This document shows positions 1 through 64,000 of a stretch of DNA of 64,000 nt, piece after piece. The DNA is from a virus. Its lineage: Duplodnaviria; Heunggongvirae; Uroviricota; Caudoviricetes. The notes under the pieces were generated by a model that worked only from the letters and a program-made list of their open reading frames with translations, was not told where the DNA came from and searched no databases. Location of the stretch: positions 35,895 to 99,894 of the IMG/VR virus record IMGVR_UViG_3300031521_000016; one strand, 5' to 3'. Both the position numbers and the translations under genes were made by a program. Positions within the stretch are counted from its first letter, which is position 1. Every line of letters begins with the position of its first letter.

Positions 1-7714: not shown

Positions 7715-9340
7715 TTATTTCTCTGTTATTGTTGCATATATTGCAGTACCAAAAGGTACATCAAAAGAAGGATTATTGATTACTAACCAAATAAATTTAG
7801 AAGACATTTTCGATAATTCAGGTACCAAATCTTTGTTCATAGCATGCTCATCACCGTCAGTAATAAATACACCCATTTCCATTTTGCCTGATTTCCATTC
7901 TTCTAACATCTTCATTAGAGGAAGATCGTAGTTTGTTCCACCACCCGGTTCTAATCTAAAGTCAAATACAGGAGGTTGATTCAACATATCGTCATGGTAG
8001 ATTGAGTGATCAAATAGAATCAAGTGAGTCTTTTTGATTTTCTTAGCCATGATAATACCATTAACTTCACCTAGAACATGTTTAAGTCTATCATGTCCCA
8101 TAGAACCTGATGTATCAACAGCAATCATTGCTTTACCTAAGTGTTTAGGTACACCTTTCTTTCTGTCATAAACATAAAGTCCACGTGAGATATGTTTTCT
8201 TTTACCGAGAAATTCTTTTTCTTCAGATGCTATTCTACCTACGAATCTACGTAATTCAGATTTCCAGTCTATTAAAGGACGTGTCAATCTTGCTACACCT
8301 TTTGCTAATAGATTTTTTTCACCAGACATAGTTACTCTAGTTGATACTGCTCTTACTTGATCGGTTAATTTTTGTACAGTTTCATTATTTGGAATATCTA
8401 CTCCTACTCCTAATTCTCTCTGTATCTGTCTACTCAATTCAACAGTTATAGTTCCACCTATACCTTGATCTTCATAACCGTCTCCTTCGATTCGTTTAGT
8501 TTTACGTTCACCATCAGATCCGGTCTTTGAACCGCCTTTCTGTTCCTTTTCGGGTTTTCCAGCTTCTTTTCCGTCTTTATCTTCACCCGATTTTCCAGAT
8601 TTTCCGTCCTTTCCATCTTCACTGTCTTCTCCGTCACCACTTTCTCCGTCACCTTCACCATCTTCCTTATCGTCATCTTCTTCACCATCATATCCATCTG
8701 AATCATTGTCGTCGTCATCATCAGATTCTCCAGGATCTTGGTCGTCATCTCCAGAGTTCATATCTCCCCAACCCGGAGGTGGCGGTGGTTGTTTGTCAGT
8801 CTTTAAAAGCTTATAGATTTCTTCAGCTGCAAGTCCTACATATTCGTCTTTGTATAACCCTTTTAAACTATTTACTAATTGGTCCTTTGTTAATAAACCT
8901 TCATCAACTAGCATAGGATTTATTTCGTGGTCAGCTGCAACATTCCATTTACGTGGTTTTGCGCTAATATTCTGTCTTCTTACAAAATGTAGCATTACAT
9001 TATGTAAAATTTCATGACATAGTACAAATACAATTTCTTGTAAGCTTAGTTTTTCTGTCCAAGTTGGATTTATAAAGATATTGGCACCGTCTGTTGCCAT
9101 AGTTTTTACATGCTTACTGTTTCCAGGGACATATAAAATTCTAAATGAGTATACAAATTCACCAAAGAATGGATATCTACCGGTGATCATAGTAAGAGCT
9201 TTTAATACTCTATTTTTCACCTGATCCAAAGCAGGATCGTCCTGAGAGGAGTTACCCTCTAGGACTGCCTGATTTGATTTCCATGCTGAAAATCTATTAA
9301 AATCCTCAAAAAGAAGTGTTCTAGTTAATTCTTTTCTCAT
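7715..9340 (-). CDS. VWA-domain protein with N-terminal HExxH metallopeptidase-like domain and poly-acidic linker (CobT/DUF2201-like partner of MoxR)
   Basis: HEILH zinc motif, a D/E-rich linker of more than 100 aa, and the VWA MIDAS-like motif VDTSGSM. Confidence 0.7.
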   Translation of the reverse strand: MRKELTRTLLFEDFNRFSAWKSNQAVLEGNSSQDDPALDQVKNRVLKALTMITGRYPFFGEFVYSFRILYVPGNSKHVKTMATDGANIFINPTWTEKLSLQEIVFVLCHEILHNVMLHFVRRQNISAKPRKWNVAADHEINPMLVDEGLLTKDQLVNSLKGLYKDEYVGLAAEEIYKLLKTDKQPPPPPGWGDMNSGDDDQDPGESDDDDDNDSDGYDGEEDDDKEDGEGDGESGDGEDSEDGKDGKSGKSGEDKDGKEAGKPEKEQKGGSKTGSDGERKTKRIEGDGYEDQGIGGTITVELSRQIQRELGVGVDIPNNETVQKLTDQVRAVSTRVTMSGEKNLLAKGVARLTRPLIDWKSELRRFVGRIASEEKEFLGKRKHISRGLYVYDRKKGVPKHLGKAMIAVDTSGSMGHDRLKHVLGEVNGIIMAKKIKKTHLILFDHSIYHDDMLNQPPVFDFRLEPGGGTNYDLPLMKMLEEWKSGKMEMGVFITDGDEHAMNKDLVPELSKMSSKFIWLVINNPSFDVPFGTAIYATITEK

Positions 9341-9354
9341 TTCAATTTATTTCA

Positions 9355-10920
9355 TTAATCTTCATCATTGAAGACATTAGGATATGCATCTATAAGATCT
9401 GCTTTACATACATCTACCCAGTGATCGTCTTTTCTTAAAGCTGGGAAGATTCCTTGAATCATATTCATAGCTTTAACTGAGTTAGGAGCATCTTTAGTTT
9501 TCAATAACCATTGAATAAAGTTGTCTTGTTCTTTTTCAGTTAAAGAATCTTTATCTCTCACATAGTAGCAAACTGCTGATATAAGAGCATGAACTTCATC
9601 TTGTTTAAGTTTACTCCAAGAAGGTGCTTTAGCAGGATTTGTCCATACAAATTTAATATCTTCTGGATTAAATTTATCCATAAGCTTCACGAAACCGGCG
9701 TATGCATTAGCAGCTGCTGGTCCTACAGTAGCTCTAAGAATTGTAAGCTGAACTTTATCAGATACTGATCCTTCAGTTTTTGCAATTTGTTTGATTTTCT
9801 TAGAAGCCATTTCCCATGATCTAGGAGAAGGCCAAGGAGATGACCCAACAGAACCTTCGAATTCATCTAAGTCAAGTAAGTGGAAATATTCTTTGTTCCA
9901 TTTCAAGAATGCTACCATTCTAGGATCAATTAATAATTCACCGGCATCATTTTGTGCTGTTTTAGCCCATGTTTCCCATTCTTCAAGAGTAGGAGCAAAA
10001 TTGACTTGAATTACACGGTTTGATAGGGCAGTATCCCAGTGGAATAATTCCTTTTTAGCATCGATAAGGTCACTACGTCTATTAGCTAGAGCTATAATAA
10101 CCCATTTTGAACCCAATTTATAATCACCGATTTTACGTTCTCTCATAAGTTTTAGACAAACGTCTTGAACTCTTTCATCACATCTAGCGATCTCATCGAG
10201 AAGCAAAATACCTCCTTTTTCACCATTTACTGTCTTTTCTAGTTCTGGTTTTGATAGAGGATATACAGGAAGCATACCGTGTGGCAAAGAAATGTATTCA
10301 ATATCTTCTTTACTATTTCCTACTGTAGCAGGTAAACTGAAATCTTCAGGTCCCATGTTCATTAATGGAAAGTCAAGAATTCTTCTTTGTTTTTCTGCAT
10401 CTACTCCATAAAATTCTTGTGCTAAGGCATAGATAAGAGCAGTTTTACCGATACCTGGAGCTCCCCACATTAGAATTGGATCAGCTTCACCACCAGTTCT
10501 AATAGCTGAACGTAATAGGATTCCCAATGTTTCTCCATCAACATTTTCAATTTTGTCTGTTACCGGAAGCTTTAAATCTATCACATTTTTTTCATCTAGA
10601 GCTGTAACACTTTCGTAAAGAAATGCATTTCTTTTTCCGTTACCACCAGAAAATTCTGTTGGTTTAGATGGCATAGGTGGTATAGAAATAGCTAACCCAA
10701 GTGCTTTAGCTTCTTCGATATCAGCTTTTGTAGGATAGATTACTAATCCTTTAGGTTTTTTAGCCGATTTAACGAAATTGAAAAACCAAGAACCCGATCC
10801 TTTGAAAAAATTACCTACTTTTTCAATAGCATTTTTTATTGTGTCCTTAACTCCTTCGTTTGTGAACTGTGACGAGTCGTAATTTTCGTTGACAAAATCG
10901 TCAAACTTTTTAAATCTCAT
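9355..10920 (-). CDS. MoxR-like AAA+ ATPase (CobS-like)
   Basis: Walker A GAPGIGKT and Walker B LLLDEIARCDERVQDVCLKLM, typical of MoxR/CobS. Confidence 0.75.
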   Translation of the reverse strand: MRFKKFDDFVNENYDSSQFTNEGVKDTIKNAIEKVGNFFKGSGSWFFNFVKSAKKPKGLVIYPTKADIEEAKALGLAISIPPMPSKPTEFSGGNGKRNAFLYESVTALDEKNVIDLKLPVTDKIENVDGETLGILLRSAIRTGGEADPILMWGAPGIGKTALIYALAQEFYGVDAEKQRRILDFPLMNMGPEDFSLPATVGNSKEDIEYISLPHGMLPVYPLSKPELEKTVNGEKGGILLLDEIARCDERVQDVCLKLMRERKIGDYKLGSKWVIIALANRRSDLIDAKKELFHWDTALSNRVIQVNFAPTLEEWETWAKTAQNDAGELLIDPRMVAFLKWNKEYFHLLDLDEFEGSVGSSPWPSPRSWEMASKKIKQIAKTEGSVSDKVQLTILRATVGPAAANAYAGFVKLMDKFNPEDIKFVWTNPAKAPSWSKLKQDEVHALISAVCYYVRDKDSLTEKEQDNFIQWLLKTKDAPNSVKAMNMIQGIFPALRKDDHWVDVCKADLIDAYPNVFNDED

Positions 10921-10964
10921 AAAGTATGTTATTTTTTATTTTGGTATATATTCAGTGGTGCACG

Positions 10965-11000
10965 TAAAAAATAAAAAGGGAGGAGCTTTAAAGCTCCTCC
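10965..11000 (-). terminator. rho-independent terminator (stem GGAGGAGCTTT/AAAGCTCCTCC plus T-run)
   Basis: 11-bp perfect stem; on the minus strand it is followed by TTTTTATTTTTT. Confidence 0.6.
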
Positions 11001-11004
11001 TATC

Positions 11005-11208
11005 TTATTTCTTTTTCTTTTTGTCCTTCACCTTTTCTTTGGGAAGTTCTTCTGTACCACCTATTTCTTCTATAATAGGATTACGTACTTTAGTTTTCCA
11101 TTCCGATTTTGGACAGAAAATCCATCTTGATGTTTCAACTTTAATGTAAGCTTCTGCATCTTTAACTCTCTCAATTCTTTGTGTCGATATCTCCTTTACT
11201 GTTTTCAT
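11005..11208 (-). CDS. hypothetical small basic protein
   Basis: Track ORF followed by a strong hairpin terminator. Confidence 0.4.
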   Translation of the reverse strand: MKTVKEISTQRIERVKDAEAYIKVETSRWIFCPKSEWKTKVRNPIIEEIGGTEELPKEKVKDKKKKK

Positions 11209-11827
11209 CTGGTACTATTGTTTTTCGTTTACGTTTTTTAGCTTTCTTTAAATTCTCTGGTGATAGAAGAGGGGCTCCAATGACTTCATCAATAATATTG
11301 AACTCAGCAGCTGTCACAGGATCCATGTACCAATCAGACTTTGTCCTTTTGTATACTTCCAAATCTTTTTTCGTTAATTTTGTACGTGAAAAGAGTATGT
11401 TTTCACATACTTTAGTCAATCTTTCTCCTTCTTCTATGGATAGTTTTAATCCTTCTAATGAATCCTGCACTCCCATTGCTATTTCATGATACATGATAGT
11501 AGATAAATGGTGAGCTCGTCTCATATGTCCTGATGCTAGGATAAATAGCCCCATGCTCATAGCAGAGCCTAGACATGTTACACATACCGGTGTAGCAGAT
11601 AGTTCTATGGCGCCAATTAAAGCTAGTCCGTCATATACACTTCCACCATACGTATTTAAAAGTATGTGGATAGATGGCCGCTGATATCCATTATAGCTCA
11701 TCTCTTTTTCTTCATCATCTAAGTTAATCTCATAGATTGCCTTTATAATGTCTTCTACTGATAAAGATGTAATAGTTTTACCGAGTATAAAGATTCTTTC
11801 TTTTGGTTTAAAGTCTAGTGTGGCCAA
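11171..11827 (-). CDS. ClpP-family serine protease
   Basis: INTYGGSVYDGLALIGAIE...CLGSAMSMG matches the ClpP GxSxG serine motif, and a His lies downstream. Confidence 0.7.
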   Translation of the reverse strand: MATLDFKPKERIFILGKTITSLSVEDIIKAIYEINLDDEEKEMSYNGYQRPSIHILLNTYGGSVYDGLALIGAIELSATPVCVTCLGSAMSMGLFILASGHMRRAHHLSTIMYHEIAMGVQDSLEGLKLSIEEGERLTKVCENILFSRTKLTKKDLEVYKRTKSDWYMDPVTAAEFNIIDEVIGAPLLSPENLKKAKKRKRKTIVPDENSKGDIDTKN

Positions 11828-11846
11828 GTTTTTTAATTTTGATAGT

Positions 11847-12071
11847 TTATAAAATTTTTCGTATAATAAAAGTCATACTTGCCGATATCAATATTGCGAT
11901 AGGCACATATATGATTGATAATATTATACTAAGTGTTGTTTTAAAAGATGTTGCTAGGTATAAATTCTGTAAATCTACAGACTTACAGAGTGCTGTAATT
12001 AATGTTCGTTCTAAAATAGAAAATAGAATGAAGATAATAAGGAAAATCAGAATAGTTAATATTTTTTTCAT
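11847..12071 (-). CDS. small membrane protein
   Basis: Two hydrophobic helices. Chosen over the overlapping plus-strand ORF because of strand consistency. Confidence 0.4.
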   Translation of the reverse strand: MKKILTILIFLIIFILFSILERTLITALCKSVDLQNLYLATSFKTTLSIILSIIYVPIAILISASMTFIIRKIL

Positions 12072-12352
12072 TTGAAAGATATATTTTTTGAATCATGGGC
12101 GGCTTTCATGAAAATCTTTATAGCTTTTTCGTATGGAAGAAACTCTTCATTTTTCGTAAATTCAGTGATTCCAATATTTTTGCTTCTACATTCTTTCCAT
12201 GTCATACGATATTGTACTTCTAATCTCGAATATGCTTTTGCAGATTTTGTTTTTCTAAACTTTGTCACGATTACAGATCTGCTTTGAAATTCAAAAACTT
12301 TATCATTTATATCTATTGACAATATGGTTGAGTAATTATTCGTGGTTTTCAT
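12068..12352 (-). CDS. hypothetical protein
   Basis: The track ORF extends to 12412, into a palindrome. The internal ATG at 12352 (MKTTNNY) is the more plausible start. Confidence 0.4.
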   Translation of the reverse strand: MKTTNNYSTILSIDINDKVFEFQSRSVIVTKFRKTKSAKAYSRLEVQYRMTWKECRSKNIGITEFTKNEEFLPYEKAIKIFMKAAHDSKNISFK

Positions 12353-12400
12353 ATTGTTTTTAGAGTATTGTGTACAAAGTTCTTTATCTAGTTTACACAC

Positions 12401-12430
12401 AAATAACGACAAAACGTTTTGTCGTTATTT
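12401..12430. terminator. 30-nt perfect palindrome AAATAACGACAAAACG|CGTTTTGTCGTTATTT, possible bidirectional terminator
   Basis: Perfect inverted repeat flanked by T-runs on both strands. Confidence 0.45.
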
Positions 12431-12440
12431 GTTTTTTATT

Positions 12441-12899
12441 TTACGATAATAGATGGAATATGTCAGTATCAGTTTTTACTGTGTCAATATATGTACGCGG
12501 AGTCCGTGGTGTATTATAATCATAGCCGATTGGAGAAAGCATATATTTATATTCGATATTTTTATACAGAATCTTAACGTATAAGCTTGAATTGTTATAA
12601 TTCCAGACTTCGATTGAACATTTCACATCACGTGTGTCTTTACATGAAAATTTAAAGACTTTACAGTCTTTATTAGTTTGAACCTCTACAGAATCATAAG
12701 TATAGCTCTGTAAAAATCTAGAAAAAATGAAGATTTTTTTGTCTTCATAATTGAACATTAAATCGAGATTTGAATCTTCCCAATCTGACCATTTTTGTTC
12801 CGGAACTCTTACACTAAATGCTTCTGATTTATACCATACTTTATTTTGTGCTGTTAAAAAGATAGGGATAAAAAGTAAAATTGTTAGAATTTTTCTCAT
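12441..12899 (-). CDS. secreted protein
   Basis: Signal peptide MRKILTILLFIPIFLTAQ. Confidence 0.5.
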   Translation of the reverse strand: MRKILTILLFIPIFLTAQNKVWYKSEAFSVRVPEQKWSDWEDSNLDLMFNYEDKKIFIFSRFLQSYTYDSVEVQTNKDCKVFKFSCKDTRDVKCSIEVWNYNNSSLYVKILYKNIEYKYMLSPIGYDYNTPRTPRTYIDTVKTDTDIFHLLS

Positions 12900-12903
12900 G
12901 TCT

Positions 12904-13401
12904 TTATTTTTCTAATTGTTCTTCGATATAATTTGCAATTATGATAACATCTTCATCTCGCAGCGGCCAAAATTCTTTACCATTTACTTCTACTGCAAAG
13001 TCACCATCTGTTGGATCGATATGAACATTTGTTAATGTATTTACAGGATTATGTTTTGATGCAGAATAATCATCGATGCTTTTCAATAATCGACTATATG
13101 ACGAATCATCACTTTCTCTTGTAGACGGTTCATGCTTGAAGAATGAAATGACATCTTCATTCGTGTCGACCAAATCAATAGAAAGATCACTCCAGTCAGT
13201 TACTTTTTCCCAGTTTTCTACGATGAATATTTTGGCACATATTGCTATGAACTCCATATGTGCAAGATGATCATTGTATGATTCTAAAAAGTTAAAATCT
13301 ACATGTGAATGTGAAGCTTTAATGTGCTTAGACATATCTTCTAATGAAGAAAAACACGGTCTTACTATATGGCCATGTATTAACAATCCATTTCTGTTCA
13401 T
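12904..13401 (-). CDS. hypothetical protein
   Basis: Track ORF. Confidence 0.5.
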   Translation of the reverse strand: MNRNGLLIHGHIVRPCFSSLEDMSKHIKASHSHVDFNFLESYNDHLAHMEFIAICAKIFIVENWEKVTDWSDLSIDLVDTNEDVISFFKHEPSTRESDDSSYSRLLKSIDDYSASKHNPVNTLTNVHIDPTDGDFAVEVNGKEFWPLRDEDVIIIANYIEEQLEK

Positions 13402-14084
13402 TTGTACTTAGTTAGTTTTTCGTCCAGAATTTTTACACCTTCTGTTGCAGTTTGTTGAATAAAGATTCTGTTTCTTTCTCTTACAGGTTCATTGTTCGGA
13501 TCAATAATATAGATTGGAATATCGTCGTATACCAAATCCACTAATCCAGCTGCTGGATATACTTGTAATGATGTTCCAATGACTACTACGATATCTGCTC
13601 GTTCGATAAGTTCGGCTGCTTCGTCCATATTCGGTACACTTTCACCGAACCAAACAATATGTGGTCTTAATGCTGATCCATCGGCTGCTATAGAGCTAGT
13701 TTCGATTTTGAAATCGGCTGGCCAATCTACTATCTTTTTATCACCACATGATTTCATTTTAGTTAACTCACCATGTAAATGTAATACTTTCGTAGAACCG
13801 GCTCTTTCATGTAAATCGTCCACATTTTGTGTTATGATTTGTACATCAAATTCTTTTTCAAGATCTGCCAGATATTTATGGGCAGCATTAGGTTCGACAG
13901 TAGATAATTGTGCTCTTCGTTTATTATAGAATTCTAACATTTGAGCTCGATTCTTTTGCCAGCCAGTTACAGTAGCAACATCTGAAATGTTATATTCTTC
14001 CCATAGACCGTCAGAATCTCGAAAAGTTTTTATTCCACTTTCGGCGCTTATACCAGCACCAGTAAATACGATAAGTTTTTTCAT
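13398..14084 (-). CDS. Sir2-family NAD-dependent deacylase (sirtuin)
   Basis: GAGISAESGIKTFRD, QNVDDLHERAG and HGEL match the sirtuin Rossmann/NAD-binding motifs. Confidence 0.8.
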   Translation of the reverse strand: MKKLIVFTGAGISAESGIKTFRDSDGLWEEYNISDVATVTGWQKNRAQMLEFYNKRRAQLSTVEPNAAHKYLADLEKEFDVQIITQNVDDLHERAGSTKVLHLHGELTKMKSCGDKKIVDWPADFKIETSSIAADGSALRPHIVWFGESVPNMDEAAELIERADIVVVIGTSLQVYPAAGLVDLVYDDIPIYIIDPNNEPVRERNRIFIQQTATEGVKILDEKLTKYK

Positions 14085-14103
14085 TTGTTTTTATTTATGA
14101 TAC

Positions 14104-14113
14104 AAAAATAACA
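14104..14113 (-). promoter_or_regulatory. TGTTATTTTT variant
   Basis: 20 nt upstream of the Sir2 start; TATTTTTG also fits a TAnnTTTG-type -7 box. Confidence 0.3.
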
Positions 14114-14119
14114 CAATTT

Positions 14120-14407
14120 TCATTTAGTGGGAAACGCTAGTTCTTTCTTATGTCTCATATCTTTCTTAGGCTCATACCCAATATAAATAAAATTACCTGA
14201 ATAGAACTGTCTATTCTCATATATTACGTATGAGAACTTATGTTCTCCATGGCATATGAGATTGAATTCAGTATCAGTAACTCTATCTCTATTGAAAGAT
14301 GACATACTACAATTACGCATAGAATCTGGATATACTGATGTTATCTCATATTTCCCATCGAATGTAAAAATATGTCCATGCAAATCTTCTACTTTAGATT
14401 TGAACAT
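14120..14407 (-). CDS. hypothetical protein
   Basis: Track ORF. Confidence 0.45.
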   Translation of the reverse strand: MFKSKVEDLHGHIFTFDGKYEITSVYPDSMRNCSMSSFNRDRVTDTEFNLICHGEHKFSYVIYENRQFYSGNFIYIGYEPKKDMRHKKELAFPTK

Positions 14408-14886
14408 TATGCTAATCTGAATTTTCGCGTAAAGTTACGCAGAAATAAGATTTTTTCCAATTCTTCTTCAGAATCTACATTGAACTGTTTTACCCATTCT
14501 TTATAGGGTTCATCTTCAGTGATATAGTCTGTTTCGACAAAATCAGGATAAGCTTCTTTATCCCATACTCTTTCATCTGCTAACCACACGATACCGGTCA
14601 TTTGATTACCCAAGTCAGGCTCATGGAATACAGCATGTTTTATATTTGCAGCTTCTAAAGCATACGCATGCATATTCATAGTTCCCTTAGAAGCAATAGA
14701 ATCATTAGTAGTACCACCATTTAAGATAATAAATGTTTTATCTACATATGCCCATTTGATGCAATCATCCTGTGGCAAAAAAATGTTCATGTATTCTACA
14801 ACAGCATGTCCAAATTGTATTCCTTTTTGTATTCCACTCAATTGATAAGGTACTAGCCCCATCATTCTATATGTGTATTTTTTCAT
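14407..14886 (-). CDS. hypothetical protein (weak PTH2-like peptidyl-tRNA hydrolase resemblance)
   Basis: GIQKGIQFGHAVV...TFIILNG...GNQMTGIVW is loosely similar to the PTH2 core; weak support. Confidence 0.4.
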   Translation of the reverse strand: MKKYTYRMMGLVPYQLSGIQKGIQFGHAVVEYMNIFLPQDDCIKWAYVDKTFIILNGGTTNDSIASKGTMNMHAYALEAANIKHAVFHEPDLGNQMTGIVWLADERVWDKEAYPDFVETDYITEDEPYKEWVKQFNVDSEEELEKILFLRNFTRKFRLA

Positions 14887-15266
14887 AAAAATATTGTTGT
14901 TTGTATTAATTCATTTAAGTCATGTTTATCTTCTATGACATCTACTTTTTTAGTTTGCTCAAGAACATCGACAACTTCTTGTTCACTGATTACTTCATGA
15001 TACTCACCACTAAACGGTATAGATTCATCTAAAACATATTCATATTCATTTTTTAGATGTTTGAATAATGGTACTCTTTTATGTGTAGTTTCACAGTATG
15101 GACATTCATCATCTATTAATGAGATAATGAGAGAGTCTTTTTTGTAGTAAATCTTCATTTGAACATTACGAATATCGGCTAATAATTCCTTTTCGTGTAA
15201 TTCAAATCCTATACATGTCAATAATAAGCTAGTAACTTTATCGTCAAGATTAAGATTCAGGATCAT
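14883..15266 (-). CDS. hypothetical protein
   Basis: Track ORF. Confidence 0.45.
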   Translation of the reverse strand: MILNLNLDDKVTSLLLTCIGFELHEKELLADIRNVQMKIYYKKDSLIISLIDDECPYCETTHKRVPLFKHLKNEYEYVLDESIPFSGEYHEVISEQEVVDVLEQTKKVDVIEDKHDLNELIQTTIFL

Positions 15267-15795
15267 ATTCGATAAAGGGCTCTGAGTTTGTTATTATCTG
15301 TTTGTATCTATTAAATTCGCACATGGTCAAGTGTATGTTTTCACCACCTCCATAGTTCATACTGTGAACATAGTGTGCTGGAATATCGAGATCATGTTTT
15401 ACACAAAAATCTCTTAACCATTCTGCACATGCTTTACCAGTCTTTTCGACAAATTCTCCATCTGGATCTGCTCCATAATGTTCAAAACTTAAATCGTGGT
15501 CAAAAGAAATCAGCCAAAGAAACTTTTTCTGTTCGAAGAGTTCTGTTATCTTTTGTACAAATTCTGTATACGATCTTACTATTACCCAGTCTGTTTCAGA
15601 ATAGATAACTTTATTCATCGGCATATGCGGCATGTGATAATACATACACTCTCTAGGATGCCGCATATCGTCCAGAAACAATTTATATACTAAGATATCT
15701 CTTTCCATAATAGTTGTAAAGTTTCTTTTTCTGATTCCCAAACTTCTCGAGGTAATCCTGCTCTTGTTCCCTTTTCGAATATTACGCCTGGACAT
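15250..15795 (-). CDS. hypothetical protein
   Basis: Track ORF. Confidence 0.45.
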   Translation of the reverse strand: MSRRNIRKGNKSRITSRSLGIRKRNFTTIMERDILVYKLFLDDMRHPRECMYYHMPHMPMNKVIYSETDWVIVRSYTEFVQKITELFEQKKFLWLISFDHDLSFEHYGADPDGEFVEKTGKACAEWLRDFCVKHDLDIPAHYVHSMNYGGGENIHLTMCEFNRYKQIITNSEPFIEYDPES

Positions 15796-15849
15796 ATTTC
15801 ATACGTCTCTTCGATGTATTCTAGTTCTACCCAATCGGTACGTGGTACT

Positions 15850-16338
15850 TTATTGTCGTTTTCCATCTTCAATGATCAAATAGTTTAGAACAGCTGTCCA
15901 ATCGGGAAATTCTCCTGAACCGAAATGAATATGTTCACCAGTAAAGTCTAATACACCATTAGCATCCCTATCATCAATGATATAGTCTCCTTTTAGCAAG
16001 CCTTTATTATGTGAAAGAATAAGTTTTTTCTTTGCATCGATACCGAATAATACTTCTACACTCTTTCGTTTTTCTCCCCACGCGTCTGGATTACTCCAAG
16101 GTGGTGTACTTAAAATGTAAACTTCATATTTTTCTTGTAAAGCTTTAAATGCTTCTTGTGCACCTTCAATCGGTTCAAGATTCTTATATGCTTCAGGATG
16201 TTGAAATAGCTTATGTTGTTTGATACCTAGTGATGCTAATTCACCTACTCTCTTATCGAAGTCTACTAACACACCATCCATATCGATGTATACAATAGGT
16301 TTGTCAATTTGAATATGTGATCTTAAATAACTACTCAT
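15850..16338 (-). CDS. 5'(3')-deoxyribonucleotidase, HAD family (NT5C-like)
   Basis: HAD motif I VYIDMDGVLVDF and downstream GDYIIDDR. Confidence 0.75.
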   Translation of the reverse strand: MSSYLRSHIQIDKPIVYIDMDGVLVDFDKRVGELASLGIKQHKLFQHPEAYKNLEPIEGAQEAFKALQEKYEVYILSTPPWSNPDAWGEKRKSVEVLFGIDAKKKLILSHNKGLLKGDYIIDDRDANGVLDFTGEHIHFGSGEFPDWTAVLNYLIIEDGKRQ

Positions 16339-16342
16339 TCCT

Positions 16343-16588
16343 TTAGAATATTTTTATTAAAGATTTACGAGCTGATTCTATCATGACAATAGCATCATAC
16401 AGATCTTTGTCAGGATTCATCTCGTAAATTTTATTTGAATTGATAACTAGTTCCTCGCAGAACTTATTCAGTTGTTTCTTTAGCAGAGCACGATCTTCTG
16501 CCGATAATTTTTCTTTTTCTTCTGTTATAGAAACTGATTTCTTACTCCAGTTTGCACTCCACGTAATGTTGTTAGGGGTCTGTCTCAT
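16343..16588 (-). CDS. hypothetical protein
   Basis: Track ORF. Confidence 0.4.
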   Translation of the reverse strand: MRQTPNNITWSANWSKKSVSITEEKEKLSAEDRALLKKQLNKFCEELVINSNKIYEMNPDKDLYDAIVMIESARKSLIKIF

Positions 16589-17784
16589 TTTAAAAATTTA
16601 AAGTCGCAACGTCTATTTGGTCTATATTTAATTTTTGGATCGTTTAGTTTTCCTCTTCCGTCAGTCTGAATTCTTGATCCGTCGATTTTCCAGACTTTTA
16701 CCATTTCTTTCTTGGTACGTTCTACTCTTTCATCGCTTAACTTAAAATTGTATGGAATATCACCCATATAATCACAGTAACCGACTATTTGAAGTTTCAG
16801 CTTTGGATTATCTTGCATTTTCTTAGCTACTTTACAAATAGTAATCAATGCCCAATCATCTAACTCATATTTATCGAAGTCAAAATAGATGCTTGGAATT
16901 TCATTATCTGTTAAGTTAATAGTATCTACATTATGTTTTCCGTCTAGATTATTATTTCTATTCAGAATATAGGCTGATAATGAGTCGATCTTATTGTCTT
17001 GTGAAATATTTTTCTTTTTTAGTGATTTTATTTCTTTGTTTAGATCATTTATATCAGATTGTAGATTTCTATCTTTCTTCGGATACTTAACCGGTGAAAA
17101 TTTATACGATATGCCTAATGTCGCTAAACCAACTTTATCATTAGTTACTCCTTTGTATGTCCAGATACCTTCTAAATTATCTTTATTGAAACATATATAG
17201 CTCATTTTAGCTAGAATGTCGATATGTTTAGAATAATTATACTTTAAATATACAGAAATAGGTAATGTTACTGCTAATCCATATTTTTCTGTTACTGGGA
17301 AAGTAGGCATAATTCCGGGTGATGGAGACTTAATATGTAACATATCGTCTGCTGTAAGTCCCGGAGTCAAATCGTATGAGTAAAATGAATATCCTAATCC
17401 TACTGAACCATTTACTGTAAGTTTAGATAGTGAGTACGGTAAAATTAAATGCGTAATATCTATTGTAAGGTTTAAACCACCTGTCCAGATATCACTGCCT
17501 ATGTTTCGAGTAACCCCATTTAATCCGGTGTTAGCATTAATAGGTATATAATAACCGTTAGCACTTATTCCCCAAATATGATTAATCTTATATTCGAGAT
17601 TTAATCCGGCTGTTACTCCCCACACCGAACTTGGGAAAATATTCTTGAGAGACTGATTAATGTCTCCATCGAATCTGTTTAGACCAACTTCTGGTGTAAC
17701 AGACCACTTTGAGTAAGTGGGATAATTGTATGCATTACTATTCAATGACAGTAAACATACTAGAAATAGTATTAATTTTTTCAT
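16585..17784 (-). CDS. OmpA-family outer-membrane protein
   Basis: Signal peptide, a beta-rich N-terminal half, a coiled-coil linker, and a C-terminal OmpA peptidoglycan-binding domain (IYFDFDKYEL...LQIVGYCDYMGD...N..LSDERVE). Confidence 0.7.
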   Translation of the reverse strand: MKKLILFLVCLLSLNSNAYNYPTYSKWSVTPEVGLNRFDGDINQSLKNIFPSSVWGVTAGLNLEYKINHIWGISANGYYIPINANTGLNGVTRNIGSDIWTGGLNLTIDITHLILPYSLSKLTVNGSVGLGYSFYSYDLTPGLTADDMLHIKSPSPGIMPTFPVTEKYGLAVTLPISVYLKYNYSKHIDILAKMSYICFNKDNLEGIWTYKGVTNDKVGLATLGISYKFSPVKYPKKDRNLQSDINDLNKEIKSLKKKNISQDNKIDSLSAYILNRNNNLDGKHNVDTINLTDNEIPSIYFDFDKYELDDWALITICKVAKKMQDNPKLKLQIVGYCDYMGDIPYNFKLSDERVERTKKEMVKVWKIDGSRIQTDGRGKLNDPKIKYRPNRRCDFKFLK

Positions 17785-18479
17785 GATACAGTTTTATGTG
17801 AATAAAATTTATAGATGACATATGCATATATTAAGACTGTTAAGAATATAGGAGCATCTCCTACTGGTACACTATTTGGACATTCTACATATACATGTTC
17901 CCATTCCCAATATTCAATCCATCTATTTTGACACCAGTCATAATATACCTTTTTAACTTTAACGTTATATCCACAATCTGAATAGCATCTTTGTAACACA
18001 GATGCATTACCTATTGATGTCTTATTTGCATCTTCACTATTAAGAACTGAAGCATCTGCAGTAGGTGCTAGTTGACTACTAGATGTAGAAGTAGTATTTT
18101 TAGATCCGAATGAATTAAAGAATATTGGTTGTACAGATTGTGGTTGAATACTGGTTTCAGTCTTTACATTCATAGAAGAATTATATGTCATTGCTCCATT
18201 ACTTACTGAATTTACTGGAGTAGCATTAAATGCTTCATATTTATTTTCAGTAGGTGTCATCTGAATGCTATTAAAATCTTCATTATTATCAGACTCAGCT
18301 GAATAACTATTCATTTTTGGTGCATTAGGGATCGTAGTCTTGAAATTAGAATCAAAATTACTTTTCGTTACACTAGTATAGAAAAATGACTCATGATTCT
18401 CTGTGAGTTGAGTTACTGTTAATGATAATACGCTTATCAATGTAATAACTAGAGCGATAATGAATAGATTTTTTTTCAT
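17781..18479 (-). CDS. S/T/N-rich membrane protein with Cys-rich C-terminus
   Basis: TM segments at the N- and C-termini flank a low-complexity middle. Confidence 0.45.
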   Translation of the reverse strand: MKKNLFIIALVITLISVLSLTVTQLTENHESFFYTSVTKSNFDSNFKTTIPNAPKMNSYSAESDNNEDFNSIQMTPTENKYEAFNATPVNSVSNGAMTYNSSMNVKTETSIQPQSVQPIFFNSFGSKNTTSTSSSQLAPTADASVLNSEDANKTSIGNASVLQRCYSDCGYNVKVKKVYYDWCQNRWIEYWEWEHVYVECPNSVPVGDAPIFLTVLIYAYVIYKFYSHKTVS

Positions 18480-18985
18480 GGTTGATGATTAAATACATTT
18501 ATTGCATACCCATTTACCATGGGTCTTCCAGTGTTATATGCTCCAAATGCTAGTTTCCAACTTCCGTACGTATTATATAAATGTCTAATAATTTTCATAC
18601 TAGTTTGTACGTTAAAATCGATGTCATTCAGTAACATTTCTCTTGTGACTTTACGTCTTGGCCACATTAACTTAGCAGTAGAAGGCATAATTTGCATGGC
18701 TCCTAATGCTCCAACAGGTGATATTCTGGATTGATTATAAGACCATTGAAAGGGTCCCCTATATTCAGTTTCCTGTTTTGCAATCCCATATGCATATTGT
18801 TTAGGGACATCATATTCTTCAGCATACTTTTCAATGCAGTAATGCATCTGTAAGCAAGGCGGAATCATTTTAGATGTAGCATTGGGATTAAATTTATCAC
18901 CAGTTGCTATTGCTGGTGCAGTCCTAAAACTTAGGAATACGATAGCAATAGCAGACATGATAATTGTTGTGTAAAATAATTTCAT
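18476..18985 (-). CDS. lytic transglycosylase (SLT domain) with signal anchor, endolysin-like
   Basis: GIAKQETEY...GALGAMQIMPSTAKLM matches the SLT catalytic motif. Confidence 0.7.
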   Translation of the reverse strand: MKLFYTTIIMSAIAIVFLSFRTAPAIATGDKFNPNATSKMIPPCLQMHYCIEKYAEEYDVPKQYAYGIAKQETEYRGPFQWSYNQSRISPVGALGAMQIMPSTAKLMWPRRKVTREMLLNDIDFNVQTSMKIIRHLYNTYGSWKLAFGAYNTGRPMVNGYAINVFNHQP

Positions 18986-19324
18986 TTATTTACTTTTTTG
19001 TTTAGCGTAAATGTCTTTGGCATACAGGTTGAAAATTGCCTGTCCAAATTCTTTACTGTAAAGAGTGTACTTATGTGTAGCACGGTCTCCAAAAATTAAT
19101 TCTCCCTGTTCGTTTAATGCAACAGTGGTAGTTTGCAGGTTACAAACAGGTGTTACTACTAGTGTAGAATTGTACTTGTTGTAAAGCTGCGAAGCGTAAA
19201 ATCCAATGACCATCGCGATAGCAATAACCAAAACATTTAACAGATTCTTGAAGATTGGTAAAATCTTGCCAAATAGTTTTTTAACTTGTTCTTTGTCGAT
19301 ACTTACTTTTTCATTTGTTATCAT
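18986..19324 (-). CDS. single-TM protein, holin or i-spanin candidate
   Basis: One central TM helix (LLNVLVIAIAMVIGFYASQLY); sits beside the transglycosylase. Confidence 0.4.
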   Translation of the reverse strand: MITNEKVSIDKEQVKKLFGKILPIFKNLLNVLVIAIAMVIGFYASQLYNKYNSTLVVTPVCNLQTTTVALNEQGELIFGDRATHKYTLYSKEFGQAIFNLYAKDIYAKQKSK

Positions 19325-19348
19325 ATTCTATGTTTTATAATTATGTAC

Positions 19349-19358
19349 AAAAATAACA
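19349..19358 (-). promoter_or_regulatory. TGTTATTTTT variant
   Basis: 25 nt upstream of the start at 19324. Confidence 0.3.
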
Positions 19359-19397
19359 AAAAAGCATATCGTAGTAAAACGCTACCTGACACAAAAT

Positions 19398-19422
19398 GGG
19401 GAGAATCATAATGACACTCCCC
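19398..19422 (-). terminator. hairpin GGGGAG...CTCCCC followed by ATTTTGTG on the coding strand
   Basis: Follows the small lipoprotein ORF. Confidence 0.45.
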
Positions 19423-19441
19423 AAAAGTTCAACTCTATTGA

Positions 19442-19588
19442 TTAAATAGAATCTACACAAGCTATCGTATCGACTACCTGTACAGAATCAGTTTTAATAG
19501 AATCATTTGCAGGTGTTGCTACAGTAGATTGTTTTACACATGCAATAAATCCCATGCAAATAATAGAGATAAGAAGAATCTTTTTCAT
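19442..19588 (-). CDS. small lipoprotein (48 aa), o-spanin-like candidate
   Basis: Manual translation MKKILLISIICMGFIACVKQSTVATPANDS... has a signal peptide and lipobox Cys. Followed by hairpin terminator 19398-19422. Below the ORF-track size cutoff. Confidence 0.4.
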   Translation of the reverse strand: MKKILLISIICMGFIACVKQSTVATPANDSIKTDSVQVVDTIACVDSI

Positions 19589-19695
19589 TTTCGTTTATTT
19601 AATTTGAATATGTTATAGTACACCCTTATAATTGTTCTGTTCTTGTTTAGAAACTGTTTGTGTGTACTAGATAAATAAAAAAATAAAAACTCATA

Positions 19696-20076
19696 ATGAA
19701 ATTAAAAAGCTTTTCAGAATATATCAAAGAGGATGAAAATGTAGATGCTCCTGTAGCTGCACCTAGTTCAGTAGATGATACTAGAGATGAAACGAAAAAG
19801 AAATTTCGTACAAAGAAAGAGTTACTGGGATATACATCTGAAAGTGAACCTGTAATGGCCGTTATAAAAGTAGGACATACTATTGAACTTACTCCAGACG
19901 ATTTTAAACAACTGAAGAATTTAAAAGTTACTCAGTATGAAAGTGACATGTATGAACATGTTAGAGGAGGTAAAGTATATAAGATCAAGAAAGACGGAAA
20001 AGGAAAATATGTAATTTTTCACTATCATAAAACATTACACAAATTAACTCCAGTAGGTACATTTAGATTAGAGTAG
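19696..20076 (+). CDS. hypothetical protein (only plus-strand gene in the window)
   Basis: Track ORF in an otherwise non-coding plus-strand gap, convergent with the Thg1-like gene. Confidence 0.5.
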   Translation: MKLKSFSEYIKEDENVDAPVAAPSSVDDTRDETKKKFRTKKELLGYTSESEPVMAVIKVGHTIELTPDDFKQLKNLKVTQYESDMYEHVRGGKVYKIKKDGKGKYVIFHYHKTLHKLTPVGTFRLE

Positions 20077-20103
20077 TCTAAATGTACCTTGAGTTTACTT
20101 TAG

Positions 20104-20940
20104 TTATTGCAAGTATACTGTCAATATATCGTCGAAGAACTCTTTGTTCTGTGTAAAGATCGGCGTTTCAACAGCTTCCCATTTATTTCGTCTTGCTCCA
20201 TTCTTTAGATACTCAACCTTTTTAATGATTGCTCCTCGCTTCCTGCGGTAATCATACTCATTCCAATTGATACCTTTTTCAAAGATCATATCTTGCATTA
20301 CATCTGTTTTCTTACCGTGTAGTTCTTTTGGGCTGTATAAGCTTTGAGCTACAGAAGAAATAGAATTGCGAGTGGCATCTTGCTGTCTCCAAATGAAATA
20401 ATTTATAACTTCCTGTCTAGCTGGAATAGTGAATACTCTAGCATCAAATTCAGCTAATTTTTTGAAGCATCCCATGATGTCATCATGTGTCTGAAAAACA
20501 AGATTTTCAAATTTTGACAGAGCACGTTTGATTCGCAATTCATTAAACTTATTAGTTGCCATAGAAGCTGATACACTTACAATCTTTTGGATATTATTAT
20601 CGTACCATGCATCGGTTGTTACATCATCGAAATCAGTAATTAATACTGAGATTTCATCAGATTGGACGTAAGCACATTTAGCACCTTGGATATTTTTACA
20701 CAGATATGCTGCAGTAAGATTCATATCTTCAATTAATCCATCATCAAATGGACGTTGCAACCCTTTCGTGTAAGTATGAAATGCTTTTCCATCGATTCTG
20801 ATTACTGCATATGTACGTCTGGGTAGATACATTCGAGTTCTGTTCTCGTAGAACTCTTTCATCCTGTTCCCTAAATCATCTTTTTTATTTTCCACGGTCG
20901 GTGTAATATTTAATGTATAATGCTTGTTGTCTGATGCCAA
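20104..20940 (-). CDS. Thg1-like tRNA 5'-guanylyltransferase (TLP)
   Basis: FYENRTRMYLPRRTYAVIRIDGKAFHTY...RPFDDGLIEDMN...CAYVQSDEISVLITDF matches the Thg1 catalytic core (RxDG, PFD, SDEIS). The start may be the internal M27. Confidence 0.75.
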   Translation of the reverse strand: MASDNKHYTLNITPTVENKKDDLGNRMKEFYENRTRMYLPRRTYAVIRIDGKAFHTYTKGLQRPFDDGLIEDMNLTAAYLCKNIQGAKCAYVQSDEISVLITDFDDVTTDAWYDNNIQKIVSVSASMATNKFNELRIKRALSKFENLVFQTHDDIMGCFKKLAEFDARVFTIPARQEVINYFIWRQQDATRNSISSVAQSLYSPKELHGKKTDVMQDMIFEKGINWNEYDYRRKRGAIIKKVEYLKNGARRNKWEAVETPIFTQNKEFFDDILTVYLQ

Positions 20941-21133
20941 ATTCTCTAGTTAATAAATTCGGCATTGCTCCGCCATTTATTACATCTTCTACATATCCTG
21001 CCATTTTAATAGCATTAAACTCTCTTTCTCTTCCTTGGATAATTCCATCTTCTGCAATTTCAAGGATAGCAGCAGCTAAATCTGCTGCAGTTTCGGCAGC
21101 ATTTACTAAATCGTAATGTTCTAATCTTTTCAT
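20885..21133 (-). CDS. hypothetical protein
   Basis: Track ORF; overlaps the annotated Thg1 start unless Thg1 uses M27. Confidence 0.35.
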   Translation of the reverse strand: MKRLEHYDLVNAAETAADLAAAILEIAEDGIIQGREREFNAIKMAGYVEDVINGGAMPNLLTREFGIRQQALYIKYYTDRGK

Positions 21134-21137
21134 TCTC

Positions 21138-21572
21138 TTAATCTTTTATGAATTTGCCGTGTAATGTACGGTATATAAGTTCTTTGACATATAGTCTATT
21201 AGCTGTACTTTTCCATTTAATGCCTCTTTTCCAATTGTACGATATGCAGTTAATCAACCAAGAATTTGACATTTCAGATATTGGAACCCATTTTAATGGT
21301 TCGTCACCATTCTTGCCTCTACCTCCTCTGCAAACATATTTTCGTATTTCTTTAAATGTGCTATCTGAATAGATAGAGACATCTTTCATTGGTGCTTCTG
21401 GATAATCTGACATTCTTCTGTATGAATTACCACCGTCTAACATGTATCGTTTACCATTAGCATCGTCATGTGTAACATAATGATGTGTATGTAAGGACGT
21501 AAGTATTGTACCATCAGGGGTTTGCATTCTGCAAACTAACATTTTTCTTTCTTTCATATTCAAATATAACAC
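21138..21572 (-). CDS. hypothetical protein
   Basis: Track ORF. Confidence 0.45.
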   Translation of the reverse strand: MLYLNMKERKMLVCRMQTPDGTILTSLHTHHYVTHDDANGKRYMLDGGNSYRRMSDYPEAPMKDVSIYSDSTFKEIRKYVCRGGRGKNGDEPLKWVPISEMSNSWLINCISYNWKRGIKWKSTANRLYVKELIYRTLHGKFIKD

Positions 21573-21583
21573 ATTATTTCTAT

Positions 21584-22006
21584 TTAGAAACCGAATTGTA
21601 TAGATTTTATCAGTCCTCGTTTTTTTATCTCGAATTCATCTACAGTCATACCAGATTTTGAAAATTCAGTAAATATCATGGGATCTTTTCTTATCCAGCT
21701 TAAAGTTTTACTGTTAAGTAATGATTTTTTCTTGATAAGTCCGAATCTATCTTTATATGCAAAATATGTATCGCCAATTTTTACAATTAGTATATCGTAA
21801 ACATATTTATCTGTAGTAGTACATCTTGGTTCAATTGTATCGCCTATAGCATAATATCCTTTTACGACTAACATCTTAACGTAATGACATGCAAGTCCAT
21901 CATGAATGAAACATTTTGTATCTAATATCGTAGGACTATCTTGATTAAGAAGCGAGCGCGTTTCGAATCTTTTTCTGAGTATTCTATCTAAAGTTGCCTG
22001 GTTCAT
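21584..22006 (-). CDS. hypothetical protein with C-terminal QFGF tail
   Basis: Ends ...KKRGLIKSIQFGF; lies immediately downstream of the PARP-like gene. Confidence 0.5.
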   Translation of the reverse strand: MNQATLDRILRKRFETRSLLNQDSPTILDTKCFIHDGLACHYVKMLVVKGYYAIGDTIEPRCTTTDKYVYDILIVKIGDTYFAYKDRFGLIKKKSLLNSKTLSWIRKDPMIFTEFSKSGMTVDEFEIKKRGLIKSIQFGF

Positions 22007-23263
22007 TTAGTTGCTAATTTCTATAATATAGCGGATAGTAGCTTGCGATATATCGTAAATGATGTATTCATTGTTTCGTAAGTCTGCTCCACCCTCAGCG
22101 AATACAGAATCGAAACCATCAGCTGCAAGATTCTTTTTATTTAGCCCGTAATTAGAACGTGTTACATGTTTCTGATTTCCTACGTGAAAGTCAAATAATG
22201 CCAAGAAAGCAGTAGCAGCAGAACCTCTCGCCCAGTATGAACCGGATAATGATGTATAGCCGATAGACTTTTGTGCTTTATCAGCTCCATAGATACCGTC
22301 TCCGAACATAGAACCAGAATATACTGCTCCAGATGGTCTAATCAAAAGCCCTGTCTGTAAAATGTTAAGCCAGTTTTCATTTCTAGAACCATGCCAGAAT
22401 GTTTGTATCTTTTTATTTTTAGCTGAATCTACTTGTTTAATGAAGCGTTCTTCTGTTTGTATATTTTTTACACCGAATGCTCTAACGAATTGTTTAGCAT
22501 TTGGCCCCATAAGCGATTTGATTTTTTGAACTTCTGCATCTGTAATTTCTACCATTTCAAGACCAAGCATCTTTAATGTATCAACTTTTTCATCTGCATC
22601 ATCTTCTTCTCCACCATTTTCTGCAAGTTTTTGTTTCTTCAACATTTCAACTTGTCCTGCCATAGTATCTAAAAGTTTTTGTTCTTTGTCCATCATGTCG
22701 AACAGAGTTTTGTTTTTTGTATCTTTTAGATCGAAGTCTTTGGGTAAAAGATGATAACTTACATGCTTCATCTTTCTAGGTATAATCGAATACAGCTCTA
22801 AGAATAAGTTGTTGATATCATTAACCGTAAGAGTGGATAATCCGGCAGATATCGTATTAATGATGCCTTGTGCTGCATCAACTTGTTGTTGTGTAACGTC
22901 AGATTGAGAAATCGTGTAGTTTTCTTCTACCGTCTTTTTAGCAAAAGCTTGTAGTCTGTCGAAGAATAACTTAATCTTAGCATTAGCAATCTGAGTAATC
23001 GTTTTCTTCTTGCCGGTTTTAACATCAGTAGCAGTGGCTCCAATAGATTCGATGAATAGTGTGGTTACATCTTTATAACCTTTTTTCGTTTTCGCTCGAT
23101 ATGTCTTTTCCCATTCTCTAATCGGATAAGTTTTTTCAGCTGGTTTACCTCCTTGTACTCTACCATATACGACTGTGAATGTTCCATTTTCATTATCAGT
23201 CATATGATAAAATTTGTTGTTATTTTCACTGGTCACCATGACCAATTTTACTACTTTCCCCAT
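22007..23263 (-). CDS. PARP-like ADP-ribosyltransferase with N-terminal WGR domain
   Basis: WGR-like N-terminus (NNKFYHM...VVYGRVQGG...KGYKDV). Catalytic domain FWHGSRNENWLNILQTGL...GDGIYGADKAQKSIGY...NNEYIIYDISQATIRYIIE aligns with the PARP1 H-G-S / Y-Y / E triad. Confidence 0.8.
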   Translation of the reverse strand: MGKVVKLVMVTSENNNKFYHMTDNENGTFTVVYGRVQGGKPAEKTYPIREWEKTYRAKTKKGYKDVTTLFIESIGATATDVKTGKKKTITQIANAKIKLFFDRLQAFAKKTVEENYTISQSDVTQQQVDAAQGIINTISAGLSTLTVNDINNLFLELYSIIPRKMKHVSYHLLPKDFDLKDTKNKTLFDMMDKEQKLLDTMAGQVEMLKKQKLAENGGEEDDADEKVDTLKMLGLEMVEITDAEVQKIKSLMGPNAKQFVRAFGVKNIQTEERFIKQVDSAKNKKIQTFWHGSRNENWLNILQTGLLIRPSGAVYSGSMFGDGIYGADKAQKSIGYTSLSGSYWARGSAATAFLALFDFHVGNQKHVTRSNYGLNKKNLAADGFDSVFAEGGADLRNNEYIIYDISQATIRYIIEISN

Positions 23264-23264
23264 A

Positions 23265-23723
23265 TTATTGTTCTACGTTTTTTATTGTTCCCATTTCTAC
23301 TTCTCTGATAAACTCGGCATTGACGATCCCTACTCTAGGTACAAACTCGGAACCATCAGGTAAGCACCATTCATAATATAGTGATTCGCCATATCTATTA
23401 GCTATTTCTTTTACTGAAAGAAATTTCTTTACACCCAAAAATGAATTTAGTTTCTTTTCCATTTCTTCGATAGAAACGCGGGTATGATCTATACGTCTAG
23501 ATGCATTAGCAATTTTTATTGATAGTACAGATTTGAATAATTCTACATTAGATGAAACATCGTCAAAATCTACATTGTAGCCGTAATTTTGTCCGCCTGG
23601 ATCTGATTCAGCCCAGTCTTCTACATCACCTCTAATGTCTTCTTCCGTGTGTTCATCTGGTACTATCAAGTGATGAAGTCGTTCACCATTTCTAAATCGT
23701 TTTTTTATTTGTATCAGTTTCAT
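23265..23723 (-). CDS. hypothetical protein
   Basis: Track ORF. Confidence 0.45.
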   Translation of the reverse strand: MKLIQIKKRFRNGERLHHLIVPDEHTEEDIRGDVEDWAESDPGGQNYGYNVDFDDVSSNVELFKSVLSIKIANASRRIDHTRVSIEEMEKKLNSFLGVKKFLSVKEIANRYGESLYYEWCLPDGSEFVPRVGIVNAEFIREVEMGTIKNVEQ

Positions 23724-24013
23724 TGCTCTATAAAATAATCGATTTTACATGCTAACATATTTTTATCTTCTATTTTAAATGAGAATTTTCCAGAAGTGTA
23801 AATCATTATGCAATTTTCATGATTTATGATACGATAAGCATCCTTAGGAAGAAAAACTTCTTGTTTTGCTTTATAATCATATTTCAAAACACATAGAACA
23901 CCGGCTATACTTGTTTCTACAGTATCTATTTGTGTCTGAATATTGGGGCTTAATTTTTTTACTTGTTCTTCAAGTTCTGCAAATTCTTTTGCTGTAGTTG
24001 CGATTATTTTCAT
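23720..24013 (-). CDS. hypothetical protein
   Basis: Track ORF. Confidence 0.45.
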   Translation of the reverse strand: MKIIATTAKEFAELEEQVKKLSPNIQTQIDTVETSIAGVLCVLKYDYKAKQEVFLPKDAYRIINHENCIMIYTSGKFSFKIEDKNMLACKIDYFIEQ

Positions 24014-24014
24014 A

Positions 24015-25091
24015 TCAAAATATCATTTCATTAAGTTTTACATTGTCGATATATTTACTTCCGATATATTCGAATTGTCCACGAAACTCTGTACCTGAAC
24101 AATAATCTTCTTTTGTCGAGAAAATTTTATTCCGGTAAAGATATGATTCTACACGAGAAGCTAATTCGAACAGCTGAGGTTGTCTAATGTCATCCTTTGT
24201 GTATTTACCAAAAAATGGTTCGAGTTTTTGAATCTTTACTTTCGATTTACCGAGTAAGATTTTTGAAACTGAGGTAGCAGAGTGAGAAGATGGCAAGTCT
24301 CTGTATAAAATAAGTACGTCATTTAGAATAGCAGATGGCTTACCGACAGTTGATTCTTTATCGAAAATTAAGTTTGCAATATATTTCTTAAAATCGAGAA
24401 AGGACATGTCTGAAAAATCTTGTCTTTCATAACGGTCTGGTACATCGACATAATGTTTCATTTCACTATATTCAATAGAACTTTCACATGGAAATGAAGA
24501 GAGCTCTAAGAACATCATGTGTACTATTTTATTATGTAAATCACCAGGTACATCTTTTATTTTTAAAGAATGATGCATATCTGTAGGAATTTGTTGTGTC
24601 AGATATTCTCTGGCTTCTGCTATATCTTCAAAATATGAAGTATTAGTAACAACTCTTCCTAGTTTGCTATATGTTACTGCAGCAATAGATGCAACTGCTT
24701 TTGGATATGAGCCAAAAATACATCGATTAGTAATAATAAATTCTACTGATTTACGGCATCGTGAATTATGAGAATTTACGAGTTCTCCAGTAGAACATGG
24801 GATATCTTCCCATCCTAAGAAGATTTCAGGAGTGGCTTGCGTCTGCCAGATAAGTTCAATGAGAGCTTCATTTTTTCTCTCTACTACGGCATCGTATGTC
24901 TTACCCGATAATTCGTAATCACACACTTTAAGCGGAACATCATATCCACGCTTATCTTGAACGTAAATTTCGAGGCCCCGCTTAGTAGCAAAACATTGAG
25001 ATATCGTGTATTTTTCATCTCTATGAAAAGATGAATTCTCAGAACGAGAAAAAATAACGTCTCCAGGTTTTAAAAATAGATATTCATTCAT
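24015..25091 (-). CDS. hypothetical protein (358 aa)
   Basis: Track ORF with a promoter-like motif 25 nt upstream. Confidence 0.55.
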   Translation of the reverse strand: MNEYLFLKPGDVIFSRSENSSFHRDEKYTISQCFATKRGLEIYVQDKRGYDVPLKVCDYELSGKTYDAVVERKNEALIELIWQTQATPEIFLGWEDIPCSTGELVNSHNSRCRKSVEFIITNRCIFGSYPKAVASIAAVTYSKLGRVVTNTSYFEDIAEAREYLTQQIPTDMHHSLKIKDVPGDLHNKIVHMMFLELSSFPCESSIEYSEMKHYVDVPDRYERQDFSDMSFLDFKKYIANLIFDKESTVGKPSAILNDVLILYRDLPSSHSATSVSKILLGKSKVKIQKLEPFFGKYTKDDIRQPQLFELASRVESYLYRNKIFSTKEDYCSGTEFRGQFEYIGSKYIDNVKLNEMIF

Positions 25092-25114
25092 TTGATTATT
25101 TTTTTAGAATAAAT

Positions 25115-25124
25115 AAAAATAACA
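25115..25124 (-). promoter_or_regulatory. TGTTATTTTT variant
   Basis: 24 nt upstream of the start at 25091. Confidence 0.3.
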
Positions 25125-25374
25125 CAAAATGATGAACAGAGAAAATGTGTTAGTCTTTCTCTAACATGGTTTTTACGATGTATACACCAAAACCGATTAC
25201 GATAATAGCACCAAATACTTTATCAGAATTATCGACTATGTATTTAAAAAGATCGAACATAAATTGTTTTTTAATTATTACTTGAGAACGCTTAGTATAC
25301 TAAGTCTTGAATAGCATACTTTACCACTAAATGATCTGATAATTATTGTATTCAACGACCGCAAAAGTTCTGGG

Positions 25375-25983
25375 TTACATGAAGAGATCAAGCTTGTCGA
25401 TTAACGTATTTACTTCATCAGAAAAAACAGAACTTTTTTTGACTGTCGTAACATTGTTTGGACTATACATTTCTACCCAATTATACCCAATTAATAGTTG
25501 AGGAATTTCAAGTGGTTTATTACCACGATATTCATAGACATAATTTCCATCTGATCTTGATTGATATTTATATCTGAAATCTGGGTGACCAACTTGTGCA
25601 CTGACACTTACATAAATCTTGTCTGATGTAGTAGATATAGTTTTTGTTTCTCTCACTTTAGGGTTGTAAATATTATTCCTATTCGAGTTCGAATCGAACT
25701 CTTTCTGATAAAAACCTGACGATCCCGATATTCCATCAGAACCTGATGGGCCACGACCTGTTTTAACGGGTTCTGTACGTATCCACGGTTGATCATTTGG
25801 ATATGAGACGGCTTTTGCTTCATTTTCTTTTATCCAATGTTTCTCTCTCTTTTCTTCTAACGAAGCGGGAATTACACTTGGAATATGCTTTACATTCACA
25901 TTTATAATCTCATGTTCTTTTATAGAACTCACTGTTTTTTCGACTCCGAAAAATTTCTTTATTTTGTCATAAAATTTACTCAT
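25375..25983 (-). CDS. hypothetical protein
   Basis: Track ORF. Confidence 0.5.
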   Translation of the reverse strand: MSKFYDKIKKFFGVEKTVSSIKEHEIINVNVKHIPSVIPASLEEKREKHWIKENEAKAVSYPNDQPWIRTEPVKTGRGPSGSDGISGSSGFYQKEFDSNSNRNNIYNPKVRETKTISTTSDKIYVSVSAQVGHPDFRYKYQSRSDGNYVYEYRGNKPLEIPQLLIGYNWVEMYSPNNVTTVKKSSVFSDEVNTLIDKLDLFM

Positions 25984-26369
25984 AACATCATATCATTAGA
26001 TAAGTTATCTGCCCATGATGATACATTTAGTTCTGAAGGCATTACAAGACCTCCATGATCTTCTATAAACTCTTTCTGTGTCAAAATATGTTCGATTCTC
26101 ATAGTATGAGTACGACTACCAGAAGAGTTTGGTTCTATTGTTTCTATTAACCCTTCATTTGCATCAATTACACTTAAGATTTTAAGCTCGAAGAAATTTG
26201 TCTCATAACCACCGTCTGTATCTTCATGATAGTACTTATGATTCATATCTAAACTATCCATCATTCTTTTTCGACGGAGCAACTTAATATTTGTGTTCTT
26301 TATTTGAGCTTCCCAGTCTTTTCCGAGAAGCTCTTTCAATTCAAATTCAGTTAATGTATAATTTCTCAT
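25980..26369 (-). CDS. hypothetical protein
   Basis: Track ORF. Confidence 0.5.
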   Translation of the reverse strand: MRNYTLTEFELKELLGKDWEAQIKNTNIKLLRRKRMMDSLDMNHKYYHEDTDGGYETNFFELKILSVIDANEGLIETIEPNSSGSRTHTMRIEHILTQKEFIEDHGGLVMPSELNVSSWADNLSNDMML

Positions 26370-26668
26370 ACGATAAGTTTTAGATTTTTAGCACGATTAT
26401 ACATTTCACGATAGACTTCATTTTCTAAGAATTTATCTACACTACCAGACATATATTGTCCAGGCACATCTCCATATACGATTGCAGCACAAGGTTCGAT
26501 ATCGTCCATAAAAATGCCCAGATCATAATTACAACCTTTACTATCAGTAAATGGACCTAGATATGTACAATAGCTCCACATCCACTCAACAGCAGATGGA
26601 TAAAACAATAAAGTTACTACTGTTGAAAATTTAGGCTTTGCTTTCTGCGATTCCTCGTTCATATTCAT
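26366..26668 (-). CDS. hypothetical protein
   Basis: Track ORF. Confidence 0.45.
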   Translation of the reverse strand: MNMNEESQKAKPKFSTVVTLLFYPSAVEWMWSYCTYLGPFTDSKGCNYDLGIFMDDIEPCAAIVYGDVPGQYMSGSVDKFLENEVYREMYNRAKNLKLIV

Positions 26669-27056
26669 CTTCTTTTATAAAAGTTGCGTTGTCTTGTAGT
26701 TCAGGATATTTTCTCCACTCTTCCGGTACGTCTCCTTGACGCCATAAGTTGTTCGTATATCTAAAAGAACCATCTTTCATCTTTATGTAGAATTTTCTAC
26801 CACCGTGACCTGCAAAACGAGTTACTCCTGAAAGTTCACCACTGCCATGATATCTAGTGCCATCCACGATATAAGTATGTTCGTCGAATAATTGAATTTT
26901 TTCAATCCAAAATGCACAATTGAAGCAACATTTTTTGTCGTTCATGATATCTGATAGATTGCCTGGATGCATACCCTCAGTGCTGATCCAGACTCTATTA
27001 TGCGGATCGTGTGATTCTTCTCTATTGCATATTGAGCATCTTAGTTCAGTGTCCAT
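26631..27056 (-). CDS. hypothetical Cys/His-rich protein (possible zinc-binding)
   Basis: CSICNREESHDPH near the N-terminus and a later CCFNC motif. Confidence 0.45.
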   Translation of the reverse strand: MDTELRCSICNREESHDPHNRVWISTEGMHPGNLSDIMNDKKCCFNCAFWIEKIQLFDEHTYIVDGTRYHGSGELSGVTRFAGHGGRKFYIKMKDGSFRYTNNLWRQGDVPEEWRKYPELQDNATFIKEDEYERGIAESKA

Positions 27057-27499
27057 TAATCTTGCGATAAAAGTTCTTCTAATACGATCAATCTTTGTCT
27101 TTCTTTTTCTTCAGGAGATAATAAAGTTCCCAACTCAGCTTCAATAAGCTCTAGTTGCTTTTTCTTTTTTGAAACACCGATTACGTCTATGCGCAATTGC
27201 AAGTCTGTCTTCCATTGATCGATAGGATAGCCTTGCCATACATAGTCACTTTTCTTTACATTCAATTCACCGGCCGCTTTTTCGAAATAATCAGCTCTCA
27301 TTAATAAGAATGCCCACATTTCTACAATTTGTGCTACTTGTTGAATAGTGTGTAGATTAACTCTGGTACTAGAAAGTTCAGGATTAAAACTGAATGAGCA
27401 GTTGGTCAACCATGTAGGTTTTTCGATTTTCTTAATCTCTGCTCTTTTCTTTTCTGCTAACTTAAGCAGATCGTGAATTTTTTGATCGTTATTTGCCAT
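27056..27499 (-). CDS. hypothetical protein, paralog A of a duplicated about 150-aa family
   Basis: Shares WQGYPIDQW ... LSPEEK ... LLSQD with 29554-30006 (FLGYSIKDW ... LSPDDK ... LLSDD). Confidence 0.5.
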   Translation of the reverse strand: MANNDQKIHDLLKLAEKKRAEIKKIEKPTWLTNCSFSFNPELSSTRVNLHTIQQVAQIVEMWAFLLMRADYFEKAAGELNVKKSDYVWQGYPIDQWKTDLQLRIDVIGVSKKKKQLELIEAELGTLLSPEEKERQRLIVLEELLSQD

Positions 27500-27500
27500 T

Positions 27501-28646
27501 TTAATTGATGTGTATAGTTGTTTTTGAATTATTTTTTAGTTTGAGTGCTATTCTGACAAATGGTAATGTCGGTAAATCTGTTCTGTCATACAGTGTGATC
27601 ACTTTCTTAGAAAGTTCTTTTATGATTATTTCACCGAATAGATCAAATTCTATTGTACTTACTTTGGTAAGTGTGAACGTTTTAAATGTATAGTTGCGCT
27701 CTCCATAACTATAATATCCATTCGCGTGGTTTTCATTTTTTATTTTATGAGCAGTAAACTTGAAAACATCGAATGTATTACCAAACGGACCATCAGTTTT
27801 TATATACACTTTATCCGGTAGTACATAATCTTGGTCATCCGCTATTGGTTTACGATATGTTGATTTAAAGCTTAATTTGACATCTTCTGTCCAGAACTTA
27901 TTTACAACTCCGAAACATGGTTGAAGTAATAATTTTTCTATCAGATCTGAAAGATTAGATACAGGTGTAGAACTTATTTCTGATGCTATAGATGTTAAAT
28001 CAGATTTAGCTTCATAATTTTGACGTTTAACGTTATATACTACGTGTTTCTTAGAAGGTGTACAGTCAGATGATGAGCTCCAAGTCCGATAATCATAATG
28101 CATAAATTTGCCGAGATAGATTACAGGCTCTTGTTTTTTGTTTTCATATTCTCCACCAATAATCATTTCAGATGATTTTACTTTCTTGGCTTGAATAGAA
28201 GTAAATTCTTTCGATTTCTTATATTCTAAACTACAAGTAGGAATCAAAACGAGATCAGATTTATCCCATGCATATACGAAATCACCATCAAGTCCTTTTC
28301 CTTGGAATGAAGTTGTTTCCGATAAGATGAAAAGAAGGTTTGCAATAGTTATTTCAAACTCAAATCCTCTTGGATCGTAAATTCTAATCTTTTCATTACG
28401 GGCATTCCAACCCCAACGTTCTCTTGCTCCACCTACACCTTTATTTAGAACGAATCCAGATAATGGTGAATTATCGAAATCATCTACACCTAGTTTAGAC
28501 TGAATCCAATCTTTCCAAGATGTTTCTTTGCGTAGTTTGCCTTTCTGATCAATATACACTACATAAGCTAATTTGCCAGTGTAAGTATCCGATCTTTCAT
28601 TATACCCAACTTTTATTGTCTGCGGTATGTATAATTGTTCATTCAT
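27501..28646 (-). CDS. hypothetical protein (381 aa)
   Basis: Track ORF. Confidence 0.5.
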   Translation of the reverse strand: MNEQLYIPQTIKVGYNERSDTYTGKLAYVVYIDQKGKLRKETSWKDWIQSKLGVDDFDNSPLSGFVLNKGVGGARERWGWNARNEKIRIYDPRGFEFEITIANLLFILSETTSFQGKGLDGDFVYAWDKSDLVLIPTCSLEYKKSKEFTSIQAKKVKSSEMIIGGEYENKKQEPVIYLGKFMHYDYRTWSSSSDCTPSKKHVVYNVKRQNYEAKSDLTSIASEISSTPVSNLSDLIEKLLLQPCFGVVNKFWTEDVKLSFKSTYRKPIADDQDYVLPDKVYIKTDGPFGNTFDVFKFTAHKIKNENHANGYYSYGERNYTFKTFTLTKVSTIEFDLFGEIIIKELSKKVITLYDRTDLPTLPFVRIALKLKNNSKTTIHIN

Positions 28647-29554
28647 CGTCTTATTTCTTCGGTTTCTCGTGAATATGTATGAGTGTGTCTAGCATACTCA
28701 TTAGTTTTTATATTGTACCATACTGTAAAATCTTCATTCGTAATTACTCTTTTACCTAACCAAGTAGGAGCATGATTCCAGTTATCTACACTAGAATAGT
28801 AATCAGACGTGATTAAACATTCAGTTTGATCACTAGTTATAGATACTTTTATGTCTTTTTGATTTGGCAGACATACCGGGGTATTGTTATCGACCAATAT
28901 AAACTTTTTCTTGGCATTCTCTAGAACTAAAAATTTTCTATATTTTAAGACTAAAGAATTGATACGTTCCTTATAATTTTCGTTTAAAAGTTTTTTTACG
29001 CCGTTCACTTTGGCATAATATGCATCTTTATCCATAGCCGGATCTGCTTCATGGCATAATTTATCGACATATGTCTGAATTTTAAATTCTTCACGTATTT
29101 TACGAGCTAGATCATCAAATTCATCATTTATTTCATATCGACGTCTTTTAGCAACATCATATATTTTAGATGCTACTTTCCATCCAAGTACTTCATCAAT
29201 GCTTTTATTCTTATTACCTTTCATTGCCAATTGCTGTTCAGTAGTTAGCTTAATAAAATGATCTTCAGACAATTCAGCAATACATGGGATATACATATTC
29301 AGTTTCAATTTAGAGTACCATCGTGATTCTCTAAAACCTCCGGTCACATCGACCCAATTTACTCGATCAATTATGCTTAAGATATGATTAAAGCTTACTG
29401 TTTTAGAAAGCATGAAAGATGTGTGGAAGTTTTTTACTTCTTCTAACATCTTTAATGCCTTCTGCTCTTGTATCAAAAAGAATTCGAGATTCTTATCGGC
29501 ATGATAGTCTTTTTCCTTGAGATGGATATCAGTATAAACTGATTCCTTTTCCAT
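28643..29554 (-). CDS. hypothetical protein (303 aa)
   Basis: Track ORF. Confidence 0.5.
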   Translation of the reverse strand: MEKESVYTDIHLKEKDYHADKNLEFFLIQEQKALKMLEEVKNFHTSFMLSKTVSFNHILSIIDRVNWVDVTGGFRESRWYSKLKLNMYIPCIAELSEDHFIKLTTEQQLAMKGNKNKSIDEVLGWKVASKIYDVAKRRRYEINDEFDDLARKIREEFKIQTYVDKLCHEADPAMDKDAYYAKVNGVKKLLNENYKERINSLVLKYRKFLVLENAKKKFILVDNNTPVCLPNQKDIKVSITSDQTECLITSDYYSSVDNWNHAPTWLGKRVITNEDFTVWYNIKTNEYARHTHTYSRETEEIRR

Positions 29555-30006
29555 TAATTGTTGATAGATTCTTTTAATGCTGAATCATCAGAAAGCAAAC
29601 TTTCAAGCTCGATCATGTCACGGGTAAACTTATCGTCCGGTGAAAGATGTGTTTCCAATACATGGATAGCTTGTTCGTTCTTTTGATACTGTAAAATATT
29701 TTTGATTTGTTCAGCTCTAGTTTTTACATCGTCTGACCAATCTTTAATAGAATAGCCCAAGAACGTGTTGTCTACGGCAACTTCTAAACCCAATTCTTTA
29801 GCAGCTTCAGCACCTACAATAGATTGATTTTTAATAAATGCAAGAGCAGAAATACATTCGCCTAAAGATTCTAATTGATTAATGAATCCAAATTGCTCTA
29901 GTTTACGATTGACCGCATATTTAGCTTCTTGGATTTTATTCCATAGTGCTTTATTTTCATCAATAAGAGAATTCTGTTTGTCTAAAATTTGTTCACGTTT
30001 TAACAT
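29554..30006 (-). CDS. hypothetical protein, paralog B of the duplicated family
   Basis: See 27056-27499; length and motif order are collinear. Confidence 0.5.
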   Translation of the reverse strand: MLKREQILDKQNSLIDENKALWNKIQEAKYAVNRKLEQFGFINQLESLGECISALAFIKNQSIVGAEAAKELGLEVAVDNTFLGYSIKDWSDDVKTRAEQIKNILQYQKNEQAIHVLETHLSPDDKFTRDMIELESLLSDDSALKESINN

Positions 30007-30025
30007 ATATTATTTTTTAAAAATT

Positions 30026-30958
30026 TTAAAATACTAGGGATGACTTTGTTTCCCATCTGAAATACAATTTTGCATTTTCTCTAAGAACCAGATACTTGTA
30101 CGTATCTTTTATTTCAGATGCCATGCAATCATCATCTACACATATAGACATTTCATCTATGTCATATAGATTTGCACCAAATGGTAAAATAGTCAATAAT
30201 CTGTATGAAGTTTTCACATACTCTACGATAGCATTATAGAAATGCTTACTCGCATTCTCATCTATCCATTTATCGATTTCTGAGTTCGATTCAGATTTAT
30301 AGAGTTTTCTGAATGTTACTTGATCAGCTCCTAGAAATTTACATCTGTCGATTATCGCTTTTGGACTATAGTTATCGAAGTCATTAACTAAATTTATAGA
30401 TAATCTGATATTGAAATCTAACTCTTTTGCAAGGGCAATTTTATCGAATACATTAAATTCAGTACTTTTGGCACATCCTATTAATTCTAAATTGCGTAAA
30501 TTATCAACTATGTTTGAAATTGAAAATGAAATAGTAGTAACTCCAATACGACGTAAATGCGTCAAATTTGATTTATCCAGTAATACACCGGTAGTTTGTA
30601 GTTCGATGCTTTTAAATGGTGAAGTCAATCTTGAATTGATCTCAGAGAAGAAATCTAAGAATTGTGGATTTTGAATAGGTTCACCTGTACCAGTTAATAC
30701 TACTGTGTTACAGCCGTTATCTCTAGCAAATTGCAATCGATTAAAATAATCTTTGTAATACTGAGAGTCTTTAGAAATTATTTTATCTAATGCATGTCTT
30801 CTGGCTAAAGATGTGTTAAACTCTTTAAAATTCGGTTTAATCAACGCAGATATAACGTCATTGTATGGATTAGTATGAGTTCTACTAACACAAAATTTAC
30901 AGTGATTTATACATTTGTTCTTCGTCGGAACAACGATACTAAGACTTTGGATATTCAT
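30026..30958 (-). CDS. radical SAM enzyme
   Basis: CINHCKFC (CX3CX2C) at residues 16-23 and a downstream GTGEP SAM-binding motif. Confidence 0.7.
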   Translation of the reverse strand: MNIQSLSIVVPTKNKCINHCKFCVSRTHTNPYNDVISALIKPNFKEFNTSLARRHALDKIISKDSQYYKDYFNRLQFARDNGCNTVVLTGTGEPIQNPQFLDFFSEINSRLTSPFKSIELQTTGVLLDKSNLTHLRRIGVTTISFSISNIVDNLRNLELIGCAKSTEFNVFDKIALAKELDFNIRLSINLVNDFDNYSPKAIIDRCKFLGADQVTFRKLYKSESNSEIDKWIDENASKHFYNAIVEYVKTSYRLLTILPFGANLYDIDEMSICVDDDCMASEIKDTYKYLVLRENAKLYFRWETKSSLVF

Positions 30959-30984
30959 ATTGCTTTAGTTCTGAATTATTATAA

Positions 30985-30994
30985 AAATATAACA
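30985..30994 (-). promoter_or_regulatory. TGTTATATTT motif
   Basis: Between terminator 31008-31037 and the radical SAM start at 30958. Confidence 0.4.
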
Positions 30995-31007
30995 TATATT
31001 TTCACAC

Positions 31008-31037
31008 AAAAAAAAAGGAGTATCGCCACGATACTCC
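31008..31037 (-). terminator. rho-independent terminator (9-bp stem GGAGTATCG/CGATACTCC, 3-nt loop, then T9)
   Basis: Perfect stem followed on the minus strand by TTTTTTTTT; downstream of the flotillin gene stop. Confidence 0.7.
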
Positions 31038-31060
31038 TTTTGATATTAAGAAAGGTATTT

Positions 31061-32923
31061 TTATTCTTTAACGTCTGGTTTAGTCAATGGTTTTGTCGTT
31101 TCATCAGAGTTACGGACCATCTTTAAAACTTCCATACCTAATATACCATTTAATGCTCCATTTCCTCCTTCACCATTACCCGAAACAAGGACTTCAGGAA
31201 TAATTTTCACGTTGTTTATACCGATTTGTTCGATCACCTTAAACTTGGCGAAATTATCTTGACCCATAGAATCAACTTGCAATTTGTAAGATTCAGCAGT
31301 AGCTCTACCAATTGCTTCGATCTTGGTAGCTTCAGCCTTACCGGTAAGTTCAATTTGTGTTGCTTCAGCATCTGCATTAACCTTTTTAGCTTCAGCTTGA
31401 GCTCCAGCTTTAAGTTTAATTGCTTTTGCTTCACCTTCAGCTCTTTTTACTTCAGATTCTGCATTTCGTTGTGAAATTTCAACTTGTTGTTGAGCATTTA
31501 CAACTTCTCTTTGCATGTCTGCGATAGCTTCAGCAGATGCTAAAGTTTTTCTCATATCTTGAGCTTTTCTTTGTGTTTCAAATGTAACCTCTTGTTCCTG
31601 AGCAATTTTACGGTCAGTAAGAGTTTTCATAAGTTCGATAGGTGGAACAATATCACCGATTAGTGTATCAACGGCATGTACATTATATTCTTCTAATACT
31701 GCTGAGATTTTAGCTTTTGCGTCACCTTGTTTCTCTTGACGGTGGCCTAAGAATTCGATAACATCTGCATCTTGAGCAGAATTTCGGAAATAGTTACCGA
31801 TTGTTGGTTCAAGAACCTGTGATACCATGTTTTGCATAGATCCGAATCGGGCAATAACTTTAGGAGCTTCAGTAGATGGAACGTGAATGATCTGAGATAC
31901 ATCAAGGTTGAATGGGAAACCATCTTTTGAACGAACAGTAATAGTATTCAGATTCTTATCCAAGTTATGTGATTCTGTTCTTGCATTTGCCCAATTTAAT
32001 ACAAGATTTGTAGTAGGCACAACTTCAATCTTATGTGTATAAGGATTAATCGGATACTTACCTGGATTCAAAGTTTCAATCCATACACCCTTTTCACCTT
32101 TTTTCACGATGTTACCATGTTTGAAGTTTGCTCCGGTTACATCTTCACCTTCTTTTCCAACAAATGATATAACTACTCCAGCAGTACCAATTCCGATTTC
32201 AGTCATCGGTTTCTTTTCAATTTCCACTGCCCATGGGTTAAGTGAATATGTACCAGCCTGAATAACTTGCTCTTGCATACCTCTTTCTCCGCCATTTGCT
32301 AAGAATGTTTCAAAATCTTGGAAGTTATTATGACCATCGATAGTTGGACCAGCAATATTACCAGCACCTAATTGTACACCATCTAATGCAGTAACAATAC
32401 CTATCATTCCATCTTCTATAGATACAATATCAGTTTGGAATACATCGAACAATAAAGTATTAAGTCTGTATACACCAGTATTAAGATACCCAAGTTGTCT
32501 ACCACGTTTACCGCCATTGTTCAAGAATAGTCTGGCATTTTGAAAATTGTCAGAGTCTACACTACGAGCAAGCATAGTACCATCCGGTAATTTCTGTCCA
32601 TCTTTTGCGGAAATGATTCCTAATCTACCCTTTGGAATAACAGTAAGTGGTTCTTGCTTAATTTCATATTGCCAAATCCACTTAAACCAGTACAAACCTG
32701 GTGCTAATGTATCAGCTTGATAACCTGCTTCACCGTTTAATGCGATAATTTTACCGTCGGGTAACGATTTTTCTTTTCCGAATAGCACGAATTTTTTGAT
32801 GACAAGACCAATCTTATCTTCAGGAATAATAATCATCCCAAAGAATACTCTTAAGATGAACTTGTAAAATACAAGGGCTAGTACAACTACTGGCACCCAC
32901 CAATACGCTAATAATGCAATCAT
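31061..32923 (-). CDS. flotillin-like SPFH/band-7 protein
   Basis: N-terminal TM, SPFH-like core, and a C-terminal A/E/K-rich coiled-coil flotillin tail (AEAKKVNADAEATQIELTGKAEATKIEAIGRATAESY). Confidence 0.6.
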   Translation of the reverse strand: MIALLAYWWVPVVVLALVFYKFILRVFFGMIIIPEDKIGLVIKKFVLFGKEKSLPDGKIIALNGEAGYQADTLAPGLYWFKWIWQYEIKQEPLTVIPKGRLGIISAKDGQKLPDGTMLARSVDSDNFQNARLFLNNGGKRGRQLGYLNTGVYRLNTLLFDVFQTDIVSIEDGMIGIVTALDGVQLGAGNIAGPTIDGHNNFQDFETFLANGGERGMQEQVIQAGTYSLNPWAVEIEKKPMTEIGIGTAGVVISFVGKEGEDVTGANFKHGNIVKKGEKGVWIETLNPGKYPINPYTHKIEVVPTTNLVLNWANARTESHNLDKNLNTITVRSKDGFPFNLDVSQIIHVPSTEAPKVIARFGSMQNMVSQVLEPTIGNYFRNSAQDADVIEFLGHRQEKQGDAKAKISAVLEEYNVHAVDTLIGDIVPPIELMKTLTDRKIAQEQEVTFETQRKAQDMRKTLASAEAIADMQREVVNAQQQVEISQRNAESEVKRAEGEAKAIKLKAGAQAEAKKVNADAEATQIELTGKAEATKIEAIGRATAESYKLQVDSMGQDNFAKFKVIEQIGINNVKIIPEVLVSGNGEGGNGALNGILGMEVLKMVRNSDETTKPLTKPDVKE

Positions 32924-32944
32924 GTTTTTGTTTTTTAATTATGT

Positions 32945-33463
32945 TTATTTAATGTAATTCGAATTGAAAGTAGAATTTAAACTGTTTAATTTGTCTGTTA
33001 GCTTAGTAGTTTTTATGTTATCAATATTATACTTCTCTTGATACTCAGCATCATAACGTTCATATAGTGATTCAGGAGTACCTGTTAAAGAGTTAGTAAT
33101 AAAGTCATCGTCTACATCTTTTCGATGATTATGAATCCAGTATTCACCGACTTGTTTATAGTAGTACTTATAGAAATCTGTTGGCCAGAATATCCATAGA
33201 TCGTAAATAGTAAATTCTTGATGATAGTCTAATACAAATTTTCTTACATAGTATCCGCCATGCTTCCTGTAAATTTCATAGATAGGCGTGTGTCTTCCTA
33301 TGAACCGTTTAGCTTTAGGCAGTTTTATCTTAATAATGAGCTTCTTTGGAACAACATATGACAATAAAAAACGTAAGAATGCAATTCCACATAGAAAAAT
33401 AGCTATAGCGAATATTACCATTAATGAGTATACTATGATACATTCTAGAGGTTTATCATTCAT
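32945..33463 (-). CDS. membrane protein
   Basis: N-terminal TM helices. Confidence 0.45.
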   Translation of the reverse strand: MNDKPLECIIVYSLMVIFAIAIFLCGIAFLRFLLSYVVPKKLIIKIKLPKAKRFIGRHTPIYEIYRKHGGYYVRKFVLDYHQEFTIYDLWIFWPTDFYKYYYKQVGEYWIHNHRKDVDDDFITNSLTGTPESLYERYDAEYQEKYNIDNIKTTKLTDKLNSLNSTFNSNYIK

Positions 33464-33968
33464 AATTTTCTGTGTAAGTTTTGTTTAAATTTTCAATTTT
33501 CTGTTCAATCTTCTGAGTTTTTGATAGTCGTCTATTGTATTCAGTATTAGAGATAGCATCTAGCTCTTCATATTTAGCACATAGATCATTAATTTCATGC
33601 TCTATTGAAGCATAGTCTACAGGATGTCTATTAACCATTTCATATCTCCATCCTTTTATTTCGAACGGTATAGGACATAAAATGTATATCAAAATGTTTA
33701 ATGATTCAATAGAAGTCCATTGTAATGCATATTTTTCAATATGCCAATCATCCCAAGTATATGCAAGTTTATAAATAGGATCAACTTTAGAATCATATTT
33801 ATGCGACTTTCGCAAGTATATTTTGATTGTTTTACTATAGCATGCAAATATGCAATTCGAAATGATATTAAATGCAGCGTATGCAATAAAACAAAAAATA
33901 AAGAAAACTATCATTGGCATACCGTCAAATGGAGATGATAAAGGAGCTGATAATAAAAAATTACTCAT
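33456..33968 (-). CDS. membrane protein
   Basis: N-terminal TM helices. Confidence 0.45.
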   Translation of the reverse strand: MSNFLLSAPLSSPFDGMPMIVFFIFCFIAYAAFNIISNCIFACYSKTIKIYLRKSHKYDSKVDPIYKLAYTWDDWHIEKYALQWTSIESLNILIYILCPIPFEIKGWRYEMVNRHPVDYASIEHEINDLCAKYEELDAISNTEYNRRLSKTQKIEQKIENLNKTYTENYE

Positions 33969-34146
33969 CTTTTTTTGTTTTTACAGTAATATTATGGTCC
34001 CTTTTTATACGTGTCTTTTTCGTTAATGCTGAAACCACGTTAACAACCATAGAAGTTAATAGTGATAGAGCTATTAGTATGAAAATACAGTATCCAAATA
34101 ATCTGTCTCCAGATTGTCCATTTAGAAAATTAAAAAATTCTGTCAT
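33961..34146 (-). CDS. small membrane protein
   Basis: One TM helix. Chosen over the overlapping plus-strand ORF because of strand consistency. Confidence 0.3.
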   Translation of the reverse strand: MTEFFNFLNGQSGDRLFGYCIFILIALSLLTSMVVNVVSALTKKTRIKRDHNITVKTKKDE

Positions 34147-34309
34147 GTCGTTTAAAGTTGATCATTATCTATATCATGTGTAATATTCTTGTCCCACCAT
34201 TTTCCAAGTTTGGATGTAGGATATTTTTCGGCGATATAGTTACCGATAAAGAATATGGTTGCAAGTACAAGATATGTACCTAGAATCCAGTATAAAATTT
34301 GCATCGTTG

Positions 34310-34543
34310 TCATTTTTTAGGGCACCAATCAGGAGTTGAACATTCTTTACGTTTGTTGTATGGTCTACAGCTAGATGTTATAAGCTTGTAATTTTGTCTA
34401 TCTGCGAGATATTTTGAGCCCTCATCTTTTTTATCGTTTTCTTTGAGAGTACATGCTACAGCACAATCATCGTCACAGAACCAATCGAAAGGGTCTGGAT
34501 CATGTAATAGAACATGATATGGGCAATCTATACAGTTATCCAT
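34310..34543 (-). CDS. small Cys-rich protein (possible metal-binding)
   Basis: Nine Cys in 77 aa, including CIDCPYH and CDDDCAVAC. Confidence 0.4.
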   Translation of the reverse strand: MDNCIDCPYHVLLHDPDPFDWFCDDDCAVACTLKENDKKDEGSKYLADRQNYKLITSSCRPYNKRKECSTPDWCPKK

Positions 34544-34545
34544 GA

Positions 34546-35031
34546 TTAAATTTTGACAGTGTTAATAGTTACAATTAATTCGGCAATCTTATCATCCAAT
34601 CTTTTCTTATTGTCTTCAATAGTACTTATAACAGCTCTACATTGCATTCTGTAATGTTCCAGACATTCATCTGCATTATCGAAACATGCAACGAACGGTG
34701 TCGGTTTAAATGAATTTCCACTTCTACCCCAAGCGTATAGTTGTTCGTTATATTCATAAATCTGCACAATAGATTTGCATCGTACACCCTTTTTAGTTAA
34801 TTTCACGAGAGCATTCTCTGAACCATAAAGTTGTTTAACAGAAGGTGATTCAGATTTTGGTACGAGTATACATTTTGTAGGAACAGTATGTCTATATGCT
34901 CCATTACTACATAGATCAAAATCAAAATGTAAATAATTGCATACAAAAATTTCTTTCCCTAAATAAGGTGAATTTTTTTGAGCTAGAATTTCTGAATCAA
35001 GTTTCATATTAATGTGAATGTGAGGTTTCAA
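34546..35031 (-). CDS. hypothetical protein
   Basis: Track ORF. Confidence 0.45.
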   Translation of the reverse strand: MKPHIHINMKLDSEILAQKNSPYLGKEIFVCNYLHFDFDLCSNGAYRHTVPTKCILVPKSESPSVKQLYGSENALVKLTKKGVRCKSIVQIYEYNEQLYAWGRSGNSFKPTPFVACFDNADECLEHYRMQCRAVISTIEDNKKRLDDKIAELIVTINTVKI

Positions 35032-35917
35032 TGTATATCATTTCTGCATTACTATATGCTGCGGTAATATCAGCTTTCATTTCAGAAATAATAGATTCTA
35101 CTTTATATACATGAATATCATCTTCTAAATCAAGTGACATAGCAAGAATAAATTTGTTATTGCCATTGTATTCAGATCGCATGTTATTTATATGCTTAAC
35201 ATCTGGATACGATTTAATGATCTGTTTTATATGCATTCTCATTTCCCTTGATATGCTTTCACCAATCATTAATTTTCTAAATTCGTTACTCAAAAAATAT
35301 GAGGATGATAATAAAAGTAATCCAACAGTGATCGATCCAATTGCATCAAATACGGGAGATATGCATATAGCTAATGTAGTAGAAAGTAGTACAATAACTA
35401 ATCCTGTAAGGGCAGCAAAATCTTCAATTATGATAACGAATATATTAGCATCAGTTGAATTTTTAAGATGATTTAGCCAACTAACTTTTCTATGCTTATC
35501 CATTTTGAATCGTTTGAATGCAACATAGAATGAATTTGCCTCAATGATGATCGATATAATTAGAACGATAAAAATCCACATCATATTTGAAAGGCCCTCT
35601 GGTTCTATTATCTTATGAATGCCTTCATATACTGAATATAAACCACCAACAAAGAATAGTAAAACTCCTACTAACAGTCCATAAAAATATTCCTCTTTGC
35701 CATAACCAAATGCATGTTGTTCATCAGGTTCTTTTTTAGAACGTTTAGAGCCCACGATTAAAAGAATTTGGTTTGCAGTGTCAGCAAAAGAGTGAATAGA
35801 TTCAGCGAACATTCCAGCACTTCCAGTAATGAATGATACTATCAACTTAATTGCACTTATTATGAGATTTCCTACTCCTGCTACAATTACTGCCTTTAAA
35901 CTTCCTTCTGTACTCAT
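35009..35917 (-). CDS. cation diffusion facilitator (CDF) family metal efflux transporter
   Basis: Six predicted TM helices, the CDF signature SIHSFADTANQ in TM2, and a C-terminal cytoplasmic domain. Confidence 0.75.
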   Translation of the reverse strand: MSTEGSLKAVIVAGVGNLIISAIKLIVSFITGSAGMFAESIHSFADTANQILLIVGSKRSKKEPDEQHAFGYGKEEYFYGLLVGVLLFFVGGLYSVYEGIHKIIEPEGLSNMMWIFIVLIISIIIEANSFYVAFKRFKMDKHRKVSWLNHLKNSTDANIFVIIIEDFAALTGLVIVLLSTTLAICISPVFDAIGSITVGLLLLSSSYFLSNEFRKLMIGESISREMRMHIKQIIKSYPDVKHINNMRSEYNGNNKFILAMSLDLEDDIHVYKVESIISEMKADITAAYSNAEMIYIETSHSH

Positions 35918-36420
35918 TCAGCCTCCATTATTCGTTCAAGATATTCCCATGCTTTTAATACGTCGATCGGATGTTCTGTGCATTGAATAGCATTTCTGAA
36001 TTCTGCATATTCATTTTTGTACATTAAGAACTTATCTTTGTTGTATTCTTTACTTTGAATAGTATTTGCAATTCTATCACATATTTTGACAGCTGTTGCT
36101 TTCCAGTTTCCACGAATTTTAGGATAAGTCTTGGCATGTTTTTCTGTCCGGTTTCTTCCTAATTCATCAGTTACACAGAATACTATTTCTGCGATATTTT
36201 TACCGAATGCTTTCTTAATATCATTGAACGATAAATGAGTATCTTCCAATACATCATGTAAAATACATCCAATAACAATTTCTTCATCAAATCCCAAAAT
36301 CTCAGCGATTTCAGCTACACGCTTTACATGATATGCATATGGGTAGATATCGTAAGTCTGGCCTTTATGAACCAACTCAGCTACCATCAAAGCTCTATCC
36401 TTTTTTGTTATCGTTATCAT
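35914..36420 (-). CDS. HD-domain small alarmone hydrolase (SpoT/Mesh1-like (p)ppGpp hydrolase)
   Basis: H...HDVLEDT...FG..IAEIVFCVTDE matches the RelA/SpoT HD hydrolase motifs; 168 aa, single domain. Confidence 0.7.
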   Translation of the reverse strand: MITITKKDRALMVAELVHKGQTYDIYPYAYHVKRVAEIAEILGFDEEIVIGCILHDVLEDTHLSFNDIKKAFGKNIAEIVFCVTDELGRNRTEKHAKTYPKIRGNWKATAVKICDRIANTIQSKEYNKDKFLMYKNEYAEFRNAIQCTEHPIDVLKAWEYLERIMEAE

Positions 36421-36577
36421 TTATTTTTAATTTTGTTTCTTTTTCTATTCTTTTACGTTCTTTCTTGCCAGCTTTATATGCATCATATAGAATCGATGGC
36501 CGTCTAACGTACTTTGGACAGGTTTTACCTTCAAGACCACGTTTAAATACTACTCCTTGAATCTGTAAATATGGCAT
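36395..36577 (-). CDS. hypothetical small basic protein
   Basis: 60-aa track ORF overlapping the HD gene's start region. Confidence 0.3.
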   Translation of the reverse strand: MPYLQIQGVVFKRGLEGKTCPKYVRRPSILYDAYKAGKKERKRIEKETKLKINDNDNKKG

Positions 36578-36579
36578 AA

Positions 36580-36888
36580 TTATTCAATTTTCCTTATGAT
36601 TTTTCCACTTTCAAGTGGTTCTACCGCCCCATCAGTGGATTGTGTAGTACTGGCAATTTTTACAAGTGTTATTGTCGTGACGTAATGATTATCTTGAAGT
36701 TTTTCTGCGAATACTTTAGCAGTACACTTTAAACGTACTTCTTTTGCATTAGACATCCATAAAGTTATATACGGTTCTTGTTTTTCATCTGCATTTTGTT
36801 GAATGAGACATATTTTGTCTGCTGGTATAATTACAGGATTGCCGTACCAGTCATTAACTACGATAAAATTTTGTTCTACACTACTCAT
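36580..36888 (-). CDS. hypothetical protein
   Basis: Track ORF. Confidence 0.45.
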   Translation of the reverse strand: MSSVEQNFIVVNDWYGNPVIIPADKICLIQQNADEKQEPYITLWMSNAKEVRLKCTAKVFAEKLQDNHYVTTITLVKIASTTQSTDGAVEPLESGKIIRKIE

Positions 36889-37129
36889 TGTTTTTTCTTT
36901 TCAATTCTTTATTTCGCAGAAACTCTTCATCTGAAATGAAATTCAACATGAAAGTTTGCGGAATACGTAATGTAACCTCAGTTCTGGTCATACTTGGAGC
37001 TTTGAACTCCTGAATTGTAGAAGTTATACCCATCCAAATAACTGGAATAGATAAAACAATTTGTACGATCAAAATAATCGAGGTTCGACGAGTTGAACGA
37101 TAATCTAAGAAATCGCTTTTCTTTCTCAT
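36881..37129 (-). CDS. small membrane protein
   Basis: One TM helix. Confidence 0.4.
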   Translation of the reverse strand: MRKKSDFLDYRSTRRTSIILIVQIVLSIPVIWMGITSTIQEFKAPSMTRTEVTLRIPQTFMLNFISDEEFLRNKELKRKNNE

Positions 37130-37130
37130 T

Positions 37131-37895
37131 TTATTTTTTATTTGTTGGTTCTAACCAAGTTCCATCTCTAAATATTAGATCAAGAAAGCCCGGAATATAT
37201 GTTGATTCTACTAAATTCAACAGTTTTAAAGTTTTGACTGTATCATGTTTCATCATCTTCTTAACTTCTTCTCTTATACGTTCATTACTCACAGTCTTTC
37301 CAAGTTTTTCGAGGATAGCAGGTTGCTTCATAGCTTCCCAAATATCTACGTGGATATCGAAGTTTTTTGTGATAGAAAAACGCATAGCTCGCAAGATACG
37401 TAATGGATCGTCCATCATAGTAATCTTTGGATCGATAGGGGTAATCAAAATACGATTACTTAATGCAAGCTTGCCATTGAATAAGTCGATAATTTTGCCC
37501 TCTTCATCTTCTGCCATTGCATTGACAGTAAAATCTCTTCGTTCTAAGTCATCAGCTAAAGTACCCAGTGCTAAGATAGGAGTTCTTGTATCGGGTATGT
37601 AACCGAGCTCTTTTCGTGCTAATACAAAATCAGCAACTAATCCGTCATAAATATGACCATGTGGAAATTTAGCGCGAATAGTAAACATTTCTGGAGTAGA
37701 AAGAAAGATACTATATTTGCGTTCTTTCATCCATTCATACATGACGTTGAAACCTTCAGTGACAGTTAATTCACTGCATAAGCCAGGAACTATACGTTCT
37801 TGTTCATTTAGTACAAAAGTGAAATCGACATCTTTGTTTTCGATACCTAATAGAGCATCTCTTACTACTCCTCCTACTTTATAAATTTTTGGCAT
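37131..37895 (-). CDS. class-II tRNA nucleotidyltransferase head/neck domain (minimal CCA- or A-adding enzyme / poly(A) polymerase family)
   Basis: GGVVRDALLG...DVDF, ERRDFTVNAMA and DDPLRILRAMRF are the canonical PolyA_pol head-domain motifs; only 254 aa. Confidence 0.8.
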   Translation of the reverse strand: MPKIYKVGGVVRDALLGIENKDVDFTFVLNEQERIVPGLCSELTVTEGFNVMYEWMKERKYSIFLSTPEMFTIRAKFPHGHIYDGLVADFVLARKELGYIPDTRTPILALGTLADDLERRDFTVNAMAEDEEGKIIDLFNGKLALSNRILITPIDPKITMMDDPLRILRAMRFSITKNFDIHVDIWEAMKQPAILEKLGKTVSNERIREEVKKMMKHDTVKTLKLLNLVESTYIPGFLDLIFRDGTWLEPTNKK

Positions 37896-38109
37896 ATTGT
37901 ATGTTTAATTCGTATCTTTTTATTGAGGTAGTAATTGATGGAATAACTTGACCATTAGTTATGAGGCTTAATCTATCAATAAGTTCCCTATCATTATAAT
38001 GTTCAGAATTTCGTATAATCTTTGAAAAATTCTGATTAAAACGTAATCTATAAGGTACTTTACTTCCCCCTCGATAATACTTTACATTATGAAATTTTAT
38101 AAGCTGCAT
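37879..38109 (-). CDS. hypothetical protein
   Basis: Track ORF. Confidence 0.4.
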   Translation of the reverse strand: MQLIKFHNVKYYRGGSKVPYRLRFNQNFSKIIRNSEHYNDRELIDRLSLITNGQVIPSITTSIKRYELNIQYAKNL

Positions 38110-38486
38110 TAATCAATAGCTTGGGCAGTAAATGTTAACGAGGCTGGTCTTACATCATTGAATCCAAGCTGTTTGAGTTGATAAATAATGGCATCTTCCA
38201 TTATGTCATCCTCTTCGATTTTTATGAATACTGCATAATTCGGTTTCTCAGCATAGTTACCGTCTGGAAAATAAACAAACTTGCAGTTTATCAGAAATCT
38301 ATACAGAACGGGATCTTTTACTGCTTCGACTTCAGTGAAAGAATCGATTGTGACAAGATGATGAATTTCATACTTATCGATGAGAACAATAGAATCGAAT
38401 TCTTCAGCATCTTTGTAATAAGTACCTTTGATAGGTCTATTTGTTCTGAATTCTTTTCCGGCGTATAATTTACCTACTTCTAACAT
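38109..38486 (-). CDS. hypothetical protein
   Basis: Track ORF with a promoter-like motif 19 nt upstream. Confidence 0.5.
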   Translation of the reverse strand: MLEVGKLYAGKEFRTNRPIKGTYYKDAEEFDSIVLIDKYEIHHLVTIDSFTEVEAVKDPVLYRFLINCKFVYFPDGNYAEKPNYAVFIKIEEDDIMEDAIIYQLKQLGFNDVRPASLTFTAQAID

Positions 38487-38504
38487 ATATTTGATTTTAT
38501 AGAT

Positions 38505-38514
38505 AAATATAACA
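38505..38514 (-). promoter_or_regulatory. TGTTATATTT motif
   Basis: Between terminator 38544-38578 and the start at 38486. Confidence 0.4.
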
Positions 38515-38543
38515 TATTTTGATGCGAAGAGTAAACCTCGGAA

Positions 38544-38578
38544 ATAAAAAAATGCCTGAATTAAAAAATTCAGGCATT
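38544..38578 (-). terminator. rho-independent terminator (stem AATGCCTGAATT/AATTCAGGCATT plus T7)
   Basis: 12-bp stem followed on the minus strand by TTTTTTT. Confidence 0.65.
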
Positions 38579-38602
38579 TTACATTTTCTTGGCAATATAT
38601 TT

Positions 38603-38866
38603 TTATTTCTTTTTCTTGTCGTAGAGCTTTACGCCTTTGTCCATAATCGAAGTCCAGATTAATGTACGTTCAGATTTCGACAATGTAGTCATCGACATAG
38701 CATTTTTCAATGAAATTTTACGACCGACAGCGTAGCTGTATTGATCACCGTGTACACATTTTGATTGCGATGTAACTTCGCTATCATTGACTATAAGAAT
38801 ACAATTTGTCTTCTTGTCATCGAGTTTATGTTTCCATAAAACTGCAATATTATCAGTAATTTGCAT
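38603..38866 (-). CDS. hypothetical protein
   Basis: Track ORF followed by a strong terminator. Confidence 0.45.
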   Translation of the reverse strand: MQITDNIAVLWKHKLDDKKTNCILIVNDSEVTSQSKCVHGDQYSYAVGRKISLKNAMSMTTLSKSERTLIWTSIMDKGVKLYDKKKK

Positions 38867-38874
38867 ATTAATTA

Positions 38875-39120
38875 TTATTTAGTTGTAGAATCATCGGGTT
38901 CATAGTAAATTGGAGCAGGGGTAGAAATTTCTGGAATCTCAAAATAGCCTATAACAGAACCCGTTAATGTTACAAATGCTAGAGAATAATATGAACCCCT
39001 TTTGGTTTCACCCGAACAAAAAGCTGTAATACCTTTGTAGATGCACTGTATTTCTCCTAGTGTGGCAAGTAATAAAATAAATGCAAAAACTGGTAAAAAT
39101 TTAGAACGTATCTTTATCAT
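38875..39120 (-). CDS. small membrane/secreted protein
   Basis: N-terminal hydrophobic segment. Confidence 0.4.
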   Translation of the reverse strand: MIKIRSKFLPVFAFILLLATLGEIQCIYKGITAFCSGETKRGSYYSLAFVTLTGSVIGYFEIPEISTPAPIYYEPDDSTTK

Positions 39121-39516
39121 AGCTTTAAGAAAAAATAACCGTATTATACCCTATCATCTCTTCGTTAATTTACTAGAGTTTGTAGATAGTCCTAGTACGT
39201 TGCAAATCTCGGTCCATATTTTGGTCGATTATGTATTTCTACATCAACGCTTCTTTATTACTAAAGCTTTAAACTAGGGTCGACTGGTACAATATTTCCG
39301 ACCGATTGGATGGTTAAAGATTATTACTTGTTAAGTCCTTTGCTGTATTTTTCACCCATCTTCACGATATTGAAACATTCAGTATTCGTGATTTGATTTA
39401 ACTTGGCAGTTTTATCGATGTTACTACCGTCTGCTACATACGCATTATACAATGCAATTGCGTGATCTTTGAAAATTGTGTTCATTTGATTATTTTTTTA
39501 AATTGTTTTTATAATC

Positions 39517-39526
39517 TAATATAACA
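39517..39526 (-). promoter_or_regulatory. TGTTATATTA motif
   Basis: 32 nt upstream of a 53-aa ORF (39324-39485) that is not in the track. Confidence 0.3.
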
Positions 39527-39546
39527 TAATGAACACGCATAGAAAA

Positions 39547-39987
39547 TTACGCTTTGATAATTTTGTGTTTTTCTAGGTCAATTTGGCCTATCTTCGTAAC
39601 ATCTTGAATGTACCAGTTTAGAATTCTATGACTGTTAGTAGCTTCTTCACAGTCATTCTCATCTATGAAAATTTCATATACTGTATCATGAACAAGAATA
39701 TATTGAGAATAAGAATCGAGGTTATCCCATGAGTCAAACTCGAACATATCTCTTATGTAATCTTCAAGAAATGCCGTCAATGAATGTTCTATAGTCTCAC
39801 CGGACACTTCTTCAAATTCGTCCATGAATGTATCAGAATAGTCGAATACTTTTATCTTCCTAGCTTTCTTAGGTGCAGATTTAAGGATTGCCATGAAATC
39901 GATAACGGCTTTGTCTGTAGATTTCCCTTCAGGTAAAGTTCTACCATATTCAATAGCATCGAATATGATTTGATTTGTTAGTGTCAT
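39547..39987 (-). CDS. hypothetical protein
   Basis: Track ORF. Confidence 0.5.
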   Translation of the reverse strand: MTLTNQIIFDAIEYGRTLPEGKSTDKAVIDFMAILKSAPKKARKIKVFDYSDTFMDEFEEVSGETIEHSLTAFLEDYIRDMFEFDSWDNLDSYSQYILVHDTVYEIFIDENDCEEATNSHRILNWYIQDVTKIGQIDLEKHKIIKA

Positions 39988-40487
39988 AAAATTATATCGT
40001 AATCAAATTGTGAATACTTATCTAAAATATCTATATTAGTGTTAACAGGAACTGGAGCAGTTAAGCCCGTGTTTTCTTTTTCTACAAATGACGCAAAATT
40101 CATACTATTTACGATAAGTCGTTTATCTGGCATCATGTATTTGCAATACTCAGTTTGCCAATTCTTACGGACAACTTGTCCCAAAGTCGATGTATCTAAT
40201 ACTAGATGATCTGGTGTAGAATCTGCTATGAACCAAACATTTTTCTTTCCATTTTTCTTACGCCAATAATTGATAGTATCATACTGTCCCTTACCGGTAT
40301 AGAAATCACGTCCTTCTATTTTTGGAGGCAATACAAATAACATGTCGCATTCATACATCGGTTCAGGAGAATATTCTCCACCTACATACTCTACTAATTC
40401 ACATCCAAACTTATTCTTTATGATGGATCTAGTACGTAGCAACTGATCATAATCACAGTTATTGCTTTTAGATAAATAAATTTTCAT
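39984..40487 (-). CDS. hypothetical protein
   Basis: Track ORF. An MKIYL start loosely recalls nucleoside 2-deoxyribosyltransferase-like folds, but this is unsupported. Confidence 0.45.
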   Translation of the reverse strand: MKIYLSKSNNCDYDQLLRTRSIIKNKFGCELVEYVGGEYSPEPMYECDMLFVLPPKIEGRDFYTGKGQYDTINYWRKKNGKKNVWFIADSTPDHLVLDTSTLGQVVRKNWQTEYCKYMMPDKRLIVNSMNFASFVEKENTGLTAPVPVNTNIDILDKYSQFDYDIIL

Positions 40488-40489
40488 TT

Positions 40490-40927
40490 TTACACTAATT
40501 TTGAAAAATCTTTTAGCTCATTTCTAACTTTCATCAGGATTTTACCAAGCATATTTTTACCTACACCTTCGCATACTCCCCAATATTTATCTCCCCACCA
40601 ATTACCTTCAATAAGCATTGCATCACCGGTAGCAATTAATTTCTTTGTAAGTTCGGCACTTTGTGAAAATTTAGCCATTACGACTTCTTCCATAATGCTA
40701 TCTTTAACTAAATCCCAATCGGAACGTAGATTTACAGATCTGCCAAGTTTTTTACTCTCGCTTGGATTAAGCGATACGAATGATTCTCTAGCAACTGAAT
40801 CATTCGTTTTCATAGAATGAAATGCGCCTTCTGAGTTGGCATACGTTCTTCCGTCATAAGTAACTGGTGATTCCCAGAAGTTACTGAGGAATGCGTATTC
40901 CCCTTTGAAAAAGTCAATAGTTTTCAT
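40490..40927 (-). CDS. NADAR (YbiA-like) ADP-ribosyl hydrolase domain protein
   Basis: FLSNFW, E at SEGAFHSMK, MEEVVMAKFSQ...LTKKLIATGDAMLIEGNWWGDKYWG and NMLGKILMKVR match the NADAR signature. Confidence 0.75.
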   Translation of the reverse strand: MKTIDFFKGEYAFLSNFWESPVTYDGRTYANSEGAFHSMKTNDSVARESFVSLNPSESKKLGRSVNLRSDWDLVKDSIMEEVVMAKFSQSAELTKKLIATGDAMLIEGNWWGDKYWGVCEGVGKNMLGKILMKVRNELKDFSKLV

Positions 40928-41606
40928 CGTTTGTATATTTTGAACATTTTTTAGTTTCTTTTGTTATAAGCTGAATATTTGTCGTTATTCCGCTAGGCTT
41001 TGTAAATGGTCTTGATCGTAAATCTACCCATCCTTCTGCTATTTCATACGCAGATTCTACAATTTCATGTGAACAGTCATACTTAACGTATGAACAGCAA
41101 CCTACATAGCCATTATTTTGTAAAGCTATCGACCATGTTTTACGTGAATTTTTACATGTGTAACAGATGCTAGGATATTTAGCTGATACAGTTTCCTCAT
41201 CTAATTCAGGATCGTTTTCGCTAGCTTGTGCCAACTCTTTATCGTCTACTTTGTCTTCATCTTCTGTAACATCACAGTTTTTATTGTCAATGCATGATTC
41301 TTCCTCGTAATTTTCCAATTCTAAATCATGCATGAGAATTTTATCGACATAATCTTCATACAAGAGCATGTTGCATTTTAAATATTGCGCTGCTACAGCC
41401 GAATTATGTTTTTTCAGTTCATCAAATGATAGTCCTAATGTATTTTTGCTACAATCTGTATCAATTGAATATTCTAATCCTTTTGACCAGTTTACTAAAA
41501 AATATACATTATTGTTCTCGCCGAATTTATCAGCCTGCATAGCTATAAATGCATCAGTTACACTTTTTATGTAACTTTCATATTTTAATCTGGTATCCGT
41601 GTTCAT
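40914..41606 (-). CDS. hypothetical acidic protein with Cys-rich C-terminus
   Basis: Track ORF. Confidence 0.45.
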   Translation of the reverse strand: MNTDTRLKYESYIKSVTDAFIAMQADKFGENNNVYFLVNWSKGLEYSIDTDCSKNTLGLSFDELKKHNSAVAAQYLKCNMLLYEDYVDKILMHDLELENYEEESCIDNKNCDVTEDEDKVDDKELAQASENDPELDEETVSAKYPSICYTCKNSRKTWSIALQNNGYVGCCSYVKYDCSHEIVESAYEIAEGWVDLRSRPFTKPSGITTNIQLITKETKKCSKYTNDENY

Positions 41607-41607
41607 A

Positions 41608-41919
41608 TCAGTTAAGTTGAAAAAGCCACTCTGCGTAATTACCCCAATGAAATCTATCTTTCGGACAATCTTTTTGAAATTGATCTAAGTCACATTTAGC
41701 AATTAAATTTAATGCATCCTCTAATGCATTTTCATAAGTAGTGAAACTTCCAGATTCTTTACAATCACCTCTAAAGTCTGACCATCCTAAATCAGTGCCA
41801 CTATCTACTTTCATTATTTGCCAAAGAAACCCTGAAGCATTGGTGTAAATGCTTATTAAAATATTCTTTTCTAACATTTGGGTTTTATGCCGTTTTGTCA
41901 ATTCAATTAGTCTTTCCAT
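41608..41919 (-). CDS. hypothetical protein (start trimmed to avoid an 80-nt overlap)
   Basis: Internal ATG at 41919 (MERLIELTK). Confidence 0.4.
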   Translation of the reverse strand: MERLIELTKRHKTQMLEKNILISIYTNASGFLWQIMKVDSGTDLGWSDFRGDCKESGSFTTYENALEDALNLIAKCDLDQFQKDCPKDRFHWGNYAEWLFQLN

Positions 41920-41926
41920 GAAAAAT

Positions 41927-42385
41927 CTATTTACAGATCTTGTCTGCACAATATGTAGCAGCAAAACCGTCAGGTTTAAAACGAGGTTTATATCCCATTG
42001 ATTCAATATATCCTAAAGATGCACGTAATACTGCATTGGATTTATATTTCGGATCAGGATTAAAGTCAATATCGATAAACTCAGGTTTTTGAATTCCAGA
42101 ATTTCTCAAGTACTCAGAAATTTCAATTGAGATTTCTACTTCTTTCCACAATCTTGAAAATGAATCATATACACGTTTTGTCAATTCCTTTGAATAAAGA
42201 ACGTGAGCACCGTGATTTCCGTAATGTAGAACAATTACTACTGCATATAATGTAGAAGCTCCTCTGCTCTGCGAATCTGTACCTACGTAGATTTTTATAT
42301 CTTCGTGGTCAATAAATTGCTGTTGCAAGTATGGTATTAAGTCGACTTCTTTTTTTGTAGTCAAACTTTTAAATTTTCTTTCCAT
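41927..42385 (-). CDS. hypothetical protein
   Basis: Track ORF adjacent to the nucleotidyltransferase gene. Confidence 0.45.
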   Translation of the reverse strand: MERKFKSLTTKKEVDLIPYLQQQFIDHEDIKIYVGTDSQSRGASTLYAVVIVLHYGNHGAHVLYSKELTKRVYDSFSRLWKEVEISIEISEYLRNSGIQKPEFIDIDFNPDPKYKSNAVLRASLGYIESMGYKPRFKPDGFAATYCADKICK

Positions 42386-42394
42386 AATGAATTA

Positions 42395-43588
42395 TTATCT
42401 TGATGCACTAGGCCTGGGAATCCTTCCCTTTTCTACTTCAGGTCTATTACTTATTCTACTTTTTTTGACATGCCTAATTTGATCATTACAATTTTTCCAT
42501 CTCATGGATATGAGTAAATTGTTGATATAGTCACGATCTGGAGATTCTTGCATGTCGGATTTGTCAAATGCTTCATTTACTTGTTTCATCAAGTCTTCAG
42601 CTTCATTAACTAAATCTTCATATTCATATTCTCCTTTTCTGATAGCTAACAATTTATCTCTATTTGTGCGTCTTACATTTATTCCTTTGCCTTGCGCAAT
42701 CTCTAATGACATTTCAAGCAAACGTAAAGTATGTGCTAAATTTTTACCGTCATATCCTTTTCCGTGCAACATGTTATCATTGAAACGGTGAACATTCCTT
42801 TTGGCAACCCATTCCCAGTATTCTTTATATTCTTTGCAGTATACAGAATAACCTTCCATGTTAAATTGCATTAAGAAATCTGGTTTTATACCACTTGGAA
42901 TATTACTAAGACTTACATCCATCGCAGTTTCTTCGTCTGAAACAATACCTCTATAGTAATCAGATATGAGAATGCCTTGTTCTCTAGCAAGAAATTGATT
43001 ACGATTATAGTATACACCGTATGTGTTTTTCATATGAGGTAGTGCAACTAATCCACAACAATCTTGTACCATGTCGTTCATTCGTAAGTACTCTTTAACG
43101 TTAATAGAGCCTTGCTTCCATTGAACGAAACAGAATTCTAAAATGCTTTTGCGTTTTTCATCGAACTGTTTAACAATCTTTTTGTTCAATCCTCTAGCTT
43201 TCTTTATTTGTTGAGTAGCATACCCACCAAATGAATTTTTACAGAGCTTAGAGATAAATTTATCTCTATTTTCGAGGATCATATCGAATATTGGTGCTTT
43301 ATAAATTACACAATCTTCAGGTGTATTCAAAAGCTCTATGATATTAGGATTGTTAGTGTATATTAATTCCAAAAATTTTCCTAATTCGTAGAATGTGATA
43401 TCGTTCATTTCATCAGATACTTGATCGTCATATTCTAATCCAAGAATTTTATCGATAGGTTGCATGAATACACCACGTATGTCTGTATCAGAAGTTTCTG
43501 TTGCAGTACCATATGCGTGTGAACCAGCGATAACTTCATAAATTATCAGTCCATTATCTCGTAAATCTTGTAAAGTTAATTTCTTCAT
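42395..43588 (-). CDS. Pol-beta-superfamily nucleotidyltransferase (RlaP/PF10127-like; CD-NTase/OAS-like not excluded)
   Basis: GSHAYGTATETSDTDIRGV is the G[S]-x9-DxD nucleotidyltransferase motif followed by RGV, as in RNA-repair-associated predicted nucleotidyltransferases; 397 aa. Confidence 0.6.
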   Translation of the reverse strand: MKKLTLQDLRDNGLIIYEVIAGSHAYGTATETSDTDIRGVFMQPIDKILGLEYDDQVSDEMNDITFYELGKFLELIYTNNPNIIELLNTPEDCVIYKAPIFDMILENRDKFISKLCKNSFGGYATQQIKKARGLNKKIVKQFDEKRKSILEFCFVQWKQGSINVKEYLRMNDMVQDCCGLVALPHMKNTYGVYYNRNQFLAREQGILISDYYRGIVSDEETAMDVSLSNIPSGIKPDFLMQFNMEGYSVYCKEYKEYWEWVAKRNVHRFNDNMLHGKGYDGKNLAHTLRLLEMSLEIAQGKGINVRRTNRDKLLAIRKGEYEYEDLVNEAEDLMKQVNEAFDKSDMQESPDRDYINNLLISMRWKNCNDQIRHVKKSRISNRPEVEKGRIPRPSASR

Positions 43589-43884
43589 TTGAAGTTCTTT
43601 ATTGTATTAAATTCTGAAATAAAATCTTGATAATTAATTTCAGTATATTGATGTTCATTGAAATATTGTATGTCATTGCTAAATGACATTTGCATATCTG
43701 CTACAAAAATAAACGGTCCTAAAACTGGCTTTATTCTTCGTGTATCTACATGGGTATGCAATATTGAAGTATCAGCAAAAGAACTCCAATTGAAGCCATG
43801 CTCTAACATGATAGCTTGAAATAATCTTCCTTCGCCAGTGTTAGCTAGTCGTATTCTAAAGGTTGTAGTTTTATCGAGTTGCAT
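43585..43884 (-). CDS. hypothetical protein
   Basis: Track ORF. Confidence 0.45.
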   Translation of the reverse strand: MQLDKTTTFRIRLANTGEGRLFQAIMLEHGFNWSSFADTSILHTHVDTRRIKPVLGPFIFVADMQMSFSNDIQYFNEHQYTEINYQDFISEFNTIKNFK

Positions 43885-43908
43885 CTTATGCTATTATTGA
43901 TTATTTTA

Positions 43909-43918
43909 AAATATAACA
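43909..43918 (-). promoter_or_regulatory. TGTTATATTT motif
   Basis: Between hairpin 43931-43964 and the start at 43884. Confidence 0.4.
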
Positions 43919-43930
43919 AAATAAGTACAT

Positions 43931-43964
43931 ATAGAAAAGGAGGCATTTTACGTAAAATGCCTCC
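43931..43964 (-). terminator. hairpin (stem GGAGGCATTTTA/TAAAATGCCTCC) with T-runs on both sides
   Basis: Perfect 12-bp stem located 25 nt after the stop of 43989-44435. Confidence 0.55.
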
Positions 43965-43988
43965 TTTTTTCTTCAAATTAAGTGTGTC

Positions 43989-44435
43989 TTATTCCACTTT
44001 TTTCTTCCGTGGAGCAGCTTTCTTAACTGTTGTTTCTGATGTAGCTACAGTTTTGGCACGTGGTTTGCGAACTTTTGCAGGCAAAACTTCTGATTCTACA
44101 GGGGCTGAACCAGTTACTGTACCATTTGATTCATCTACAGCTTTTTCTTCTTGTTCGATTGGTTCAGAGGTAAAACCGGGATCTGATACATTATTAAGTT
44201 TTAAGTTTGCGAAAGGTTTCCCTTGGTCAGGGGATAGAGAACGTTCAAACTTTGCAATAGTATCATCTACTGCGGTTACTGATGTTTCAACTGGTGCGGC
44301 AGTTTCTTCTTGAACTACAGCAGGAGCTTCTACTACTACATCTACAGGCGTTTCTGCTACAGACGGATCAGATTTCTTCGAAAGAACTAGAACGACTATA
44401 ATAATCGCTACAGCTACTAATAAAAATGTTGTCAT
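43989..44435 (-). CDS. membrane-anchored P/A/V/E-rich protein
   Basis: N-terminal TM followed by low-complexity sequence. Confidence 0.45.
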   Translation of the reverse strand: MTTFLLVAVAIIIVVLVLSKKSDPSVAETPVDVVVEAPAVVQEETAAPVETSVTAVDDTIAKFERSLSPDQGKPFANLKLNNVSDPGFTSEPIEQEEKAVDESNGTVTGSAPVESEVLPAKVRKPRAKTVATSETTVKKAAPRKKKVE

Positions 44436-44439
44436 TGTG

Positions 44440-44670
44440 TTATTTAATTAATTGTGGTTTATCTTTACTTTTGATTGAAAATTCTTTGTTTATATGTCCA
44501 CATTTTGAACATTTAAAAGATGGCATAGGTACTACAGTATCTTGTTGTGATCCGGTAACCAGTTTAGATATTCTATATAAATAGACGATATTTTCAAAGG
44601 TTCCATTTGAACATTCTTCACATAATATAGCAGTTCCATGTTCAGCAAGATTAATTCTTGATTGATCCAT
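44440..44670 (-). CDS. zinc-ribbon protein
   Basis: CEEC...CSKCGH (CxxC...CxxC). Confidence 0.45.
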   Translation of the reverse strand: MDQSRINLAEHGTAILCEECSNGTFENIVYLYRISKLVTGSQQDTVVPMPSFKCSKCGHINKEFSIKSKDKPQLIK

Positions 44671-44709
44671 ATTTTATTTTTATTTTTATAGATCAATCAA
44701 GAAAAAGTT

Positions 44710-45123
44710 TTATTTCATCGTTATCCTAAAAGCAGGAGTATAGAAAGTACCGGCTTCAGTAATTATATATGCACTGACATCGTAAGTTTTTCCGCTTTCT
44801 AATTCTACGTATTGAAAATATTGTGCGGCATCACCTAAATATGCAGTGTCATATGCAACATCATTTGGTTCGTCACCACCTACTTCAAGATATCGTACAC
44901 CTTTTTCAATGTAAGGAAGAGTGTCCCAATCAGATTGAAAAATAAAGAGTTGTAATCTTCCCCAACCAACATCGGTTGTACGAATAATTCGTAGTTCACC
45001 TATACCGTCTTCGGCAGTCATGTTAGTGTTTGTACTTGCAGACATTGAAGTCGTTGCGAACGCAGTCGATACCACAAATAGCGATATCAGAATAAATAAA
45101 AGTTTTTTCATTTTCATTTTCAT
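44710..45123 (-). CDS. secreted protein
   Basis: Signal peptide MKMKMKKLLFILISLFVVSTAFA. Confidence 0.5.
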   Translation of the reverse strand: MKMKMKKLLFILISLFVVSTAFATTSMSASTNTNMTAEDGIGELRIIRTTDVGWGRLQLFIFQSDWDTLPYIEKGVRYLEVGGDEPNDVAYDTAYLGDAAQYFQYVELESGKTYDVSAYIITEAGTFYTPAFRITMK

Positions 45124-45129
45124 TTGTTT

Positions 45130-45366
45130 TTAATTGTTATTTACTAATTCTGTTGTTTCTGTTACGATTAATTCATACTCAGGTTCTTCTATTTTGGTAA
45201 CGAAAAATAGATTGCCTTCTTTCCTGAATGCCGTTTCGACACCAAGTTTTTCTTTCATTTCATTCACATCGGAAACATTTGCTTCAGGCAATATCCTGAA
45301 TACTTCAAACATATCTTCTCCTACATATATGAAAGTACGTTTGAATAATTCTTTAGCTGTATACAT
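45130..45366 (-). CDS. hypothetical protein
   Basis: Track ORF. Confidence 0.4.
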   Translation of the reverse strand: MYTAKELFKRTFIYVGEDMFEVFRILPEANVSDVNEMKEKLGVETAFRKEGNLFFVTKIEEPEYELIVTETTELVNNN

Positions 45367-45868
45367 ATTTGCTTATTAATTTTATTGCAGATACTATAGC
45401 TTGTTCTAATGCATCTTCATATGAGACATAGTCATGTTTATCATATACGATTTTTCCTCGTAAGTCGATATATTCATTTCCAATATTGCATAATGCAAAT
45501 GTCCAATTATCTGTGATTGTTGGATTAACAATGATGTGAATCTTATGGCTTTTTCTGAACCATTTTTTTGCAATAGAAAGTGTCGGGGCTGGAATGTAAT
45601 TCGCTACAGTGTAAATTTCTTCTGGTGTAGTAGACCAAGATGGATTTGTGTCATTTAGTACGCAAAAATATCCTAAATCACCTTTAGCTATAGGGAATTT
45701 TACATCTTTCAGCATCTGAGCTGTACCAAAAGATACACGATCATCTTCTAAAATTTTTCCCAATTCTTCAAAACTGTATTTTTCTTTCGAAATAGTATGT
45801 AAATCTTCGGGACTTATTTTGTTAAAGAAGGTATCAATATGCATTCTTAATGTTTTTGTAAGTTTCAT
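45353..45868 (-). CDS. hypothetical protein
   Basis: Track ORF. Confidence 0.5.
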   Translation of the reverse strand: MKLTKTLRMHIDTFFNKISPEDLHTISKEKYSFEELGKILEDDRVSFGTAQMLKDVKFPIAKGDLGYFCVLNDTNPSWSTTPEEIYTVANYIPAPTLSIAKKWFRKSHKIHIIVNPTITDNWTFALCNIGNEYIDLRGKIVYDKHDYVSYEDALEQAIVSAIKLISKYVYS

Positions 45869-45874
45869 GTAATC

Positions 45875-45884
45875 TAATATAACA
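45875..45884 (-). promoter_or_regulatory. TGTTATATTA motif
   Basis: Only 7 nt upstream of the ATG at 45868, which would give a near-leaderless transcript. Confidence 0.3.
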
Positions 45885-45897
45885 AAAGATGATACGA

Positions 45898-46278
45898 CTA
45901 GATAATTTCTTTTAATGATTCAGCAGTCTTCAAGTATTCTTTTATGAACTGTGCCAATTTGTAGTCATATAGAGAAATATGATATAATAACCATTTTCTC
46001 GATATATTTACAAGTTCTTCACTTGTTTTATCACATTTCATTGATTCTAAACTATTAAGAAAGTCCGAATGCAAACATATATGAGATTTGAAATCTGGAT
46101 AATCTAGCAATAACATTATCTGCTCTTCGTGAGCAAAATGAATGCGTGAATAGTCTTTTAATGCCGCTACAGCATTAGTTACATCTATTTCTTCATTTTC
46201 TATTTGTTCGAAAATCTCGAAAAATCGTTGGTGATCATTATCTAAAATGTCAATCTCAAGCTTTAAAAAGTCTATCAT
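45898..46278 (-). CDS. hemerythrin-like HHE cation-binding domain protein
   Basis: Spacing of HFAHEEQIM ... HICLH ... WLLYHISLYDYK fits hemerythrin iron ligands. Confidence 0.5.
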   Translation of the reverse strand: MIDFLKLEIDILDNDHQRFFEIFEQIENEEIDVTNAVAALKDYSRIHFAHEEQIMLLLDYPDFKSHICLHSDFLNSLESMKCDKTSEELVNISRKWLLYHISLYDYKLAQFIKEYLKTAESLKEII

Positions 46279-47369
46279 GGCACGTATTGTATTTCAGGCC
46301 TCATCGTAGCAGAGGATTTCGGTAAAAATATTTTCGTTGCAGTACTAGTTTCTGAACCAGAAAAACTAACCGCCTCAGTTACAGATTTTTCATTAAAGCA
46401 TACATAATCACCAGTAGGAACTCTTTTCTCGCCGACTCCGACTTCATAGAATACTAACATGATTTTGCCATTTAGTGACTTAATGATATACTGTCTACAT
46501 AGTTCATCATATATTGCACATAATGAAGTATTATCGGGATTCAATAAAAAGTTGTCAACTATTTTAATGAATTTATCGTTCATGTTATTCTGCATATAGA
46601 ACTCGTATTGATACTTAATGAGCTCATAAGCAGAAGCAGGAGATTGTTTAGTCATATTTATGAAAATGGGAGACCAAACTGTACTAAACTTCTTACCAAA
46701 TGAAAAAGTTTCATAGTTGAATTTACAACCTGACTGTTCAAATATAGAAGAGATTGTTTCAATATAAGTTATCTTCGATCCTAGAGATTCACCTACAGCT
46801 GCATTAGTAGATTTTATCTCATACTCATTTTCATCTATGTTAACGTCTGAACTTTTATACGCATTTTTTACGAATAAGTCTAAGAGATATTCACCTTTAC
46901 CGCTAGGGTTTTTGCCTATTTGAGTATTCAAACTGTATATAGCTATTAACAATTCATCGATAGCTTTACTTTCAAACTGAAAATGTATCTTTATCTCATT
47001 AAAGATATTTCCCTTTTTTACACCTTCTTCGTATGTAAAAATGAAACTTTTGTTTAGAATTGCATCAAGAATGATATCGAAATTGACAGGATCTTGAAAC
47101 TGAAATTTTACTAACTTTCCTCTAAACTGATCCCATAAAATTTTGAATCCAGAGATTGGCTTTTCGATAGCAAAATAAGGCAAAATCTTCTTCTGTATCT
47201 CATCGTATAAGATTGGATCGTAAAGAAGTTCTCTCATTATTTTTTCCGTTTTCTTTTCATCAGATAAAAATGCATTAGCAATTCTGACTAAAAATGGTGC
47301 ATGATGCAAACTGCCATTCTTTGAATCGAAAAAATCTATAGAAGCTTTAAGTAGTTTAATATCTTCCAT
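46275..47369 (-). CDS. hypothetical protein (364 aa)
   Basis: Track ORF. Confidence 0.5.
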   Translation of the reverse strand: MEDIKLLKASIDFFDSKNGSLHHAPFLVRIANAFLSDEKKTEKIMRELLYDPILYDEIQKKILPYFAIEKPISGFKILWDQFRGKLVKFQFQDPVNFDIILDAILNKSFIFTYEEGVKKGNIFNEIKIHFQFESKAIDELLIAIYSLNTQIGKNPSGKGEYLLDLFVKNAYKSSDVNIDENEYEIKSTNAAVGESLGSKITYIETISSIFEQSGCKFNYETFSFGKKFSTVWSPIFINMTKQSPASAYELIKYQYEFYMQNNMNDKFIKIVDNFLLNPDNTSLCAIYDELCRQYIIKSLNGKIMLVFYEVGVGEKRVPTGDYVCFNEKSVTEAVSFSGSETSTATKIFLPKSSATMRPEIQYVP

Positions 47370-47401
47370 TTAAGCTCCGTTTTTTTAGGAGCTCTATACA
47401 T

Positions 47402-47656
47402 TTAAGCATTTTTATTGTGTATTTTTTTCAAATTAGATTCTATTTCAAGAATCTTATCTACTGGTACATTATCTGCATAAAAGCAGAAGTAGTTCCATTT
47501 AGATTTTATTTGGGAATATTTAAAGCCTGGTATCTTAACAAGTTCTAAAAATTCTGAGTCGAGAAAATCGATCGCTTCTTCGTTTAAAAGAGCACATCCA
47601 TAATGTCGTTCCTCTAAATAATATGCATATTTTGTATTAAATTCTGTCGAGGTCAT
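47402..47656 (-). CDS. hypothetical protein
   Basis: Track ORF. Confidence 0.45.
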   Translation of the reverse strand: MTSTEFNTKYAYYLEERHYGCALLNEEAIDFLDSEFLELVKIPGFKYSQIKSKWNYFCFYADNVPVDKILEIESNLKKIHNKNA

Positions 47657-47901
47657 AAAATATTGATAAAGTCACTAATATCTGGTAAATTTTTCTCATT
47701 TGGTAGAATTGAAATGTCGGGTTCACCATCATTGTCAAATTGAACGTAATATATGTCTGGTAAGATTTCCATTATTTCTACGCATTTAGGGCAATAGATG
47801 TTGTACATATTCAGTTGAGCAAGTTCTCTTATAGTCTGTACTGAACGTTCAGTTTCGAAACTGCAGCAAGGACACTGATATTTTCTATATTCGGTTATCA
47901 T
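47653..47901 (-). CDS. zinc-finger protein
   Basis: CPCC...CPKC. Confidence 0.45.
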   Translation of the reverse strand: MITEYRKYQCPCCSFETERSVQTIRELAQLNMYNIYCPKCVEIMEILPDIYYVQFDNDGEPDISILPNEKNLPDISDFINIL

Positions 47902-48101
47902 GTTCTATGCTCATCTAAAAATTGAATCTTAGCTTCAGCTTCAGATTCTTCGATATACAAGATTTCCACGGTTAATGCTTCAATCTTACGTTGTAGTAGA
48001 ACTAAATCGTGTTCTAATTTACGTTTCTGTATTTCTAATTCTCTCAACTGAGCTGCTTTTTCGTCTTCATAAGCATATATGCTCATTCCTGTACTTTTCA
48101 T
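47898..48101 (-). CDS. small coiled-coil protein
   Basis: Track ORF. Confidence 0.4.
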   Translation of the reverse strand: MKSTGMSIYAYEDEKAAQLRELEIQKRKLEHDLVLLQRKIEALTVEILYIEESEAEAKIQFLDEHRT

Positions 48102-49828
48102 CTTATTATTTTTATACGTTTTTGAAATTCTGGTGGAAAATTATTTCTGCTATTTCTGAATAAATCAGAGAGGCATCCGTCTAAGAAGTACGTTATTGCC
48201 CAATCATCTTTTGATCGTATACTTCTACCTACTCCTTGAAGTATTGCATTACATGTTTTCCAGTTGTACCATTCTGGCATATATTTAAGCTTTGCACTTA
48301 CAAACTTATCTCCTAATGATGGATATGGTACTTTTAAGAAAATTTGGAATCGTGATTTCTCATTCATTAAGTCTAAGCCTTCTAATATTGAAGGCCCCAT
48401 TAATACAGCATTCGGTATGTCATTGAATCGTTTTAATGCGTCATCCTTTTCTTTTGAATTACTATAGAGAATAATTCTCTGTTGTTCTTGAAAGTCTAAT
48501 GCATTAAATAATTTTGACGATATTTCATATGAACCACTATGAATTATACCACTGTCGGTTTCATGAGATCGTAGAAGTTCTTTGACTTTATCCTTCATCC
48601 AATCAAAGTTAGCTTCACGTTTAGCCATACTCATACGTTTGTCGGGATAGAAAAAGATAGGAGAATTATTGAAATCAAACTTCGATTCCATTCTCATGTA
48701 TTTAACTTTACTTGCTCCTATAGTCTTCATGAAATCTTTAGGATCGCCCATAGTAGCAGTCATTAAAAGCTTGAACTTAGCTTGTTCATGAAAGTGTCTA
48801 TTCATCATGTAAGATTCTTCTAGACAATTAAAAACTGCTCCTCCTTCTTGAGGATTCTTAACAATAAAATCTACCCCAACCTGAGAGATAATGTGATTAT
48901 AGTCTTCAAATTTACAGTGTGAATCTGATATGAAATCCGCTTGGGCAAAGGCAGCTCGCCAATCTCTTGGTATAGCTTTAGTAGATGGAAATCTAGAAGC
49001 AGCTTCTTTTTTCATAGGTTCTGCTGCTCTTGCATAATCACGTAAAAACAGTTCTATGTCTTTTAGTACAATAAATAGCTTTCCATTATCTTCCTCTTCT
49101 AATAAAGCTTGAATTATACGTTTTACTCTTGATGGCTGCCTAGAAGGTGCTGGAAATCCAGTCTTCTTTAGAAAAGCATAAAAATCTTCAGCTTTCTGTA
49201 CAAAATCTACGTTAATTTTTGGACTAAAGTGATTTTGTACAATCTCAGAAACTTTATGTGCTTCATCACATATCGTAAAATCTCTTATTGGGAAAGGTAC
49301 ACTTTTATTCTGTTCTTGCATTTTACCATCTACATAATTACGTTGCAATATCCAATACGGATATGTCATTAACGTTGTATATGATTTTATTGCCTTTTTT
49401 CTATTTACTAAATATCCGCATTCGTTAAAACATGGTAGTTCCTCAGCATCCTCATAAGATACACCCTGTAATTTACAGTCACCTAATGAAAATTTTTCGC
49501 CATTTACTGCACAAGTATAATTATCTATACCCTTGATATAGCCAAATCTATCAATTCGTTCAATATCTTTTAAGTATTGATCGAATAGTGATAGATCTGA
49601 TGCTAGAATATAACCTTTCATGTTATACTCATTTAATAAACTAGAAAAGAGAATTGCTATTACTGACTTACCAGAACCTGTAGGTGCATCTAATAAGTAA
49701 AGATTTTTTTCTCCTTTGAAAAAAGTATCTAGTATGTCTACTAGAACTTCAAATTGTCCATCTCGAAATTCAAAATTATCGCCGAGAAGTTTCTTTGCAT
49801 GTCGTATTATAGTATTATGGTCTATCAT
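48098..49828 (-). CDS. SF2 DEAH-box helicase
   Basis: Walker A DAPTGSGKS, DEAH box ICDEAHKV, and motif VI QGVGRSIR. Confidence 0.75.
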   Translation of the reverse strand: MIDHNTIIRHAKKLLGDNFEFRDGQFEVLVDILDTFFKGEKNLYLLDAPTGSGKSVIAILFSSLLNEYNMKGYILASDLSLFDQYLKDIERIDRFGYIKGIDNYTCAVNGEKFSLGDCKLQGVSYEDAEELPCFNECGYLVNRKKAIKSYTTLMTYPYWILQRNYVDGKMQEQNKSVPFPIRDFTICDEAHKVSEIVQNHFSPKINVDFVQKAEDFYAFLKKTGFPAPSRQPSRVKRIIQALLEEEDNGKLFIVLKDIELFLRDYARAAEPMKKEAASRFPSTKAIPRDWRAAFAQADFISDSHCKFEDYNHIISQVGVDFIVKNPQEGGAVFNCLEESYMMNRHFHEQAKFKLLMTATMGDPKDFMKTIGASKVKYMRMESKFDFNNSPIFFYPDKRMSMAKREANFDWMKDKVKELLRSHETDSGIIHSGSYEISSKLFNALDFQEQQRIILYSNSKEKDDALKRFNDIPNAVLMGPSILEGLDLMNEKSRFQIFLKVPYPSLGDKFVSAKLKYMPEWYNWKTCNAILQGVGRSIRSKDDWAITYFLDGCLSDLFRNSRNNFPPEFQKRIKIIR

Positions 49829-49861
49829 ATTAATTATATGAAGACCTATACAAAGTTCTAA

Positions 49862-50137
49862 TTATTTTTTGTCCCAATCTTCATCCCACTCTTCTTCATC
49901 AGCTTCTTCTCCAGGTGCAAGTAATGAGTTGATAAATGCAGCTGAACAGCTTTTATGTGTAGGATATGAGTTAAATTCTGGGTAAAAATGATGTACATCG
50001 TGAGGAGTGCCCATTGATATGCTTTTTCCACAATGTTCACAAGTTTTTGTACTTCTCCCTGACTTTACGGGACGATTTTCGTAATAATTTTCAGCTTCAA
50101 GATATTCATGCTTGACTCTTCCTTCTGTATTTTCCAT
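49862..50137 (-). CDS. small zinc-binding protein
   Basis: CEHCGK...HKSC; acidic C-terminus. Confidence 0.4.
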   Translation of the reverse strand: MENTEGRVKHEYLEAENYYENRPVKSGRSTKTCEHCGKSISMGTPHDVHHFYPEFNSYPTHKSCSAAFINSLLAPGEEADEEEWDEDWDKK

Positions 50138-50634
50138 TAGAATCCAAATTTAGTTGATATTTTTCGTTTACGTAAAAGCTTTAGTTCATTCTCATCAGAT
50201 AGTGTGCTCAATAAAGATTCACGTGTTATAGGATATACAAGTTTTCTTATATTCTTAACTATTAATGATTTCTGTAAAGCTAAAGCTAAATTCTCATATT
50301 TTGTGGGCAGCGCCGGTAATTGTATAGTTTCCCAGTTGCCAGATTTAGCAGTAATGTTCTTGGTTTCAATATCTATTTCTAACCCATAATCTTCATTTGA
50401 TGATAAAATCGATATAGCACATGTATTATCTACATTGCCGTAAAAAATCATTTTATCAAAAGTTTGTAGAATATCTATTGCACACGCAGTCAGACGTGAA
50501 ATGAATATATCGTCACAATCAATGAAACTTTCATCCCATAATACACTATGTGCAATATTATGGGATGAAGGCGTTTTGTTCACATCTCTGTAAATGACAA
50601 TACGTTGCATGTTTTTAGAGAATCCTAGAACCAT
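50137..50634 (-). CDS. hypothetical protein with C-terminal KFGF tail
   Basis: Ends ...RKRKISTKFGF; immediately downstream of the Nudix gene. Confidence 0.5.
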   Translation of the reverse strand: MVLGFSKNMQRIVIYRDVNKTPSSHNIAHSVLWDESFIDCDDIFISRLTACAIDILQTFDKMIFYGNVDNTCAISILSSNEDYGLEIDIETKNITAKSGNWETIQLPALPTKYENLALALQKSLIVKNIRKLVYPITRESLLSTLSDENELKLLRKRKISTKFGF

Positions 50635-51176
50635 GAAGGAAACAAGATCTGTAAAATTTGTTTAACTTTGTATCTGAATGGATGTTTCACCTTTTCATTG
50701 TAGATATTGTTTATGCGAGAATAATGATTGAATGCCCAATCGTAATTATGCAGACATTTGACATTTATCCATCTTAAATCTTCAACTTCATTTTCTTCAG
50801 AGCCAAGGCGGTTCAGATGAGGCAAAGGTTGAGTATAATCAAACTTTAAGACTAAGTAGTATCTAAATGTGATATTCTGCTCATTGTATGCATCTTCATT
50901 CCAAGAATCGAATTTGAGCATTTCTGGATCGATTCTGATCCCGGTTTCTTCGAATAATTCTCTTACACAACCCTGGCGAGAAGTTTCATCGTAATCTAAA
51001 TAGCCACAAGGTGCATTCCAATAGCCTTGAAAATTCGGTGTTCCGCTTCCACGTTTATTTGCTAAAATGTAAGTTTCACCATCTTTTTTTGCAAAAATGA
51101 AACCTGTTACAGCAGTGGCTCTGCTAATCCAATAAGTTTTACCTTCATGTTCAACTGGAAAATTTTTTCTACTCAT
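50625..51176 (-). CDS. Nudix hydrolase
   Basis: Nudix box GYLDYDETSRQGCVRELFEETGI (Gx5Ex7REuxEExGu). Confidence 0.75.
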   Translation of the reverse strand: MSRKNFPVEHEGKTYWISRATAVTGFIFAKKDGETYILANKRGSGTPNFQGYWNAPCGYLDYDETSRQGCVRELFEETGIRIDPEMLKFDSWNEDAYNEQNITFRYYLVLKFDYTQPLPHLNRLGSEENEVEDLRWINVKCLHNYDWAFNHYSRINNIYNEKVKHPFRYKVKQILQILFPSWF

Positions 51177-51352
51177 AATGTTGTTTGTTCTGATATTAAT
51201 TCTGATAAGATGTGTATAATGTCATCTTTAGTCATAAATAAAGGATAGTGTGTATGTGCTGTAGGAATATAACTGTTGATCTGATGTAGTAATTTACTTT
51301 TCAAATCGTCTCTTGCTTCTTGTCTATACTTTGCTTTATCTTCAGATGTCAT
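51173..51352 (-). CDS. small hypothetical protein (59 aa, not in track)
   Basis: Manual translation MTSEDKAKYRQEARDDLKSKLLHQ...; its stop overlaps the Nudix ATG (ATGA). Confidence 0.35.
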   Translation of the reverse strand: MTSEDKAKYRQEARDDLKSKLLHQINSYIPTAHTHYPLFMTKDDIIHILSELISEQTTL

Positions 51353-51434
51353 ATTAATAAGTTATTAATAAAGATATATTGATGATAGGTGATGATCTCT
51401 GTGTTATTGACTAAGATCATCACCTATGTATTTA

Positions 51435-52664
51435 TTACCAACGAATATTTCTCCGTTTTTCTTTTGTTTTCAATGGACTATTTTCGTCTGCAACATAATC
51501 ATTTGTTATTGACCAGTAACATACTCCTCCTGTTATAAGCAATGTTACTATCCAAGTCATTATTTTTGCCCATAGTGGTGGTTCTACACGAATGTATGAA
51601 AATTCTTCGAAGTGTCTTCGTTTCCATTCTTTGCCGATATATCGTATAGTAACTGTAGCAATCTGTTTTGGATCAAATTTACCAGATTCCATAATTCCTT
51701 GACGGATATCGGGAATTATTTGACGTTGTGGAGACCAAGTGAAAGGATATACCCAACTAATTCCATTACCTGAAGTATTTAGACCGATACAGATGACTAA
51801 TTCATTGTCGTTTCCACCTTCCCAAAGTGCTTCTTGATATCTTCCAGCTATTTCAGGTCTATTTGCAAAGAATAGAAAATATACTCTCGCATGTTTAGTT
51901 TTTCCGTAATATCCATTAATGTATGTACTCCACTGTCTCATTAATCCTTTGTCTTTTGGTGTCATCCATTTTACAGAATCGAGGCCAAGTACAGTTTCTT
52001 GTGACATACCGTCCACTTTTGGGTAATCGTATAGACTATAGGCTTTAATGTCTTGTTCTGTAACATCCATAAAATCGAAAGAGGAGTGAGCAGCTTTTAC
52101 ACGATTTTCATATGAATGCTCTGTAGTAGAAGATATAGCAGATAGTGCTACTTTATCCCATTCAAATTGATACATATCGCCATCTTTACCGTATGATCTA
52201 CCCCAAGAGTTATGATAATTAATGTGTCTATTAAGTTCTACGAATTGTGGTTTACCGTGCCATTTCTTTATCAATTGATTGTAATAACCAGATGATACTG
52301 AAAATGATTCTCCTAATGAATTTACAACTTTCCATTCTGGTTGATGTACATCACAATAAGAACAGTCATAATACACAGTATGTGATGTTCGATGCTTACC
52401 AGAACCTGAATAAGTAGTATGAGAACATGTTTTTTGTACCCATGTTTCATAATATTCATAATACTGTGCCTTTACAATTAAAGCACCATGATACTCTGTG
52501 TCAGTCATAGCAATTTTTTCTGTGACGACTTTAGAGATTCCGATGAAAATAACACTTACGGCAAGAGGCAGAATTAATTCCCACCATGTCATATCCTTCT
52601 TAAAGAATACGGCCATTACTACTATCCCAATTATAGGGACTAAGAGAGCAAACCAAATTGACAT
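51435..52664 (-). CDS. membrane protein (409 aa)
   Basis: TM helices at both termini. Confidence 0.5.
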   Translation of the reverse strand: MSIWFALLVPIIGIVVMAVFFKKDMTWWELILPLAVSVIFIGISKVVTEKIAMTDTEYHGALIVKAQYYEYYETWVQKTCSHTTYSGSGKHRTSHTVYYDCSYCDVHQPEWKVVNSLGESFSVSSGYYNQLIKKWHGKPQFVELNRHINYHNSWGRSYGKDGDMYQFEWDKVALSAISSTTEHSYENRVKAAHSSFDFMDVTEQDIKAYSLYDYPKVDGMSQETVLGLDSVKWMTPKDKGLMRQWSTYINGYYGKTKHARVYFLFFANRPEIAGRYQEALWEGGNDNELVICIGLNTSGNGISWVYPFTWSPQRQIIPDIRQGIMESGKFDPKQIATVTIRYIGKEWKRRHFEEFSYIRVEPPLWAKIMTWIVTLLITGGVCYWSITNDYVADENSPLKTKEKRRNIRW

Positions 52665-52695
52665 ATTTACATTTTTTAAATTGATTATTTTAAAC

Positions 52696-52705
52696 TAATA
52701 TAACA
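52696..52705 (-). promoter_or_regulatory. TGTTATATTA motif
   Basis: Between hairpin 52711-52737 and the start at 52664. Confidence 0.4.
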
Positions 52706-52710
52706 CAAAT

Positions 52711-52737
52711 GAGGGTAGGAAAAAAATTCCTACCCTC
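52711..52737 (-). terminator. hairpin (11-bp stem GAGGGTAGGAA/TTCCTACCCTC) followed by ATTTGTG
   Basis: Perfect stem immediately upstream of a TGTTATATT motif. Confidence 0.5.
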
Positions 52738-52862
52738 TTAACTGAAAAAATGTATTGATGCAAAAAGTTGCGTACGCAATTAAATTACTGCAATGATTTA
52801 CGAAATAACAGTTTCAGTCATAATAAAACCTAATTGATTTTATTATATATCTGCTCCTACTG

Positions 52863-53429
52863 TTAGAAAACGCTTACATTATTATCTTTTCCGGTTTTCA
52901 TTACTTCATCTGTACGATCAGATGTAATAGGCTTGTATTCTAGTGCTTTTCTACTGAAGAACAAGTTATAAAATGAACCGGGGAATTTTTGCAATAAGTT
53001 ATTATGTTCGAGAACAATACCTTGAATTATTTTTTCTTCAATAAAGAATCCGTCTCGTTGGCCTTCTATTTGGTTAGCCAAATTTTGATACATTTTACCG
53101 ATAATGTCGAAATTAGCATTCGGATTAGATTCCTGAACCCATTTCATAAATAGTCCTTGTGAATCTTTTCGACCGGCCATGATTGCATCTACATTATGTT
53201 TAAAAGAAGAATCTGCTTTCAGTGTTACCTGAGCATTACCAGAGATTGTTTTCCACATTTTGTCGTAGAATGCGGTACGTTCATCCATTTTTTGTTTAAA
53301 ACGGTTGTTCAAATCTACTTCATCATTGGAGAACCCGATGAAACCACTCGCAAAAATGAATGTGAAAATAACAGCTATACCAATACCTGCTATTTTAATA
53401 ATTGAAATTCCTTTGAAGTCTAAATTCAT
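52863..53429 (-). CDS. LemA-like membrane protein
   Basis: N-terminal TM and C-terminal HNNLLQKFPGSFYNLFF, resembling the LemA YNxxIxxFPxN tail. Confidence 0.45.
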   Translation of the reverse strand: MNLDFKGISIIKIAGIGIAVIFTFIFASGFIGFSNDEVDLNNRFKQKMDERTAFYDKMWKTISGNAQVTLKADSSFKHNVDAIMAGRKDSQGLFMKWVQESNPNANFDIIGKMYQNLANQIEGQRDGFFIEEKIIQGIVLEHNNLLQKFPGSFYNLFFSRKALEYKPITSDRTDEVMKTGKDNNVSVF

Positions 53430-53462
53430 TGTTTTTTTTATTTTATGATTATTTTTATAGAC

Positions 53463-53472
53463 AAATATAACA
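53463..53472 (-). promoter_or_regulatory. TGTTATATTT motif
   Basis: 34 nt upstream of the start at 53429. Confidence 0.35.
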
Positions 53473-53495
53473 CATGTTCTAGCACAAAGAAAATA

Positions 53496-53984
53496 TCATT
53501 TGACATGTTTCAATACAGCGAATAATGTAGAGTATGTACCAATTTTATCGTCATATCCACCCTTAAATAAGCTATAATTTCTTATCTTTACACCATTTTT
53601 ACTTATGCCGATTCTGTACAAATATTTGTCGCGATTCTTATGTTCATCATACCACAAATTATCTTCTTCGTCGTACCTAAATCCATTATCGTATAGTGAT
53701 TGAACGATATCGATAACCGGCACGTAACCAGTGTAACGCTTAATAGTTTTATAGTCAAATCTTAGACCTCCAAAATACATTGTATAGTATCTATCATGAT
53801 CACCGTTGGATGTTAAAAGATCGAATATTACTTCACCAATATGTGATATTGCAGCTAATTCTTTTTCTACTTCTAAGATATAGTCAGAAATAGTAAAATA
53901 ATCTAACGCATACACCATATACGGGTATGTACTATTTATTGTAACTTCTATTTTATATAAGAGTCTGGTCGGAATTGATTCCAT
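53496..53984 (-). CDS. hypothetical protein
   Basis: Track ORF. Confidence 0.5.
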   Translation of the reverse strand: MESIPTRLLYKIEVTINSTYPYMVYALDYFTISDYILEVEKELAAISHIGEVIFDLLTSNGDHDRYYTMYFGGLRFDYKTIKRYTGYVPVIDIVQSLYDNGFRYDEEDNLWYDEHKNRDKYLYRIGISKNGVKIRNYSLFKGGYDDKIGTYSTLFAVLKHVK

Positions 53985-54250
53985 GTAAGTGCTGGTTTTG
54001 TTATAGACATTAAAGAGTCTTCTGTTATAAATAAGACAGTTTCTGGGAAAAATCTTGCTTCAAATTCGAATATTAATTTTGCTTCACTTATACTGAATAA
54101 TTTATCTTCATTATGAAATGAAACAGGAGAAATTTCAACTAAATGACAATCTGTATATTCGATAAACTGATAACGAATAGAAATTTCAGGATACTGCTTA
54201 CTTAGCTCCGTCAATTTCGTGTTTAAATAATTTTTTGATTCTCGATTCAT
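53948..54250 (-). CDS. hypothetical protein
   Basis: Track ORF. Confidence 0.4.
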   Translation of the reverse strand: MNRESKNYLNTKLTELSKQYPEISIRYQFIEYTDCHLVEISPVSFHNEDKLFSISEAKLIFEFEARFFPETVLFITEDSLMSITKPALTWNQFRPDSYIK

Positions 54251-54261
54251 ATAGCGCTAAA

Positions 54262-54291
54262 AACCCTCCAAATAGAATTATGAGGAGGGTT
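54262..54291 (-). terminator. hairpin AACCCTCC...GGAGGGTT followed by TTTTTAG, lying between a promoter-like motif and a start codon
   Basis: 8-bp stem with a 14-nt loop; an unusual position that could be an attenuator-like element. Confidence 0.35.
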
Positions 54292-54301
54292 AAATATAAC
54301 A
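54292..54301 (-). promoter_or_regulatory. TGTTATATTT motif
   Basis: Upstream of hairpin 54262-54291 and the start at 54250. Confidence 0.35.
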
Positions 54302-54318
54302 AAATATTGCAAAACGAA

Positions 54319-54915
54319 TTACATCGTCTGTTTTCTTTTATTTTTCCATTCAGTATATGGCATTTTGACATCTTTTTCTGTATCACCATCTTTTACTTTT
54401 AGTGTTACATCTTTTCCATCATAGTCATAAAGATAGAACGTACCTAAATCGTCAGCTCTATATTTATTTCCCAATTCAATCTTATCTTGAATAGAGTTAC
54501 CAACAGCAACTTCTTCAATTTTACCGATTTGAATTTTGAATTTTCTACCCTTTTTGTCTCTTAGTACGATAAGAACTTTATTAGGATCTACTTTCTTTGC
54601 TTCTGCAGCAGTTTCGATAGGTTTGATAATGTCTTTCTTATCTTTGCCAAATTCTTCCATACCTACTACATCTAATTCAGATTCTAGTCTATTGAAAGGT
54701 GGTTCGCCTGCTGGTGTATCAAATTCTGGACCTTCATTGTTTATTACTGCAGTAAAAGGTTTACCAGCAGAAAGAAGATCGAAAAAGTAAGATGCTACTA
54801 CCGGTACGCTTAAGCTTTTTGAAGCAGTACCTTTATCACCTGGTTGGTATGCTGCAATTCTACCTTCTGCTAGCATAGTAAAACCATCGAAGGTTTTGAT
54901 TTTTTTATAACCCAT
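54319..54915 (-). CDS. hypothetical protein (possible head-assembly protein by position)
   Basis: Track ORF two genes downstream of the portal-like gene. Confidence 0.45.
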   Translation of the reverse strand: MGYKKIKTFDGFTMLAEGRIAAYQPGDKGTASKSLSVPVVASYFFDLLSAGKPFTAVINNEGPEFDTPAGEPPFNRLESELDVVGMEEFGKDKKDIIKPIETAAEAKKVDPNKVLIVLRDKKGRKFKIQIGKIEEVAVGNSIQDKIELGNKYRADDLGTFYLYDYDGKDVTLKVKDGDTEKDVKMPYTEWKNKRKQTM

Positions 54916-54928
54916 TGTCTTGTTTATT

Positions 54929-55246
54929 TTATGTTATTTTAATCCAGCCTTCTCCGCCTGGACCACATTCATTTTCTATAGTTATCTTTATCAGTTTTTG
55001 ATTCTCATAACCTCCAGCTCTTATAGCTATTGGCATAAATTCTTTTTCTAACATCTCTTCATCGAAGGGATGACTATCTCCTAAGCATACAAATACATGA
55101 TTCTCTTTCTCGTTAAGATATACATCACCGTATTCACCATTGCAAAGAATTGCAATGGCATACGCATAATGTTGAAGTTTAGCAAAATCGATAGGTCCCG
55201 GATATTTAACGTCTTCGTTAAATTCTTTGTATTTCTTTATTCTCAT
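54929..55246 (-). CDS. hypothetical protein
   Basis: Track ORF. Confidence 0.45.
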   Translation of the reverse strand: MRIKKYKEFNEDVKYPGPIDFAKLQHYAYAIAILCNGEYGDVYLNEKENHVFVCLGDSHPFDEEMLEKEFMPIAIRAGGYENQKLIKITIENECGPGGEGWIKIT

Positions 55247-56964
55247 TAGATTGCAGGTTTTGTTTCTTCAGCAGCAGGTTCAGGAGTACTTTCTGGTTCA
55301 GGAGTAGTTGCTGGTTCAGGAGTAGATGATGATCCAGAACCTGAGCTATCACTAGATGGTTCAGATGATGATGAACTTCCTCCAGCTGGAGCTGATGGAG
55401 CAGTATAACTTAGTCCTCCTGCGGACGCAGTATTTTCACCACCATTTTCTTCTTCATCTTCTTTAATCATACGTTCATTCATAGCTAATACGTCCTTATC
55501 CATGTGTAAATATTGTTGAACTAAGAATCTCATAGAGAAGAATGGTTTGCCTTCTGCCTTTTGAAGCTGTGACATAGAACCGATAAATTCTAGACGCTTA
55601 GTCATAATCTCTTGTTCTCTGATTTCTTCGAACATGTTATCTTTAACGAAACGCAATCCTAATGATGACTTAAACAGCTCATCATCTTCAAGATGATTAT
55701 ATTTAAGACACATTTGAATCCAGAGTGGTTTCAACAATATTTCTTGGAATGCTGAACGAATTCTGCTTACAAATTTACCGAAACGTACTTCTTCACGGTC
55801 TACACCAGTAGCAGCCGAACCAGACATTTGTCCACCAGAATTGGCTTTATCGAAACGAGCAAAAGGAATTTTTGAATCTTCTTTAAGCTTATTCATCCAA
55901 TACATCAATAGTGTACTATTTTGTAAGTCTGGACCATCACCACCCATAGTGGATATATCTATTTGTTCACCGTTCTTAGAAGGGAATAAGTAATTCTTGT
56001 AGAATTGACCTACAGAAGGTGATCCGTTGATTCTTAATTGGCCATCGTTAGAATCCAAGATTATGTCTTCTTTATAGATCGCCATTAATTCAGCTAAGGT
56101 TTCTTTTGCTTTCTGAGGAGATTTCGATCCAATTGGAACAATCATTTTTACTCTCCAAGTAGCATTCATCATAGTCCACATAACCATTGCATTCTCGATC
56201 ATTCTTAGAAGATTGAAAGAACGTACCAGATTTTCAACGTATGATATTCTTGAAGGTAAATTGCCTTTAGCATAAGAGATGTATACAACTTGTGTATCAT
56301 ATAGCATTCTTGTCATAGCAGGTCTATCAGGGTAAAGGTACCATACCTTTTTCATTATTCCGTTTTCCTGTAAGACATCAGGCTTCAGAAATGCGGCATC
56401 TAATTCTTTAAACCCTAGTACATTTTCACCTTTTGCATCAAATACAATTTCAAATGCTAGTACTCCATCTACTAAAAATTGACGGAAATATTGCCAACCT
56501 GTGATATCAGCTCCAAATCCATGTCTATTATAGATTCGTTTATATTCATCACTTATGGCATCTCTTATTTCCTCACTTATATCTAAGTTTGCCACAGAAG
56601 GATAAGCAAAATAGTTAGTTTCATCATATACAATACCTTCATCAGCAAGTGTGGTCATCATGAAATCGATTTCACCATTTAAAGCAAATTTTCTCAGATA
56701 ATCTCTTCGTGATGGGTAATCTTTATCGAAAATAGCTGTGTACTTTTTCTGTGAAACATCAGCTAATGCAAATGCATAAGCTAAATCTTTTGGAGCATAT
56801 TCTCCCAGTGTAGCTTCAGTAGGTCCGATAGCTCTTGAATTTCGTATGACTAGATCATCATACTTCATCCCTAAACTAGATATCTTTCGGATACCATCAC
56901 CTACACTGACAAGTGATTTAACTCCAAAACGATCAAAAAATCCGCTTTCAAATAATTTAGACAT
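55246..56964 (-). CDS. portal protein (T4 gp20-like)
   Basis: FGKFVSRIRSAFQEILLKPLWIQMCLK, ENAMVMWTMMNATWRVKMIVPIG and the following helical segment align with T4 gp20 ([50 protein letters not shown]). C-terminal S/P/E-rich tail. Confidence 0.65.
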   Translation of the reverse strand: MSKLFESGFFDRFGVKSLVSVGDGIRKISSLGMKYDDLVIRNSRAIGPTEATLGEYAPKDLAYAFALADVSQKKYTAIFDKDYPSRRDYLRKFALNGEIDFMMTTLADEGIVYDETNYFAYPSVANLDISEEIRDAISDEYKRIYNRHGFGADITGWQYFRQFLVDGVLAFEIVFDAKGENVLGFKELDAAFLKPDVLQENGIMKKVWYLYPDRPAMTRMLYDTQVVYISYAKGNLPSRISYVENLVRSFNLLRMIENAMVMWTMMNATWRVKMIVPIGSKSPQKAKETLAELMAIYKEDIILDSNDGQLRINGSPSVGQFYKNYLFPSKNGEQIDISTMGGDGPDLQNSTLLMYWMNKLKEDSKIPFARFDKANSGGQMSGSAATGVDREEVRFGKFVSRIRSAFQEILLKPLWIQMCLKYNHLEDDELFKSSLGLRFVKDNMFEEIREQEIMTKRLEFIGSMSQLQKAEGKPFFSMRFLVQQYLHMDKDVLAMNERMIKEDEEENGGENTASAGGLSYTAPSAPAGGSSSSSEPSSDSSGSGSSSTPEPATTPEPESTPEPAAEETKPAI

Positions 56965-57727
56965 TATTAGTATTTATTTTTCTCCCTGGATACAATATCA
57001 TCTCTTGTATTTTTATTTTGTATGAAAATGGTGTAAGAAAATAAGTGTTCATACCATCATTATACCAACGCTTAGATATAGCTGCATTTGACATATTTGA
57101 TATTGCTATATTTGAATATAGGTTAGATTTTAATGTAGGTTTAATTCTTTTCTTATATGGTTTACTTTTCTTCAGAATGGGATTTTTATACTTCCATATA
57201 AATCCCATAGAATATTCTCGTTCTCCTCTGCAGCAATCTGTTACATGTCCGATACCTAATGTTCTCTGTATTTCTTTAGCTGAAGGCCATTCTTTTATAA
57301 AAACTCCATCTAGATCATATTGCAATACAACCTTACTTCTATTAGAATTTAGATTGTTTATTAATCTTTCACGATGAATATATGAATAAGCTTCTCTTGC
57401 TTCAGCATATCCTTTGCTAGAATATTTAGATGGTCGTTGTTTAAAGTTTTTTCCTGTGAATAGACTTGTGAATGCATTAAATGCATAAGCTGATGCTCTA
57501 TTTCTATATATTCTCCATAGTAACCAATGTGCAATAAAATGTTCTCTAGCTGTCAAAAATACTAGATTTGTATCTTCATCGCCACCTCCCATAGATTTCA
57601 TAATAATATGATGACGTTCATAATATACACCATATTCTTTTACTCTATCTCTACGAGTTTCTATCAAGCTATGATAATGCCAAATATAATTCATTTTATA
57701 TATCGTCCTCGTCAAAGAATAAGTCAT
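56957..57727 (-). CDS. HNH homing endonuclease
   Basis: ERHHIIMKSMGGGDEDTNLVFLTAREHFIAH HNH motif. Confidence 0.7.
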   Translation of the reverse strand: MTYSLTRTIYKMNYIWHYHSLIETRRDRVKEYGVYYERHHIIMKSMGGGDEDTNLVFLTAREHFIAHWLLWRIYRNRASAYAFNAFTSLFTGKNFKQRPSKYSSKGYAEAREAYSYIHRERLINNLNSNRSKVVLQYDLDGVFIKEWPSAKEIQRTLGIGHVTDCCRGEREYSMGFIWKYKNPILKKSKPYKKRIKPTLKSNLYSNIAISNMSNAAISKRWYNDGMNTYFLTPFSYKIKIQEMILYPGRKINTNNV

Positions 57728-58382
57728 ATTTTATGTCATTCAGAGTAGTATTCTTTTCTTCGAAGACATTTATTTCTTCAGTTGCAGTTTTATTGTACTC
57801 TTCAGGAATTTCTTTCTCTTTTTCTTTTTTGACTTTCTTTTCTTTTATTTTCTTAATCGCAACAGTATTTTCTTTATTCCAGTCAAATACTAATCCGTTA
57901 TAGTTTATATTCCCAAATTTATGTCTTGGTAAAGTAGGCAGTTTACCCCAGTCCTCTTTTTCAATTTTACCACACTTTAGAATATACGAATTGAAATATT
58001 CTTTTCTAGTATGAATCATGAATGATGTAGACAAAGATGCTACATTATCATGCTTCAGAAAATCATGCATAGTCTTTTCATTAAAATAGAGAAGATTGAA
58101 TCCTATAAATGCATCAGCTTTAACTTCTAAAACATAAGTTATGCATAATCTATGCCATTTATCTGTATCTTTTGCATTTGCTCCGTATGTAAAAATGTAG
58201 ATGTTTCCTTTTTCTAGAGGCTGAGTAGTTTCATTTTCTTTCAGAATATTCAAGAAATAGTCTGCAGTTTTCAATTTGTTAATCGAGATTTTCTCCTTTC
58301 TATAGACTTTAGAAAATTCAGTATCTAAATTTTTTATAGTTTCTATAAGCTTTTCTAGATTGTACACTTTATTGGTTTCCAT
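57696..58382 (-). CDS. hypothetical protein
   Basis: Track ORF. Confidence 0.45.
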   Translation of the reverse strand: METNKVYNLEKLIETIKNLDTEFSKVYRKEKISINKLKTADYFLNILKENETTQPLEKGNIYIFTYGANAKDTDKWHRLCITYVLEVKADAFIGFNLLYFNEKTMHDFLKHDNVASLSTSFMIHTRKEYFNSYILKCGKIEKEDWGKLPTLPRHKFGNINYNGLVFDWNKENTVAIKKIKEKKVKKEKEKEIPEEYNKTATEEINVFEEKNTTLNDIKYDLFFDEDDI

Positions 58383-58878
58383 ATAAGAATTTTTCTGTTA
58401 CTATCATAAATTGCCAGCCTCTATCTTCAGCCCATTTCTTAGCAGTTTGAAATTTATGCATATTTATAGCATATTCTTTCATTTGTTCATTATGGGCTAA
58501 AATACGTTTTTCCGTTAGTCTGCTAGTAGGGAGTGTTGGTTTTTCAAGCTTCTTTGACGGTTTCACTTCTATGATGAATTCAGTAAATGTACCGTCAGCT
58601 TGTCTTACTTTCATATAGAAGTCTAAGTTATATATGCAAGTTTTATTTTGGATAGGATGTAAGTATGGAATCTGAATAGACTCCGATGACCATTTTACTA
58701 CTTGTGCATTTATATCGCAAAAGGTAGCAAATTTCTGTTCCCAGCTAGATCTAAATATTATCTTAGAGTAATCTCCAACATATTTTTCTGGGTATATGAT
58801 CTTGTAATAGCCCTGTTTCGTAGCAGCATTTTTACGAGGGACTAAATTTTTTATGTTTAAGCTTCTTCCCATAATCAA
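58369..58878 (-). CDS. hypothetical protein (possible PD-(D/E)xK nuclease fold)
   Basis: NLDFYMKV...EFIIEVKPS resembles a D...ExK motif; weak. Confidence 0.35.
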   Translation of the reverse strand: MIMGRSLNIKNLVPRKNAATKQGYYKIIYPEKYVGDYSKIIFRSSWEQKFATFCDINAQVVKWSSESIQIPYLHPIQNKTCIYNLDFYMKVRQADGTFTEFIIEVKPSKKLEKPTLPTSRLTEKRILAHNEQMKEYAINMHKFQTAKKWAEDRGWQFMIVTEKFLYGNQ

Positions 58879-59222
58879 AAATTATGTACACCATCTGTTT
58901 CAGATATCGAAACTTTCATTGAAGATTTAACTGGATAGAGGTCTCTCCAGCCTTTTGCCATACCATTTTTACACATCTGTGTATAATATGCAAAAGCATT
59001 TGATGATTTAGTGGGATCAAAACTGCGCCAGTATTTTATGCAATCTTCTATCGCATATGATATACAATCTTGTCTATCATCTTCATATTTGTACTTAAAG
59101 ACTTTCGAAATTTCATTCGCCATTCTCATTAGTAATTCAACAGCTCTAGGAGTTAGTACTCCGGCTTCTTTAGATTTTATAATCTCAGCTAACAATTCTT
59201 TATTGTCACAGTATTTGGCCAT
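58875..59222 (-). CDS. late sigma factor (T4 gp55-like)
   Basis: DNKELLAEIIKSK, ISYAIEDCIKYWRSFD and SNAFAYYTQMC parallel T4 gp55 (NNKELLQAIIDWK; IADGIEASIKGLHNFD; NPHAYITQAC). Confidence 0.6.
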   Translation of the reverse strand: MAKYCDNKELLAEIIKSKEAGVLTPRAVELLMRMANEISKVFKYKYEDDRQDCISYAIEDCIKYWRSFDPTKSSNAFAYYTQMCKNGMAKGWRDLYPVKSSMKVSISETDGVHNF

Positions 59223-59315
59223 TTTAGTAAATGATATTAGTTATTCTGAACTATTATTAGTAGTAGAGAATTTATAGTATTTATATGGCTAGCTGTTATT
59301 AGTTCTAACAACAAA

Positions 59316-59344
59316 AAGCCTGAATGAAATTAATCACTCAGGCT
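59316..59344 (-). terminator. hairpin AAGCCTGA...TCAGGCTT followed by TTTTTGTTG
   Basis: Downstream of the 858-aa gene stop. Confidence 0.5.
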
Positions 59345-59365
59345 TTTCATGAAATATATTAAATA

Positions 59366-61942
59366 TTAGTCTAGTTCTGGTTTATCTTTAGATTCCATTA
59401 CTTTCTTAACTTCTTTAGGATATGCATCATAAATTGCGTTAAGTACTCCATTATAGTCTTCATCATCATCACTGATTTTGTGTGATTTCTTAAGAGTTTT
59501 AATTTCTTTTATGATTTCAGTGAAACTTACTTCTCCGATGTTTGCTTTTACTTCTTTCAGTGCAGCTTTAGCTTCTGATGAAGCTTCATTTAAATCTGCA
59601 TTCATAGCATCTAAAAGTCCTTTAACACCACTGATTGTTCCGTTGATACTTTCATTTGAAGTAAAAACTGCATTCATATCGTCACGAATTTTTTCTAGTG
59701 AGTCAAGTGCTTTTGCAAGTTTAGCTTTAATTGTATCTGGAGTTGGTTCTTCTTCCTCTTCTGTTTCTTCAGATTCTGGTTCTTCTTCAGGTTCTGGTTC
59801 TTCTTCAGGTTCTTCTTCTGTAGCTGGTTCTTCTTCAGCAGCTGGTTCTTCTTCAGACTCAGGTGACTTTTCAACAGTTTCAGTTTTCTTTTTATCTGTA
59901 GGTGCTTCAGCATCAAAATCGATAGTCAAATTTTCTTCTTCTTCGAGTTCGTTTACTTTTACATTTCTTTTTTCTACAAATGCTAGTTCACCATCACATT
60001 CAACCTGTATCAATTCATCATCTCCTTTTGATGTATAGTCAGAAGCTAAAACATTTACTTCTTTACCTGCATATGGTCCTTCTTGATCATCAGATATTGT
60101 AGCTTTTACGTAAGAAGGTTCTCCTTCTTCTTCTGGATCAATAGCTGTAGCAGTAGGTGCATCTTCAGTTTCTTTAGATACAAGAGCTTCTTGTGGAAGC
60201 AATTCTTCTTCTTGAAGTTTATCTCCTACCTTTTCATTTTTATCAAATGCTTGTTTCTTTTCATCTTCAAGAGAATCTAATTCTGTAACAGAAATAGTTT
60301 TTGTAGTACCAGCAGAAGTTACTACTGTAACTTTTTTATTGCTACTATCAACTGATTGTACAGTAGCTTGTTCTCCTGATTTCAGTTTTACATCATCTCC
60401 TGGTGAAACACCAGCATCTGATACGGCAGATTCAAATTTCTTTAATTCTTCAGAAAGACTTCTGTAATCATTTCTTAGTTTAGAAAGTTGTGTAGTTAAA
60501 GTTTCTTCTAACTGTTTAACCTGAGCAGATGCTCCTAAGAATGGATCTTTTTTAACACCTTCTATTTTAGACATTTCAGCTTCTAAAATAGACATATTTT
60601 TCAAAAGTTCAGTTTGTTGTTTCTTGATACCGAAGATTGCAGCTTTATCTTTTTCAATATATTCTGCCAAAGATTCAGTTATATCGTATCCTAAAAATTC
60701 TAGAATAATATCTCTTGCTTGTGTTACGTTGATTCCAGTATAGAATTCATTAGTCATCATAGAATCATTTACTTTGTTCAAGTAAATTTGTTCATCAACT
60801 TTCATGAGTGTTACATAAGAACCTACATATCTTTTTGATGAGATAACTTTGGCGAAATCAATTTCATAGAAGTTTTCGAACATGTCAGTTACGAATTGGA
60901 TATCTGATGCAATTTTTGCTTCATCCAATCTGAACATTCCAGTTGATACTAAACTTTTTGCTATGTTGGTAGCTGGTACATTTTTACCGTTGAATTTTAC
61001 TACGGTTTTGTTTTCGTTTTCGAAAATTTCAACTTTATTTCTACCTACATAGAAAGATGCTTTCCCTTCTTTTACGAAGAAATGTGGAGAATTAATGATA
61101 CCGTAAGAACGTTTAATATTTTCCGATAATGTAGAAAATTCTTCTTGTCCTACTTTTTCTACCACAGAACCTACTTTCTTGTATACATCACCTTTAATAG
61201 TGAAGTATTCTTTTCCATTTTCTAAAAGAATTGGAGAATATACTGTCTGTAAATCTGAATTACCATTTTCAGCTATAAGTTGTAAACTACCATTTGATGA
61301 AGTTTGTACTTTCTTTAAGCTTTCTAGCAATTTTTTAGCACCACTGTGGAAAGTGAATTTAGAAAGTGTATCAATAACGTTACTTCTAGAAGAAGAAGTA
61401 GGGTCTTCAAAGTGATTTTCTAATTTTTCAACAGTAGCTTCGTATAAGAAATTACCCTTTCCCTGATTAAGCTCATATATAGCTTTAGAAAGTAGAACAC
61501 TTTCTTTACGGGCTTCGAAATTTTCTTTTAATGTCTTTAAAGATTCGCTAACATTATTGTCCCATGTGAAATTGCCTAATGCAATCATAAAGTCTTCAAT
61601 GATAAGATAATCCTGAGAAATGTTTTCTACCACATATCTTTCAAATTTATCCAACGTGTATCTTAAAGTTGGATAATGATAAGCTTGTGATTCTCTTATG
61701 TGTGATATAGCTTGTGCTATACCAAGATTCTTTACTCCTTCATACTTATCAGCAGTTTGAATAAATCTAGTAACATGCTTATCTGCATCCTTGATGTTCT
61801 TCAATTTTTCTACTATAGCTTTAGTCAATTGTTCTTCGGGTACAGAAGTGTATGTTTCAAGAACTTCTTTACAAACATTTTTGCACTCTAGTGATGTTGT
61901 TTTCTCTAAGAGTTTGTTTACTCGTTTGTTCAAATTAAGCAT
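59366..61942 (-). CDS. large coiled-coil protein with acidic EEEP tandem repeats (858 aa)
   Basis: Track ORF with long coiled-coil stretches and a repeat block (EEEPAAEEEPATEEEPEEEPEPEEEPESEE) encoded by 15-nt tandem repeats at about 59750-59870. Confidence 0.6.
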   Translation of the reverse strand: MLNLNKRVNKLLEKTTSLECKNVCKEVLETYTSVPEEQLTKAIVEKLKNIKDADKHVTRFIQTADKYEGVKNLGIAQAISHIRESQAYHYPTLRYTLDKFERYVVENISQDYLIIEDFMIALGNFTWDNNVSESLKTLKENFEARKESVLLSKAIYELNQGKGNFLYEATVEKLENHFEDPTSSSRSNVIDTLSKFTFHSGAKKLLESLKKVQTSSNGSLQLIAENGNSDLQTVYSPILLENGKEYFTIKGDVYKKVGSVVEKVGQEEFSTLSENIKRSYGIINSPHFFVKEGKASFYVGRNKVEIFENENKTVVKFNGKNVPATNIAKSLVSTGMFRLDEAKIASDIQFVTDMFENFYEIDFAKVISSKRYVGSYVTLMKVDEQIYLNKVNDSMMTNEFYTGINVTQARDIILEFLGYDITESLAEYIEKDKAAIFGIKKQQTELLKNMSILEAEMSKIEGVKKDPFLGASAQVKQLEETLTTQLSKLRNDYRSLSEELKKFESAVSDAGVSPGDDVKLKSGEQATVQSVDSSNKKVTVVTSAGTTKTISVTELDSLEDEKKQAFDKNEKVGDKLQEEELLPQEALVSKETEDAPTATAIDPEEEGEPSYVKATISDDQEGPYAGKEVNVLASDYTSKGDDELIQVECDGELAFVEKRNVKVNELEEEENLTIDFDAEAPTDKKKTETVEKSPESEEEPAAEEEPATEEEPEEEPEPEEEPESEETEEEEEPTPDTIKAKLAKALDSLEKIRDDMNAVFTSNESINGTISGVKGLLDAMNADLNEASSEAKAALKEVKANIGEVSFTEIIKEIKTLKKSHKISDDDEDYNGVLNAIYDAYPKEVKKVMESKDKPELD

Positions 61943-61981
61943 TTTTTATTTCGTTATTTTGTCTATATATTATTGTGTGCA

Positions 61982-62281
61982 TCATAAAAGCATAGATGTG
62001 TACATTCTCATCCTATCTCCCATTGTTGCAATTTGTGAGAAAATTTCATTTTTTCTTAAAGGGAGATTATCTCCATAGAATATTGCAGTCATAGCCGGAA
62101 TATCTTGCGACTGTAAATAATTCTCAAATGAGTCAAAATTAGACGTATTTTTTAGATACTCTTTAAAGTGTACTTTCACTTCATCATTTTTCAACGGTGA
62201 AATTACTACCAATCTATGAGGATATAAATCATATCTAAAAGAATATAGCTGATCCCAGGTAAAATCTTCTAGGTGTTTCAT
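61982..62281 (-). CDS. hypothetical protein
   Basis: Track ORF. Confidence 0.45.
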   Translation of the reverse strand: MKHLEDFTWDQLYSFRYDLYPHRLVVISPLKNDEVKVHFKEYLKNTSNFDSFENYLQSQDIPAMTAIFYGDNLPLRKNEIFSQIATMGDRMRMYTSMLL

Positions 62282-62346
62282 TTCTATTTAGTTTTTTGAG
62301 TTGTACATAATCTATTGAATATATATAACTTTCGTACACATATAAC

Positions 62347-63213
62347 TTACTCCCAATATCCTTCACCAAATTTTTGATTCTGTGATGGAATAGTAGAAGA
62401 TTCTGTAAATGGAGCAGTAAAAGTAACTCCATCATTTACTATTTGATTATCTAAAGATTGTTGTGTCAAGTCTAATGGATTCCCTAAGTCTGTAGGAGAT
62501 GTGCTTACAGTGCTTACATTAATCTGTGTATGTTGAATTGTAGATTGTGCGTGCATCTCTTGTTTTGGATCGAAGATAGGATAAAAGGTTTCTAATTCTA
62601 GATCGAAAGTTATAGTAGTTCTGCTATTTTCGCCGTACGTATAATCGAACAACTTTGTATTCGTATATGACTCTGGAAATCCTACTTGAACTGGTACTAC
62701 TGTACCACCATAATTTACTCTATAAACTAGAGTCTTGTAGAATATTTTGATAAGCTCTTGTGTAATCTTAAATGAATCAATGACTGAATCTACTAAGACT
62801 GTCACTGTAAAGTTCATGCTCAATGGTATAGAATTCAAGTATGAATTATATCTGTTAAGTTGACCCTCTTCTTCTTTTGTATAGAATCCTCTAACGAATC
62901 TACTAGTCATTTGACCAGATAGGACTGAAGTGCCAGTTAATGATAATGAACCTCTTGGAATTGGATCGTAATTTCCTTCTATCATGTTGGGTTTACAGTC
63001 ACCCCAATCTATGAAATAGTCTTGTATAAAACGTTCATCGCCTGAAAATGCATAATAAAAGGGTACCTGAATCACATTAGTAACAGTATCAGACTCTATA
63101 TTATTGATAGAAATCTTACCATTCAGTGAATTGATAAGACCAACTATGATTGTTCTAATTAGTACATCGTCAGTATTATACTTATGATTAAATCCACTTT
63201 TTTCTGTTATCAT
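62347..63213 (-). CDS. hypothetical structural protein (C-terminal ...GYWE as in T4 tail tube gp19 ...DYWE)
   Basis: Track ORF. Only the C-terminal motif matches T4 gp19; the length (288 aa) differs. Confidence 0.4.
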   Translation of the reverse strand: MITEKSGFNHKYNTDDVLIRTIIVGLINSLNGKISINNIESDTVTNVIQVPFYYAFSGDERFIQDYFIDWGDCKPNMIEGNYDPIPRGSLSLTGTSVLSGQMTSRFVRGFYTKEEEGQLNRYNSYLNSIPLSMNFTVTVLVDSVIDSFKITQELIKIFYKTLVYRVNYGGTVVPVQVGFPESYTNTKLFDYTYGENSRTTITFDLELETFYPIFDPKQEMHAQSTIQHTQINVSTVSTSPTDLGNPLDLTQQSLDNQIVNDGVTFTAPFTESSTIPSQNQKFGEGYWE

Positions 63214-63256
63214 TTCCTTATTATTTATTCTATATATTAAGTGTGTACAGAGTGTA

Positions 63257-64000: not shown

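Follow-up and report, generated by a model that had tools for sequence, protein, structure and literature searches.

The gene at positions 35914..36420 (minus strand) of the analysed DNA (a stretch of 64,000 nucleotides, the window) codes for a stand-alone RSH-type hydrolase (SAH). Judged from the alignments, its RSH-type catalytic centre is intact, and the basic loop that binds guanine in Rel is replaced by a shorter loop that is not basic. We favor, with a probability of about 0.55, an active, metal-dependent SAH that cancels the arrest caused by alarmones or by tRNA pyrophosphorylation and that has a broad or adenine-leaning specificity. The window also encodes a T4-like portal protein and gp15, which bears out the expectation that the gene is phage-encoded. 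The source is probably a T4-like phage with a host from the Bacteroidota.

The ORF has an ATG start and a TGA stop and encodes 168 aa. It is located exactly where the original prediction had placed a gene for a single-domain HD hydrolase of the SpoT type, and this description proved accurate. The ORF, the Pfam matches and the fold model agree on one domain, without a synthetase or a TGS/ACT regulatory domain; the relatives are also short (160-210 aa). The protein matches Pfam HD_4 (E 3e-10; 40.5 bits, with a gathering cut-off of 27.2) and PHROG 990 (E 5.5e-33), as well as NCBIfam spoT_relA, the latter over its N-terminal region alone (E 5e-16). There is also a match to the general HD family (PF01966, E 8e-6). 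A PDB search with the family profile resulted in 23 matches at E<=1e-3, the best having an E-value of 2e-17 (8acu, Rel), with 2e-7 for MESH1 (5vxa); these were called RSH hydrolase domains by their names and descriptions (7p1y and 7qps/7qpr by name only). Of the solved structures, those of Rel (B. subtilis and S. aureus), Mesh1 and Lmo0812 are nearest by sequence. The AF2 model covers all 168 aa (pLDDT 93.4, pTM 0.90), comprises nine helices and has the all-helical HD fold of the RSH hydrolase type. When this model was compared to the PDB by Foldseek, the best 50 matches, among them PaSAH, Mesh1, MESH1 and TtRel, were RSH hydrolases without exception (50/50; query-normalised TM 0.53-0.79). The highest TM values were obtained with human MESH1, in complex with NADPH (5vxa, 0.79) and with PAPS (9chy, 0.78). 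Membership in the RelA/SpoT (RSH) hydrolase family is thus confirmed by sequence, profile and fold searches.

The catalytic residues were identified by comparison to Rel of B. subtilis. The HDVLEDT motif, which the original prediction had already recognised as a RelA/SpoT signature, covers residues 55-61 (36238..36258, minus strand). As read from the sequence, it supplies two metal ligands and the catalytic Glu-Asp dyad. Its residues H55, D56, E59, D60 and T61 align with H77, D78, E81, D82 and T83 of Rel. The motif is kept in the alignment of 20 family members, in an 8-way alignment that takes in Rel, Lmo0812, Mesh1, SSU5 and PVP-SE1 sequences, and in 148-149 of the 150 cluster representatives from the wider clade. 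The first metal-ligand histidine, H31 (36328..36330, minus strand), is equivalent to Rel H53 and is kept in both alignments and in 146/150 representatives. A second motif, D115-R-I-A-N119 (36064..36078, minus strand), aligns with "ADRLHN" of Rel and contains the fourth metal ligand (D115, Rel D144) and the ribose-contacting asparagine (N119, Rel N148). Both residues are invariant in both alignments and are found in 149/150 and 147/150 representatives, respectively. The metal tetrad (H31, H55, D56 and D115, corresponding to Rel H53, H77, D78 and D144) is therefore present, each ligand being found in at least 146 of the 150. The dyad residues E59 (149/150) and D60 (148/150) are invariant in the 20-member and 8-way alignments, as is N119. 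The mean column identity of 63% over the 20 family sequences, which originate from phages and bacteria, argues against a decayed enzyme.

The substrate loop differs from that of Rel. Residues Q21-T-Y-D-I-Y-P-Y28 (36337..36360, minus strand) form a shortened, non-basic loop in place of the guanine-binding loop of Rel (Q-x-R-K-S-G-E-P-Y). According to HMMER and MAFFT alignments, R44 is replaced by Y23 and K45 by D24, while S46 is deleted; because the loop lengths differ, these equivalences are uncertain without a superposed structure. Outside of the loop, T151 of Rel-type enzymes corresponds to Q122, and L155/M157 to Y126. In TtRel, guanine is stacked or hydrogen-bonded by R43, R44, S45, T153 and M157 (PMC10083569), and these map to Y23, D24, the deletion, Q122 and Y126. 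A base pocket of the (p)ppGpp type (an Arg-Arg/Lys-Ser loop, i.e., RelSeq R44, K45 and S46, together with T151 and M157/L155) is thus absent from the SAH by alignment. The replacement is a property of the clade: residues Y23, D24, I25, Y26, P27 and Y28 are all invariant in the close family, as is Y126. Among the 150 representatives of the wider clade, Y23 is found in 141, and the position equivalent to K45 is basic in none (0/150). Because the Arg-Lys-Ser guanine loop is replaced by a shorter Tyr-Asp loop, (p)ppGpp/pGpp would be the least secure substrate candidate, with (p)ppApp or 3'-pyrophosphorylated tRNA being as likely. For the same reason, a broad or adenine-leaning specificity is expected rather than that of a dedicated (p)ppGpp hydrolase. 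A specificity predicted from a loop is a weak prediction, and the loop also varies in phage SAHs that neutralise broadly (Q-K-D-K in PVP-SE1 and Q-K-R-K in SSU5, from the 8-way alignment).

The SAH belongs to a clade that is common to Bacteroidota chromosomes and their large phages. There are 364 metagenomic homologues at E<=1e-5; among 1.84 billion representatives, the clade comprises 38 clusters when the threshold is E<=1e-30 and 2,131 when it is E<=1e-10. The identical protein is encoded beside the same genes on 12 independent ENA contigs. Relatives with 55-70% sequence identity come from large uncultured phages and from Bacteroidota chromosomes. Among 50,697 deposited phage records, the best relative has 36% identity, and a megablast search with 5 kb detected no close DNA relative among deposited phages. 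The bacterial members are found in ordinary chromosomal settings and look like orphan housekeeping SAHs, which fits a housekeeping role that has been borrowed by the phage. The database records of many relatives read merely "metal-dependent phosphohydrolase".

The gene sits in the portion of a T4-like phage genome that holds accessory and counter-defence genes. Genes around it in the window code for SIR2, cREC, PARP, NADAR, NUDIX, RnlB-like, Thg1 and RlaP proteins and for a CCA enzyme. The downstream gene (35009..35917, minus strand) codes for a cation-diffusion facilitator (CDF; Pfam Cation_efflux, E 3.8e-37; PHROG 7308). Its start overlaps with the SAH stop in an ATGA (35914..35917, minus strand, read from the sequence), and this overlap suggests co-transcription and translational coupling. 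The pairing is, however, confined to this phage lineage (L001-L004). A gene for a short (254 aa) tRNA nucleotidyltransferase of the CCA-adding type is located 0.7 kb upstream (37131..37895, minus strand; PolyA_pol, E 8.5e-17; PHROG 24229, E 8.9e-61), and its product is a possible functional partner. Full-length CCA enzymes are encoded 1.5 kb from an SAH relative on a phage contig (L061) and 2.5 kb from another in Arenibacter (L040). A conserved operon with either gene was considered and rejected, the CDF gene being lineage-specific and CCA proximity being found in only 3 independent places. Other relatives adjoin genes for Acb2/Tad1-like proteins, ADP-ribosylglycohydrolase, NAMPT, SIR2, PNKP and 2H-phosphoesterase, and a cREC gene is located at a distance of <=4 kb in five lineages (three bacterial and two phage). 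This cREC association is suggestive but is regarded as no more than a lead, given that accessory genes are found together in islands. The recurrence of cREC, CCA-adding, NAD and RNA-repair genes near relatives is likewise suggestive only.

A toxSAS antitoxin of the ATfaRel type was also considered. A RelA_SpoT synthetase (SAS) domain was found neither in the flanking genes nor in the ~60 window ORFs that were scanned, and the flanking small ORFs other than those of 60 and 82 aa gave no Pfam or PHROG match. When the neighbours from 39 loci were clustered all-against-all, no family other than the SAH itself was common to independent lineages. The SAH is considered to be an orphan and not an antitoxin because there is no adjoining, co-oriented synthetase gene and no conserved neighbour across these loci.

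We propose the following function. The SAH would act as a stand-alone 3'-pyrophosphohydrolase with the RelA/SpoT hydrolase fold, Mn2+-dependent by homology. During infection, it would remove the 3'-pyrophosphate from products of enzymes with the RSH synthetase fold. Candidate targets are (p)ppApp and, with less certainty, (p)ppGpp and the 3'-pyrophosphorylated CCA end of tRNA. This would cancel an arrest of growth or translation, whether it stems from toxic alarmone synthetases (CapRel/FaRel/PhRel/Apk-type) or from the stringent response. Phage SAHs from SSU5 and PVP-SE1 neutralise all toxSAS tested (PMC7229694), and SAHs remove pyrophosphate from tRNA CCA ends (Kurata 2021 preprint; PMC11559606). 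The counter-defence role is argued from guilt by association within accessory islands because the gene context is variable.

An alternative that we consider possible, if unlikely, is a dedicated (p)ppGpp hydrolase, an auxiliary enzyme that would sustain growth by preventing a stringent response in the infected cell, without any role against toxin-based defence. The closest solved relatives by sequence, Rel and Mesh1, are (p)ppGpp-hydrolysing domains (Lmo0812 is also among these relatives), and the chromosomal members from Bacteroidota resemble orphan housekeeping SAHs. Phages can be restricted by the stringent response, and they target it with MazG-like Atd1 and with the T7 portal, which inhibits RelA/SpoT. 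However, the residues that contact guanine in TtRel are replaced throughout, and the K45-equivalent position is never basic in the wider clade. In Aph1, ppGpp activity was gained only when Arg was restored at the first position together with R119A (PMC10083569). It is scarcely credible that the gene codes for a generic or decayed HD phosphohydrolase that is unrelated to alarmones (e.g., a dNTPase or nucleotidase). This reading could draw on the PF01966 match and on the frequent annotation of relatives as "metal-dependent phosphohydrolase", but all identifiable significant matches by sequence, profile and fold are specifically RSH hydrolases. Furthermore, the ED dyad, which is missing from generic HD enzymes, is invariant here, and the strong conservation of the family speaks against decay.

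Two further alternatives are derived from the neighbouring genes. The SAH could be an RNA-end repair enzyme that takes 3'-pyrophosphate or 3'-phosphate off damaged tRNA acceptor ends, enabling the CCA-adding enzyme and aminoacyl-tRNA synthetases to act, with free alarmones as side substrates. Aminoacylation of pyrophosphorylated tRNA is restored by MESH1, ATfaRel and SSU5 PaSpo (Kurata 2021 preprint; PMC11559606). Consistent with such a role are the CCA-type enzymes in the three places described above and the recurrence of Thg1, RlaP, PNKP, Tpt1, 2H phosphoesterase and cREC near clade members. We nevertheless regard it as improbable: about 30 of the 39 loci have no such gene within 7-10 kb, and proximity is weak evidence because large phages group their accessory genes in any case. 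In addition, no tRNA genes were found in the window and no RNA ligase among its scanned ORFs, and the 168-aa single domain is without an evident RNA-binding extension. The chances are slimmer still for a non-alarmone substrate with an adenosine 2'/3'-phosphate in an NAD-centred arms race, be it dephosphorylation of NADPH as by MESH1 or breakdown of an immune signal derived from NAD or ADP-ribose alongside cREC, NADAR, SIR2 and NUDIX. Such a substrate would fit the top TM matches to the NADPH and PAPS complexes of human MESH1, which is reported to be an NADPH phosphatase (cited in the Kurata 2021 preprint). It would also fit the five lineages with a nearby cREC, a predicted cyclic-phosphate processing protein associated with NAD-processing systems (PMC7824862), and the ADP-ribosylglycohydrolase, Acb2/Tad1-like, NAMPT, NUDIX and SIR2 genes among the neighbours. 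However, the Glu-Asp dyad within a full RSH active site is a signature of 3'-pyrophosphate hydrolysis, and the islands concerned hold many unrelated counter-defence genes. Also counted against it is the basic R24-K25 loop, which human MESH1 presumably retains and which is missing in the window SAH. It is tempting to speculate, as a rather doubtful extension, that the Tyr-Asp-loop clade is specialised for adenosine-3'-(pyro)phosphate ends, i.e., pyrophosphorylated tRNA A76 or a signal derived from NAD or ADP-ribose. Together with cREC and CCA-adding enzymes, it might then form a previously unrecognised, phage-captured module for the clearing of RNA ends or signals.

Viruses have few known means of erasing, by enzymes, defences based on nucleotide alarms or tRNA pyrophosphorylation, and phage alarmone hydrolases are among these. 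The idea of a phage SAH is already known, as experiments on such enzymes date back to 2020 and a 2021 catalogue lists them for jumbo phages (PMC7824862). Only SAHs from enterobacterial phages have been tested so far, and the window SAH extends this kind of enzyme to T4-like phages of (probably) Bacteroidota. The new part is a well-populated, biochemically untouched clade with a distinctive substrate loop. If this loop alters specificity, it would help to predict substrate preference from sequence for phage "metal-dependent phosphohydrolases", of which thousands are unannotated. For now, the result amounts to a correct annotation rather than a discovery.

Among the systems already described, the solved SAHs and RSH domains share the fold with the window SAH (TM 0.63-0.79). 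These are Lmo0812 (4yf1), Drosophila Mesh1 (3nqw), human MESH1 (5vxa), P. aeruginosa SAH (6yvc/6z3o) and Rel of B. subtilis, S. aureus and T. thermophilus. The metal ligands, the ED dyad and the Asn are the same, but identity in structural alignments is only 18-27%, and an R44-K45-S46 loop contrasts with the shorter Y23-D24. Aph1 (7smg), which is specific for (p)ppApp and originates from a Bacteroides caccae prophage, is an HD-type SAH from mobile elements of the same phylum. Like the window SAH, it is devoid of Arg at the first guanine-stacking position. The window SAH has a conserved C-terminal Tyr (Y134, in 147/150 representatives), and Aph1 also has a C-terminal Tyr (Y134), the equivalence of the two being uncertain. 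The match to Aph1 is weak (phmmer E 4e-4, profile E 2.8e-5). Encoded beside a MuF-Apk toxin gene, Aph1 serves as an immunity protein and lacks two helices, whereas the window SAH is an orphan. The Aph1-type signature consists of D24, R96, D116, R119, K133 and Y134 and of a neighbouring MuF/PAAR-Apk toxin gene. Aph1 D116 and R119 would correspond to I121 and K124 as estimated by offset from the conserved Asn, without an alignment. A toxin gene of this style was not found beside the SAH, nor as a recurrent neighbour in the 39 loci.

The "HD-alarmone" enzymes of jumbo phages (2021, PMC7824862; example BBI90576.1) are RSH-type HD proteins of large phages; the prediction is that they destroy alarmone signals to counter nucleotide-based defence. 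They are a catalogue entry without biochemistry, and the likeness to the window SAH is one of concept. MazG-like Atd1, a phage (p)ppGpp pyrophosphatase (bioRxiv 10.1101/2022.06.09.495361), is a functional analogue, as it depletes the alarmone and blunts TIR-type abortive infection. Its fold, however, is not related (MazG all-alpha NTP pyrophosphatase), and its chemistry is different.

The tested subfamily representatives of Jimmy et al., PbcSpo (PVP-SE1) and PaSpo (SSU5), are both distant matches only. PbcSpo of the Salmonella phage PVP-SE1 (gene 220, ADP02616.1) is a stand-alone protein of 169 aa with the same catalytic motifs. It is the only SAH-like ORF found in that genome, and it is probably the construct tested in PMC7229694. 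The toolkit of PVP-SE1 is similar, with a tRNA nucleotidyltransferase, a Sir2-like protein, ClpP, a MoxR ATPase and NAD salvage genes. PbcSpo has 25% identity to the window SAH over 95 aa (E 3e-6; hhalign probability 95.5%), and its loop (Q-K-D-K-G-G-N-P-Y) is unlike that of the window SAH. PaSpo of the Salmonella phage SSU5 (SSU5_099, AFL47026.1) is also a stand-alone phage RSH hydrolase with no adjoining synthetase, and shares Y..H, HDV.EDT and D...N with the window SAH (BLASTP: 33% identity over 86 aa, E 4e-12; hhalign probability 97.4%). It differs by its length (213 aa, with a longer C-terminus), the similarity being mostly in the N-terminal half, and by a basic loop (Q-K-R-K-Y-T-G-E-D-Y). 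SSU5 is an enterobacterial plasmid-prophage, whereas the window represents a T4-like genome of the lytic type. PaSpo neutralises CapRel, PhRel, PhRel2, FaRel and FaRel2 (PMC7229694) and removes the tRNA modification (PMC11559606). The roles suggested in the original prediction, to keep the host from entering the stringent response or to counter defences that use alarmones, are in line with what has been published for other phage SAHs (PMC7229694; Kurata 2021 preprint).

The SAH gene is an ORF of 168 codons on the minus strand (35914..36420; start ATG, stop TGA), and residues 55-61 of its product read HDVLEDT (36238..36258, minus strand). The original prediction of an HD-hydrolase ORF with this motif at this position holds, as coordinates and motif can be read in the sequence and homology agrees. 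The window has a G+C content of 33%, and its close-packed long ORFs are nearly all on the minus strand. In such A+T-rich DNA, a chance origin of a 168-codon ORF is already unlikely, and homology settles the matter.

The protein matches the RelA/SpoT-type HD family of Pfam above its gathering score (HD_4, E 3e-10), as well as the general HD family, and phrog_990 of PHROGs ("metal-dependent phosphohydrolase", E 5.5e-33). Only the N-terminal 120 of the 687 positions of the NCBIfam model spoT_relA are matched, which is the hydrolase domain. The best PDB sequence matches are Lmo0812, Drosophila Mesh1, Rel hydrolase domains and a P. aeruginosa SAH, with a weak match to the (p)ppApp hydrolase Aph1. 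A profile of 20 relatives found 23 PDB chains (best E 2e-17), RSH hydrolases as judged by their names. The AlphaFold2 model, computed from the 20-sequence alignment, has nine helices (pLDDT 93.4, pTM 0.90). In a Foldseek search of the PDB, each of its 50 best matches is an RSH hydrolase; among them are PaSAH, Mesh1, MESH1 (TM up to 0.79), T. thermophilus Rel, Lmo0812, RelH and SpoT.

Residue equivalences were taken from a HMMER alignment to B. subtilis Rel, which shares RelSeq numbering. The metal ligands H53, H77, D78 and D144 of Rel correspond to H31, H55, D56 and D115, the catalytic dyad E81-D82 to E59-D60, and N148 to N119. None of the seven residues varies in the family alignment of 20 sequences or in an 8-way alignment that includes Rel, Lmo0812, Mesh1 and two tested phage SAHs; of the 150 best cluster representatives in a library of 1.84 billion proteins, 146-149 keep each of them. 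This conservation across three sets shows that the active site is intact and under selection. Sequence, profile and fold matches thus agree with the intact active-site residues on a single-domain SpoT/RSH-type HD hydrolase, as had been proposed.

The substrate loop differs from that of Rel. In T. thermophilus Rel, R43, R44 and M157 stack on the guanine, and S45, N150 and T153 form hydrogen bonds with it (PMC10083569). In Aph1, which is specific for (p)ppApp, the first three guanine-pocket positions are D24-K25-A26, and the double change D24R + R119A conferred ppGpp activity (PMC10083569). In our alignments, the window protein has Y23 and D24 at the equivalent places, lacks the next residue, and has Q122 and Y126 further on; these assignments are provisional because loop lengths differ and they come from sequence alignment, not coordinate superposition. 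The 8-way alignment gives the loop as Q-T-Y-D-I-Y-P-Y, compared with Q-Y-R-K-S-G-E-P-Y in B. subtilis Rel, Q-V-R-K-I-T-G-E-P-Y in Lmo0812, Q-K-D-K-G-G-N-P-Y in the PVP-SE1 SAH and Q-K-R-K-Y-T-G-E-D-Y in the SSU5 SAH. The close family shows no variation at Y23, D24 or Y126. Among the 150 representatives of the wider clade, 141 have Tyr at position 23, and the residue that follows is Gly or Asp, being basic in none. Judged by these provisional equivalences, a dedicated Rel-type guanine pocket is absent. The family assignment as RSH hydrolase is unaffected.

The stop codon of the SAH gene overlaps the start codon of the next gene (ATGA, 35914..35917, minus strand), so that the two are probably coupled in translation. 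The second gene (35009..35917, minus strand) encodes a cation-diffusion-facilitator (CDF) metal exporter (Cation_efflux E 3.8e-37, ZT_dimer, PHROG 7308). RSH hydrolases are Mn2+-dependent, which makes it curious that a metal transporter should share the transcription unit. The pairing is confined to this phage lineage (loci L001-L004). Upstream of the SAH gene lie three small minus-strand ORFs (36395..36577, 36580..36888 and 36881..37129; 60, 102 and 82 aa). The first shares 26 nt with the start of the SAH gene, the 102-aa product had no match in Pfam or PHROG, and the 82-aa product looks membrane-anchored by sequence. Still further upstream is the gene for a class II tRNA nucleotidyltransferase (37131..37895, minus strand; PolyA_pol; PHROG 24229, profile length 245) in which the motifs GGxVRD...DxD, RRDF and DDPLRxLRAxRF are readable. 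At 254 aa it is unusually short, consisting only of head and neck (PolyA_pol and part of the RNA-binding region). It is devoid of the body and tail domains, by which full-length CCA enzymes bind tRNA.

Genes for a T4-like portal (Portal_T4, E 1e-62) and for a gp15-like tail-sheath stabiliser mark the window as DNA of a T4-like phage. Megablast found no related deposited phage, and the 64-kb window has no tRNA genes. A long accessory region surrounds the SAH gene; those of its genes that are given with coordinates below are on the minus strand. It includes a PfkB kinase, a non-specific endonuclease, a DUF2201 metallopeptidase/VWA protein adjoining a MoxR-like AAA ATPase (7715..9340, 9355..10920), a ClpP-like protease (11171..11827), SIR2 (13398..14084, E 7e-45), cREC_REC (15250..15795, E 3.5e-15), NT5C, OmpA-like and SLT proteins, and a PARP-catalytic-domain protein (22007..23263, E 6e-22). 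A radical SAM protein (30026..30958) and a 620-aa SPFH/Band-7 protein (31061..32923) are encoded downstream of the SAH-CDF pair. Further members are NADAR (40490..40927, E 1e-27), a hemerythrin, a helicase and NUDIX (50625..51176, E 4.5e-15). RNA-repair-type genes are scattered about the SAH gene: a Thg1-like 3'-5' polymerase (20104..20940, E 2.6e-28), an RNaseH_like/DUF458 protein (41927..42385) and an RlaP nucleotidyltransferase (42395..43588, E 5.5e-23). No RNA ligase was found among the window ORFs scanned. An RnlB_antitoxin-domain protein (53496..53984, E 1e-11) may counter RnlA/LsoA-type RNase toxins, in a role analogous to that of T4 Dmd. A NUMOD1-containing protein, likely a homing endonuclease (56957..57727), overlaps the end of the portal gene, and a protein with a TnsA-like endonuclease N-terminal domain is encoded nearby (58369..58878). 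Both are mobile-element-type insertions among structural genes.

The protein search gave 364 homologues (E<=1e-5). The top 120, apart from an identical copy (P0001), are 56-70% identical and 152-210 aa long. The exact protein also occurs on ENA metagenome contigs with unchanged neighbours. The clade is found on phage contigs of 51-209 kb and on chromosomes of Bacteroidota (Arenibacter, Allomuricauda (complete genome), Draconibacterium, Cyclobacteriaceae (2.09-Mb contig) and Lacinutrix); it is common to, and exchanged between, Bacteroidota and their phages. Because of this distribution and the G+C content, the host is probably a member of the Bacteroidota. Among deposited phages, 460 records have a homologue at E<=0.01, none exceeding 36% identity. 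At two Bacteroidota chromosomal loci, a second HD_4-like gene directly follows the SAH gene (L005, 8506..9078, 190 aa; L046, 6515..7459, 314 aa). These genes are very divergent (faint Pfam match; E 3.7e-5 against the SAH profile) and look like tandem paralogues.

No conserved partner of the SAH emerged when all window proteins were compared with the related loci by tblastn, or when 1,361 neighbouring ORFs were clustered all against all. No synthetase (SAS) gene adjoins it among the ORFs scanned at the locus; the SAH is an orphan and not a type IV antitoxin. A cREC_REC gene lies within 4 kb of an SAH relative in three bacterial lineages (L040, Arenibacter, 6647..6982, immediately downstream; L005/L043, L005 10142..10486; L042, ~2425..2818) and two phage lineages (L007/L008, L007 12031..12486; L014/L019/L058, L058 10133..10534). 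Such closeness is unlikely by chance in bacterial genomes of several Mb. cREC is predicted to process cyclic phosphates in NAD-centred and RNA-repair systems (Iyer et al., PMC7824862). A CCA-type nucleotidyltransferase is 0.7 kb from the SAH gene in the window, 1.5 kb in phage contig L061 and 2.5 kb, with an intervening IS transposase, in Arenibacter. Other neighbours occur in single lineages: Tpt1, SIR2, NUDIX, NAMPT and Thg1 (L006), ADP-ribosylglycohydrolase and Acb2/Tad1-like genes (L007, L059), 2H phosphoesterase (L058), PNKP (L060) and SIR2 (L061). All these neighbours are of the kinds that large phages carry for counter-defence and RNA repair. Since such genes cluster in islands, the pattern is suggestive of a functional module but is no proof of one.

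The proposed role is based on a single-domain protein whose RSH-hydrolase active site is intact and whose gene lies in a phage accessory island. The Glu-Asp dyad would support metal-dependent attack on the 3'-pyrophosphate ester of a purine nucleotide. Substrates would be products of RSH-synthetase-fold enzymes, namely (p)ppApp, perhaps (p)ppGpp and possibly tRNA-CCA-3'-PP. The phage would gain relief from abortive infection of the toxSAS type or from stringent-response shutdown. We consider this proposal as a whole slightly better than even (roughly 0.55). Plain (p)ppGpp hydrolysis in an anti-stringent role would suit an RSH hydrolase, and the lack of a Rel-type guanine pocket makes it less likely that (p)ppGpp is preferred as substrate; we regard this account as doubtful.

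Several toxSAS pyrophosphorylate the tRNA CCA end, and the SAHs MESH1 and ATfaRel restore aminoacylation (Kurata et al.); removal of this modification from tRNA has also been ascribed to the SSU5 enzyme (PMC11559606). With a CCA-type enzyme nearby in the window, tRNA-end repair might be the primary role, which we find unlikely given that the neighbour pattern is only suggestive. SIR2, cREC_REC, PARP, NADAR and NUDIX together form an NAD/ADP-ribose conflict gene set in the window; that the SAH itself acts on NADPH or an NAD-derived compound is quite improbable for a protein with RSH-type catalytic residues. A generic HD enzyme would account for the general HD match and is scarcely credible beside the RSH-specific profile and fold matches. 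The original interpretation is essentially right, with a predicted substrate.

Genes of this kind have been described and tested before in other phages. The stand-alone SAHs of the Salmonella phages PVP-SE1 (PbcSpo) and SSU5 (PaSpo) both neutralise CapRel, PhRel, PhRel2, FaRel and FaRel2 (Jimmy et al. 2020, PMC7229694), and CapRel is a phage-defence system (PMC9712102). An "HD-alarmone PDEase" has been listed with the counter-nucleotide enzymes of jumbo phages (Iyer et al. 2021, PMC7824862). A phage SAH was annotated in a Pakpunavirus paper, according to which substrate preference is not predictable. Atd1, a MazG-like phage enzyme, depletes (p)ppGpp and weakens abortive infection of the TIR type. 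What is new is modest: a large uncharacterised SAH clade with a non-basic substrate loop, its carriage by a T4-like phage, probably of Bacteroidota, and its loose links to cREC and CCA-adding enzymes. The window protein is 33% identical to SSU5_099 over 86 aa (hhalign probability 97.4%) and 25% identical to PVP-SE1 gene 220, presumably PbcSpo and the sole SAH-like ORF found in that genome, over 95 aa (95.5%). It is thus a distant member of the tested kind, close to neither named subfamily representative. Genes for a MoxR ATPase, ClpP, a tRNA nucleotidyltransferase and a Sir2-like protein are present in PVP-SE1 as in the window phage, and SSU5 likewise has a gene for an SPFH protein.

What the first reader, a model, noticed from the sequence alone, without database searches (positions are those of the whole stretch)
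37131..37895. Minimal class-II CCA/A-adding enzyme (head+neck only, 254 aa)
The protein has all head-domain motifs (GGxVRD...DxD, RRDFTxNA, DPLRxLRAxRF) but lacks the body and tail domains. This recalls the minimal A-adding or CC-adding enzymes. It would repair tRNA 3' ends, or could polyadenylate RNAs.
Basis: partly seen in the sequence, partly recalled or inferred. Interest (0 to 1): 0.55.

Follow-up and report, generated by a model that had tools for sequence, protein, structure and literature searches.

The report
Short phage tRNA CCA-adding enzyme
This is a real gene in a T4-like phage for a half-size version of the enzyme that builds or repairs the CCA tail of tRNAs; it belongs to a large, already catalogued, virus-only family whose stripped-down form has apparently never been tested in the lab.

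Summary
The ORF at 37131-37895 (minus strand, 254 aa) is a class II nucleotidyltransferase with head and neck domains only. All catalytic and nucleotide-templating motifs are intact, and there is no body or tail domain.

It is not a truncation artefact. It matches PHROG 24229 ("tRNA nucleotidyltransferase", profile length 245) from end to end. At least 563 viral contigs carry homologs, whose ORFs are 241-270 aa long and share a conserved C-terminus. Cellular genomes hold only long forms.

The gene is not new as an annotation: Cellulophaga phage phi4:1 gp032 is 47.5% identical and already named. I found no biochemical study of the short form.

Context points to tRNA as the substrate:
- Relatives sit beside phage tRNA arrays, Rnl1 ligase, a kinase/phosphatase pair, SmpB and Thg1.
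- The window itself carries Thg1-like, RlaP and kinase genes, but no tRNA genes.

An unexpected extra finding concerns the phage tRNA genes next to short-form genes. They almost always encode C74 (135/138) but rarely C75-A76. The pattern repeats in phi4:1 (23/23).

The best reading is a stand-alone catalytic core that completes or repairs tRNA 3' ends. How it binds tRNA is unknown: the protein is acidic and no partner was identified.

Interest is moderate. It is a new member of a known kind.

The parts
37131..37895 (-). ORF of 254 aa: a class II (Pol beta superfamily) tRNA nucleotidyltransferase with head and neck domains and a short C-terminal cap; member of PHROG 24229
37824..37874 (-). Motif A (aa 8-24, GGVVRDALLGIENKDVD) with the two metal-binding carboxylates D22 and D24
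   Evidence: Sequence; invariant in short and long forms; D22 in 119/121 and D24 in 117/121 family representatives
37767..37793 (-). Insertion of 9 aa (aa 35-43, IVPGLCSEL) found only in this phage's protein among the 38 aligned homologs; this is the lowest-confidence interior stretch of the model
   Evidence: Alignment; mean pLDDT of block 31-40 is 65
37608..37634 (-). Strand carrying the third catalytic carboxylate D89, followed by the basic/acidic R94-K95-E96 element (aa 88-96, ADFVLARKE)
   Evidence: D89 in 121/121 and R94 in 116/121; aligns with D99 of T. maritima CCA (RIDIATAR; residue role from PMC3925840)
37578..37607 (-). [quoted passage not shown]
   Evidence: Aligns with T. maritima CCA loop residues 107-115 (loop definition); the R94-to-D116 region is 21 residues in 103/121 representatives
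37518..37550 (-). Motif B (aa 116-126, DLERRDFTVNA)
   Evidence: R120, D121 and N125 in 121/121; invariant
37458..37490 (-). Motif C (aa 136-146, IDLFNGKLALS); D137 and G141 are conserved, and position 144 is Ala here where 101/121 relatives have Asp
37377..37412 (-). Motif D in the neck (aa 162-173, DDPLRILRAMRF); D163 and R166 correspond to the protein template that reads CTP and ATP in class II enzymes
   Evidence: D163, R166 and R172 in 121/121; role of the Asp/Arg pair from PMC3925840 and of EDxxR from PMC6468291
37254..37292 (-). Motif E (aa 202-214, VSNERIREEVKKM)
   Evidence: R206 in 119/121 and E210 in 121/121
37134..37205 (-). Family-specific C-terminal cap (aa 231-254, YIPGFLDLIFRDGTWLEPTNKK) that replaces the body and tail domains; conserved motif F....WL.PT
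   Evidence: helix at 237-245 followed by a lower-confidence coil. The capping role is inferred.
20104..20940 (-). Context, not adjacent: Thg1-like 3'-5' nucleotidyltransferase (tRNA 5'-end repair)
   Evidence: Pfam PF04446 E=2.6e-28; PHROG 4717 E=6.6e-87
42395..43588 (-). Context, not adjacent: RlaP (RNA ligase-associated Pol beta) nucleotidyltransferase
   Evidence: Pfam PF10127 E=5.5e-23; PHROG 388
5572..5976 (-). Context, distant: AAA_33 P-loop kinase, homolog of the kinase that sits in the Rnl1 / phosphoesterase cluster beside the short enzyme in relatives
   Evidence: tblastn 42% identity, E=2e-32 to L006:13028-13435; Pfam AAA_33 on the identical gene in L148

Best explanation
The gene encodes an active, stand-alone catalytic core of a class II tRNA nucleotidyltransferase. 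D22, D24 and D89 bind the two metal ions, motif B (RRD) handles the ribose and triphosphate, and D163/R166 in the neck form the protein template that selects CTP and then ATP. The full-length flexible loop allows the switch to ATP. The enzyme most likely adds the missing C75-A76, or a whole CCA, to tRNA 3' ends during infection. In relatives this would mature phage-encoded tRNAs that lack a genomic CCA. In this phage, where no tRNA gene was found in ~84 kb, it would repair host tRNAs whose tails have been trimmed or cut. It probably works alongside the phage's other tRNA/RNA repair enzymes (Thg1-like, RlaP, kinase). What is shown: the architecture, intact motifs, purifying selection, restriction to viruses, and co-location with tRNA and repair genes. 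What is inferred: the substrate, the nucleotides added, and how tRNA is held without body and tail domains.
For: - Family membership and fold are established.
- Every catalytic and templating residue is kept in 96-100% of 121 representatives that are at most about 50% identical to each other. The loop region is 21 residues in 103/121, and the proteins end 38-59 residues after motif E.
- The family is large: 6409 hits, 137 representative clusters at E<1e-30, and at least 563 viral contigs. ORFs are 241-270 aa.
- It is virus-specific. In 185,579 species genomes the best match is 46% identical, on a contig binned into a Synechococcales MAG; its ORF was measured at 310 aa (the upstream-most start was taken, so this is an upper bound). 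All other hits are at most 40% identical, and the ORFs overall are 310-796 aa.
- Context within 10 kb of the homologs, out of 80 loci: tRNA genes in 31 (13 have one within 1.4 kb), Rnl1 ligase in 17, phosphoesterase in 20, P-loop kinase in 23, SmpB in 8 and Thg1 in 5. In Arthrobacter phage Talia1610 the homolog follows an RNA ligase and a polynucleotide kinase.
- tRNA genes are more often nearby than for long-form phage enzymes: 31/80 against 6/47 loci, Fisher p=0.002.
- Neighbouring phage tRNA genes need tail completion. Only 8/138 encode CCA, against 25/46 near long forms. In cultured phage phi4:1 only 1/23 does.
- The window itself has Thg1-like, RlaP and kinase genes.
- The literature already places phage CCA-adding enzymes in RNA-repair toolkits (PMC7824862). 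Tail-cutting defences exist, for example Cas12a3 (PMC12851939).
Against: - No activity data exist for any short-form member; nine literature searches found none.
[quoted passage not shown] These domains are missing here.
- Nothing obvious compensates for them. The family is acidic (median pI 5.6, net charge -4), whereas the C-terminal halves of long forms are basic (pI 8.6).
- No body or tail is encoded separately in the window (tblastn E>=0.7).
- The commonest neighbour, phrog_14949, does not resemble a body/tail module (hhalign probability 0.7%).
- This phage shows no tRNA gene in the 64 kb window plus 10 kb on each side.
- Its immediate neighbours are small ORFs of unknown function.
- Gene neighbourhood in relatives is correlative, and the 80 loci are phylogenetically related to one another.
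Confidence: 0.6

Rival explanations
1. It works only as one subunit of a complex. A separate phage or host protein would supply the tRNA-binding surface that body and tail give in the four-domain enzymes, making this a split CCA-adding or repair enzyme. This is a refinement of the best explanation and not an exclusive alternative to it.
For: The protein is acidic and lacks any RNA-anchoring domain. It is embedded in operon-like strings of small unknown ORFs, and its start overlaps the upstream 76-aa ORF by 17 nt. An uncharacterised 215-aa protein (phrog_14949) lies within 10 kb in 33/80 loci, often directly downstream, and this phage has a copy.
Against: No neighbour is conserved across the family. 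The window's flanking 76-, 82-, 102- and 125-aa ORFs have no homolog in any of the 80 loci. phrog_14949 is absent from more than half of the loci, lies about 47 kb away in this phage, and shows no similarity to long-form C-terminal halves or to any solved structure by sequence.
Confidence: 0.2
2. It is a promiscuous RNA 3'-tailing enzyme, either a poly(A)- or poly(C)-like polymerase or a general 3'-end healer, acting on mRNAs or RNA fragments and not specifically on tRNA. It could mark host RNA for decay or prepare broken ends for ligation.
For: The domains that restrict class II enzymes to tRNA are missing. From my own knowledge, not verified here: Betat et al. 2004 showed with E. coli CCA/PAP chimeras that the C-terminal part decides between CCA and poly(A) synthesis. 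JGI names many members 'poly(A) polymerase'. E. coli PAP is among the structural matches. The gene co-locates with Rnl1 and kinase/phosphatase healing-and-sealing genes.
Against: The family co-locates with tRNA arrays that lack C75-A76 and with the tRNA-specific Thg1 and SmpB. The flexible loop and the (E/D)DxxR template are strictly conserved, as expected for ordered C-then-A addition. The TIGR01942 pcnB score is 75.7 against a cut-off of 305.65. The JGI names are generic COG labels.
Confidence: 0.13
3. It is a host-shut-off or toxin-like enzyme that disables host tRNAs by adding extra nucleotides to intact CCA ends, in the manner of the MenT toxins.
For: MenT-type nucleotidyltransferases block aminoacylation by extending tRNA acceptor ends (PMC11541572, PMC10435456). 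A distant nucleotidyltransferase-like protein of Klebsiella phage fHe-Kpn01 (Gp22) is toxic in bacteria (PMC7291057). An enzyme without a tRNA 'ruler' might not stop at A76.
Against: MenT and Gp22 belong to different families, and no such protein appears among the sequence or fold matches. A phage that brings its own tRNA array lacking CCA, as the relatives do, would be harmed by such an activity. The neighbouring genes are for repair, not toxicity.
Confidence: 0.04
4. It is a decaying remnant of a full-length gene, or an assembly or frameshift artefact, with no function.
For: It is about 60% of the length of canonical enzymes.
Against: The same protein (99% identical or more) recurs on 26 independent contigs. 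Length and C-terminus are conserved in 80/80 viral loci. Catalytic residues are 96-100% conserved across distant clusters. The downstream ORF is unrelated to the body or tail domain.
Confidence: 0.02

Closest known systems
Class II CCA-adding enzymes (for example Bacillus stearothermophilus 1MIV, Thermotoga maritima 3H37, Planococcus 6QY6, Arabidopsis 9KMA, E. coli Cca)
   Same: The head and neck fold are the same (Foldseek E 1e-12 to 2e-15, TMq 0.63-0.70). Also shared are motifs A to E, the third carboxylate, the flexible loop and the (E/D)DxxR nucleotide template.
   Different: [quoted passage not shown] It ends in a family-specific cap of about 25 aa. It is acidic overall. It scores 111 against a cut-off of 290 on the best NCBIfam CCA equivalog. 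The family is found only in viruses.
PHROG 24229 / Cellulophaga phage phi4:1 gp032 and Arthrobacter phage Talia1610 gp185 (annotated 'tRNA nucleotidyltransferase', 244-250 aa)
   Same: The architecture and length are the same. The protein matches the profile end to end (E=8.9e-61) and is 47.5% and 35.8% identical to the two phage proteins.
   Different: This protein has a 9-aa insertion after motif A and Ala instead of Asp at motif C position 144. The local gene neighbourhood also differs: phi4:1 has a PARP-domain gene directly downstream, whereas here the PARP-domain gene is 14 kb away.
Long-form phage CCA-adding enzymes (PHROG 2244; Salmonella phage GEC_vB_MG gp170, Mycobacterium phage Myrna gp28, Sinorhizobium phage phiM7 gp269; 397-417 aa)
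   Same: These are phage-encoded and share a homologous head and neck (30-32% identity). The presumed role is also the same.
   Different: They keep a C-terminal half: an E. coli-like HD-type domain in the GEC_vB_MG and phiM7 proteins, not characterised here for Myrna gp28. They are less often next to tRNA genes (6/47 against 31/80 loci), and the tRNA genes near them mostly encode CCA (25/46 against 8/138).
Split CC-adding and A-adding enzymes (Aquifex aeolicus 3WFO and 1VFG/4WC2; S. pombe Cca1 and Cca2, 9NS2 and 9NS4)
   Same: The catalytic core is homologous. S. pombe Cca2 and Cca1 are the best sequence matches in the PDB.
   Different: Those enzymes divide the reaction between two full four-domain proteins (390-525 aa), not by truncation. 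CC-adding enzymes have a shortened loop (PMC3925840), whereas this one has the full loop.
Bacterial poly(A) polymerase I (PcnB; 3AQK/3AQL/3AQM)
   Same: It shares the class II head and neck fold (TMq 0.59-0.62).
   Different: PcnB has body and C-terminal RNA-binding regions. The TIGR01942 score here is 75.7 against a cut-off of 305.65, and the genomic context here centres on tRNA.

Membership tests
Class II nucleotidyltransferases (Pol beta superfamily, Pfam PF01743 head domain) | Head domain with GG...DxD and a third carboxylate on the beta sheet | tested here: met
   PF01743 scores 62.1 bits against a cut-off of 23. G8, G9, D22, D24 and D89 are present and 96-100% conserved in the family.
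Class II nucleotidyltransferases (Pol beta superfamily, Pfam PF01743 head domain) | Helical neck carrying the (E/D)DxxR nucleobase template, plus motif B RRD | tested here: met
   D162-D163-P-L-R166 and R119-R120-D121 are present. D163, R166, R120 and D121 occur in 121/121 representatives. The predicted fold matches only class II enzymes.
Canonical four-domain CCA-adding enzyme (NCBIfam equivalogs NF009814, TIGR02692, NF008137 and others) | [quoted passage not shown] | tested here: not met
   Alignments stop at about profile position 221/245. TMt is 0.33-0.49. There is no C-terminal half and none is encoded elsewhere in the window.
Canonical four-domain CCA-adding enzyme (NCBIfam equivalogs NF009814, TIGR02692, NF008137 and others) | Score above the curated equivalog cut-off | tested here: not met
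   The best score is 111 bits against a cut-off of 290 (NF009814). The others are 47.8-95.7 bits against cut-offs of 438-1440.
Canonical four-domain CCA-adding enzyme (NCBIfam equivalogs NF009814, TIGR02692, NF008137 and others) | Ordered addition of C74, C75 and A76 to tRNA | not testable with these tools
   This needs an enzyme assay. Only indirect support is available from context.
A-competent class II enzymes (CCA-adding or A-adding) as opposed to CC-adding | Full-length flexible loop between the third carboxylate and motif B | tested here: met
   aa 97-106 align with T. maritima CCA loop residues 107-115 with no deletion. The region is 21 residues long in 103/121 representatives. The criterion is taken from PMC3925840.
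A-adding enzymes (NF041569; Aquifex AaL type) | C-terminal region that blocks CC addition and measures the tRNA helix | tested here: not met
   No C-terminal region is present. NF041569 scores 47.8 bits against a cut-off of 1440.
Bacterial poly(A) polymerase PcnB | Score above the TIGR01942 or NF008634 cut-off, and a C-terminal RNA-binding region | tested here: not met
   The scores are 75.7 against 305.65 and 40.7 against 702. The C-terminal region is absent.
PHROG 24229 short phage tRNA nucleotidyltransferases | End-to-end match to the 245-position profile | tested here: met
   E=8.9e-61; protein residues 3-253 match profile positions 5-244 of 245.
PHROG 24229 short phage tRNA nucleotidyltransferases | Length of about 245 aa with the conserved C-terminal F....WL.PT cap | tested here: met
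   The protein is 254 aa, of which 9 aa are an insertion. Homolog ORFs are 241-270 aa. The cap is conserved.
PHROG 24229 short phage tRNA nucleotidyltransferases | Encoded by a virus | tested here: met
   The window has a T4-type portal and gp15. At least 563 IMG/VR contigs carry homologs. Cellular genomes hold only long forms.

The most novel reading that the evidence does not exclude
The short form is a distinct viral solution and not simply a smaller CCA-adding enzyme. On this reading, a free-standing catalytic core works without the tRNA-anchoring 'ruler', and it has co-evolved with phage tRNA genes that hard-code C74 but not C75-A76. C74 would act as a processing stop or priming mark, and the enzyme would be a dedicated 'CA-completing' or tail-repair module. 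Natural sequences in their thousands would then define the minimal unit able to do ordered, template-free C-then-A addition, and would show that length control does not need the body and tail domains.
Probability: 0.25. Interest if true: 0.65.

Novelty: new member of a known kind. Interest (0 to 1): 0.45.

Why it matters
How class II CCA-adding enzymes count to three and stop has been explained partly by the body and tail domains, which anchor the tRNA (PMC3925840). A natural, abundant, strongly conserved family that has only the head and neck offers a direct test of what the catalytic core can do alone. It would also be a compact reagent for tRNA 3'-end engineering.

For phage biology, the gene adds a piece to the tRNA repair and supply toolkits that large phages carry against tRNA-targeting host defences. 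The near-universal C74-only ending of the neighbouring phage tRNA genes suggests a processing rule that has not been described, as far as I could find.

The gene itself is an ordinary, already annotated kind of phage gene. The value lies in the uncharacterised family, not in this single instance.

Tried and rejected
1. Near-identical DNA in GenBank phages: none found, so the phage is uncultured.
2. tRNA or tmRNA genes in the window, in about 10 kb beyond each end, and Rfam families in the window: none found.
3. A body or tail encoded in trans: tblastn of the C-terminal halves of four long forms against the window gave only noise, E>=0.7.
4. phrog_14949, the 215-aa frequent neighbour, as a split-off body/tail. 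The hhalign probability against long-form C-terminal halves was 0.7%. It has no Pfam family and no PDB sequence match. The test was made against E. coli-type (HD) C-terminal halves only, and no structure was predicted.
5. A conserved small partner ORF: the window's flanking 76-, 82-, 102- and 125-aa ORFs have no homolog in the 80 related loci.
6. The strain-variable 200-aa gene of L003-L005 as a phrog_14949 homolog: no.
7. Fusion proteins among distant relatives (GNAT, topoisomerase I, ankyrin, L5 gp82 domains): these look like giant-virus or merged gene calls and gave no functional lead.
8. Electrostatic compensation for the lost domains: not found.
9. The neighbouring HD_4 protein as a detached equivalent of the E. 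coli Cca HD domain: there was no tblastn match to the E. coli C-terminal half, and it lies within 10 kb in only 7/80 loci.
10. Nine literature searches for a characterised short or phage enzyme: none found. One search was wasted on the phrase 'head and neck'.
11. BFVD fold search: the strong matches are long-form (330-586 aa) viral homologs, and no short-form structure is represented.
Full report
**The observation**

Positions 37131-37895 hold a 254-aa ORF on the minus strand, running from ATG to TAA. The window has 32-36% G+C and genes packed almost entirely on the minus strand. It encodes a T4-type portal (Gp20) and the gp15 tail-sheath stabiliser. It is therefore part of a T4-like myovirus genome. 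No near-identical DNA exists among GenBank phages.

It matches the Pfam PolyA_pol head domain (E=8.5e-17, aa 5-150) and, weakly, the neck-region model PF12627 (aa 178-226). The coordinates, the ORF and the motifs are all confirmed.

**Architecture**

Four independent lines show that the protein consists of head and neck only.

[quoted passage not shown] Every alignment stops near profile position 221 of 245, which corresponds to about residue 260 of proteins 390-580 aa long.
- A confident AlphaFold2 model (pLDDT 90.1, pTM 0.82) matches only those same enzymes. The TM-score is 0.55-0.70 when normalised by the query but 0.33-0.49 when normalised by the target, so the model covers about half of each target.
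- Aligned with E. coli Cca (412 aa) and three phage long forms (397-417 aa), the protein ends where their C-terminal halves begin.
- NCBIfam equivalog models for CCA-adding enzymes, the A-adding enzyme and PcnB match only aa ~100-237 and score far below their cut-offs. The best is 111 bits against 290.

After the long neck helix (aa 204-233) comes a short helix and a conserved tail, IPGFLDLVF..G.WL.PT. I interpret this tail as a cap over the surface that the body domain covers in long forms. That is an inference.

**Not an artefact, and not alone**

- The protein matches PHROG 24229 ("tRNA nucleotidyltransferase", profile length 245) from end to end with E=8.9e-61.
- A search of 5.8 billion proteins gave 6409 hits. 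The top 120 are 235-268 aa long and 60-70% identical (apart from one 99%-identical copy), and 115 of them are 244-250 aa.
- At the level of 50%-identity representatives, 137 clusters score E<1e-30, and nearly all of the best 150 are 225-265 aa.
- IMG/VR holds at least 563 viral contigs with a relative, on contigs up to 434 kb. In the best 80, the ORF is 241-270 aa.
- Across 121 representatives the catalytic and templating residues are almost invariant: D22 in 119, D24 in 117, and D89, R120, D121, N125, D137, G141, D163, R166, R172 and E210 in all 121.
- Among one genome for each of 185,579 bacterial and archaeal species, the best match is 46% identical, on a contig binned into a cyanobacterial MAG. 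All others are at most 40% identical, and the ORFs overall measure 310-796 aa.

The short form is thus a stable family under selection, and essentially confined to viruses. Other phages carry ordinary long forms.

**Already annotated**

Cellulophaga phage phi4:1 gp032 (244 aa, 47.5% identical) has been labelled tRNA nucleotidyltransferase in its GenBank record. So has Arthrobacter phage Talia1610 gp185 (250 aa). Comparative papers list CCA-adding enzymes among the RNA-repair and translation genes of large phages (PMC7824862; PMC7162821).

None of the nine literature searches found a paper that notes the truncated architecture or reports an activity for it. The library does not hold most subscription-journal papers, so this absence is not proof.

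**What the sequence says about chemistry**

In class II enzymes three carboxylates in the head bind the metal ions. An Asp/Arg pair in the neck reads CTP and ATP by Watson-Crick-like contacts. [quoted passage not shown]

All of these elements are present here. The loop (aa 97-106) aligns residue for residue with the T. maritima loop 107-115 and has a constant length across the family. This argues for an enzyme able to add A, and probably C followed by A, and against a CC-only enzyme.

Two local oddities appear to be tolerated variants:

- a 9-aa insertion after motif A that is unique among the 38 aligned proteins;
- Ala at motif C position 144, where 101/121 relatives have Asp, 10 have Ala and 9 have His.

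**Context**

The immediate neighbours here are small ORFs with no family match. Three genes downstream lie an HD_4 phosphohydrolase and a cation-efflux transporter. Further away, the window holds a Thg1-like enzyme (20104-20940), RlaP (42395-43588), an AAA_33 kinase (5572-5976), and PARP, SIR2 and NADAR genes.

In relatives the association with tRNA metabolism is much tighter:

- One clade has SmpB and Thg1 directly downstream.
- Another has five tRNA genes just upstream, with an Rnl1 ligase, a phosphoesterase and a kinase downstream.

Counts of features found within 10 kb of the short-form gene, over the 80 viral loci:

| Feature within 10 kb | Loci (of 80) |
|---|---|
| tRNA genes | 31 (13 have one within 1.4 kb) |
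| Rnl1 ligase | 17 |
| Phosphoesterase | 20 |
| P-loop kinase | 23 |
| SmpB | 8 |
| Thg1 | 5 |
| phrog_14949 (unknown function) | 33 |

Near long-form phage enzymes, tRNA genes are rarer: 6/47 loci, Fisher p=0.002. These loci are related to each other, so the counts are not independent events.

**An unexpected pattern in the neighbouring tRNA genes**

I examined 138 distinct tRNA genes in the short-form loci.

- Position 74 is C in 135, against a background C frequency of 14% (binomial p about 1e-109).
- Position 75 is C in only 12, which is no more than expected by chance.
- The downstream consensus is C-A-A.
- Only 8 encode a full CCA.

Near long-form enzymes, 25/46 encode CCA and 11/46 have a C74-only ending (Fisher p=1e-18). 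The pattern repeats in the cultured phage phi4:1, where 23/23 tRNA genes have C74 and 1/23 has CCA.

The method does not force this result. Loci such as L120 give tails without C74. C74-only tails also occur sporadically elsewhere, for example in a Patescibacteria MAG. I have no phylogenetically corrected census.

These tRNAs must receive at least C75 and A76 enzymatically. One possible reason, from my own knowledge and not tested here, is that a 3'-terminal C slows exonucleases such as RNase T or alters RNase Z cleavage. Trimming would then halt at N73-C74 and leave a primer for "CA" completion.

**How it most likely works, and what is doubtful**

The best-supported reading (confidence about 0.6) is an active catalytic core that completes or repairs tRNA 3' ends. 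In relatives it would act on phage tRNAs. In this phage it would act on host tRNAs, because no tRNA gene was found in about 84 kb.

The main weakness is substrate binding.

[quoted passage not shown] Nematode enzymes that cope with armless tRNAs do so by gaining basic residues (PMC12013499).
- The short family instead is acidic (median pI 5.6), while the C-terminal halves of long forms are basic (pI 8.6).
- No body or tail is encoded separately in the window.
- The frequent neighbour phrog_14949 does not resemble one.
- No small flanking ORF is conserved across the family.

The enzyme may therefore be distributive and of low affinity, may dimerise, or may need a partner that was not identified here.

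The rivals are a promiscuous 3'-tailing enzyme (0.13), a tRNA-disabling shut-off enzyme (0.04) and a dead remnant (0.02, refuted by conservation). A partner-dependent enzyme (0.2) is a refinement of the best reading and overlaps with it, so the confidences are not meant to sum to one.

**Verdict**

[quoted passage not shown] The gene itself is ordinary. The family, and the C74-only tRNA genes that travel with it, would repay a bench test. phi4:1 and its Cellulophaga host provide a cultured system for that.

Noticed in passing
L016-L095 (viral loci with short-form homologs); L237:37196-40926 and L238:43233-43305 (phi4:1 tRNA genes): Phage tRNA genes next to short-form enzyme genes encode C at position 74 in 135/138 cases, but C75 in only 12 and a full CCA in only 8. 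The downstream consensus is CAA. phi4:1 shows the same pattern (23/23 C74, 1/23 CCA). Near long-form phage enzymes, 25/46 tRNA genes encode CCA.
   Followed up: partly
L006:11514-12161; L148:16185-16607 (same phage as the window, about 10 kb beyond its low end): An uncharacterised 215-aa protein (phrog_14949) is the most frequent neighbour of the short enzyme (33/80 loci, often directly downstream, typically between Rnl1 and a phosphoesterase). It has no Pfam family, no PDB sequence match, and no similarity to CCA-enzyme C-terminal halves.
   Followed up: partly
window 20104-20940 (-), 42395-43588 (-), 5572-5976 (-): The window carries a dispersed tRNA/RNA repair set: a Thg1-like 3'-5' polymerase, an RlaP nucleotidyltransferase and an AAA_33 P-loop kinase. 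No RNA ligase was found in the window. A metallophosphoesterase lies just beyond its low end (L148:13547-14179).
   Followed up: partly
window 22007-23263 (-), 13398-14084 (-), 40490-40927 (-): There is a set of NAD+/ADP-ribose genes: a PARP catalytic-domain protein (418 aa), a SIR2-family protein and a NADAR domain protein. In phi4:1 a PARP-domain gene (gp031) lies directly downstream of the short enzyme gene.
   Followed up: no
window 35009-35917 (-) and 35914-36420 (-): A full-length cation-diffusion-facilitator efflux transporter (Cation_efflux plus ZT_dimer) overlaps by 4 nt the end of an HD_4 (RelA/SpoT-type HD) phosphohydrolase gene. This is an unusual pair of auxiliary genes for a phage, and it is conserved in sister contigs (L004, L005, L155).
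   Followed up: no
window about 36881-36888, compared with L003:11001-11603, L004:2265-2867 and L005:1060-1662: This is a strain-level insertion/deletion. Sister contigs with the 99%-identical enzyme carry an extra 200-aa gene between the 82-aa and 102-aa ORFs downstream of it. The window and contigs L154 and L155 lack that gene. It has no significant family match.
   Followed up: partly
window 37767-37793 (aa 35-43) and about 37464-37466 (aa 144): The window protein has a 9-aa insertion (IVPGLCSEL) that none of the 37 aligned homologs has. It also has Ala at motif C position 144, where 101/121 relatives have Asp.
   Followed up: partly
window 7715-9340 (-) and 9355-10920 (-): Adjacent genes encode a DUF2201 putative metallopeptidase with a VWA-like domain and an AAA/MoxR-like ATPase. 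This resembles a MoxR-VWA chaperone-type pair inside a phage genome.
   Followed up: no
window 56957-57727 (-), beside the portal gene at 55246-56964: A 256-aa ORF with a weak NUMOD1 motif overlaps the start of the T4-type portal gene. It may be a homing-endonuclease-like insertion. A gene with a Tn7 TnsA-like N-terminal domain lies at L151:14342-14845, which maps within the window's high end.
   Followed up: no
window 30026-30958 (-), 31061-32923 (-), 16585-17784 (-), 1819-2649 (-): Other auxiliary genes include a radical SAM protein, a 620-aa SPFH/Band 7 protein, an OmpA-domain protein and a PfkB-family kinase. phi4:1 also carries Band 7 and OmpA-like genes, which hints at distantly shared gene content.
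   Followed up: no
P0230, P0243, P0259, P0180, P0234 (distant homologs): A few relatives have the head and neck module embedded in much larger proteins, together with GNAT, eukaryotic-type topoisomerase I, ankyrin or phage L5 gp82 domains. These may come from giant viruses or may be merged gene calls.
   Followed up: partly

Follow-up and report, generated by a model that had tools for sequence, protein, structure and literature searches.

NADAR proteins reverse the guanine ADP-ribosylation made by DarT, a claim of the preliminary description of this locus that the literature bears out, strictly for DarT1 and not for DarT2 (PMC11543638). T4 gp30.3, also called AdfN (Pfam PF08010, Phage_30_3), is an orphan phage NADAR that strips ADP-ribose from phage DNA and defeats DarTG1, and this function is lost in its E36A and K43A mutants (Johannesman, Carlson and LeRoux 2024, PMC11257639). 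Two unrelated phage NADARs, one from the T5-like Bas32/Bas33 and one from Bas60, neutralise DarT1 and rescue DarTG1-sensitive phages; with the Bas32/Bas33 protein, phages regain several logs of growth on hosts that carry DarTG1 (PMC11257639).

The chemistry of the family is broader than this single conflict. All NADAR types of Escherichia coli, including YbiA, together with T4 gp30.3, hydrolyse guanine-ADP-ribose on DNA in vitro (Cihlova et al. 2024, PMC11125620). In one study YbiA and gp30.3 gave cells no protection from DarT1 (PMC11125620), and in vitro chemistry is therefore no guarantee of antitoxin function. NADARs also reverse guanosine ADP-ribosylation of RNA, being the sole hydrolase family found to do so, and are inactive on phosphate-linked ADP-ribose (PMC11833690), while cytidine-ADP-ribose is hydrolysed by YbiA-type enzymes (PMC12945103). 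Phage NADAR genes often lie beside genes of NAD+ salvage, or in early regions together with genes for host manipulation and RNA repair (Iyer et al. 2022, PMC9503650).

Residues that define the active site are known from the Phytophthora nicotianae enzyme (PnNADAR), in which E43, K50, K75, R79, W89, R93, E125, D130, and W133 contact ADP-ribose or are needed for guanine-ADP-ribose hydrolysis (Schuller 2023, PMC11543638). The subfamilies can be told apart at the position of E125, which is occupied by Glu in the YbiA subfamily, by Asp in the BC4488 subfamily linked to DarT1, and by His in the T4-type NADARs of phages (PMC11543638).

Here, we characterize a NADAR gene found in a 64-kb stretch of phage DNA (the whole stretch analysed is referred to below as the window) and compare it with these systems. 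We weigh an antitoxin-like role in counter-defence against roles in NAD+/ADP-ribose metabolism, RNA repair, and riboflavin damage control, and against a partnership with a PARP encoded by the same phage.

Results

A single-domain NADAR gene in a large phage

The window has a G+C content of 33% and carries 104 of its 110 ORFs on the minus strand. Megablast of the 38-44 kb region against GenBank phages gave no match, and there is accordingly no annotated close relative. For the T4-like portal protein (55246..56964), the nearest relatives belong to uncultured huge phages (LR756500, 43.5%), followed by those of the Prevotella Lak megaphages (~36%) and then of Tenacibaculum phages, and the cultured relatives of a PARP encoded in the window are Cellulophaga phages. 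Taken together with the low G+C content, these relationships suggest a large, Bacteroidota-infecting phage. No tRNA genes were found in the 64-kb window, and a sigma-70 promoter scan, based on a model unsuited to Bacteroidota, returned fewer matches than in shuffled sequence.

The NADAR coding sequence runs from ATG to stop at 40490..40927 on the minus strand, exactly where the preliminary description, silent on the strand, had placed it, and encodes 145 aa. It shares its first 14 nt with the end of the upstream ORF (40914..41606), and only 2 nt separate it from the next ORF (39984..40487), so that the gene sits in a tightly packed, co-oriented array. The product matches the Pfam NADAR family PF08719 with an E-value of 1e-27 and 97.8 bits, against a gathering cutoff of 35.1. 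Since this match spans profile positions 9-163 of 163 and covers residues 10-139 of 145, the protein is single-domain and stand-alone. It further matches PHROG phrog_1017 at 2.8e-47, and a sequence search of the PDB retrieved E. coli YbiA (2b3w, 1.7e-20) and PnNADAR (8bau, 7e-9).

An AlphaFold2 model with 41 homologs as input (mean pLDDT 94.3, pTM 0.88) predicts helices and two beta-hairpins. Foldseek aligned this model to YbiA 2b3w with a TM of 0.87 and to 8bau (PnNADAR-ADP-ribose) with a TM of 0.79, and found no match besides these two in the PDB at E <= 0.001; the predicted structure has the YbiA-like alpha+beta fold, a helical core with two small flanking beta-sheets. Comparison with a 74%-identical relative (locus L009) gave a pN of 0.18 and a pS of 0.86 with synonymous sites saturated, which indicates that the gene is under purifying selection; these values come from L009 only, as a one-residue offset in L013 breaks the ungapped codon alignment. 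The NADAR signal in this ORF is far beyond chance, and the earlier recognition of a stand-alone NADAR protein is upheld by the ORF, the PF08719 match, the fold, and the selection on the gene.

Relatives of the protein are numerous. Homologs were detected by tblastn in 767 of 50,697 GenBank phage records, the best being those of SPbeta-like and AR9/PBS1 Bacillus phages (53-55%) and of T5-like phages (48.6-49.7%), one of the latter already annotated as an 'antitoxin-like enzyme'. In IMG/VR, two short patterns picked out at least 563 relatives, most of them on contigs 70-500 kb long. Cellular genomes and MAGs contributed another 265, distributed across Clostridia, Bacteroidales, methanogens, Planctomycetes, Pseudomonadales, and Asgard/DPANN archaea. 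This scatter over phyla is the pattern of a promiscuously transferred gene, and because relatives are spread over so many bacterial and archaeal phyla, a scan of bacterial genomes yielded no host signal. Identical copies of the protein are found on 18 contigs in the public protein collection, the longest of 140 kb, and the retrieved contigs keep the gene order. Phages very commonly carry a NADAR of this type, and the gene is neither rare nor conceptually new.

The active site is of the Glu type

A full NADAR/YbiA signature including SEGAFH had been read in the protein beforehand; we find it as NSEGAFHSMK at residues 31-40 (40808..40837, minus strand), where alignment identifies a predicted catalytic Glu, E33 (codon at nt 40829-40831), and a predicted phosphate-binding Lys, K40 (codon at nt 40808-40810). 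A second motif, LIEGNWWGDKYWG, at residues 105-117 (40577..40615, minus strand), was likewise located by alignment and contains E107, D113, and W116. Across an alignment of 41-42 homologs, 47-75% identical, E33, K40, K59, W71, E107, D113, and W116 are invariant, and R63 and K75 nearly so.

Residues were mapped through a HMMER alignment to 8bau, whose chain numbering equals the numbering of the paper plus 2. E33 and K40 align to E43 and K50 of PnNADAR, and also to E88/K95 of the E. coli C7 NADAR and E36/K43 of AdfN. K59 and W71 correspond to PnNADAR K75 and W89, R63 and K75 to R79 and R93, and E107, D113, and W116 to E125, D130, and W133. The window protein thus carries Glu at the E125 position (E107, within LIEGNWWGD), as do members of the YbiA subfamily. 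A profile built from its clade detected YbiA (2.2e-34) and PnNADAR (2.3e-19) in the PDB, and no DarT1-linked NADAR. By its sequence, the protein is a minimal (core-fold only), Glu-type NADAR of the YbiA subfamily.

Comparison with characterized NADARs

The Bas33 NADAR gene was located by local tblastn as bas33_0070 (MZ501074, 62806..63255, QXV80081.1); another candidate, bas33_0052 (429 bp), was rejected as unrelated by BLASTP. The Bas32/Bas33 NADAR, from Markadamsvirinae, aligns to residues 7-145 of the window protein with 48.6% identity. Both are stand-alone proteins of ~145 aa without an N-terminal extension and without an adjacent toxin gene, and both have the Glu-type motifs SE..F....K and LIEGN(T/W)WGD.YWG. 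They differ in their surroundings, as one belongs to T5-like coliphages and the other to a large, probably Bacteroidota-infecting phage with another gene neighbourhood. Homology to a validated member, combined with the lack of a cognate toxin gene, would place the window protein in the class of orphan anti-DarTG1 NADARs.

YbiA (2b3w) is the best match of the window protein in both structure and sequence, with 38-39% identity and a Glu-type active site in both. In contrast to the phage protein, however, it is chromosomal, belongs to a LexA-controlled operon, and acts as a riboflavin-intermediate N-glycosidase; its lack of rescue from DarT1 was noted above. AdfN is more distant. It shares with the window protein the Glu/Lys pair at the same 7-residue spacing, but T4 gp30.3 is only 22% identical to it and has His (LKHS) in place of E107 (LIEGN), and the window protein scores 19.7 bits against PF08010, below the cutoff of 36 bits. 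Furthermore, the function of AdfN is limited to a T-even phage context.

The DarT1-linked DarG1 proteins (BC4488 subfamily; E. coli C7, Geobacter lovleyi) appear from sequence to have the superfamily, the guanine-N2 de-ADP-ribosylation chemistry, and the Glu/Lys pair in common with the window protein, and their K115, which is needed for antitoxin function, corresponds to the invariant K59. Unlike the window protein, they are ~230 aa long with a basic beta1-beta2-alpha1 extension, proposed to bind DNA, and have a catalytic Asp (D171 in C7) where the window protein has Glu; the NADAR domain of the latter starts at about residue 4 of 145, leaving no such extension. No darT1 neighbour accompanies the gene, since its flanking ORFs match nothing in Pfam, PHROG, PADLOC, or NCBIfam, and no member of the DarT family was found among the ORFs of the 64-kb window at E <= 1e-4. 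The Glu at position 107, the clade profile that fits YbiA best, the low identity to gp30.3, the sub-threshold PF08010 score, and the missing N-terminal extension together indicate that the protein is an orthologue of neither DarG1 nor AdfN.

Gene neighbourhood of NADAR in the window and in related loci

Two co-oriented genes with Pfam matches are located upstream of NADAR on the minus strand: an RNaseH_like gene (PF04308, 41927..42385) and a RlaP-family nucleotidyltransferase gene (42395..43588). The order RlaP - RNaseH_like - NADAR is kept in loci L001-L004 and in the 74%-identical relative. The immediate neighbours offer no partner. The downstream ORF of 167 aa (39984..40487) has no match in Pfam, PHROG, PADLOC, or NCBIfam, and its homologs are confined to this phage; a SLOG or deoxyribosyltransferase-like assignment was rejected for want of a domain match and because the ORF is absent from the L009 locus. 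The upstream ORF of 230 aa, considered as a conserved partner, is absent from that locus as well and was rejected.

In more distant relatives, NADAR is flanked by Pyr_excise and UvdE genes (L013), lies near UDG and GIY-YIG genes (L005), or lies near a dCMP deaminase gene (L011). Of 80 viral loci, 11 have a Thg1-like gene no more than 8 kb from NADAR, and these 11 are drawn from 4-5 independent NADAR groups; such a gene adjoins NADAR in L053 and is ~1 kb away in L045 and L088. RlaP is near NADAR in 6 of the 80 loci, and loci anchored on RlaP contained NADAR in none of 10 cases. Among the protein types encoded by the window itself, only those of tRNA repair recur near NADAR elsewhere in viral contigs.

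When all ORFs within 3 kb on either side of NADAR were clustered for 164 loci without prior assumptions, and the top neighbours were verified with Pfam, the verified neighbours included NadV/NAMPT (31 loci), NadE (28, immediately downstream of NADAR), PRPP-synthetase-like proteins (18), nicotinamidase (17), and the NAD-dependent DNA ligase LigA (14, immediately upstream). The association with NAD+ salvage is contributed by few NADAR sequence groups (4-10 of 76-106), and no such salvage gene was found in the 64-kb window. The largest neighbour cluster (32 loci, 164 aa), Macro-like by eye, had no Pfam match at 1e-3. Overall, gene context supports a general tie of the NADAR family to NAD+ and ADP-ribose without identifying a dedicated partner here, and it lends moderate support to roles at the level of RNA or of metabolites.

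Other ADP-ribose, RNA-repair, and antitoxin-like genes of the window

At some distance from NADAR, and separate from it as a feature, the window encodes a PARP1-like ADP-ribosyltransferase of 418 aa (22007..23263, minus strand; Pfam PF00644, 75 bits). Its residues 82-416 align to the helical-plus-ART fragment of PARP1, and its H-Y-E motifs are intact (WHGSR, GDGIYGAD, and NNEYIIYD). A search with concatenated PARP and NADAR queries found PARP in only 15-16 GenBank phage records, and a search of IMG/VR for PARP relatives returned one locus only, too few for context statistics.

With Sir2, this PARP makes up the NAD+ consumers of the window, which also encodes a Nudix protein. Genes of RNA-repair type are represented by Thg1, ~1 kb from the PARP gene, and by a CCA-adding-type NTase, cREC_REC, and HD_4. 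In addition, the window carries orphan antitoxin-like genes, one with an Xre/MbcA/ParS_C domain and one with an RnlB-like domain.

Discussion

Judging from its conserved active site, its homology to characterized enzymes, and the activity of all NADARs assayed to date, the window protein very probably functions as a NADAR N-glycohydrolase. We consider it most plausible, with a probability of roughly 55%, that it is an orphan of antitoxin-like function, erasing base-linked ADP-ribose from phage nucleic acid to counter a DarT1-like host defence. That the protein could be an anti-DarTG factor had been put forward in the preliminary description; the proposal stands as the best-supported function in view of the 48.6% identity to the validated Bas32/Bas33 NADAR, but its novelty does not, since the idea had already been published (Johannesman et al. 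2024, PMC11257639).

In such a mechanism, the ADP-ribose moiety would be bound through K40, K59, R63, W71, D113, and W116, and E33 and E107 would cleave the N-glycosidic bond between ADP-ribose and the exocyclic amino group of the nucleobase. The target base is predicted to be guanine, at N2, or possibly cytosine, in single-stranded DNA or RNA, and the products would be free ADP-ribose and the restored base. Expression during infection would then allow the marks of a DarT1-like toxin, which we infer to be part of the host's defences, to be erased from replicating phage DNA, so that phage replication could continue. Dispensability of the catalytic Glu is an imperfect test against this function, because in the C7 NADAR the E88A mutant kept most of its in vitro activity, whereas E88Q was inactive and neither mutant rescued cells in vivo (PMC11543638).

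For DNA as the presumed substrate in vivo, we count the placement of NADAR among genes of DNA repair and DNA metabolism in relatives (L013, L005, and the 14 loci with LigA). The orphan antitoxin-like genes elsewhere in the window would fit a counter-defence repertoire. Against the counter-defence role, we count that the commonest neighbours in the clade are genes of NAD+ salvage and not DNA genes, that the protein is without the basic DNA-binding extension and the Asp-type arrangement of DarT1-linked NADARs, and that it scores just over the cutoff of the NCBIfam family named 'riboflavin intermediates N-glycosidase'.

The salvage neighbourhood draws attention away from nucleic acids altogether. 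The substrates may be soluble N-glycosidic ADP-ribose conjugates, signals, or by-products of NAD+-dependent reactions, including signalling molecules from NAD+-consuming host defences, in which case the enzyme would inactivate these signals or feed ADP-ribose back into NAD+ reconstitution. Iyer et al. (2022, PMC9503650) made the same prediction for phage NADARs, and it agrees with the recurrence of NadV/NAMPT, NadE, PRPP-synthetase-like, and nicotinamidase genes and with the presence of PARP, Sir2, and a Nudix protein in the window. Yet we rate such a metabolite role as rather unlikely, given that the salvage association comes from few NADAR groups and is missing from the window, that a soluble ADP-ribose substrate of any NADAR is unreported in the cited NADAR literature, and that DNA de-ADP-ribosylation is the only in vivo function demonstrated for a homolog of this subtype (PMC11257639). 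A place in a tRNA/RNA-repair toolkit, where the enzyme would take ADP-ribose off tRNA or mRNA bases modified by host ART toxins or, in a variant, process ADP-ribose by-products of RNA repair, seems improbable to us. It would account for the RlaP - RNaseH_like - NADAR order shared with the 74%-identical relative, for the Thg1-like and RlaP genes near NADAR in other loci, and for the RNA-repair-type genes of the window, and the ability to reverse guanosine ADP-ribosylation of RNA is particular to NADARs (PMC11833690). The association is, however, loose in both distance and frequency and was not recovered from loci anchored on RlaP, and a defence that ADP-ribosylates guanine or cytosine in RNA is undescribed in the cited NADAR literature. 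A broader form of this idea takes up that gene order together with the adjacency of NADAR and Thg1 elsewhere and the proximity of PARP and Thg1 here: NADAR might not be, or not only be, an anti-DarT1 eraser but part of an RNA-repair/ADP-ribose network that cleans tRNA or mRNA bases of marks left by an as yet undescribed RNA-targeting ART defence of the host or by the phage PARP modifying nucleic acid, which we likewise regard as improbable.

The possibility, also raised in the preliminary description, that NADAR is the eraser for the phage's own PARP1-like writer, reversing or limiting ADP-ribosylation of host or phage targets, has a true premise, as the PARP gene with its H-Y-E triad and helical regulatory region is intact and lies in the same window. 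No Macro, PARG, or ARH domain was found in these 64 kb at E <= 1e-4, which leaves NADAR as the only recognized full-reversal hydrolase there, although a Macro or PARG partner may lie elsewhere in the larger genome; moreover, the two genes co-occur in five jumbo-phage records (LR756500, XacN1, CM1, RAS14, and Xoo-sp13). The pairing itself is poorly supported. A distance of 17 kb separates the two genes, none of 80 IMG/VR NADAR loci had a PARP within 8 kb on either side, no NADAR lies within 10-20 kb of the PARP gene in its two closest relatives, 10 PARP-bearing records of Cellulophaga and Klebsiella phages have no NADAR, and ~765 NADAR-bearing phage records have no PARP. Only genomes of >300 kb carry both, and at that size gene content alone would lead one to expect co-occurrence. 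NADARs are known to act on base N-glycosides, whereas PARP1-type enzymes produce protein- or phosphate-linked ADP-ribose, and no NADAR activity on protein-linked ADP-ribose is reported in the cited NADAR literature; a dedicated writer-eraser pair is thus very unlikely. We attach just as little credence to riboflavin damage control, that is, hydrolysis of reactive ribosylamino-pyrimidine intermediates as performed by E. coli YbiA (COG3236). Behind this assignment are a score of 83.1 bits against NCBIfam TIGR02464 (equivalog_domain, cutoff 73.7), the 39% identity to YbiA, which is the best PDB match, and the Glu-type active site. The TIGR02464 score is nevertheless marginal beside the 169.5 bits of the YbiA control, other phage homologs reach 81-92 bits, and the anti-DarT1 Bas33 NADAR, at 66.8 bits, is only 16 bits below the window protein, so that the cutoff cannot separate the two functions. 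By our own reasoning, the riboflavin-intermediate and ADP-ribose reactions are alike in that each breaks the bond between a ribosyl group and an exocyclic amino group on a pyrimidine or purine ring, which would explain the cross-match. No riboflavin biosynthesis gene is present in the 64-kb window or among the recurrent neighbours of the clade, the single-domain protein is neither fused to nor neighboured by ribA or ribD, and such an activity has no apparent benefit for a lytic phage.

The orphan antitoxin-like eraser remains our preferred reading of the gene. In practical terms, the gene adds one further candidate to anti-DarTG1 panels. A richer story than the NADAR gene itself is offered by the NAD+/ADP-ribose enzymes and orphan antitoxin-like genes of the window: a PARP1-like writer, Sir2, Nudix, NADAR, tRNA-repair enzymes, and several orphan antitoxin-like domains are combined in one window, which makes this phage a good system for studies of NAD+/ADP-ribose conflict. 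If the protein is active as predicted, orphan-antitoxin counter-defence by NADARs would extend from coliphages to huge-phage/Lak-like, probable Bacteroidota phages, and the hosts of this Lak-like lineage would by implication use nucleic-acid ADP-ribosylation as a defence.

Gene neighbourhoods of related NADAR proteins

Among the IMG/VR and genome loci of the same clade (L027-L187; for example L059, L070 and L058), several lineages carry a NADAR gene of this type inside NAD+ salvage cassettes, where NadV/NAMPT is followed, with NADAR in between, by NadE directly after NADAR, together with PRPP-synthetase-like and nicotinamidase genes. In other cases in this set of loci, the gene immediately upstream of NADAR encodes an NAD-dependent DNA ligase. 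A neighbour that recurs often, at 32 loci, is a 164-aa protein that looks Macro-like by eye and for which a Pfam search gave no match.

NAD-related and antitoxin-like genes of the window

The window encodes a 418-aa PARP1-like ADP-ribosyltransferase (22007..23263, minus strand; PF00644, 75 bits). A PARP1 fragment spanning the helical-regulatory and ART regions aligns to residues 82-416 of this protein, the H-Y-E triad is unbroken in this alignment, and visual inspection suggests a WGR-like N-terminus. Such genes are rare among phages (16 of 50,697 GenBank records), being found in Cellulophaga, Klebsiella and Xanthomonas/Stenotrophomonas jumbo phages, and the nearest relative is that of an uncultured huge phage (LR756500, 43.6%). 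A Thg1-like gene (20104..20940) lies ~1 kb downstream. A homolog of the Sir2/CobB-like NAD-dependent deacylases is encoded at 13398..14084 (minus strand; PF02146, 5e-44), its NCBIfam score of 217.8 bits being under the subfamily cutoff of 243 bits; a Sir2-like protein is present in T5-like phage Bas33 as well (bas33_0055).

The sole content of a 66-aa ORF at 3786..3986 (minus strand) is an Xre/MbcA/ParS C-terminal toxin-binding antitoxin domain (PF09722, 3.8e-9), which scores 65 bits on NCBIfam Xre_ParS_antitoxin, under the 90-bit cutoff. Its surroundings showed no toxin of the RES, ParT or MbcT kind, and the product may be an orphan antitoxin against RES-type NAD+-targeting toxins. A 162-aa protein with an RnlB_antitoxin domain in residues 22-85 (53496..53984, minus strand; PF15933, 6e-11) is a possible second orphan antitoxin, one that would work as T4 Dmd does against RNases of the RnlA/LsoA type.

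Phage affinity and other features

The T4-like portal protein (55246..56964, minus strand) has its closest matches in uncultured huge phages (LR756500, 43.5%) and in the Lak megaphages of Prevotella (about 36%). The source is probably a large phage of the huge-phage/Lak clade, with the reservation that genetic code 11 gives a normal reading of the window's ORFs.

Also on the minus strand are two gene pairs. One consists of a MoxR-type AAA ATPase (9355..10920) and a DUF2201 metallopeptidase/VWA protein (7715..9340); the other of a PfkB-family sugar kinase (1819..2649) and a cytidylyltransferase-like protein (2818..3261) that together (1819..3261) resemble a split version of RfaE of ADP-heptose synthesis. 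A ClpP-like protease (11171..11827) is encoded near the first pair, and a cupin at 3983..4357. Downstream of the NADAR-containing gene block, a hairpin with a perfect 14-bp stem and 4-nt loop (38549..38580), flanked by T-runs on both strands, forms a terminator-like, bidirectional element.

Dispersed over the minus strand (15250..15795, 20104..20940, 35914..36420, 37131..37895 and 41927..43588) is a tRNA/RNA-repair-type toolkit comprising cREC_REC (cyclic-phosphate processing), the Thg1-like 3'-5' polymerase, an HD_4 domain, a CCA-adding/PolyA_pol-type NTase, an RlaP NTase and an RNaseH_like protein (PF04308), the presence of which suggests that the phage counteracts anticodon nucleases of its host.

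What the first reader, a model, noticed from the sequence alone, without database searches (positions are those of the whole stretch)
58875..59286. gp55-like late sigma factor with a TATAAATA box upstream
The 115-aa protein parallels T4 gp55 in three blocks. On the coding strand TATAAATA, the T4 late-promoter consensus, occurs at 59279-59286, about 57 nt upstream of its start. This implies a T4-type late transcription system in a genome that is otherwise mostly on one strand. A gp33 or gp45 partner was not recognised in this window.
Basis: partly seen in the sequence, partly recalled or inferred. Interest (0 to 1): 0.5.

Follow-up and report, generated by a model that had tools for sequence, protein, structure and literature searches.

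The report
Short gp55-type phage late sigma factor
The gene is a real but unusually short relative of phage T4's late-gene sigma factor, in a large uncultured T4-like phage. The TATAAATA box in front of it is probably not this phage group's late promoter, which comparison with relatives suggests reads RATATATARAAA.

Summary
ORF 58875-59222 (-) encodes a 115-aa member of the T4 gp55 late sigma family. Support: PHROG 234 E=2e-16; PDB 7d7c_F E=4e-5; an AlphaFold model whose top structural hit is gp55. It is a minimal form: the four-helix sigma-region-2 domain plus a 20-residue disordered tail. It lacks T4's helix-loop-helix motif, long linker and SLDFLY clamp-binding motif. Over 80 metagenomic relatives, huge phages (LR756500, Lak) and cultured jumbo phages (PTm1, PAU) share this short form.

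It is not enriched (10 in the window, 13.4 expected) and is the only intergenic copy on the coding strand. It lies upstream of gp55 in only 4 of 82 loci.

A different element, RATATATARAAA, sits 14-26 nt before the start codons of late genes across all lineages. These include the gp15-like gene, the 858-aa gene, major capsid, prohead protease and gp4. It has no -35 element and is almost never upstream of gp55 (1/50 against 70/203). gp55 genes instead follow a terminator and a TATAAT-like box.

No gp33 or gp45 was detected in the window. The gene is a new member of a known kind; the promoter assignment is inferred, not shown.

The parts
58875..59222 (-). Gene for a 115-aa short gp55-family sigma factor (stop codon included)
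   Evidence: ORF. phrog_234 E=2.4e-16. T4 gp55 7d7c_F E=4.2e-5. BLASTP against T4 gp55 E=2e-10. Fold hit 7d7c_F, probability 1.0. 17 close homologues, nearly all exactly 115 aa.
58938..59204 (-). Residues 7-95: four-helix sigma-region-2-like domain (helices 7-20, 25-39, 47-67, 76-95)
   Evidence: AlphaFold model with mean pLDDT 85 and over 90 through this stretch. Aligns to T4 gp55 residues 10-108. T4 functional residues map as N13=N7, L54->I38, E70->D52, E77=E59, F86=F68, Y97=Y79, T99=T81. R57->V41, D74->Y56 and H95->F77 differ.
58878..58937 (-). Residues 96-115: disordered tail ending in the conserved C-terminal motif ...VSISxxxG-V-[YH]-N-F
   Evidence: pLDDT about 50. The tail pattern [VI]S[IL]...G[IVL][YH][NST][IFL]-COOH is conserved in 82 loci and in about 25 of 34 diverse cluster representatives. 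It replaces T4's H5, linker and SLDFLY motif. A role as a docking motif is inferred only.
59278..59285 (-). TATAAATA octamer, 55 nt before the gp55 ATG. An overlapping second TATAAAT lies at 59270-59276.
   Evidence: Not enriched. Not conserved. PWM score 1.1, rank 364 of 127,966 positions. It occupies the position where relatives carry TATAAT, TATAAA or TATAAC after the terminator.
59313..59348 (-). Intrinsic-terminator-like hairpin with a U-run after the 858-aa gene, separating it from gp55
   Evidence: RNA fold -24.6 kcal/mol, z=-6.5, 0 of 200 shuffles as stable. An equivalent hairpin plus T-run lies upstream of gp55 in most relatives. It was not reported by the simple terminator scan.
61963..61970 (-). 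ATATATAG late-type promoter-like element, 20 nt before the ATG of the 858-aa gene (59366-61942)
   Evidence: PWM rank 3, 14.9 bits, with a matrix built without the window. The same element precedes the orthologous gene in at least 8 lineages.
63230..63237 (-). ATATATAG late-type element, 16 nt before the ATG of the gp15-like tail sheath stabiliser gene (62347-63213)
   Evidence: PWM rank 2, 15.2 bits. The gene matches Pfam PF16724 T4-gp15_tss at 39.3 bits against a cut-off of 25. Its orthologue in L006 (54% identity) is preceded by GGATATATAGAAAAAT in otherwise unrelated G+C-rich sequence.
10944..10951 (-). ATATATAC variant, 23 nt before the 521-aa AAA+ ATPase gene (9355-10920), after a terminator-like hairpin
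   Evidence: (rank 12, 10.3 bits). The ATPase is annotated.
52843..52850 (-). GATATATAAT, the best PWM hit in the window. It is intergenic but 178 nt from the next called start.
   Evidence: rank 1, 17.2 bits.
55246..58872 (-). Genes packed directly behind gp55 with no intervening gap: gp4-like head completion nuclease (58369-58872), gp2-like DNA end protector (57696-58382), HNH/NUMOD homing endonuclease (56957-57727) and portal (55246-56964)
   Evidence: phrog_218 E=3e-42, phrog_429 E=5e-11, phrog_655 E=2e-34. phrog_213 portal E=2e-61. Pfam TnsA-like_N.

Best explanation
The ORF encodes a minimal member of the gp55 family of phage late sigma factors, in a large uncultured T4-like myovirus. 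The phage belongs to the group that includes LR756500, the Lak megaphages, PTm1 and PAU.

Shown: the protein consists of the sigma-region-2-like four-helix domain of gp55 plus a 20-residue flexible tail. It keeps most residues that in T4 contact the RNA polymerase clamp helices (D52, E59) and form the pockets for the flipped -12 and -8 adenines (Y79, T81, F68, N7). It lacks the helix-loop-helix motif, the long linker and the SLDFLY clamp-binding motif.

Inferred: it binds the host RNA polymerase core and directs it to a single -10-like element with no -35 element. For this phage group that element is most probably R-ATATATA-R-AAA, not TATAAATA. This element sits 14-26 nt before the start codons of late genes in every lineage that carries the short sigma: the gp15-like gene, the 858-aa gene, major capsid, prohead protease and gp4.

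Inferred: the TATAAATA/TATAAAT box before gp55 is the counterpart of the TATAAT-like box that follows a terminator upstream of gp55 in relatives. On this reading it is a host-sigma-type -10 element that lets the sigma gene be expressed before late transcription, as T4 gene 55 is (own knowledge). The conserved C-terminal hydrophobic motif may tether the factor to a partner such as a sliding clamp. That is speculation.
For: Family membership.

Short architecture is the rule in this group:
- 82 loci encode proteins of 113-124 aa, with one of 145 aa.
- A profile search finds 2252 clusters at E<=1e-3. The best 150 are mostly 111-140 aa, with the domain ending near the C-terminus in nearly all of them.
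- PTm1 ORF-243 is 120 aa and PAU gp112 is 155 aa.
- Alignment with T4 (185 aa) and cyanophage S-H38 (152 aa) shows the missing C-terminal part.

T4 functional residues are taken from PMC7892883 and mapped through.

Late-type element:
- ATATATAA is the top enriched upstream 8-mer in the marine clade (36 observed, 0.65 expected) and in LR756500 (6 against 0.11). GATATATA is top in the other lineages (24 against 1.05).
- 202 copies occur in 620 kb, of which 87 lie within 60 nt upstream of a same-strand start. The figures for TATAAATA are 111 and 8.
- 58 unique sites have the motif end 14-26 nt from the ATG.
- There is no conservation from -42 to -2, so no -35 element.
- It precedes major capsid, protease, gp4 and the gp15-like gene in LR756500, the protease in L083, and the gp15-like and 858-aa genes in the window.

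gp55 upstream regions carry ATATATAR in 1 of 50 against 70 of 203 for other genes. They carry TATAA[ATC] in 39 of 50 against 105 of 203 (sequences).
Against: No transcript ends or binding data exist. The link between this sigma and RATATATAR is co-occurrence only.

Many marine loci are near-identical, so the counts overstate the number of independent observations. The pattern does recur in at least 8 diverged lineages.

The element's tight spacing to start codons could reflect a role other than promoter.

The split into classes is not clean. In the window a PHROG 'virion structural protein' gene (52863-53429) is preceded by the other motif, TGTTATATT, and an ATATATAC variant precedes an AAA+ ATPase.

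gp4, gp2 and portal are canonical late genes. Here they have no promoter-like element other than the box before gp55.

In T4, removing the helix-loop-helix motif impairs open-complex formation. It is therefore not obvious that a protein without it works alone.

The Lak-A1 locus (26% G+C) was inconclusive.
Confidence: 0.6

Rival explanations
1. The phage runs a T4-type late system in which this sigma recognises TATAAATA. The box at 59278-59285 is a genuine late promoter driving the operon gp55-gp4-gp2-portal.
For: There is an exact match to the T4 consensus in the only long intergenic gap of this cluster, directly after a strong terminator. The downstream genes gp4, gp2 and portal are late genes in T4 and have no other promoter-like element. 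The pocket residues for the -12 and -8 adenines (Y79, T81) and N7 are conserved. Jumbo phage CBB, which has a gp55-like gene, has an ATAAATA motif before its structural genes (PMC5259590). Nominal P=0.035 for this one region.
Against: There is no enrichment: 10 copies against 13.4 expected, and this is the only intergenic coding-strand copy. It is not conserved upstream of gp55 (4/82). It is absent before the window's other late genes, which carry ATATATAG instead. It scores low against the group's conserved element. A sigma gene driven only by its own promoter could not start expression. The -9 pocket residue H95 is F77 here.
Confidence: 0.12
2. The box has no function. It is a chance A+T-rich octamer. 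gp55 and the genes behind it are transcribed by read-through of the terminator from the ATATATAG element before the 858-aa gene, or from an unrecognised promoter.
For: The probability of at least one TATAAATA somewhere in the window's 72% A+T intergenic DNA is 0.57. The box lies 55 nt from the ATG, whereas the conserved elements lie 14-42 nt away. In relative L006 a GIY-YIG endonuclease gene is inserted directly upstream of gp55 with no gap.
Against: 39 of 50 relatives have a TATAA[ATC] box in the equivalent place after the terminator, against 105 of 203 other upstream regions. The terminator hairpin is strong at -24.6 kcal/mol, so a restart signal is expected.
Confidence: 0.2
3. The protein is not a working promoter-specificity factor. 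Without the helix-loop-helix motif it may be only an RNA-polymerase-binding modulator that competes with the host sigma. Alternatively it may need a separately encoded partner that supplies the missing part.
For: In T4, truncating the helix-loop-helix motif or mutating R114 compromises open-complex formation and transcription. The short form lacks H5 and has no residue aligned to R114. Three of ten tested T4 residues differ: R57->V41, D74->Y56, H95->F77.
Against: The short form is strongly conserved and very widespread: 2252 clusters, with invariant F68, F77, Y79 and T81 in the DNA-pocket region. This argues for retained DNA recognition. A single -10-only element co-occurs with it before late genes. 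C-terminally truncated T4 gp55 still supports basal transcription.
Confidence: 0.1

Closest known systems
Phage T4 gp55 (late sigma factor; PDB 7D7C/7D7D)
   Same: It has a homologous sigma-region-2-like four-helix domain: 34% identity over 99 residues, and gp55 is the top structural hit. The residues for the -12 and -8 adenine pockets are conserved, as are two of the three acidic residues that contact the clamp helices. It is encoded among T4-type morphogenesis genes. A single A+T-rich -10-type element with no -35 element lies before late genes in this phage group.
   Different: It is 115 aa rather than 185 aa. It has no helix-loop-helix motif (second half of H4 plus H5, R114), no 21-residue linker and no SLDFLY clamp-binding motif. 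Instead it has a 20-residue tail ending G-V-[YH]-N-F. H95->F77, R57->V41 and D74->Y56 differ. The candidate cognate element is RATATATARAAA rather than TATAAATA. No gp33 or gp45 was seen in the window.
Cyanophage gp55 (for example Synechococcus phage S-H38, 152 aa, annotated 'sigma factor for late transcription')
   Same: It shares the gp55 region-2 domain (about 40% identity over query residues 4-83), in a T4-like myovirus.
   Different: The cyanophage protein carries about 45 more C-terminal residues aligning with the T4 H4/H5 region. It lacks the KNGxAKGW signature and the tail of the short form.
The 'minimal sigma factor' of group 2 jumbo phages (Iyer et al. 2021, PMC7824862) and the gp55-like CBB_244 of Rak2-like phage CBB (PMC5259590)
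   Same: Group 2.2 of that survey includes Lak and PTm1, which carry the closest database relatives of this protein. These are phages with no RNA polymerase of their own but with small phage-encoded sigma factors. For CBB the authors reported a gp55-like gene, no gp33 or gp45, and an A+T-rich motif before structural genes.
   Different: Those papers give no architecture, tail motif or promoter for the short form. CBB's predicted late motif is ATAAATA, closer to T4. In GenBank PTm1 ORF-243 is 'hypothetical protein' and PAU's protein is named only gp112. I did not verify that the survey's 'minimal sigma' is this same family.
Region 2 of cellular sigma-70 / ECF sigma factors
   Same: The fold is the same: Foldseek hits to sigma-S, SigE, SigK and sigma-A region 2. 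There are sub-threshold matches to Pfam Sigma70_r2 (14.3 bits) and TIGR02937 (22.4 bits).
   Different: It has no region 4 (or 3), so no -35 recognition module. All scores are below the curated cut-offs.

Membership tests
gp55 family of phage late sigma factors | Significant sequence or profile similarity to the gp55 N-terminal (sigma region 2-like) domain | tested here: met
   phrog_234 E=2.4e-16. PDB 7d7c_F E=4.2e-5. BLASTP against T4 gp55 E=2e-10. tblastn hits to annotated gp55 genes of cyanophages and Acinetobacter phage 133.
gp55 family of phage late sigma factors | Four-helix sigma-region-2-like fold (H1-H4) | tested here: met
   AlphaFold model with pLDDT 85 and four helices. Best Foldseek PDB hit is 7d7c_F, probability 1.0, TM 0.70, followed by sigma region 2 domains. 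The Foldseek E-value is only 3e-3.
gp55 family of phage late sigma factors | Acidic H3 residues that bind the RNA polymerase clamp helices (T4 E70, D74, E77) | tested here: inconclusive
   D52 and E59 are conserved; D74 is Y56. Binding itself is not testable here.
gp55 family of phage late sigma factors | Pocket residues for flipped -12, -9 and -8 bases (T4 N13, L54, R57, F86, H95, Y97, T99) | tested here: inconclusive
   Five of seven are kept or conservatively replaced (N7, I38, F68, Y79, T81). R57->V41 and H95->F77 differ. F68, F77, Y79 and T81 are invariant within the short family.
gp55 family of phage late sigma factors | Helix-loop-helix motif (long H4 plus H5, R114) that chaperones template-strand DNA | tested here: not met
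   H4 ends at residue 95 and the rest is a disordered tail. There is no counterpart of T4 residues about 113-153.
gp55 family of phage late sigma factors | C-terminal sliding-clamp-binding motif (T4 SLDFLY) on a flexible linker | tested here: inconclusive
   The T4-type motif is absent. A different conserved hydrophobic C-terminus, G[IVL][YH][NST][IFL], sits on a disordered tail. Its partner is unknown.
T4-type late transcription system (gp55 + gp33 + gp45, TATAAATA promoters) | TATAAATA enriched upstream of late genes | tested here: not met
   Window: 10 copies against 13.4 expected, and 1 intergenic coding-strand copy. In 52 dereplicated loci, 8 of 111 copies lie within 60 nt upstream of a start, against 87 of 202 for ATATATAR.
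T4-type late transcription system (gp55 + gp33 + gp45, TATAAATA promoters) | Late promoters consist of a single -10-type element with no -35 element | tested here: met
   For RATATATARAAA, 59 sites show no position from -42 to -2 with more than 0.31 bits. That these sites are promoters is inferred.
T4-type late transcription system (gp55 + gp33 + gp45, TATAAATA promoters) | gp33 co-activator and gp45 sliding clamp (with gp44/62 loader) encoded by the phage | not testable with these tools
   None was found in the 64-kb window. The genome is much larger: the exact protein lies on a 140-kb contig and a relative on a 308-kb contig. Marine-clade relatives encode a T4 gp44-like loader with 37% identity. 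Iyer et al. report gp33 orthologues in group 2 jumbo phages.
T4-like (Straboviridae-type) myovirus morphogenesis cluster | Neighbouring T4 core late genes | tested here: met
   gp15-like PF16724. gp4 phrog_218 and gp2 phrog_429. Portal phrog_213 (Pfam Portal_T4 in the L006 relative). gp23-type capsid and protease in relatives.

The most novel reading that the evidence does not exclude
The short gp55 proteins form a large, uncharacterised subfamily of single-domain sigma factors: about 95 folded residues plus a docking tail, with 2252 sequence clusters. They occur in environmental T4-like large phages and megaphages. On this reading they work without the helix-loop-helix motif that T4 gp55 needs. 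They have also shifted promoter specificity from TATAAATA to RATATATARAAA, with the -9 base changing from A to T together with the -9 pocket residue changing from His to Phe. This would make them the smallest known autonomous promoter-specificity factors for bacterial RNA polymerase.
Probability: 0.35. Interest if true: 0.6.

Novelty: new member of a known kind. Interest (0 to 1): 0.35.

Why it matters
The practical gain is annotation. The closest cultured carrier, PTm1, lists this protein as 'hypothetical protein', PAU's is named only gp112, and Pfam and NCBIfam do not reach threshold. As a result the late-transcription factor of a very widespread group of large environmental phages goes unrecognised.

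If the inferred pairing of short sigma and RATATATARAAA is right, it gives a simple rule for marking late operons in these genomes. It also offers a natural experiment on how a region-2-only sigma reads a promoter and how one pocket substitution changes specificity.

By itself, a gp55 homologue in a T4-like jumbo phage is expected. Similar cases have been reported before (CBB; group 2 jumbo phages).

Tried and rejected
1. IMG/VR scan with the protein found no relative.
2. Megablast of 6 kb around the gene against GenBank phages found nothing. The phage has no close sequenced relative there.
3. The search for gp45 and gp33 used PHROGs on all 106 ORFs, Pfam on the three unassigned 200-232-aa ORFs and tblastn with T4 gp45, gp33, gp44, gp62, RpbA and DsbA. 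Nothing turned up in the window.
4. I considered the small ORF 63643-63966, which ends ...KSLTDFINIL (compare T4 gp33 ...TNTLDFLL), as a gp33 candidate. BLASTP against gp33, a PDB sequence search and a homologue search all gave nothing. It remains an unsupported lead.
5. I first suspected that the strong window motif TGTTATATT was the late promoter. I rejected this because it reads as an extended -10 element (TG-n-TATATT) with a T-rich -35-like block. It precedes mostly non-structural genes and is not the motif conserved before late genes in relatives.
6. I suspected a presence/absence polymorphism of the HNH endonuclease between L002 and L003. It was only a different start-codon call.
7. The Lak-A1 locus was read with TAG recoded. 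At 26% G+C the motif analysis was uninformative.
8. An alternative genetic code is not needed for the window. Coding density is 94% with the standard code, and read-through of the gp55 TGA would add only 6 codons.
Full report
**The observation**

The minus-strand ORF 58875-59222 (ATG to TGA, 115 aa) is present as described. There are 55 nt between it and the ATG, and a second TATAAAT lies at 59270-59276.

Upstream, after the stop of an 858-aa gene, is a strong hairpin followed by a U-run at 59313-59348 (-24.6 kcal/mol, z=-6.5).

**Is it gp55-like?**

Yes.
- PHROG phrog_234 'late sigma transcription factor' matches residues 2-87 at E=2.4e-16.
- The only significant hit among PDB sequences is T4 gp55 (7d7c_F, E=4.2e-5).
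- BLASTP against T4 gp55 gives 34% identity over 99 residues, E=2e-10.
- An AlphaFold model (pLDDT 85) has four helices (7-20, 25-39, 47-67, 76-95) and a disordered tail (96-115).
- The model's best structural match in the PDB is again 7d7c_F (probability 1.0, TM 0.70), followed by region 2 of cellular sigma factors.
- Pfam Sigma70_r2 and NCBIfam TIGR02937 match below their cut-offs.

**What is kept and what is missing**

The cryo-EM study of T4 late transcription (PMC7892883) defines three sets of features:
- H3 acidic residues E70, D74 and E77, which contact the RNA polymerase clamp helices.
- Pocket residues N13, L54, R57, F86, H95, Y97 and T99, which hold the flipped -12, -9 and -8 adenines.
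- A helix-loop-helix motif (long H4 plus H5, R114), a linker, and a C-terminal clamp-binding motif starting near residue 175.

Through the alignment the window protein has N7, I38, D52, E59, F68, Y79 and T81 at seven of these positions. It differs at R57->V41, D74->Y56 and H95->F77.

The protein stops about 20 residues after H4. It has no H5, no linker and no SLDFLY motif. It is therefore a region-2-only form of gp55.

**The short form is a family trait, not a truncation**

- Seventeen close homologues are nearly all exactly 115 aa.
- 80 metagenomic loci from freshwater, marine and sediment samples, plus LR756500, encode proteins of 113-124 aa, with one of 145 aa.
- A profile search of 1.84 billion representatives finds 2252 clusters at E<=1e-3. 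The best 150 are mostly 111-140 aa, and the domain ends near the C-terminus in nearly all of them.
- The best GenBank phage hits are huge phages: LR756500 at 48% identity, the Prevotella Lak megaphages at 44%, and other LR75xxxx genomes.
- Cultured jumbo phages PTm1 (ORF-243, 120 aa, annotated 'hypothetical protein') and PAU (gp112) also carry it.
- The tail is variable, but it usually contains [VI]S[IL] and ends G[IVL][YH][NST][IFL]-COOH.
- A conserved hydrophobic extreme C-terminus on a disordered tail suggests a docking motif. That it replaces T4's clamp-binding motif is my inference and is untested.

**Is TATAAATA the late promoter here?**

The evidence says no.
- The window has 10 copies against 13.4 +/- 4.0 expected.
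- Five of the six coding-strand copies lie inside genes.
- The chance of one copy in a 143-nt stretch of intergenic composition is 0.035. The chance of at least one in all intergenic DNA is 0.57.
- Only 4 of 82 loci have the octamer within 150 nt upstream of gp55. In L071 and L074 it is a one-base variant of the clade's TGTATATAAT box, and in L045 it lies before the terminator.

**What is conserved instead**

K-mer enrichment in upstream regions of the relatives gives one clear element.
- ATATATAA: 36 observed against 0.65 expected in the marine clade, and 6 against 0.11 in LR756500. GATATATA: 24 against 1.05 in the other lineages.
- Across 52 dereplicated loci (620 kb), 87 of 202 ATATATAR copies lie within 60 nt upstream of a same-strand start. 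The figure for TATAAATA is 8 of 111.
- Fifty-eight unique sites give the consensus R-ATATATA-R-AAAAA. The motif end lies 14-26 nt before the ATG, with a mode of 17-20.
- No position from -42 to -2 is conserved, so there is no -35 element.
- The element precedes the orthologue of the 858-aa gene in at least eight diverged lineages.
- In LR756500 it precedes the major capsid, prohead protease, gp4 and gp15-like genes. In the marine contig L083 it precedes the protease.
- A matrix built without the window picks out 63223-63240 and 61956-61973 among its top three window hits.
- The first of these lies before a gene that matches Pfam T4-gp15_tss. Its L006 orthologue (54% identity) is preceded by GGATATATAGAAAAAT in otherwise unrelated G+C-rich sequence.

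A single conserved -10-type element, with no -35 element, before late genes in exactly the phages that carry the short sigma is what a gp55-type promoter should look like. I therefore propose RATATATARAAA as the cognate late promoter.

If the element is aligned with TATAAATA, the -12 and -8 adenines are kept and -9 becomes T. The -9 pocket residue H95 is Phe here. This correspondence is suggestive only.

**How gp55 itself is probably expressed**

- Upstream of gp55 the late-type element is nearly absent: 1 of 50 regions, against 70 of 203 for other genes.
- Most lineages instead show a terminator hairpin followed by TATAAT, TATAAA or TATAAC: 39 of 50 against 105 of 203.
- The window's TATAAATA/TATAAAT pair occupies that position.
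- I read it as a host-sigma-type -10 box for pre-late expression of the sigma gene. This matches the logic of T4, where gene 55 is not a late gene (own knowledge).
- I cannot exclude that it is a weak late-type promoter for the gp55-gp4-gp2-portal block, or a chance match.

**Partners**

No sliding clamp or gp33 was found in the window. The window is a fraction of a genome of at least 140 kb and probably over 300 kb. Marine relatives encode a T4 gp44-like clamp loader. A published survey reports gp33 orthologues and 'minimal' sigma factors in group 2 jumbo phages, which include Lak and PTm1 (PMC7824862). Dependence on a clamp and gp33 therefore stays open.

**Comparison and novelty**

A gp55-like gene in a jumbo T4-like phage has precedent. 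CBB has a gp55-like gene, no gp33 or gp45, and an ATAAATA motif (PMC5259590). Group 2 jumbo phages are a second precedent.

The gene is a new member of a known kind. Three things are not, to my knowledge, described:
- the region-2-only architecture with a conserved tail;
- its very wide distribution;
- the distinct conserved element before late genes.

A search for papers mentioning 'late promoter', 'ATATATA' and 'phage' together returned none.

**Verdict**

Noticed in passing
window, 14 intergenic sites on the minus strand, e.g. 54293-54301, 53464-53472, 52697-52705, 43910-43918, 38506-38514, 30986-30994, 25116-25124, 19350-19358, 14105-14113, 5993-6001, 4781-4789: TGTTAT[AT]TT recurs 5-42 nt before start codons (one site lies 397 nt from the next called start). 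GTTATATT occurs 8 times in upstream regions against 0.19 expected. It reads as an extended -10 promoter (T-x-TG-T-TATATT) with a T-rich block about 20 nt upstream. It mostly precedes non-structural or unknown genes. It is probably the host-sigma (early or middle) promoter class of this phage.
   Followed up: partly
window 56957-57727 (-) and 7715-9340 (-); L006 9415-10023; L001 20394-22007 and 28634-30433: Homing endonucleases of different families sit at different places in the same gp55/gp4/gp2/portal neighbourhood in different lineages. The window has an HNH/NUMOD gene between gp2 and portal. L006 has a GIY-YIG-like gene (identified from its sequence motifs only, not profile-tested) directly upstream of gp55. 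LR756500 has two large HNH genes. The cluster looks like a hotspot for mobile endonucleases.
   Followed up: partly
window 63643-63831 (-) and 47653-47901 (-): Two small proteins end in the same C-terminal peptide...SLTDFINIL and ...DISDFINIL. This resembles the T4 clamp-binding tails (gp33 ...TLDFLL, gp55 SLDFLY). The second is a zinc-ribbon protein. Neither shows detectable similarity to gp33.
   Followed up: partly
window 21584-22006 (-), 6046-7452 (-), 50137-50634 (-): Three otherwise unassigned proteins share a basic C-terminus ending in FGF...KKRGLIKSIQFGF...KKRGDIKARQFGF and ...RKRKISTKFGF. This may be a common targeting or docking peptide.
   Followed up: no
window 59366-61942 (-): The 858-aa protein has a long acidic low-complexity stretch and no family match. 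A gene of variable size (582-1117 aa) holds the same position upstream of gp55 in all lineages, and in at least eight of them it is preceded by the ATATATAR element. In LR756500 the element instead precedes a transposase gene inserted just upstream.
   Followed up: partly
window 20104-20940, 37131-37895, 42395-43588, 5572-5976 (all -): There is a set of RNA/tRNA-repair-type enzymes: a tRNA-His guanylyltransferase-like protein, a CCA-adding tRNA nucleotidyltransferase, a further nucleotidyltransferase and a polynucleotide-kinase-like ATPase. ARAGORN finds no tRNA gene in the window.
   Followed up: no
window 13398-14084 (-), plus unmapped ORFs: A Sir2-like protein (phrog_2162, E=2e-48) is present. 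Among the small ORFs there are PHROG matches to cysteine dioxygenase, a cation efflux protein, heptose kinase/adenylyltransferase and endolysin/transglycosylase families. I did not map these to individual ORFs.
   Followed up: no
window 19696-20076 (+) and 19668-19685 (+): This is one of only two plus-strand ORFs among 106 called genes. It is preceded 10 nt upstream by TAGATAAATAAAAAAATA, a near match (13.4 bits) to the late-type matrix with ATAAATA in place of ATATATA. The same variant, TAGATAAATAGAATAAAA, lies before the nuclease gene 4918-5547.
   Followed up: no
L092 (Prevotella phage Lak-A1) e.g. upstream of 13837, 29778, 39033: Several Lak-A1 genes are preceded by ...TATGTATCTTTG..., which fits the Bacteroidota -7 promoter consensus TAnnTTTG (own knowledge). 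This is consistent with its Prevotella host. The window phage's promoters do not look like this.
   Followed up: no
L083 19517-20158 and other marine-clade loci: A T4 gp44-like clamp-loader gene (37% identity to T4 gp44) lies about 9.5 kb downstream of the short gp55 gene in the marine clade. At least that lineage therefore has T4-type clamp-loading machinery.
   Followed up: no
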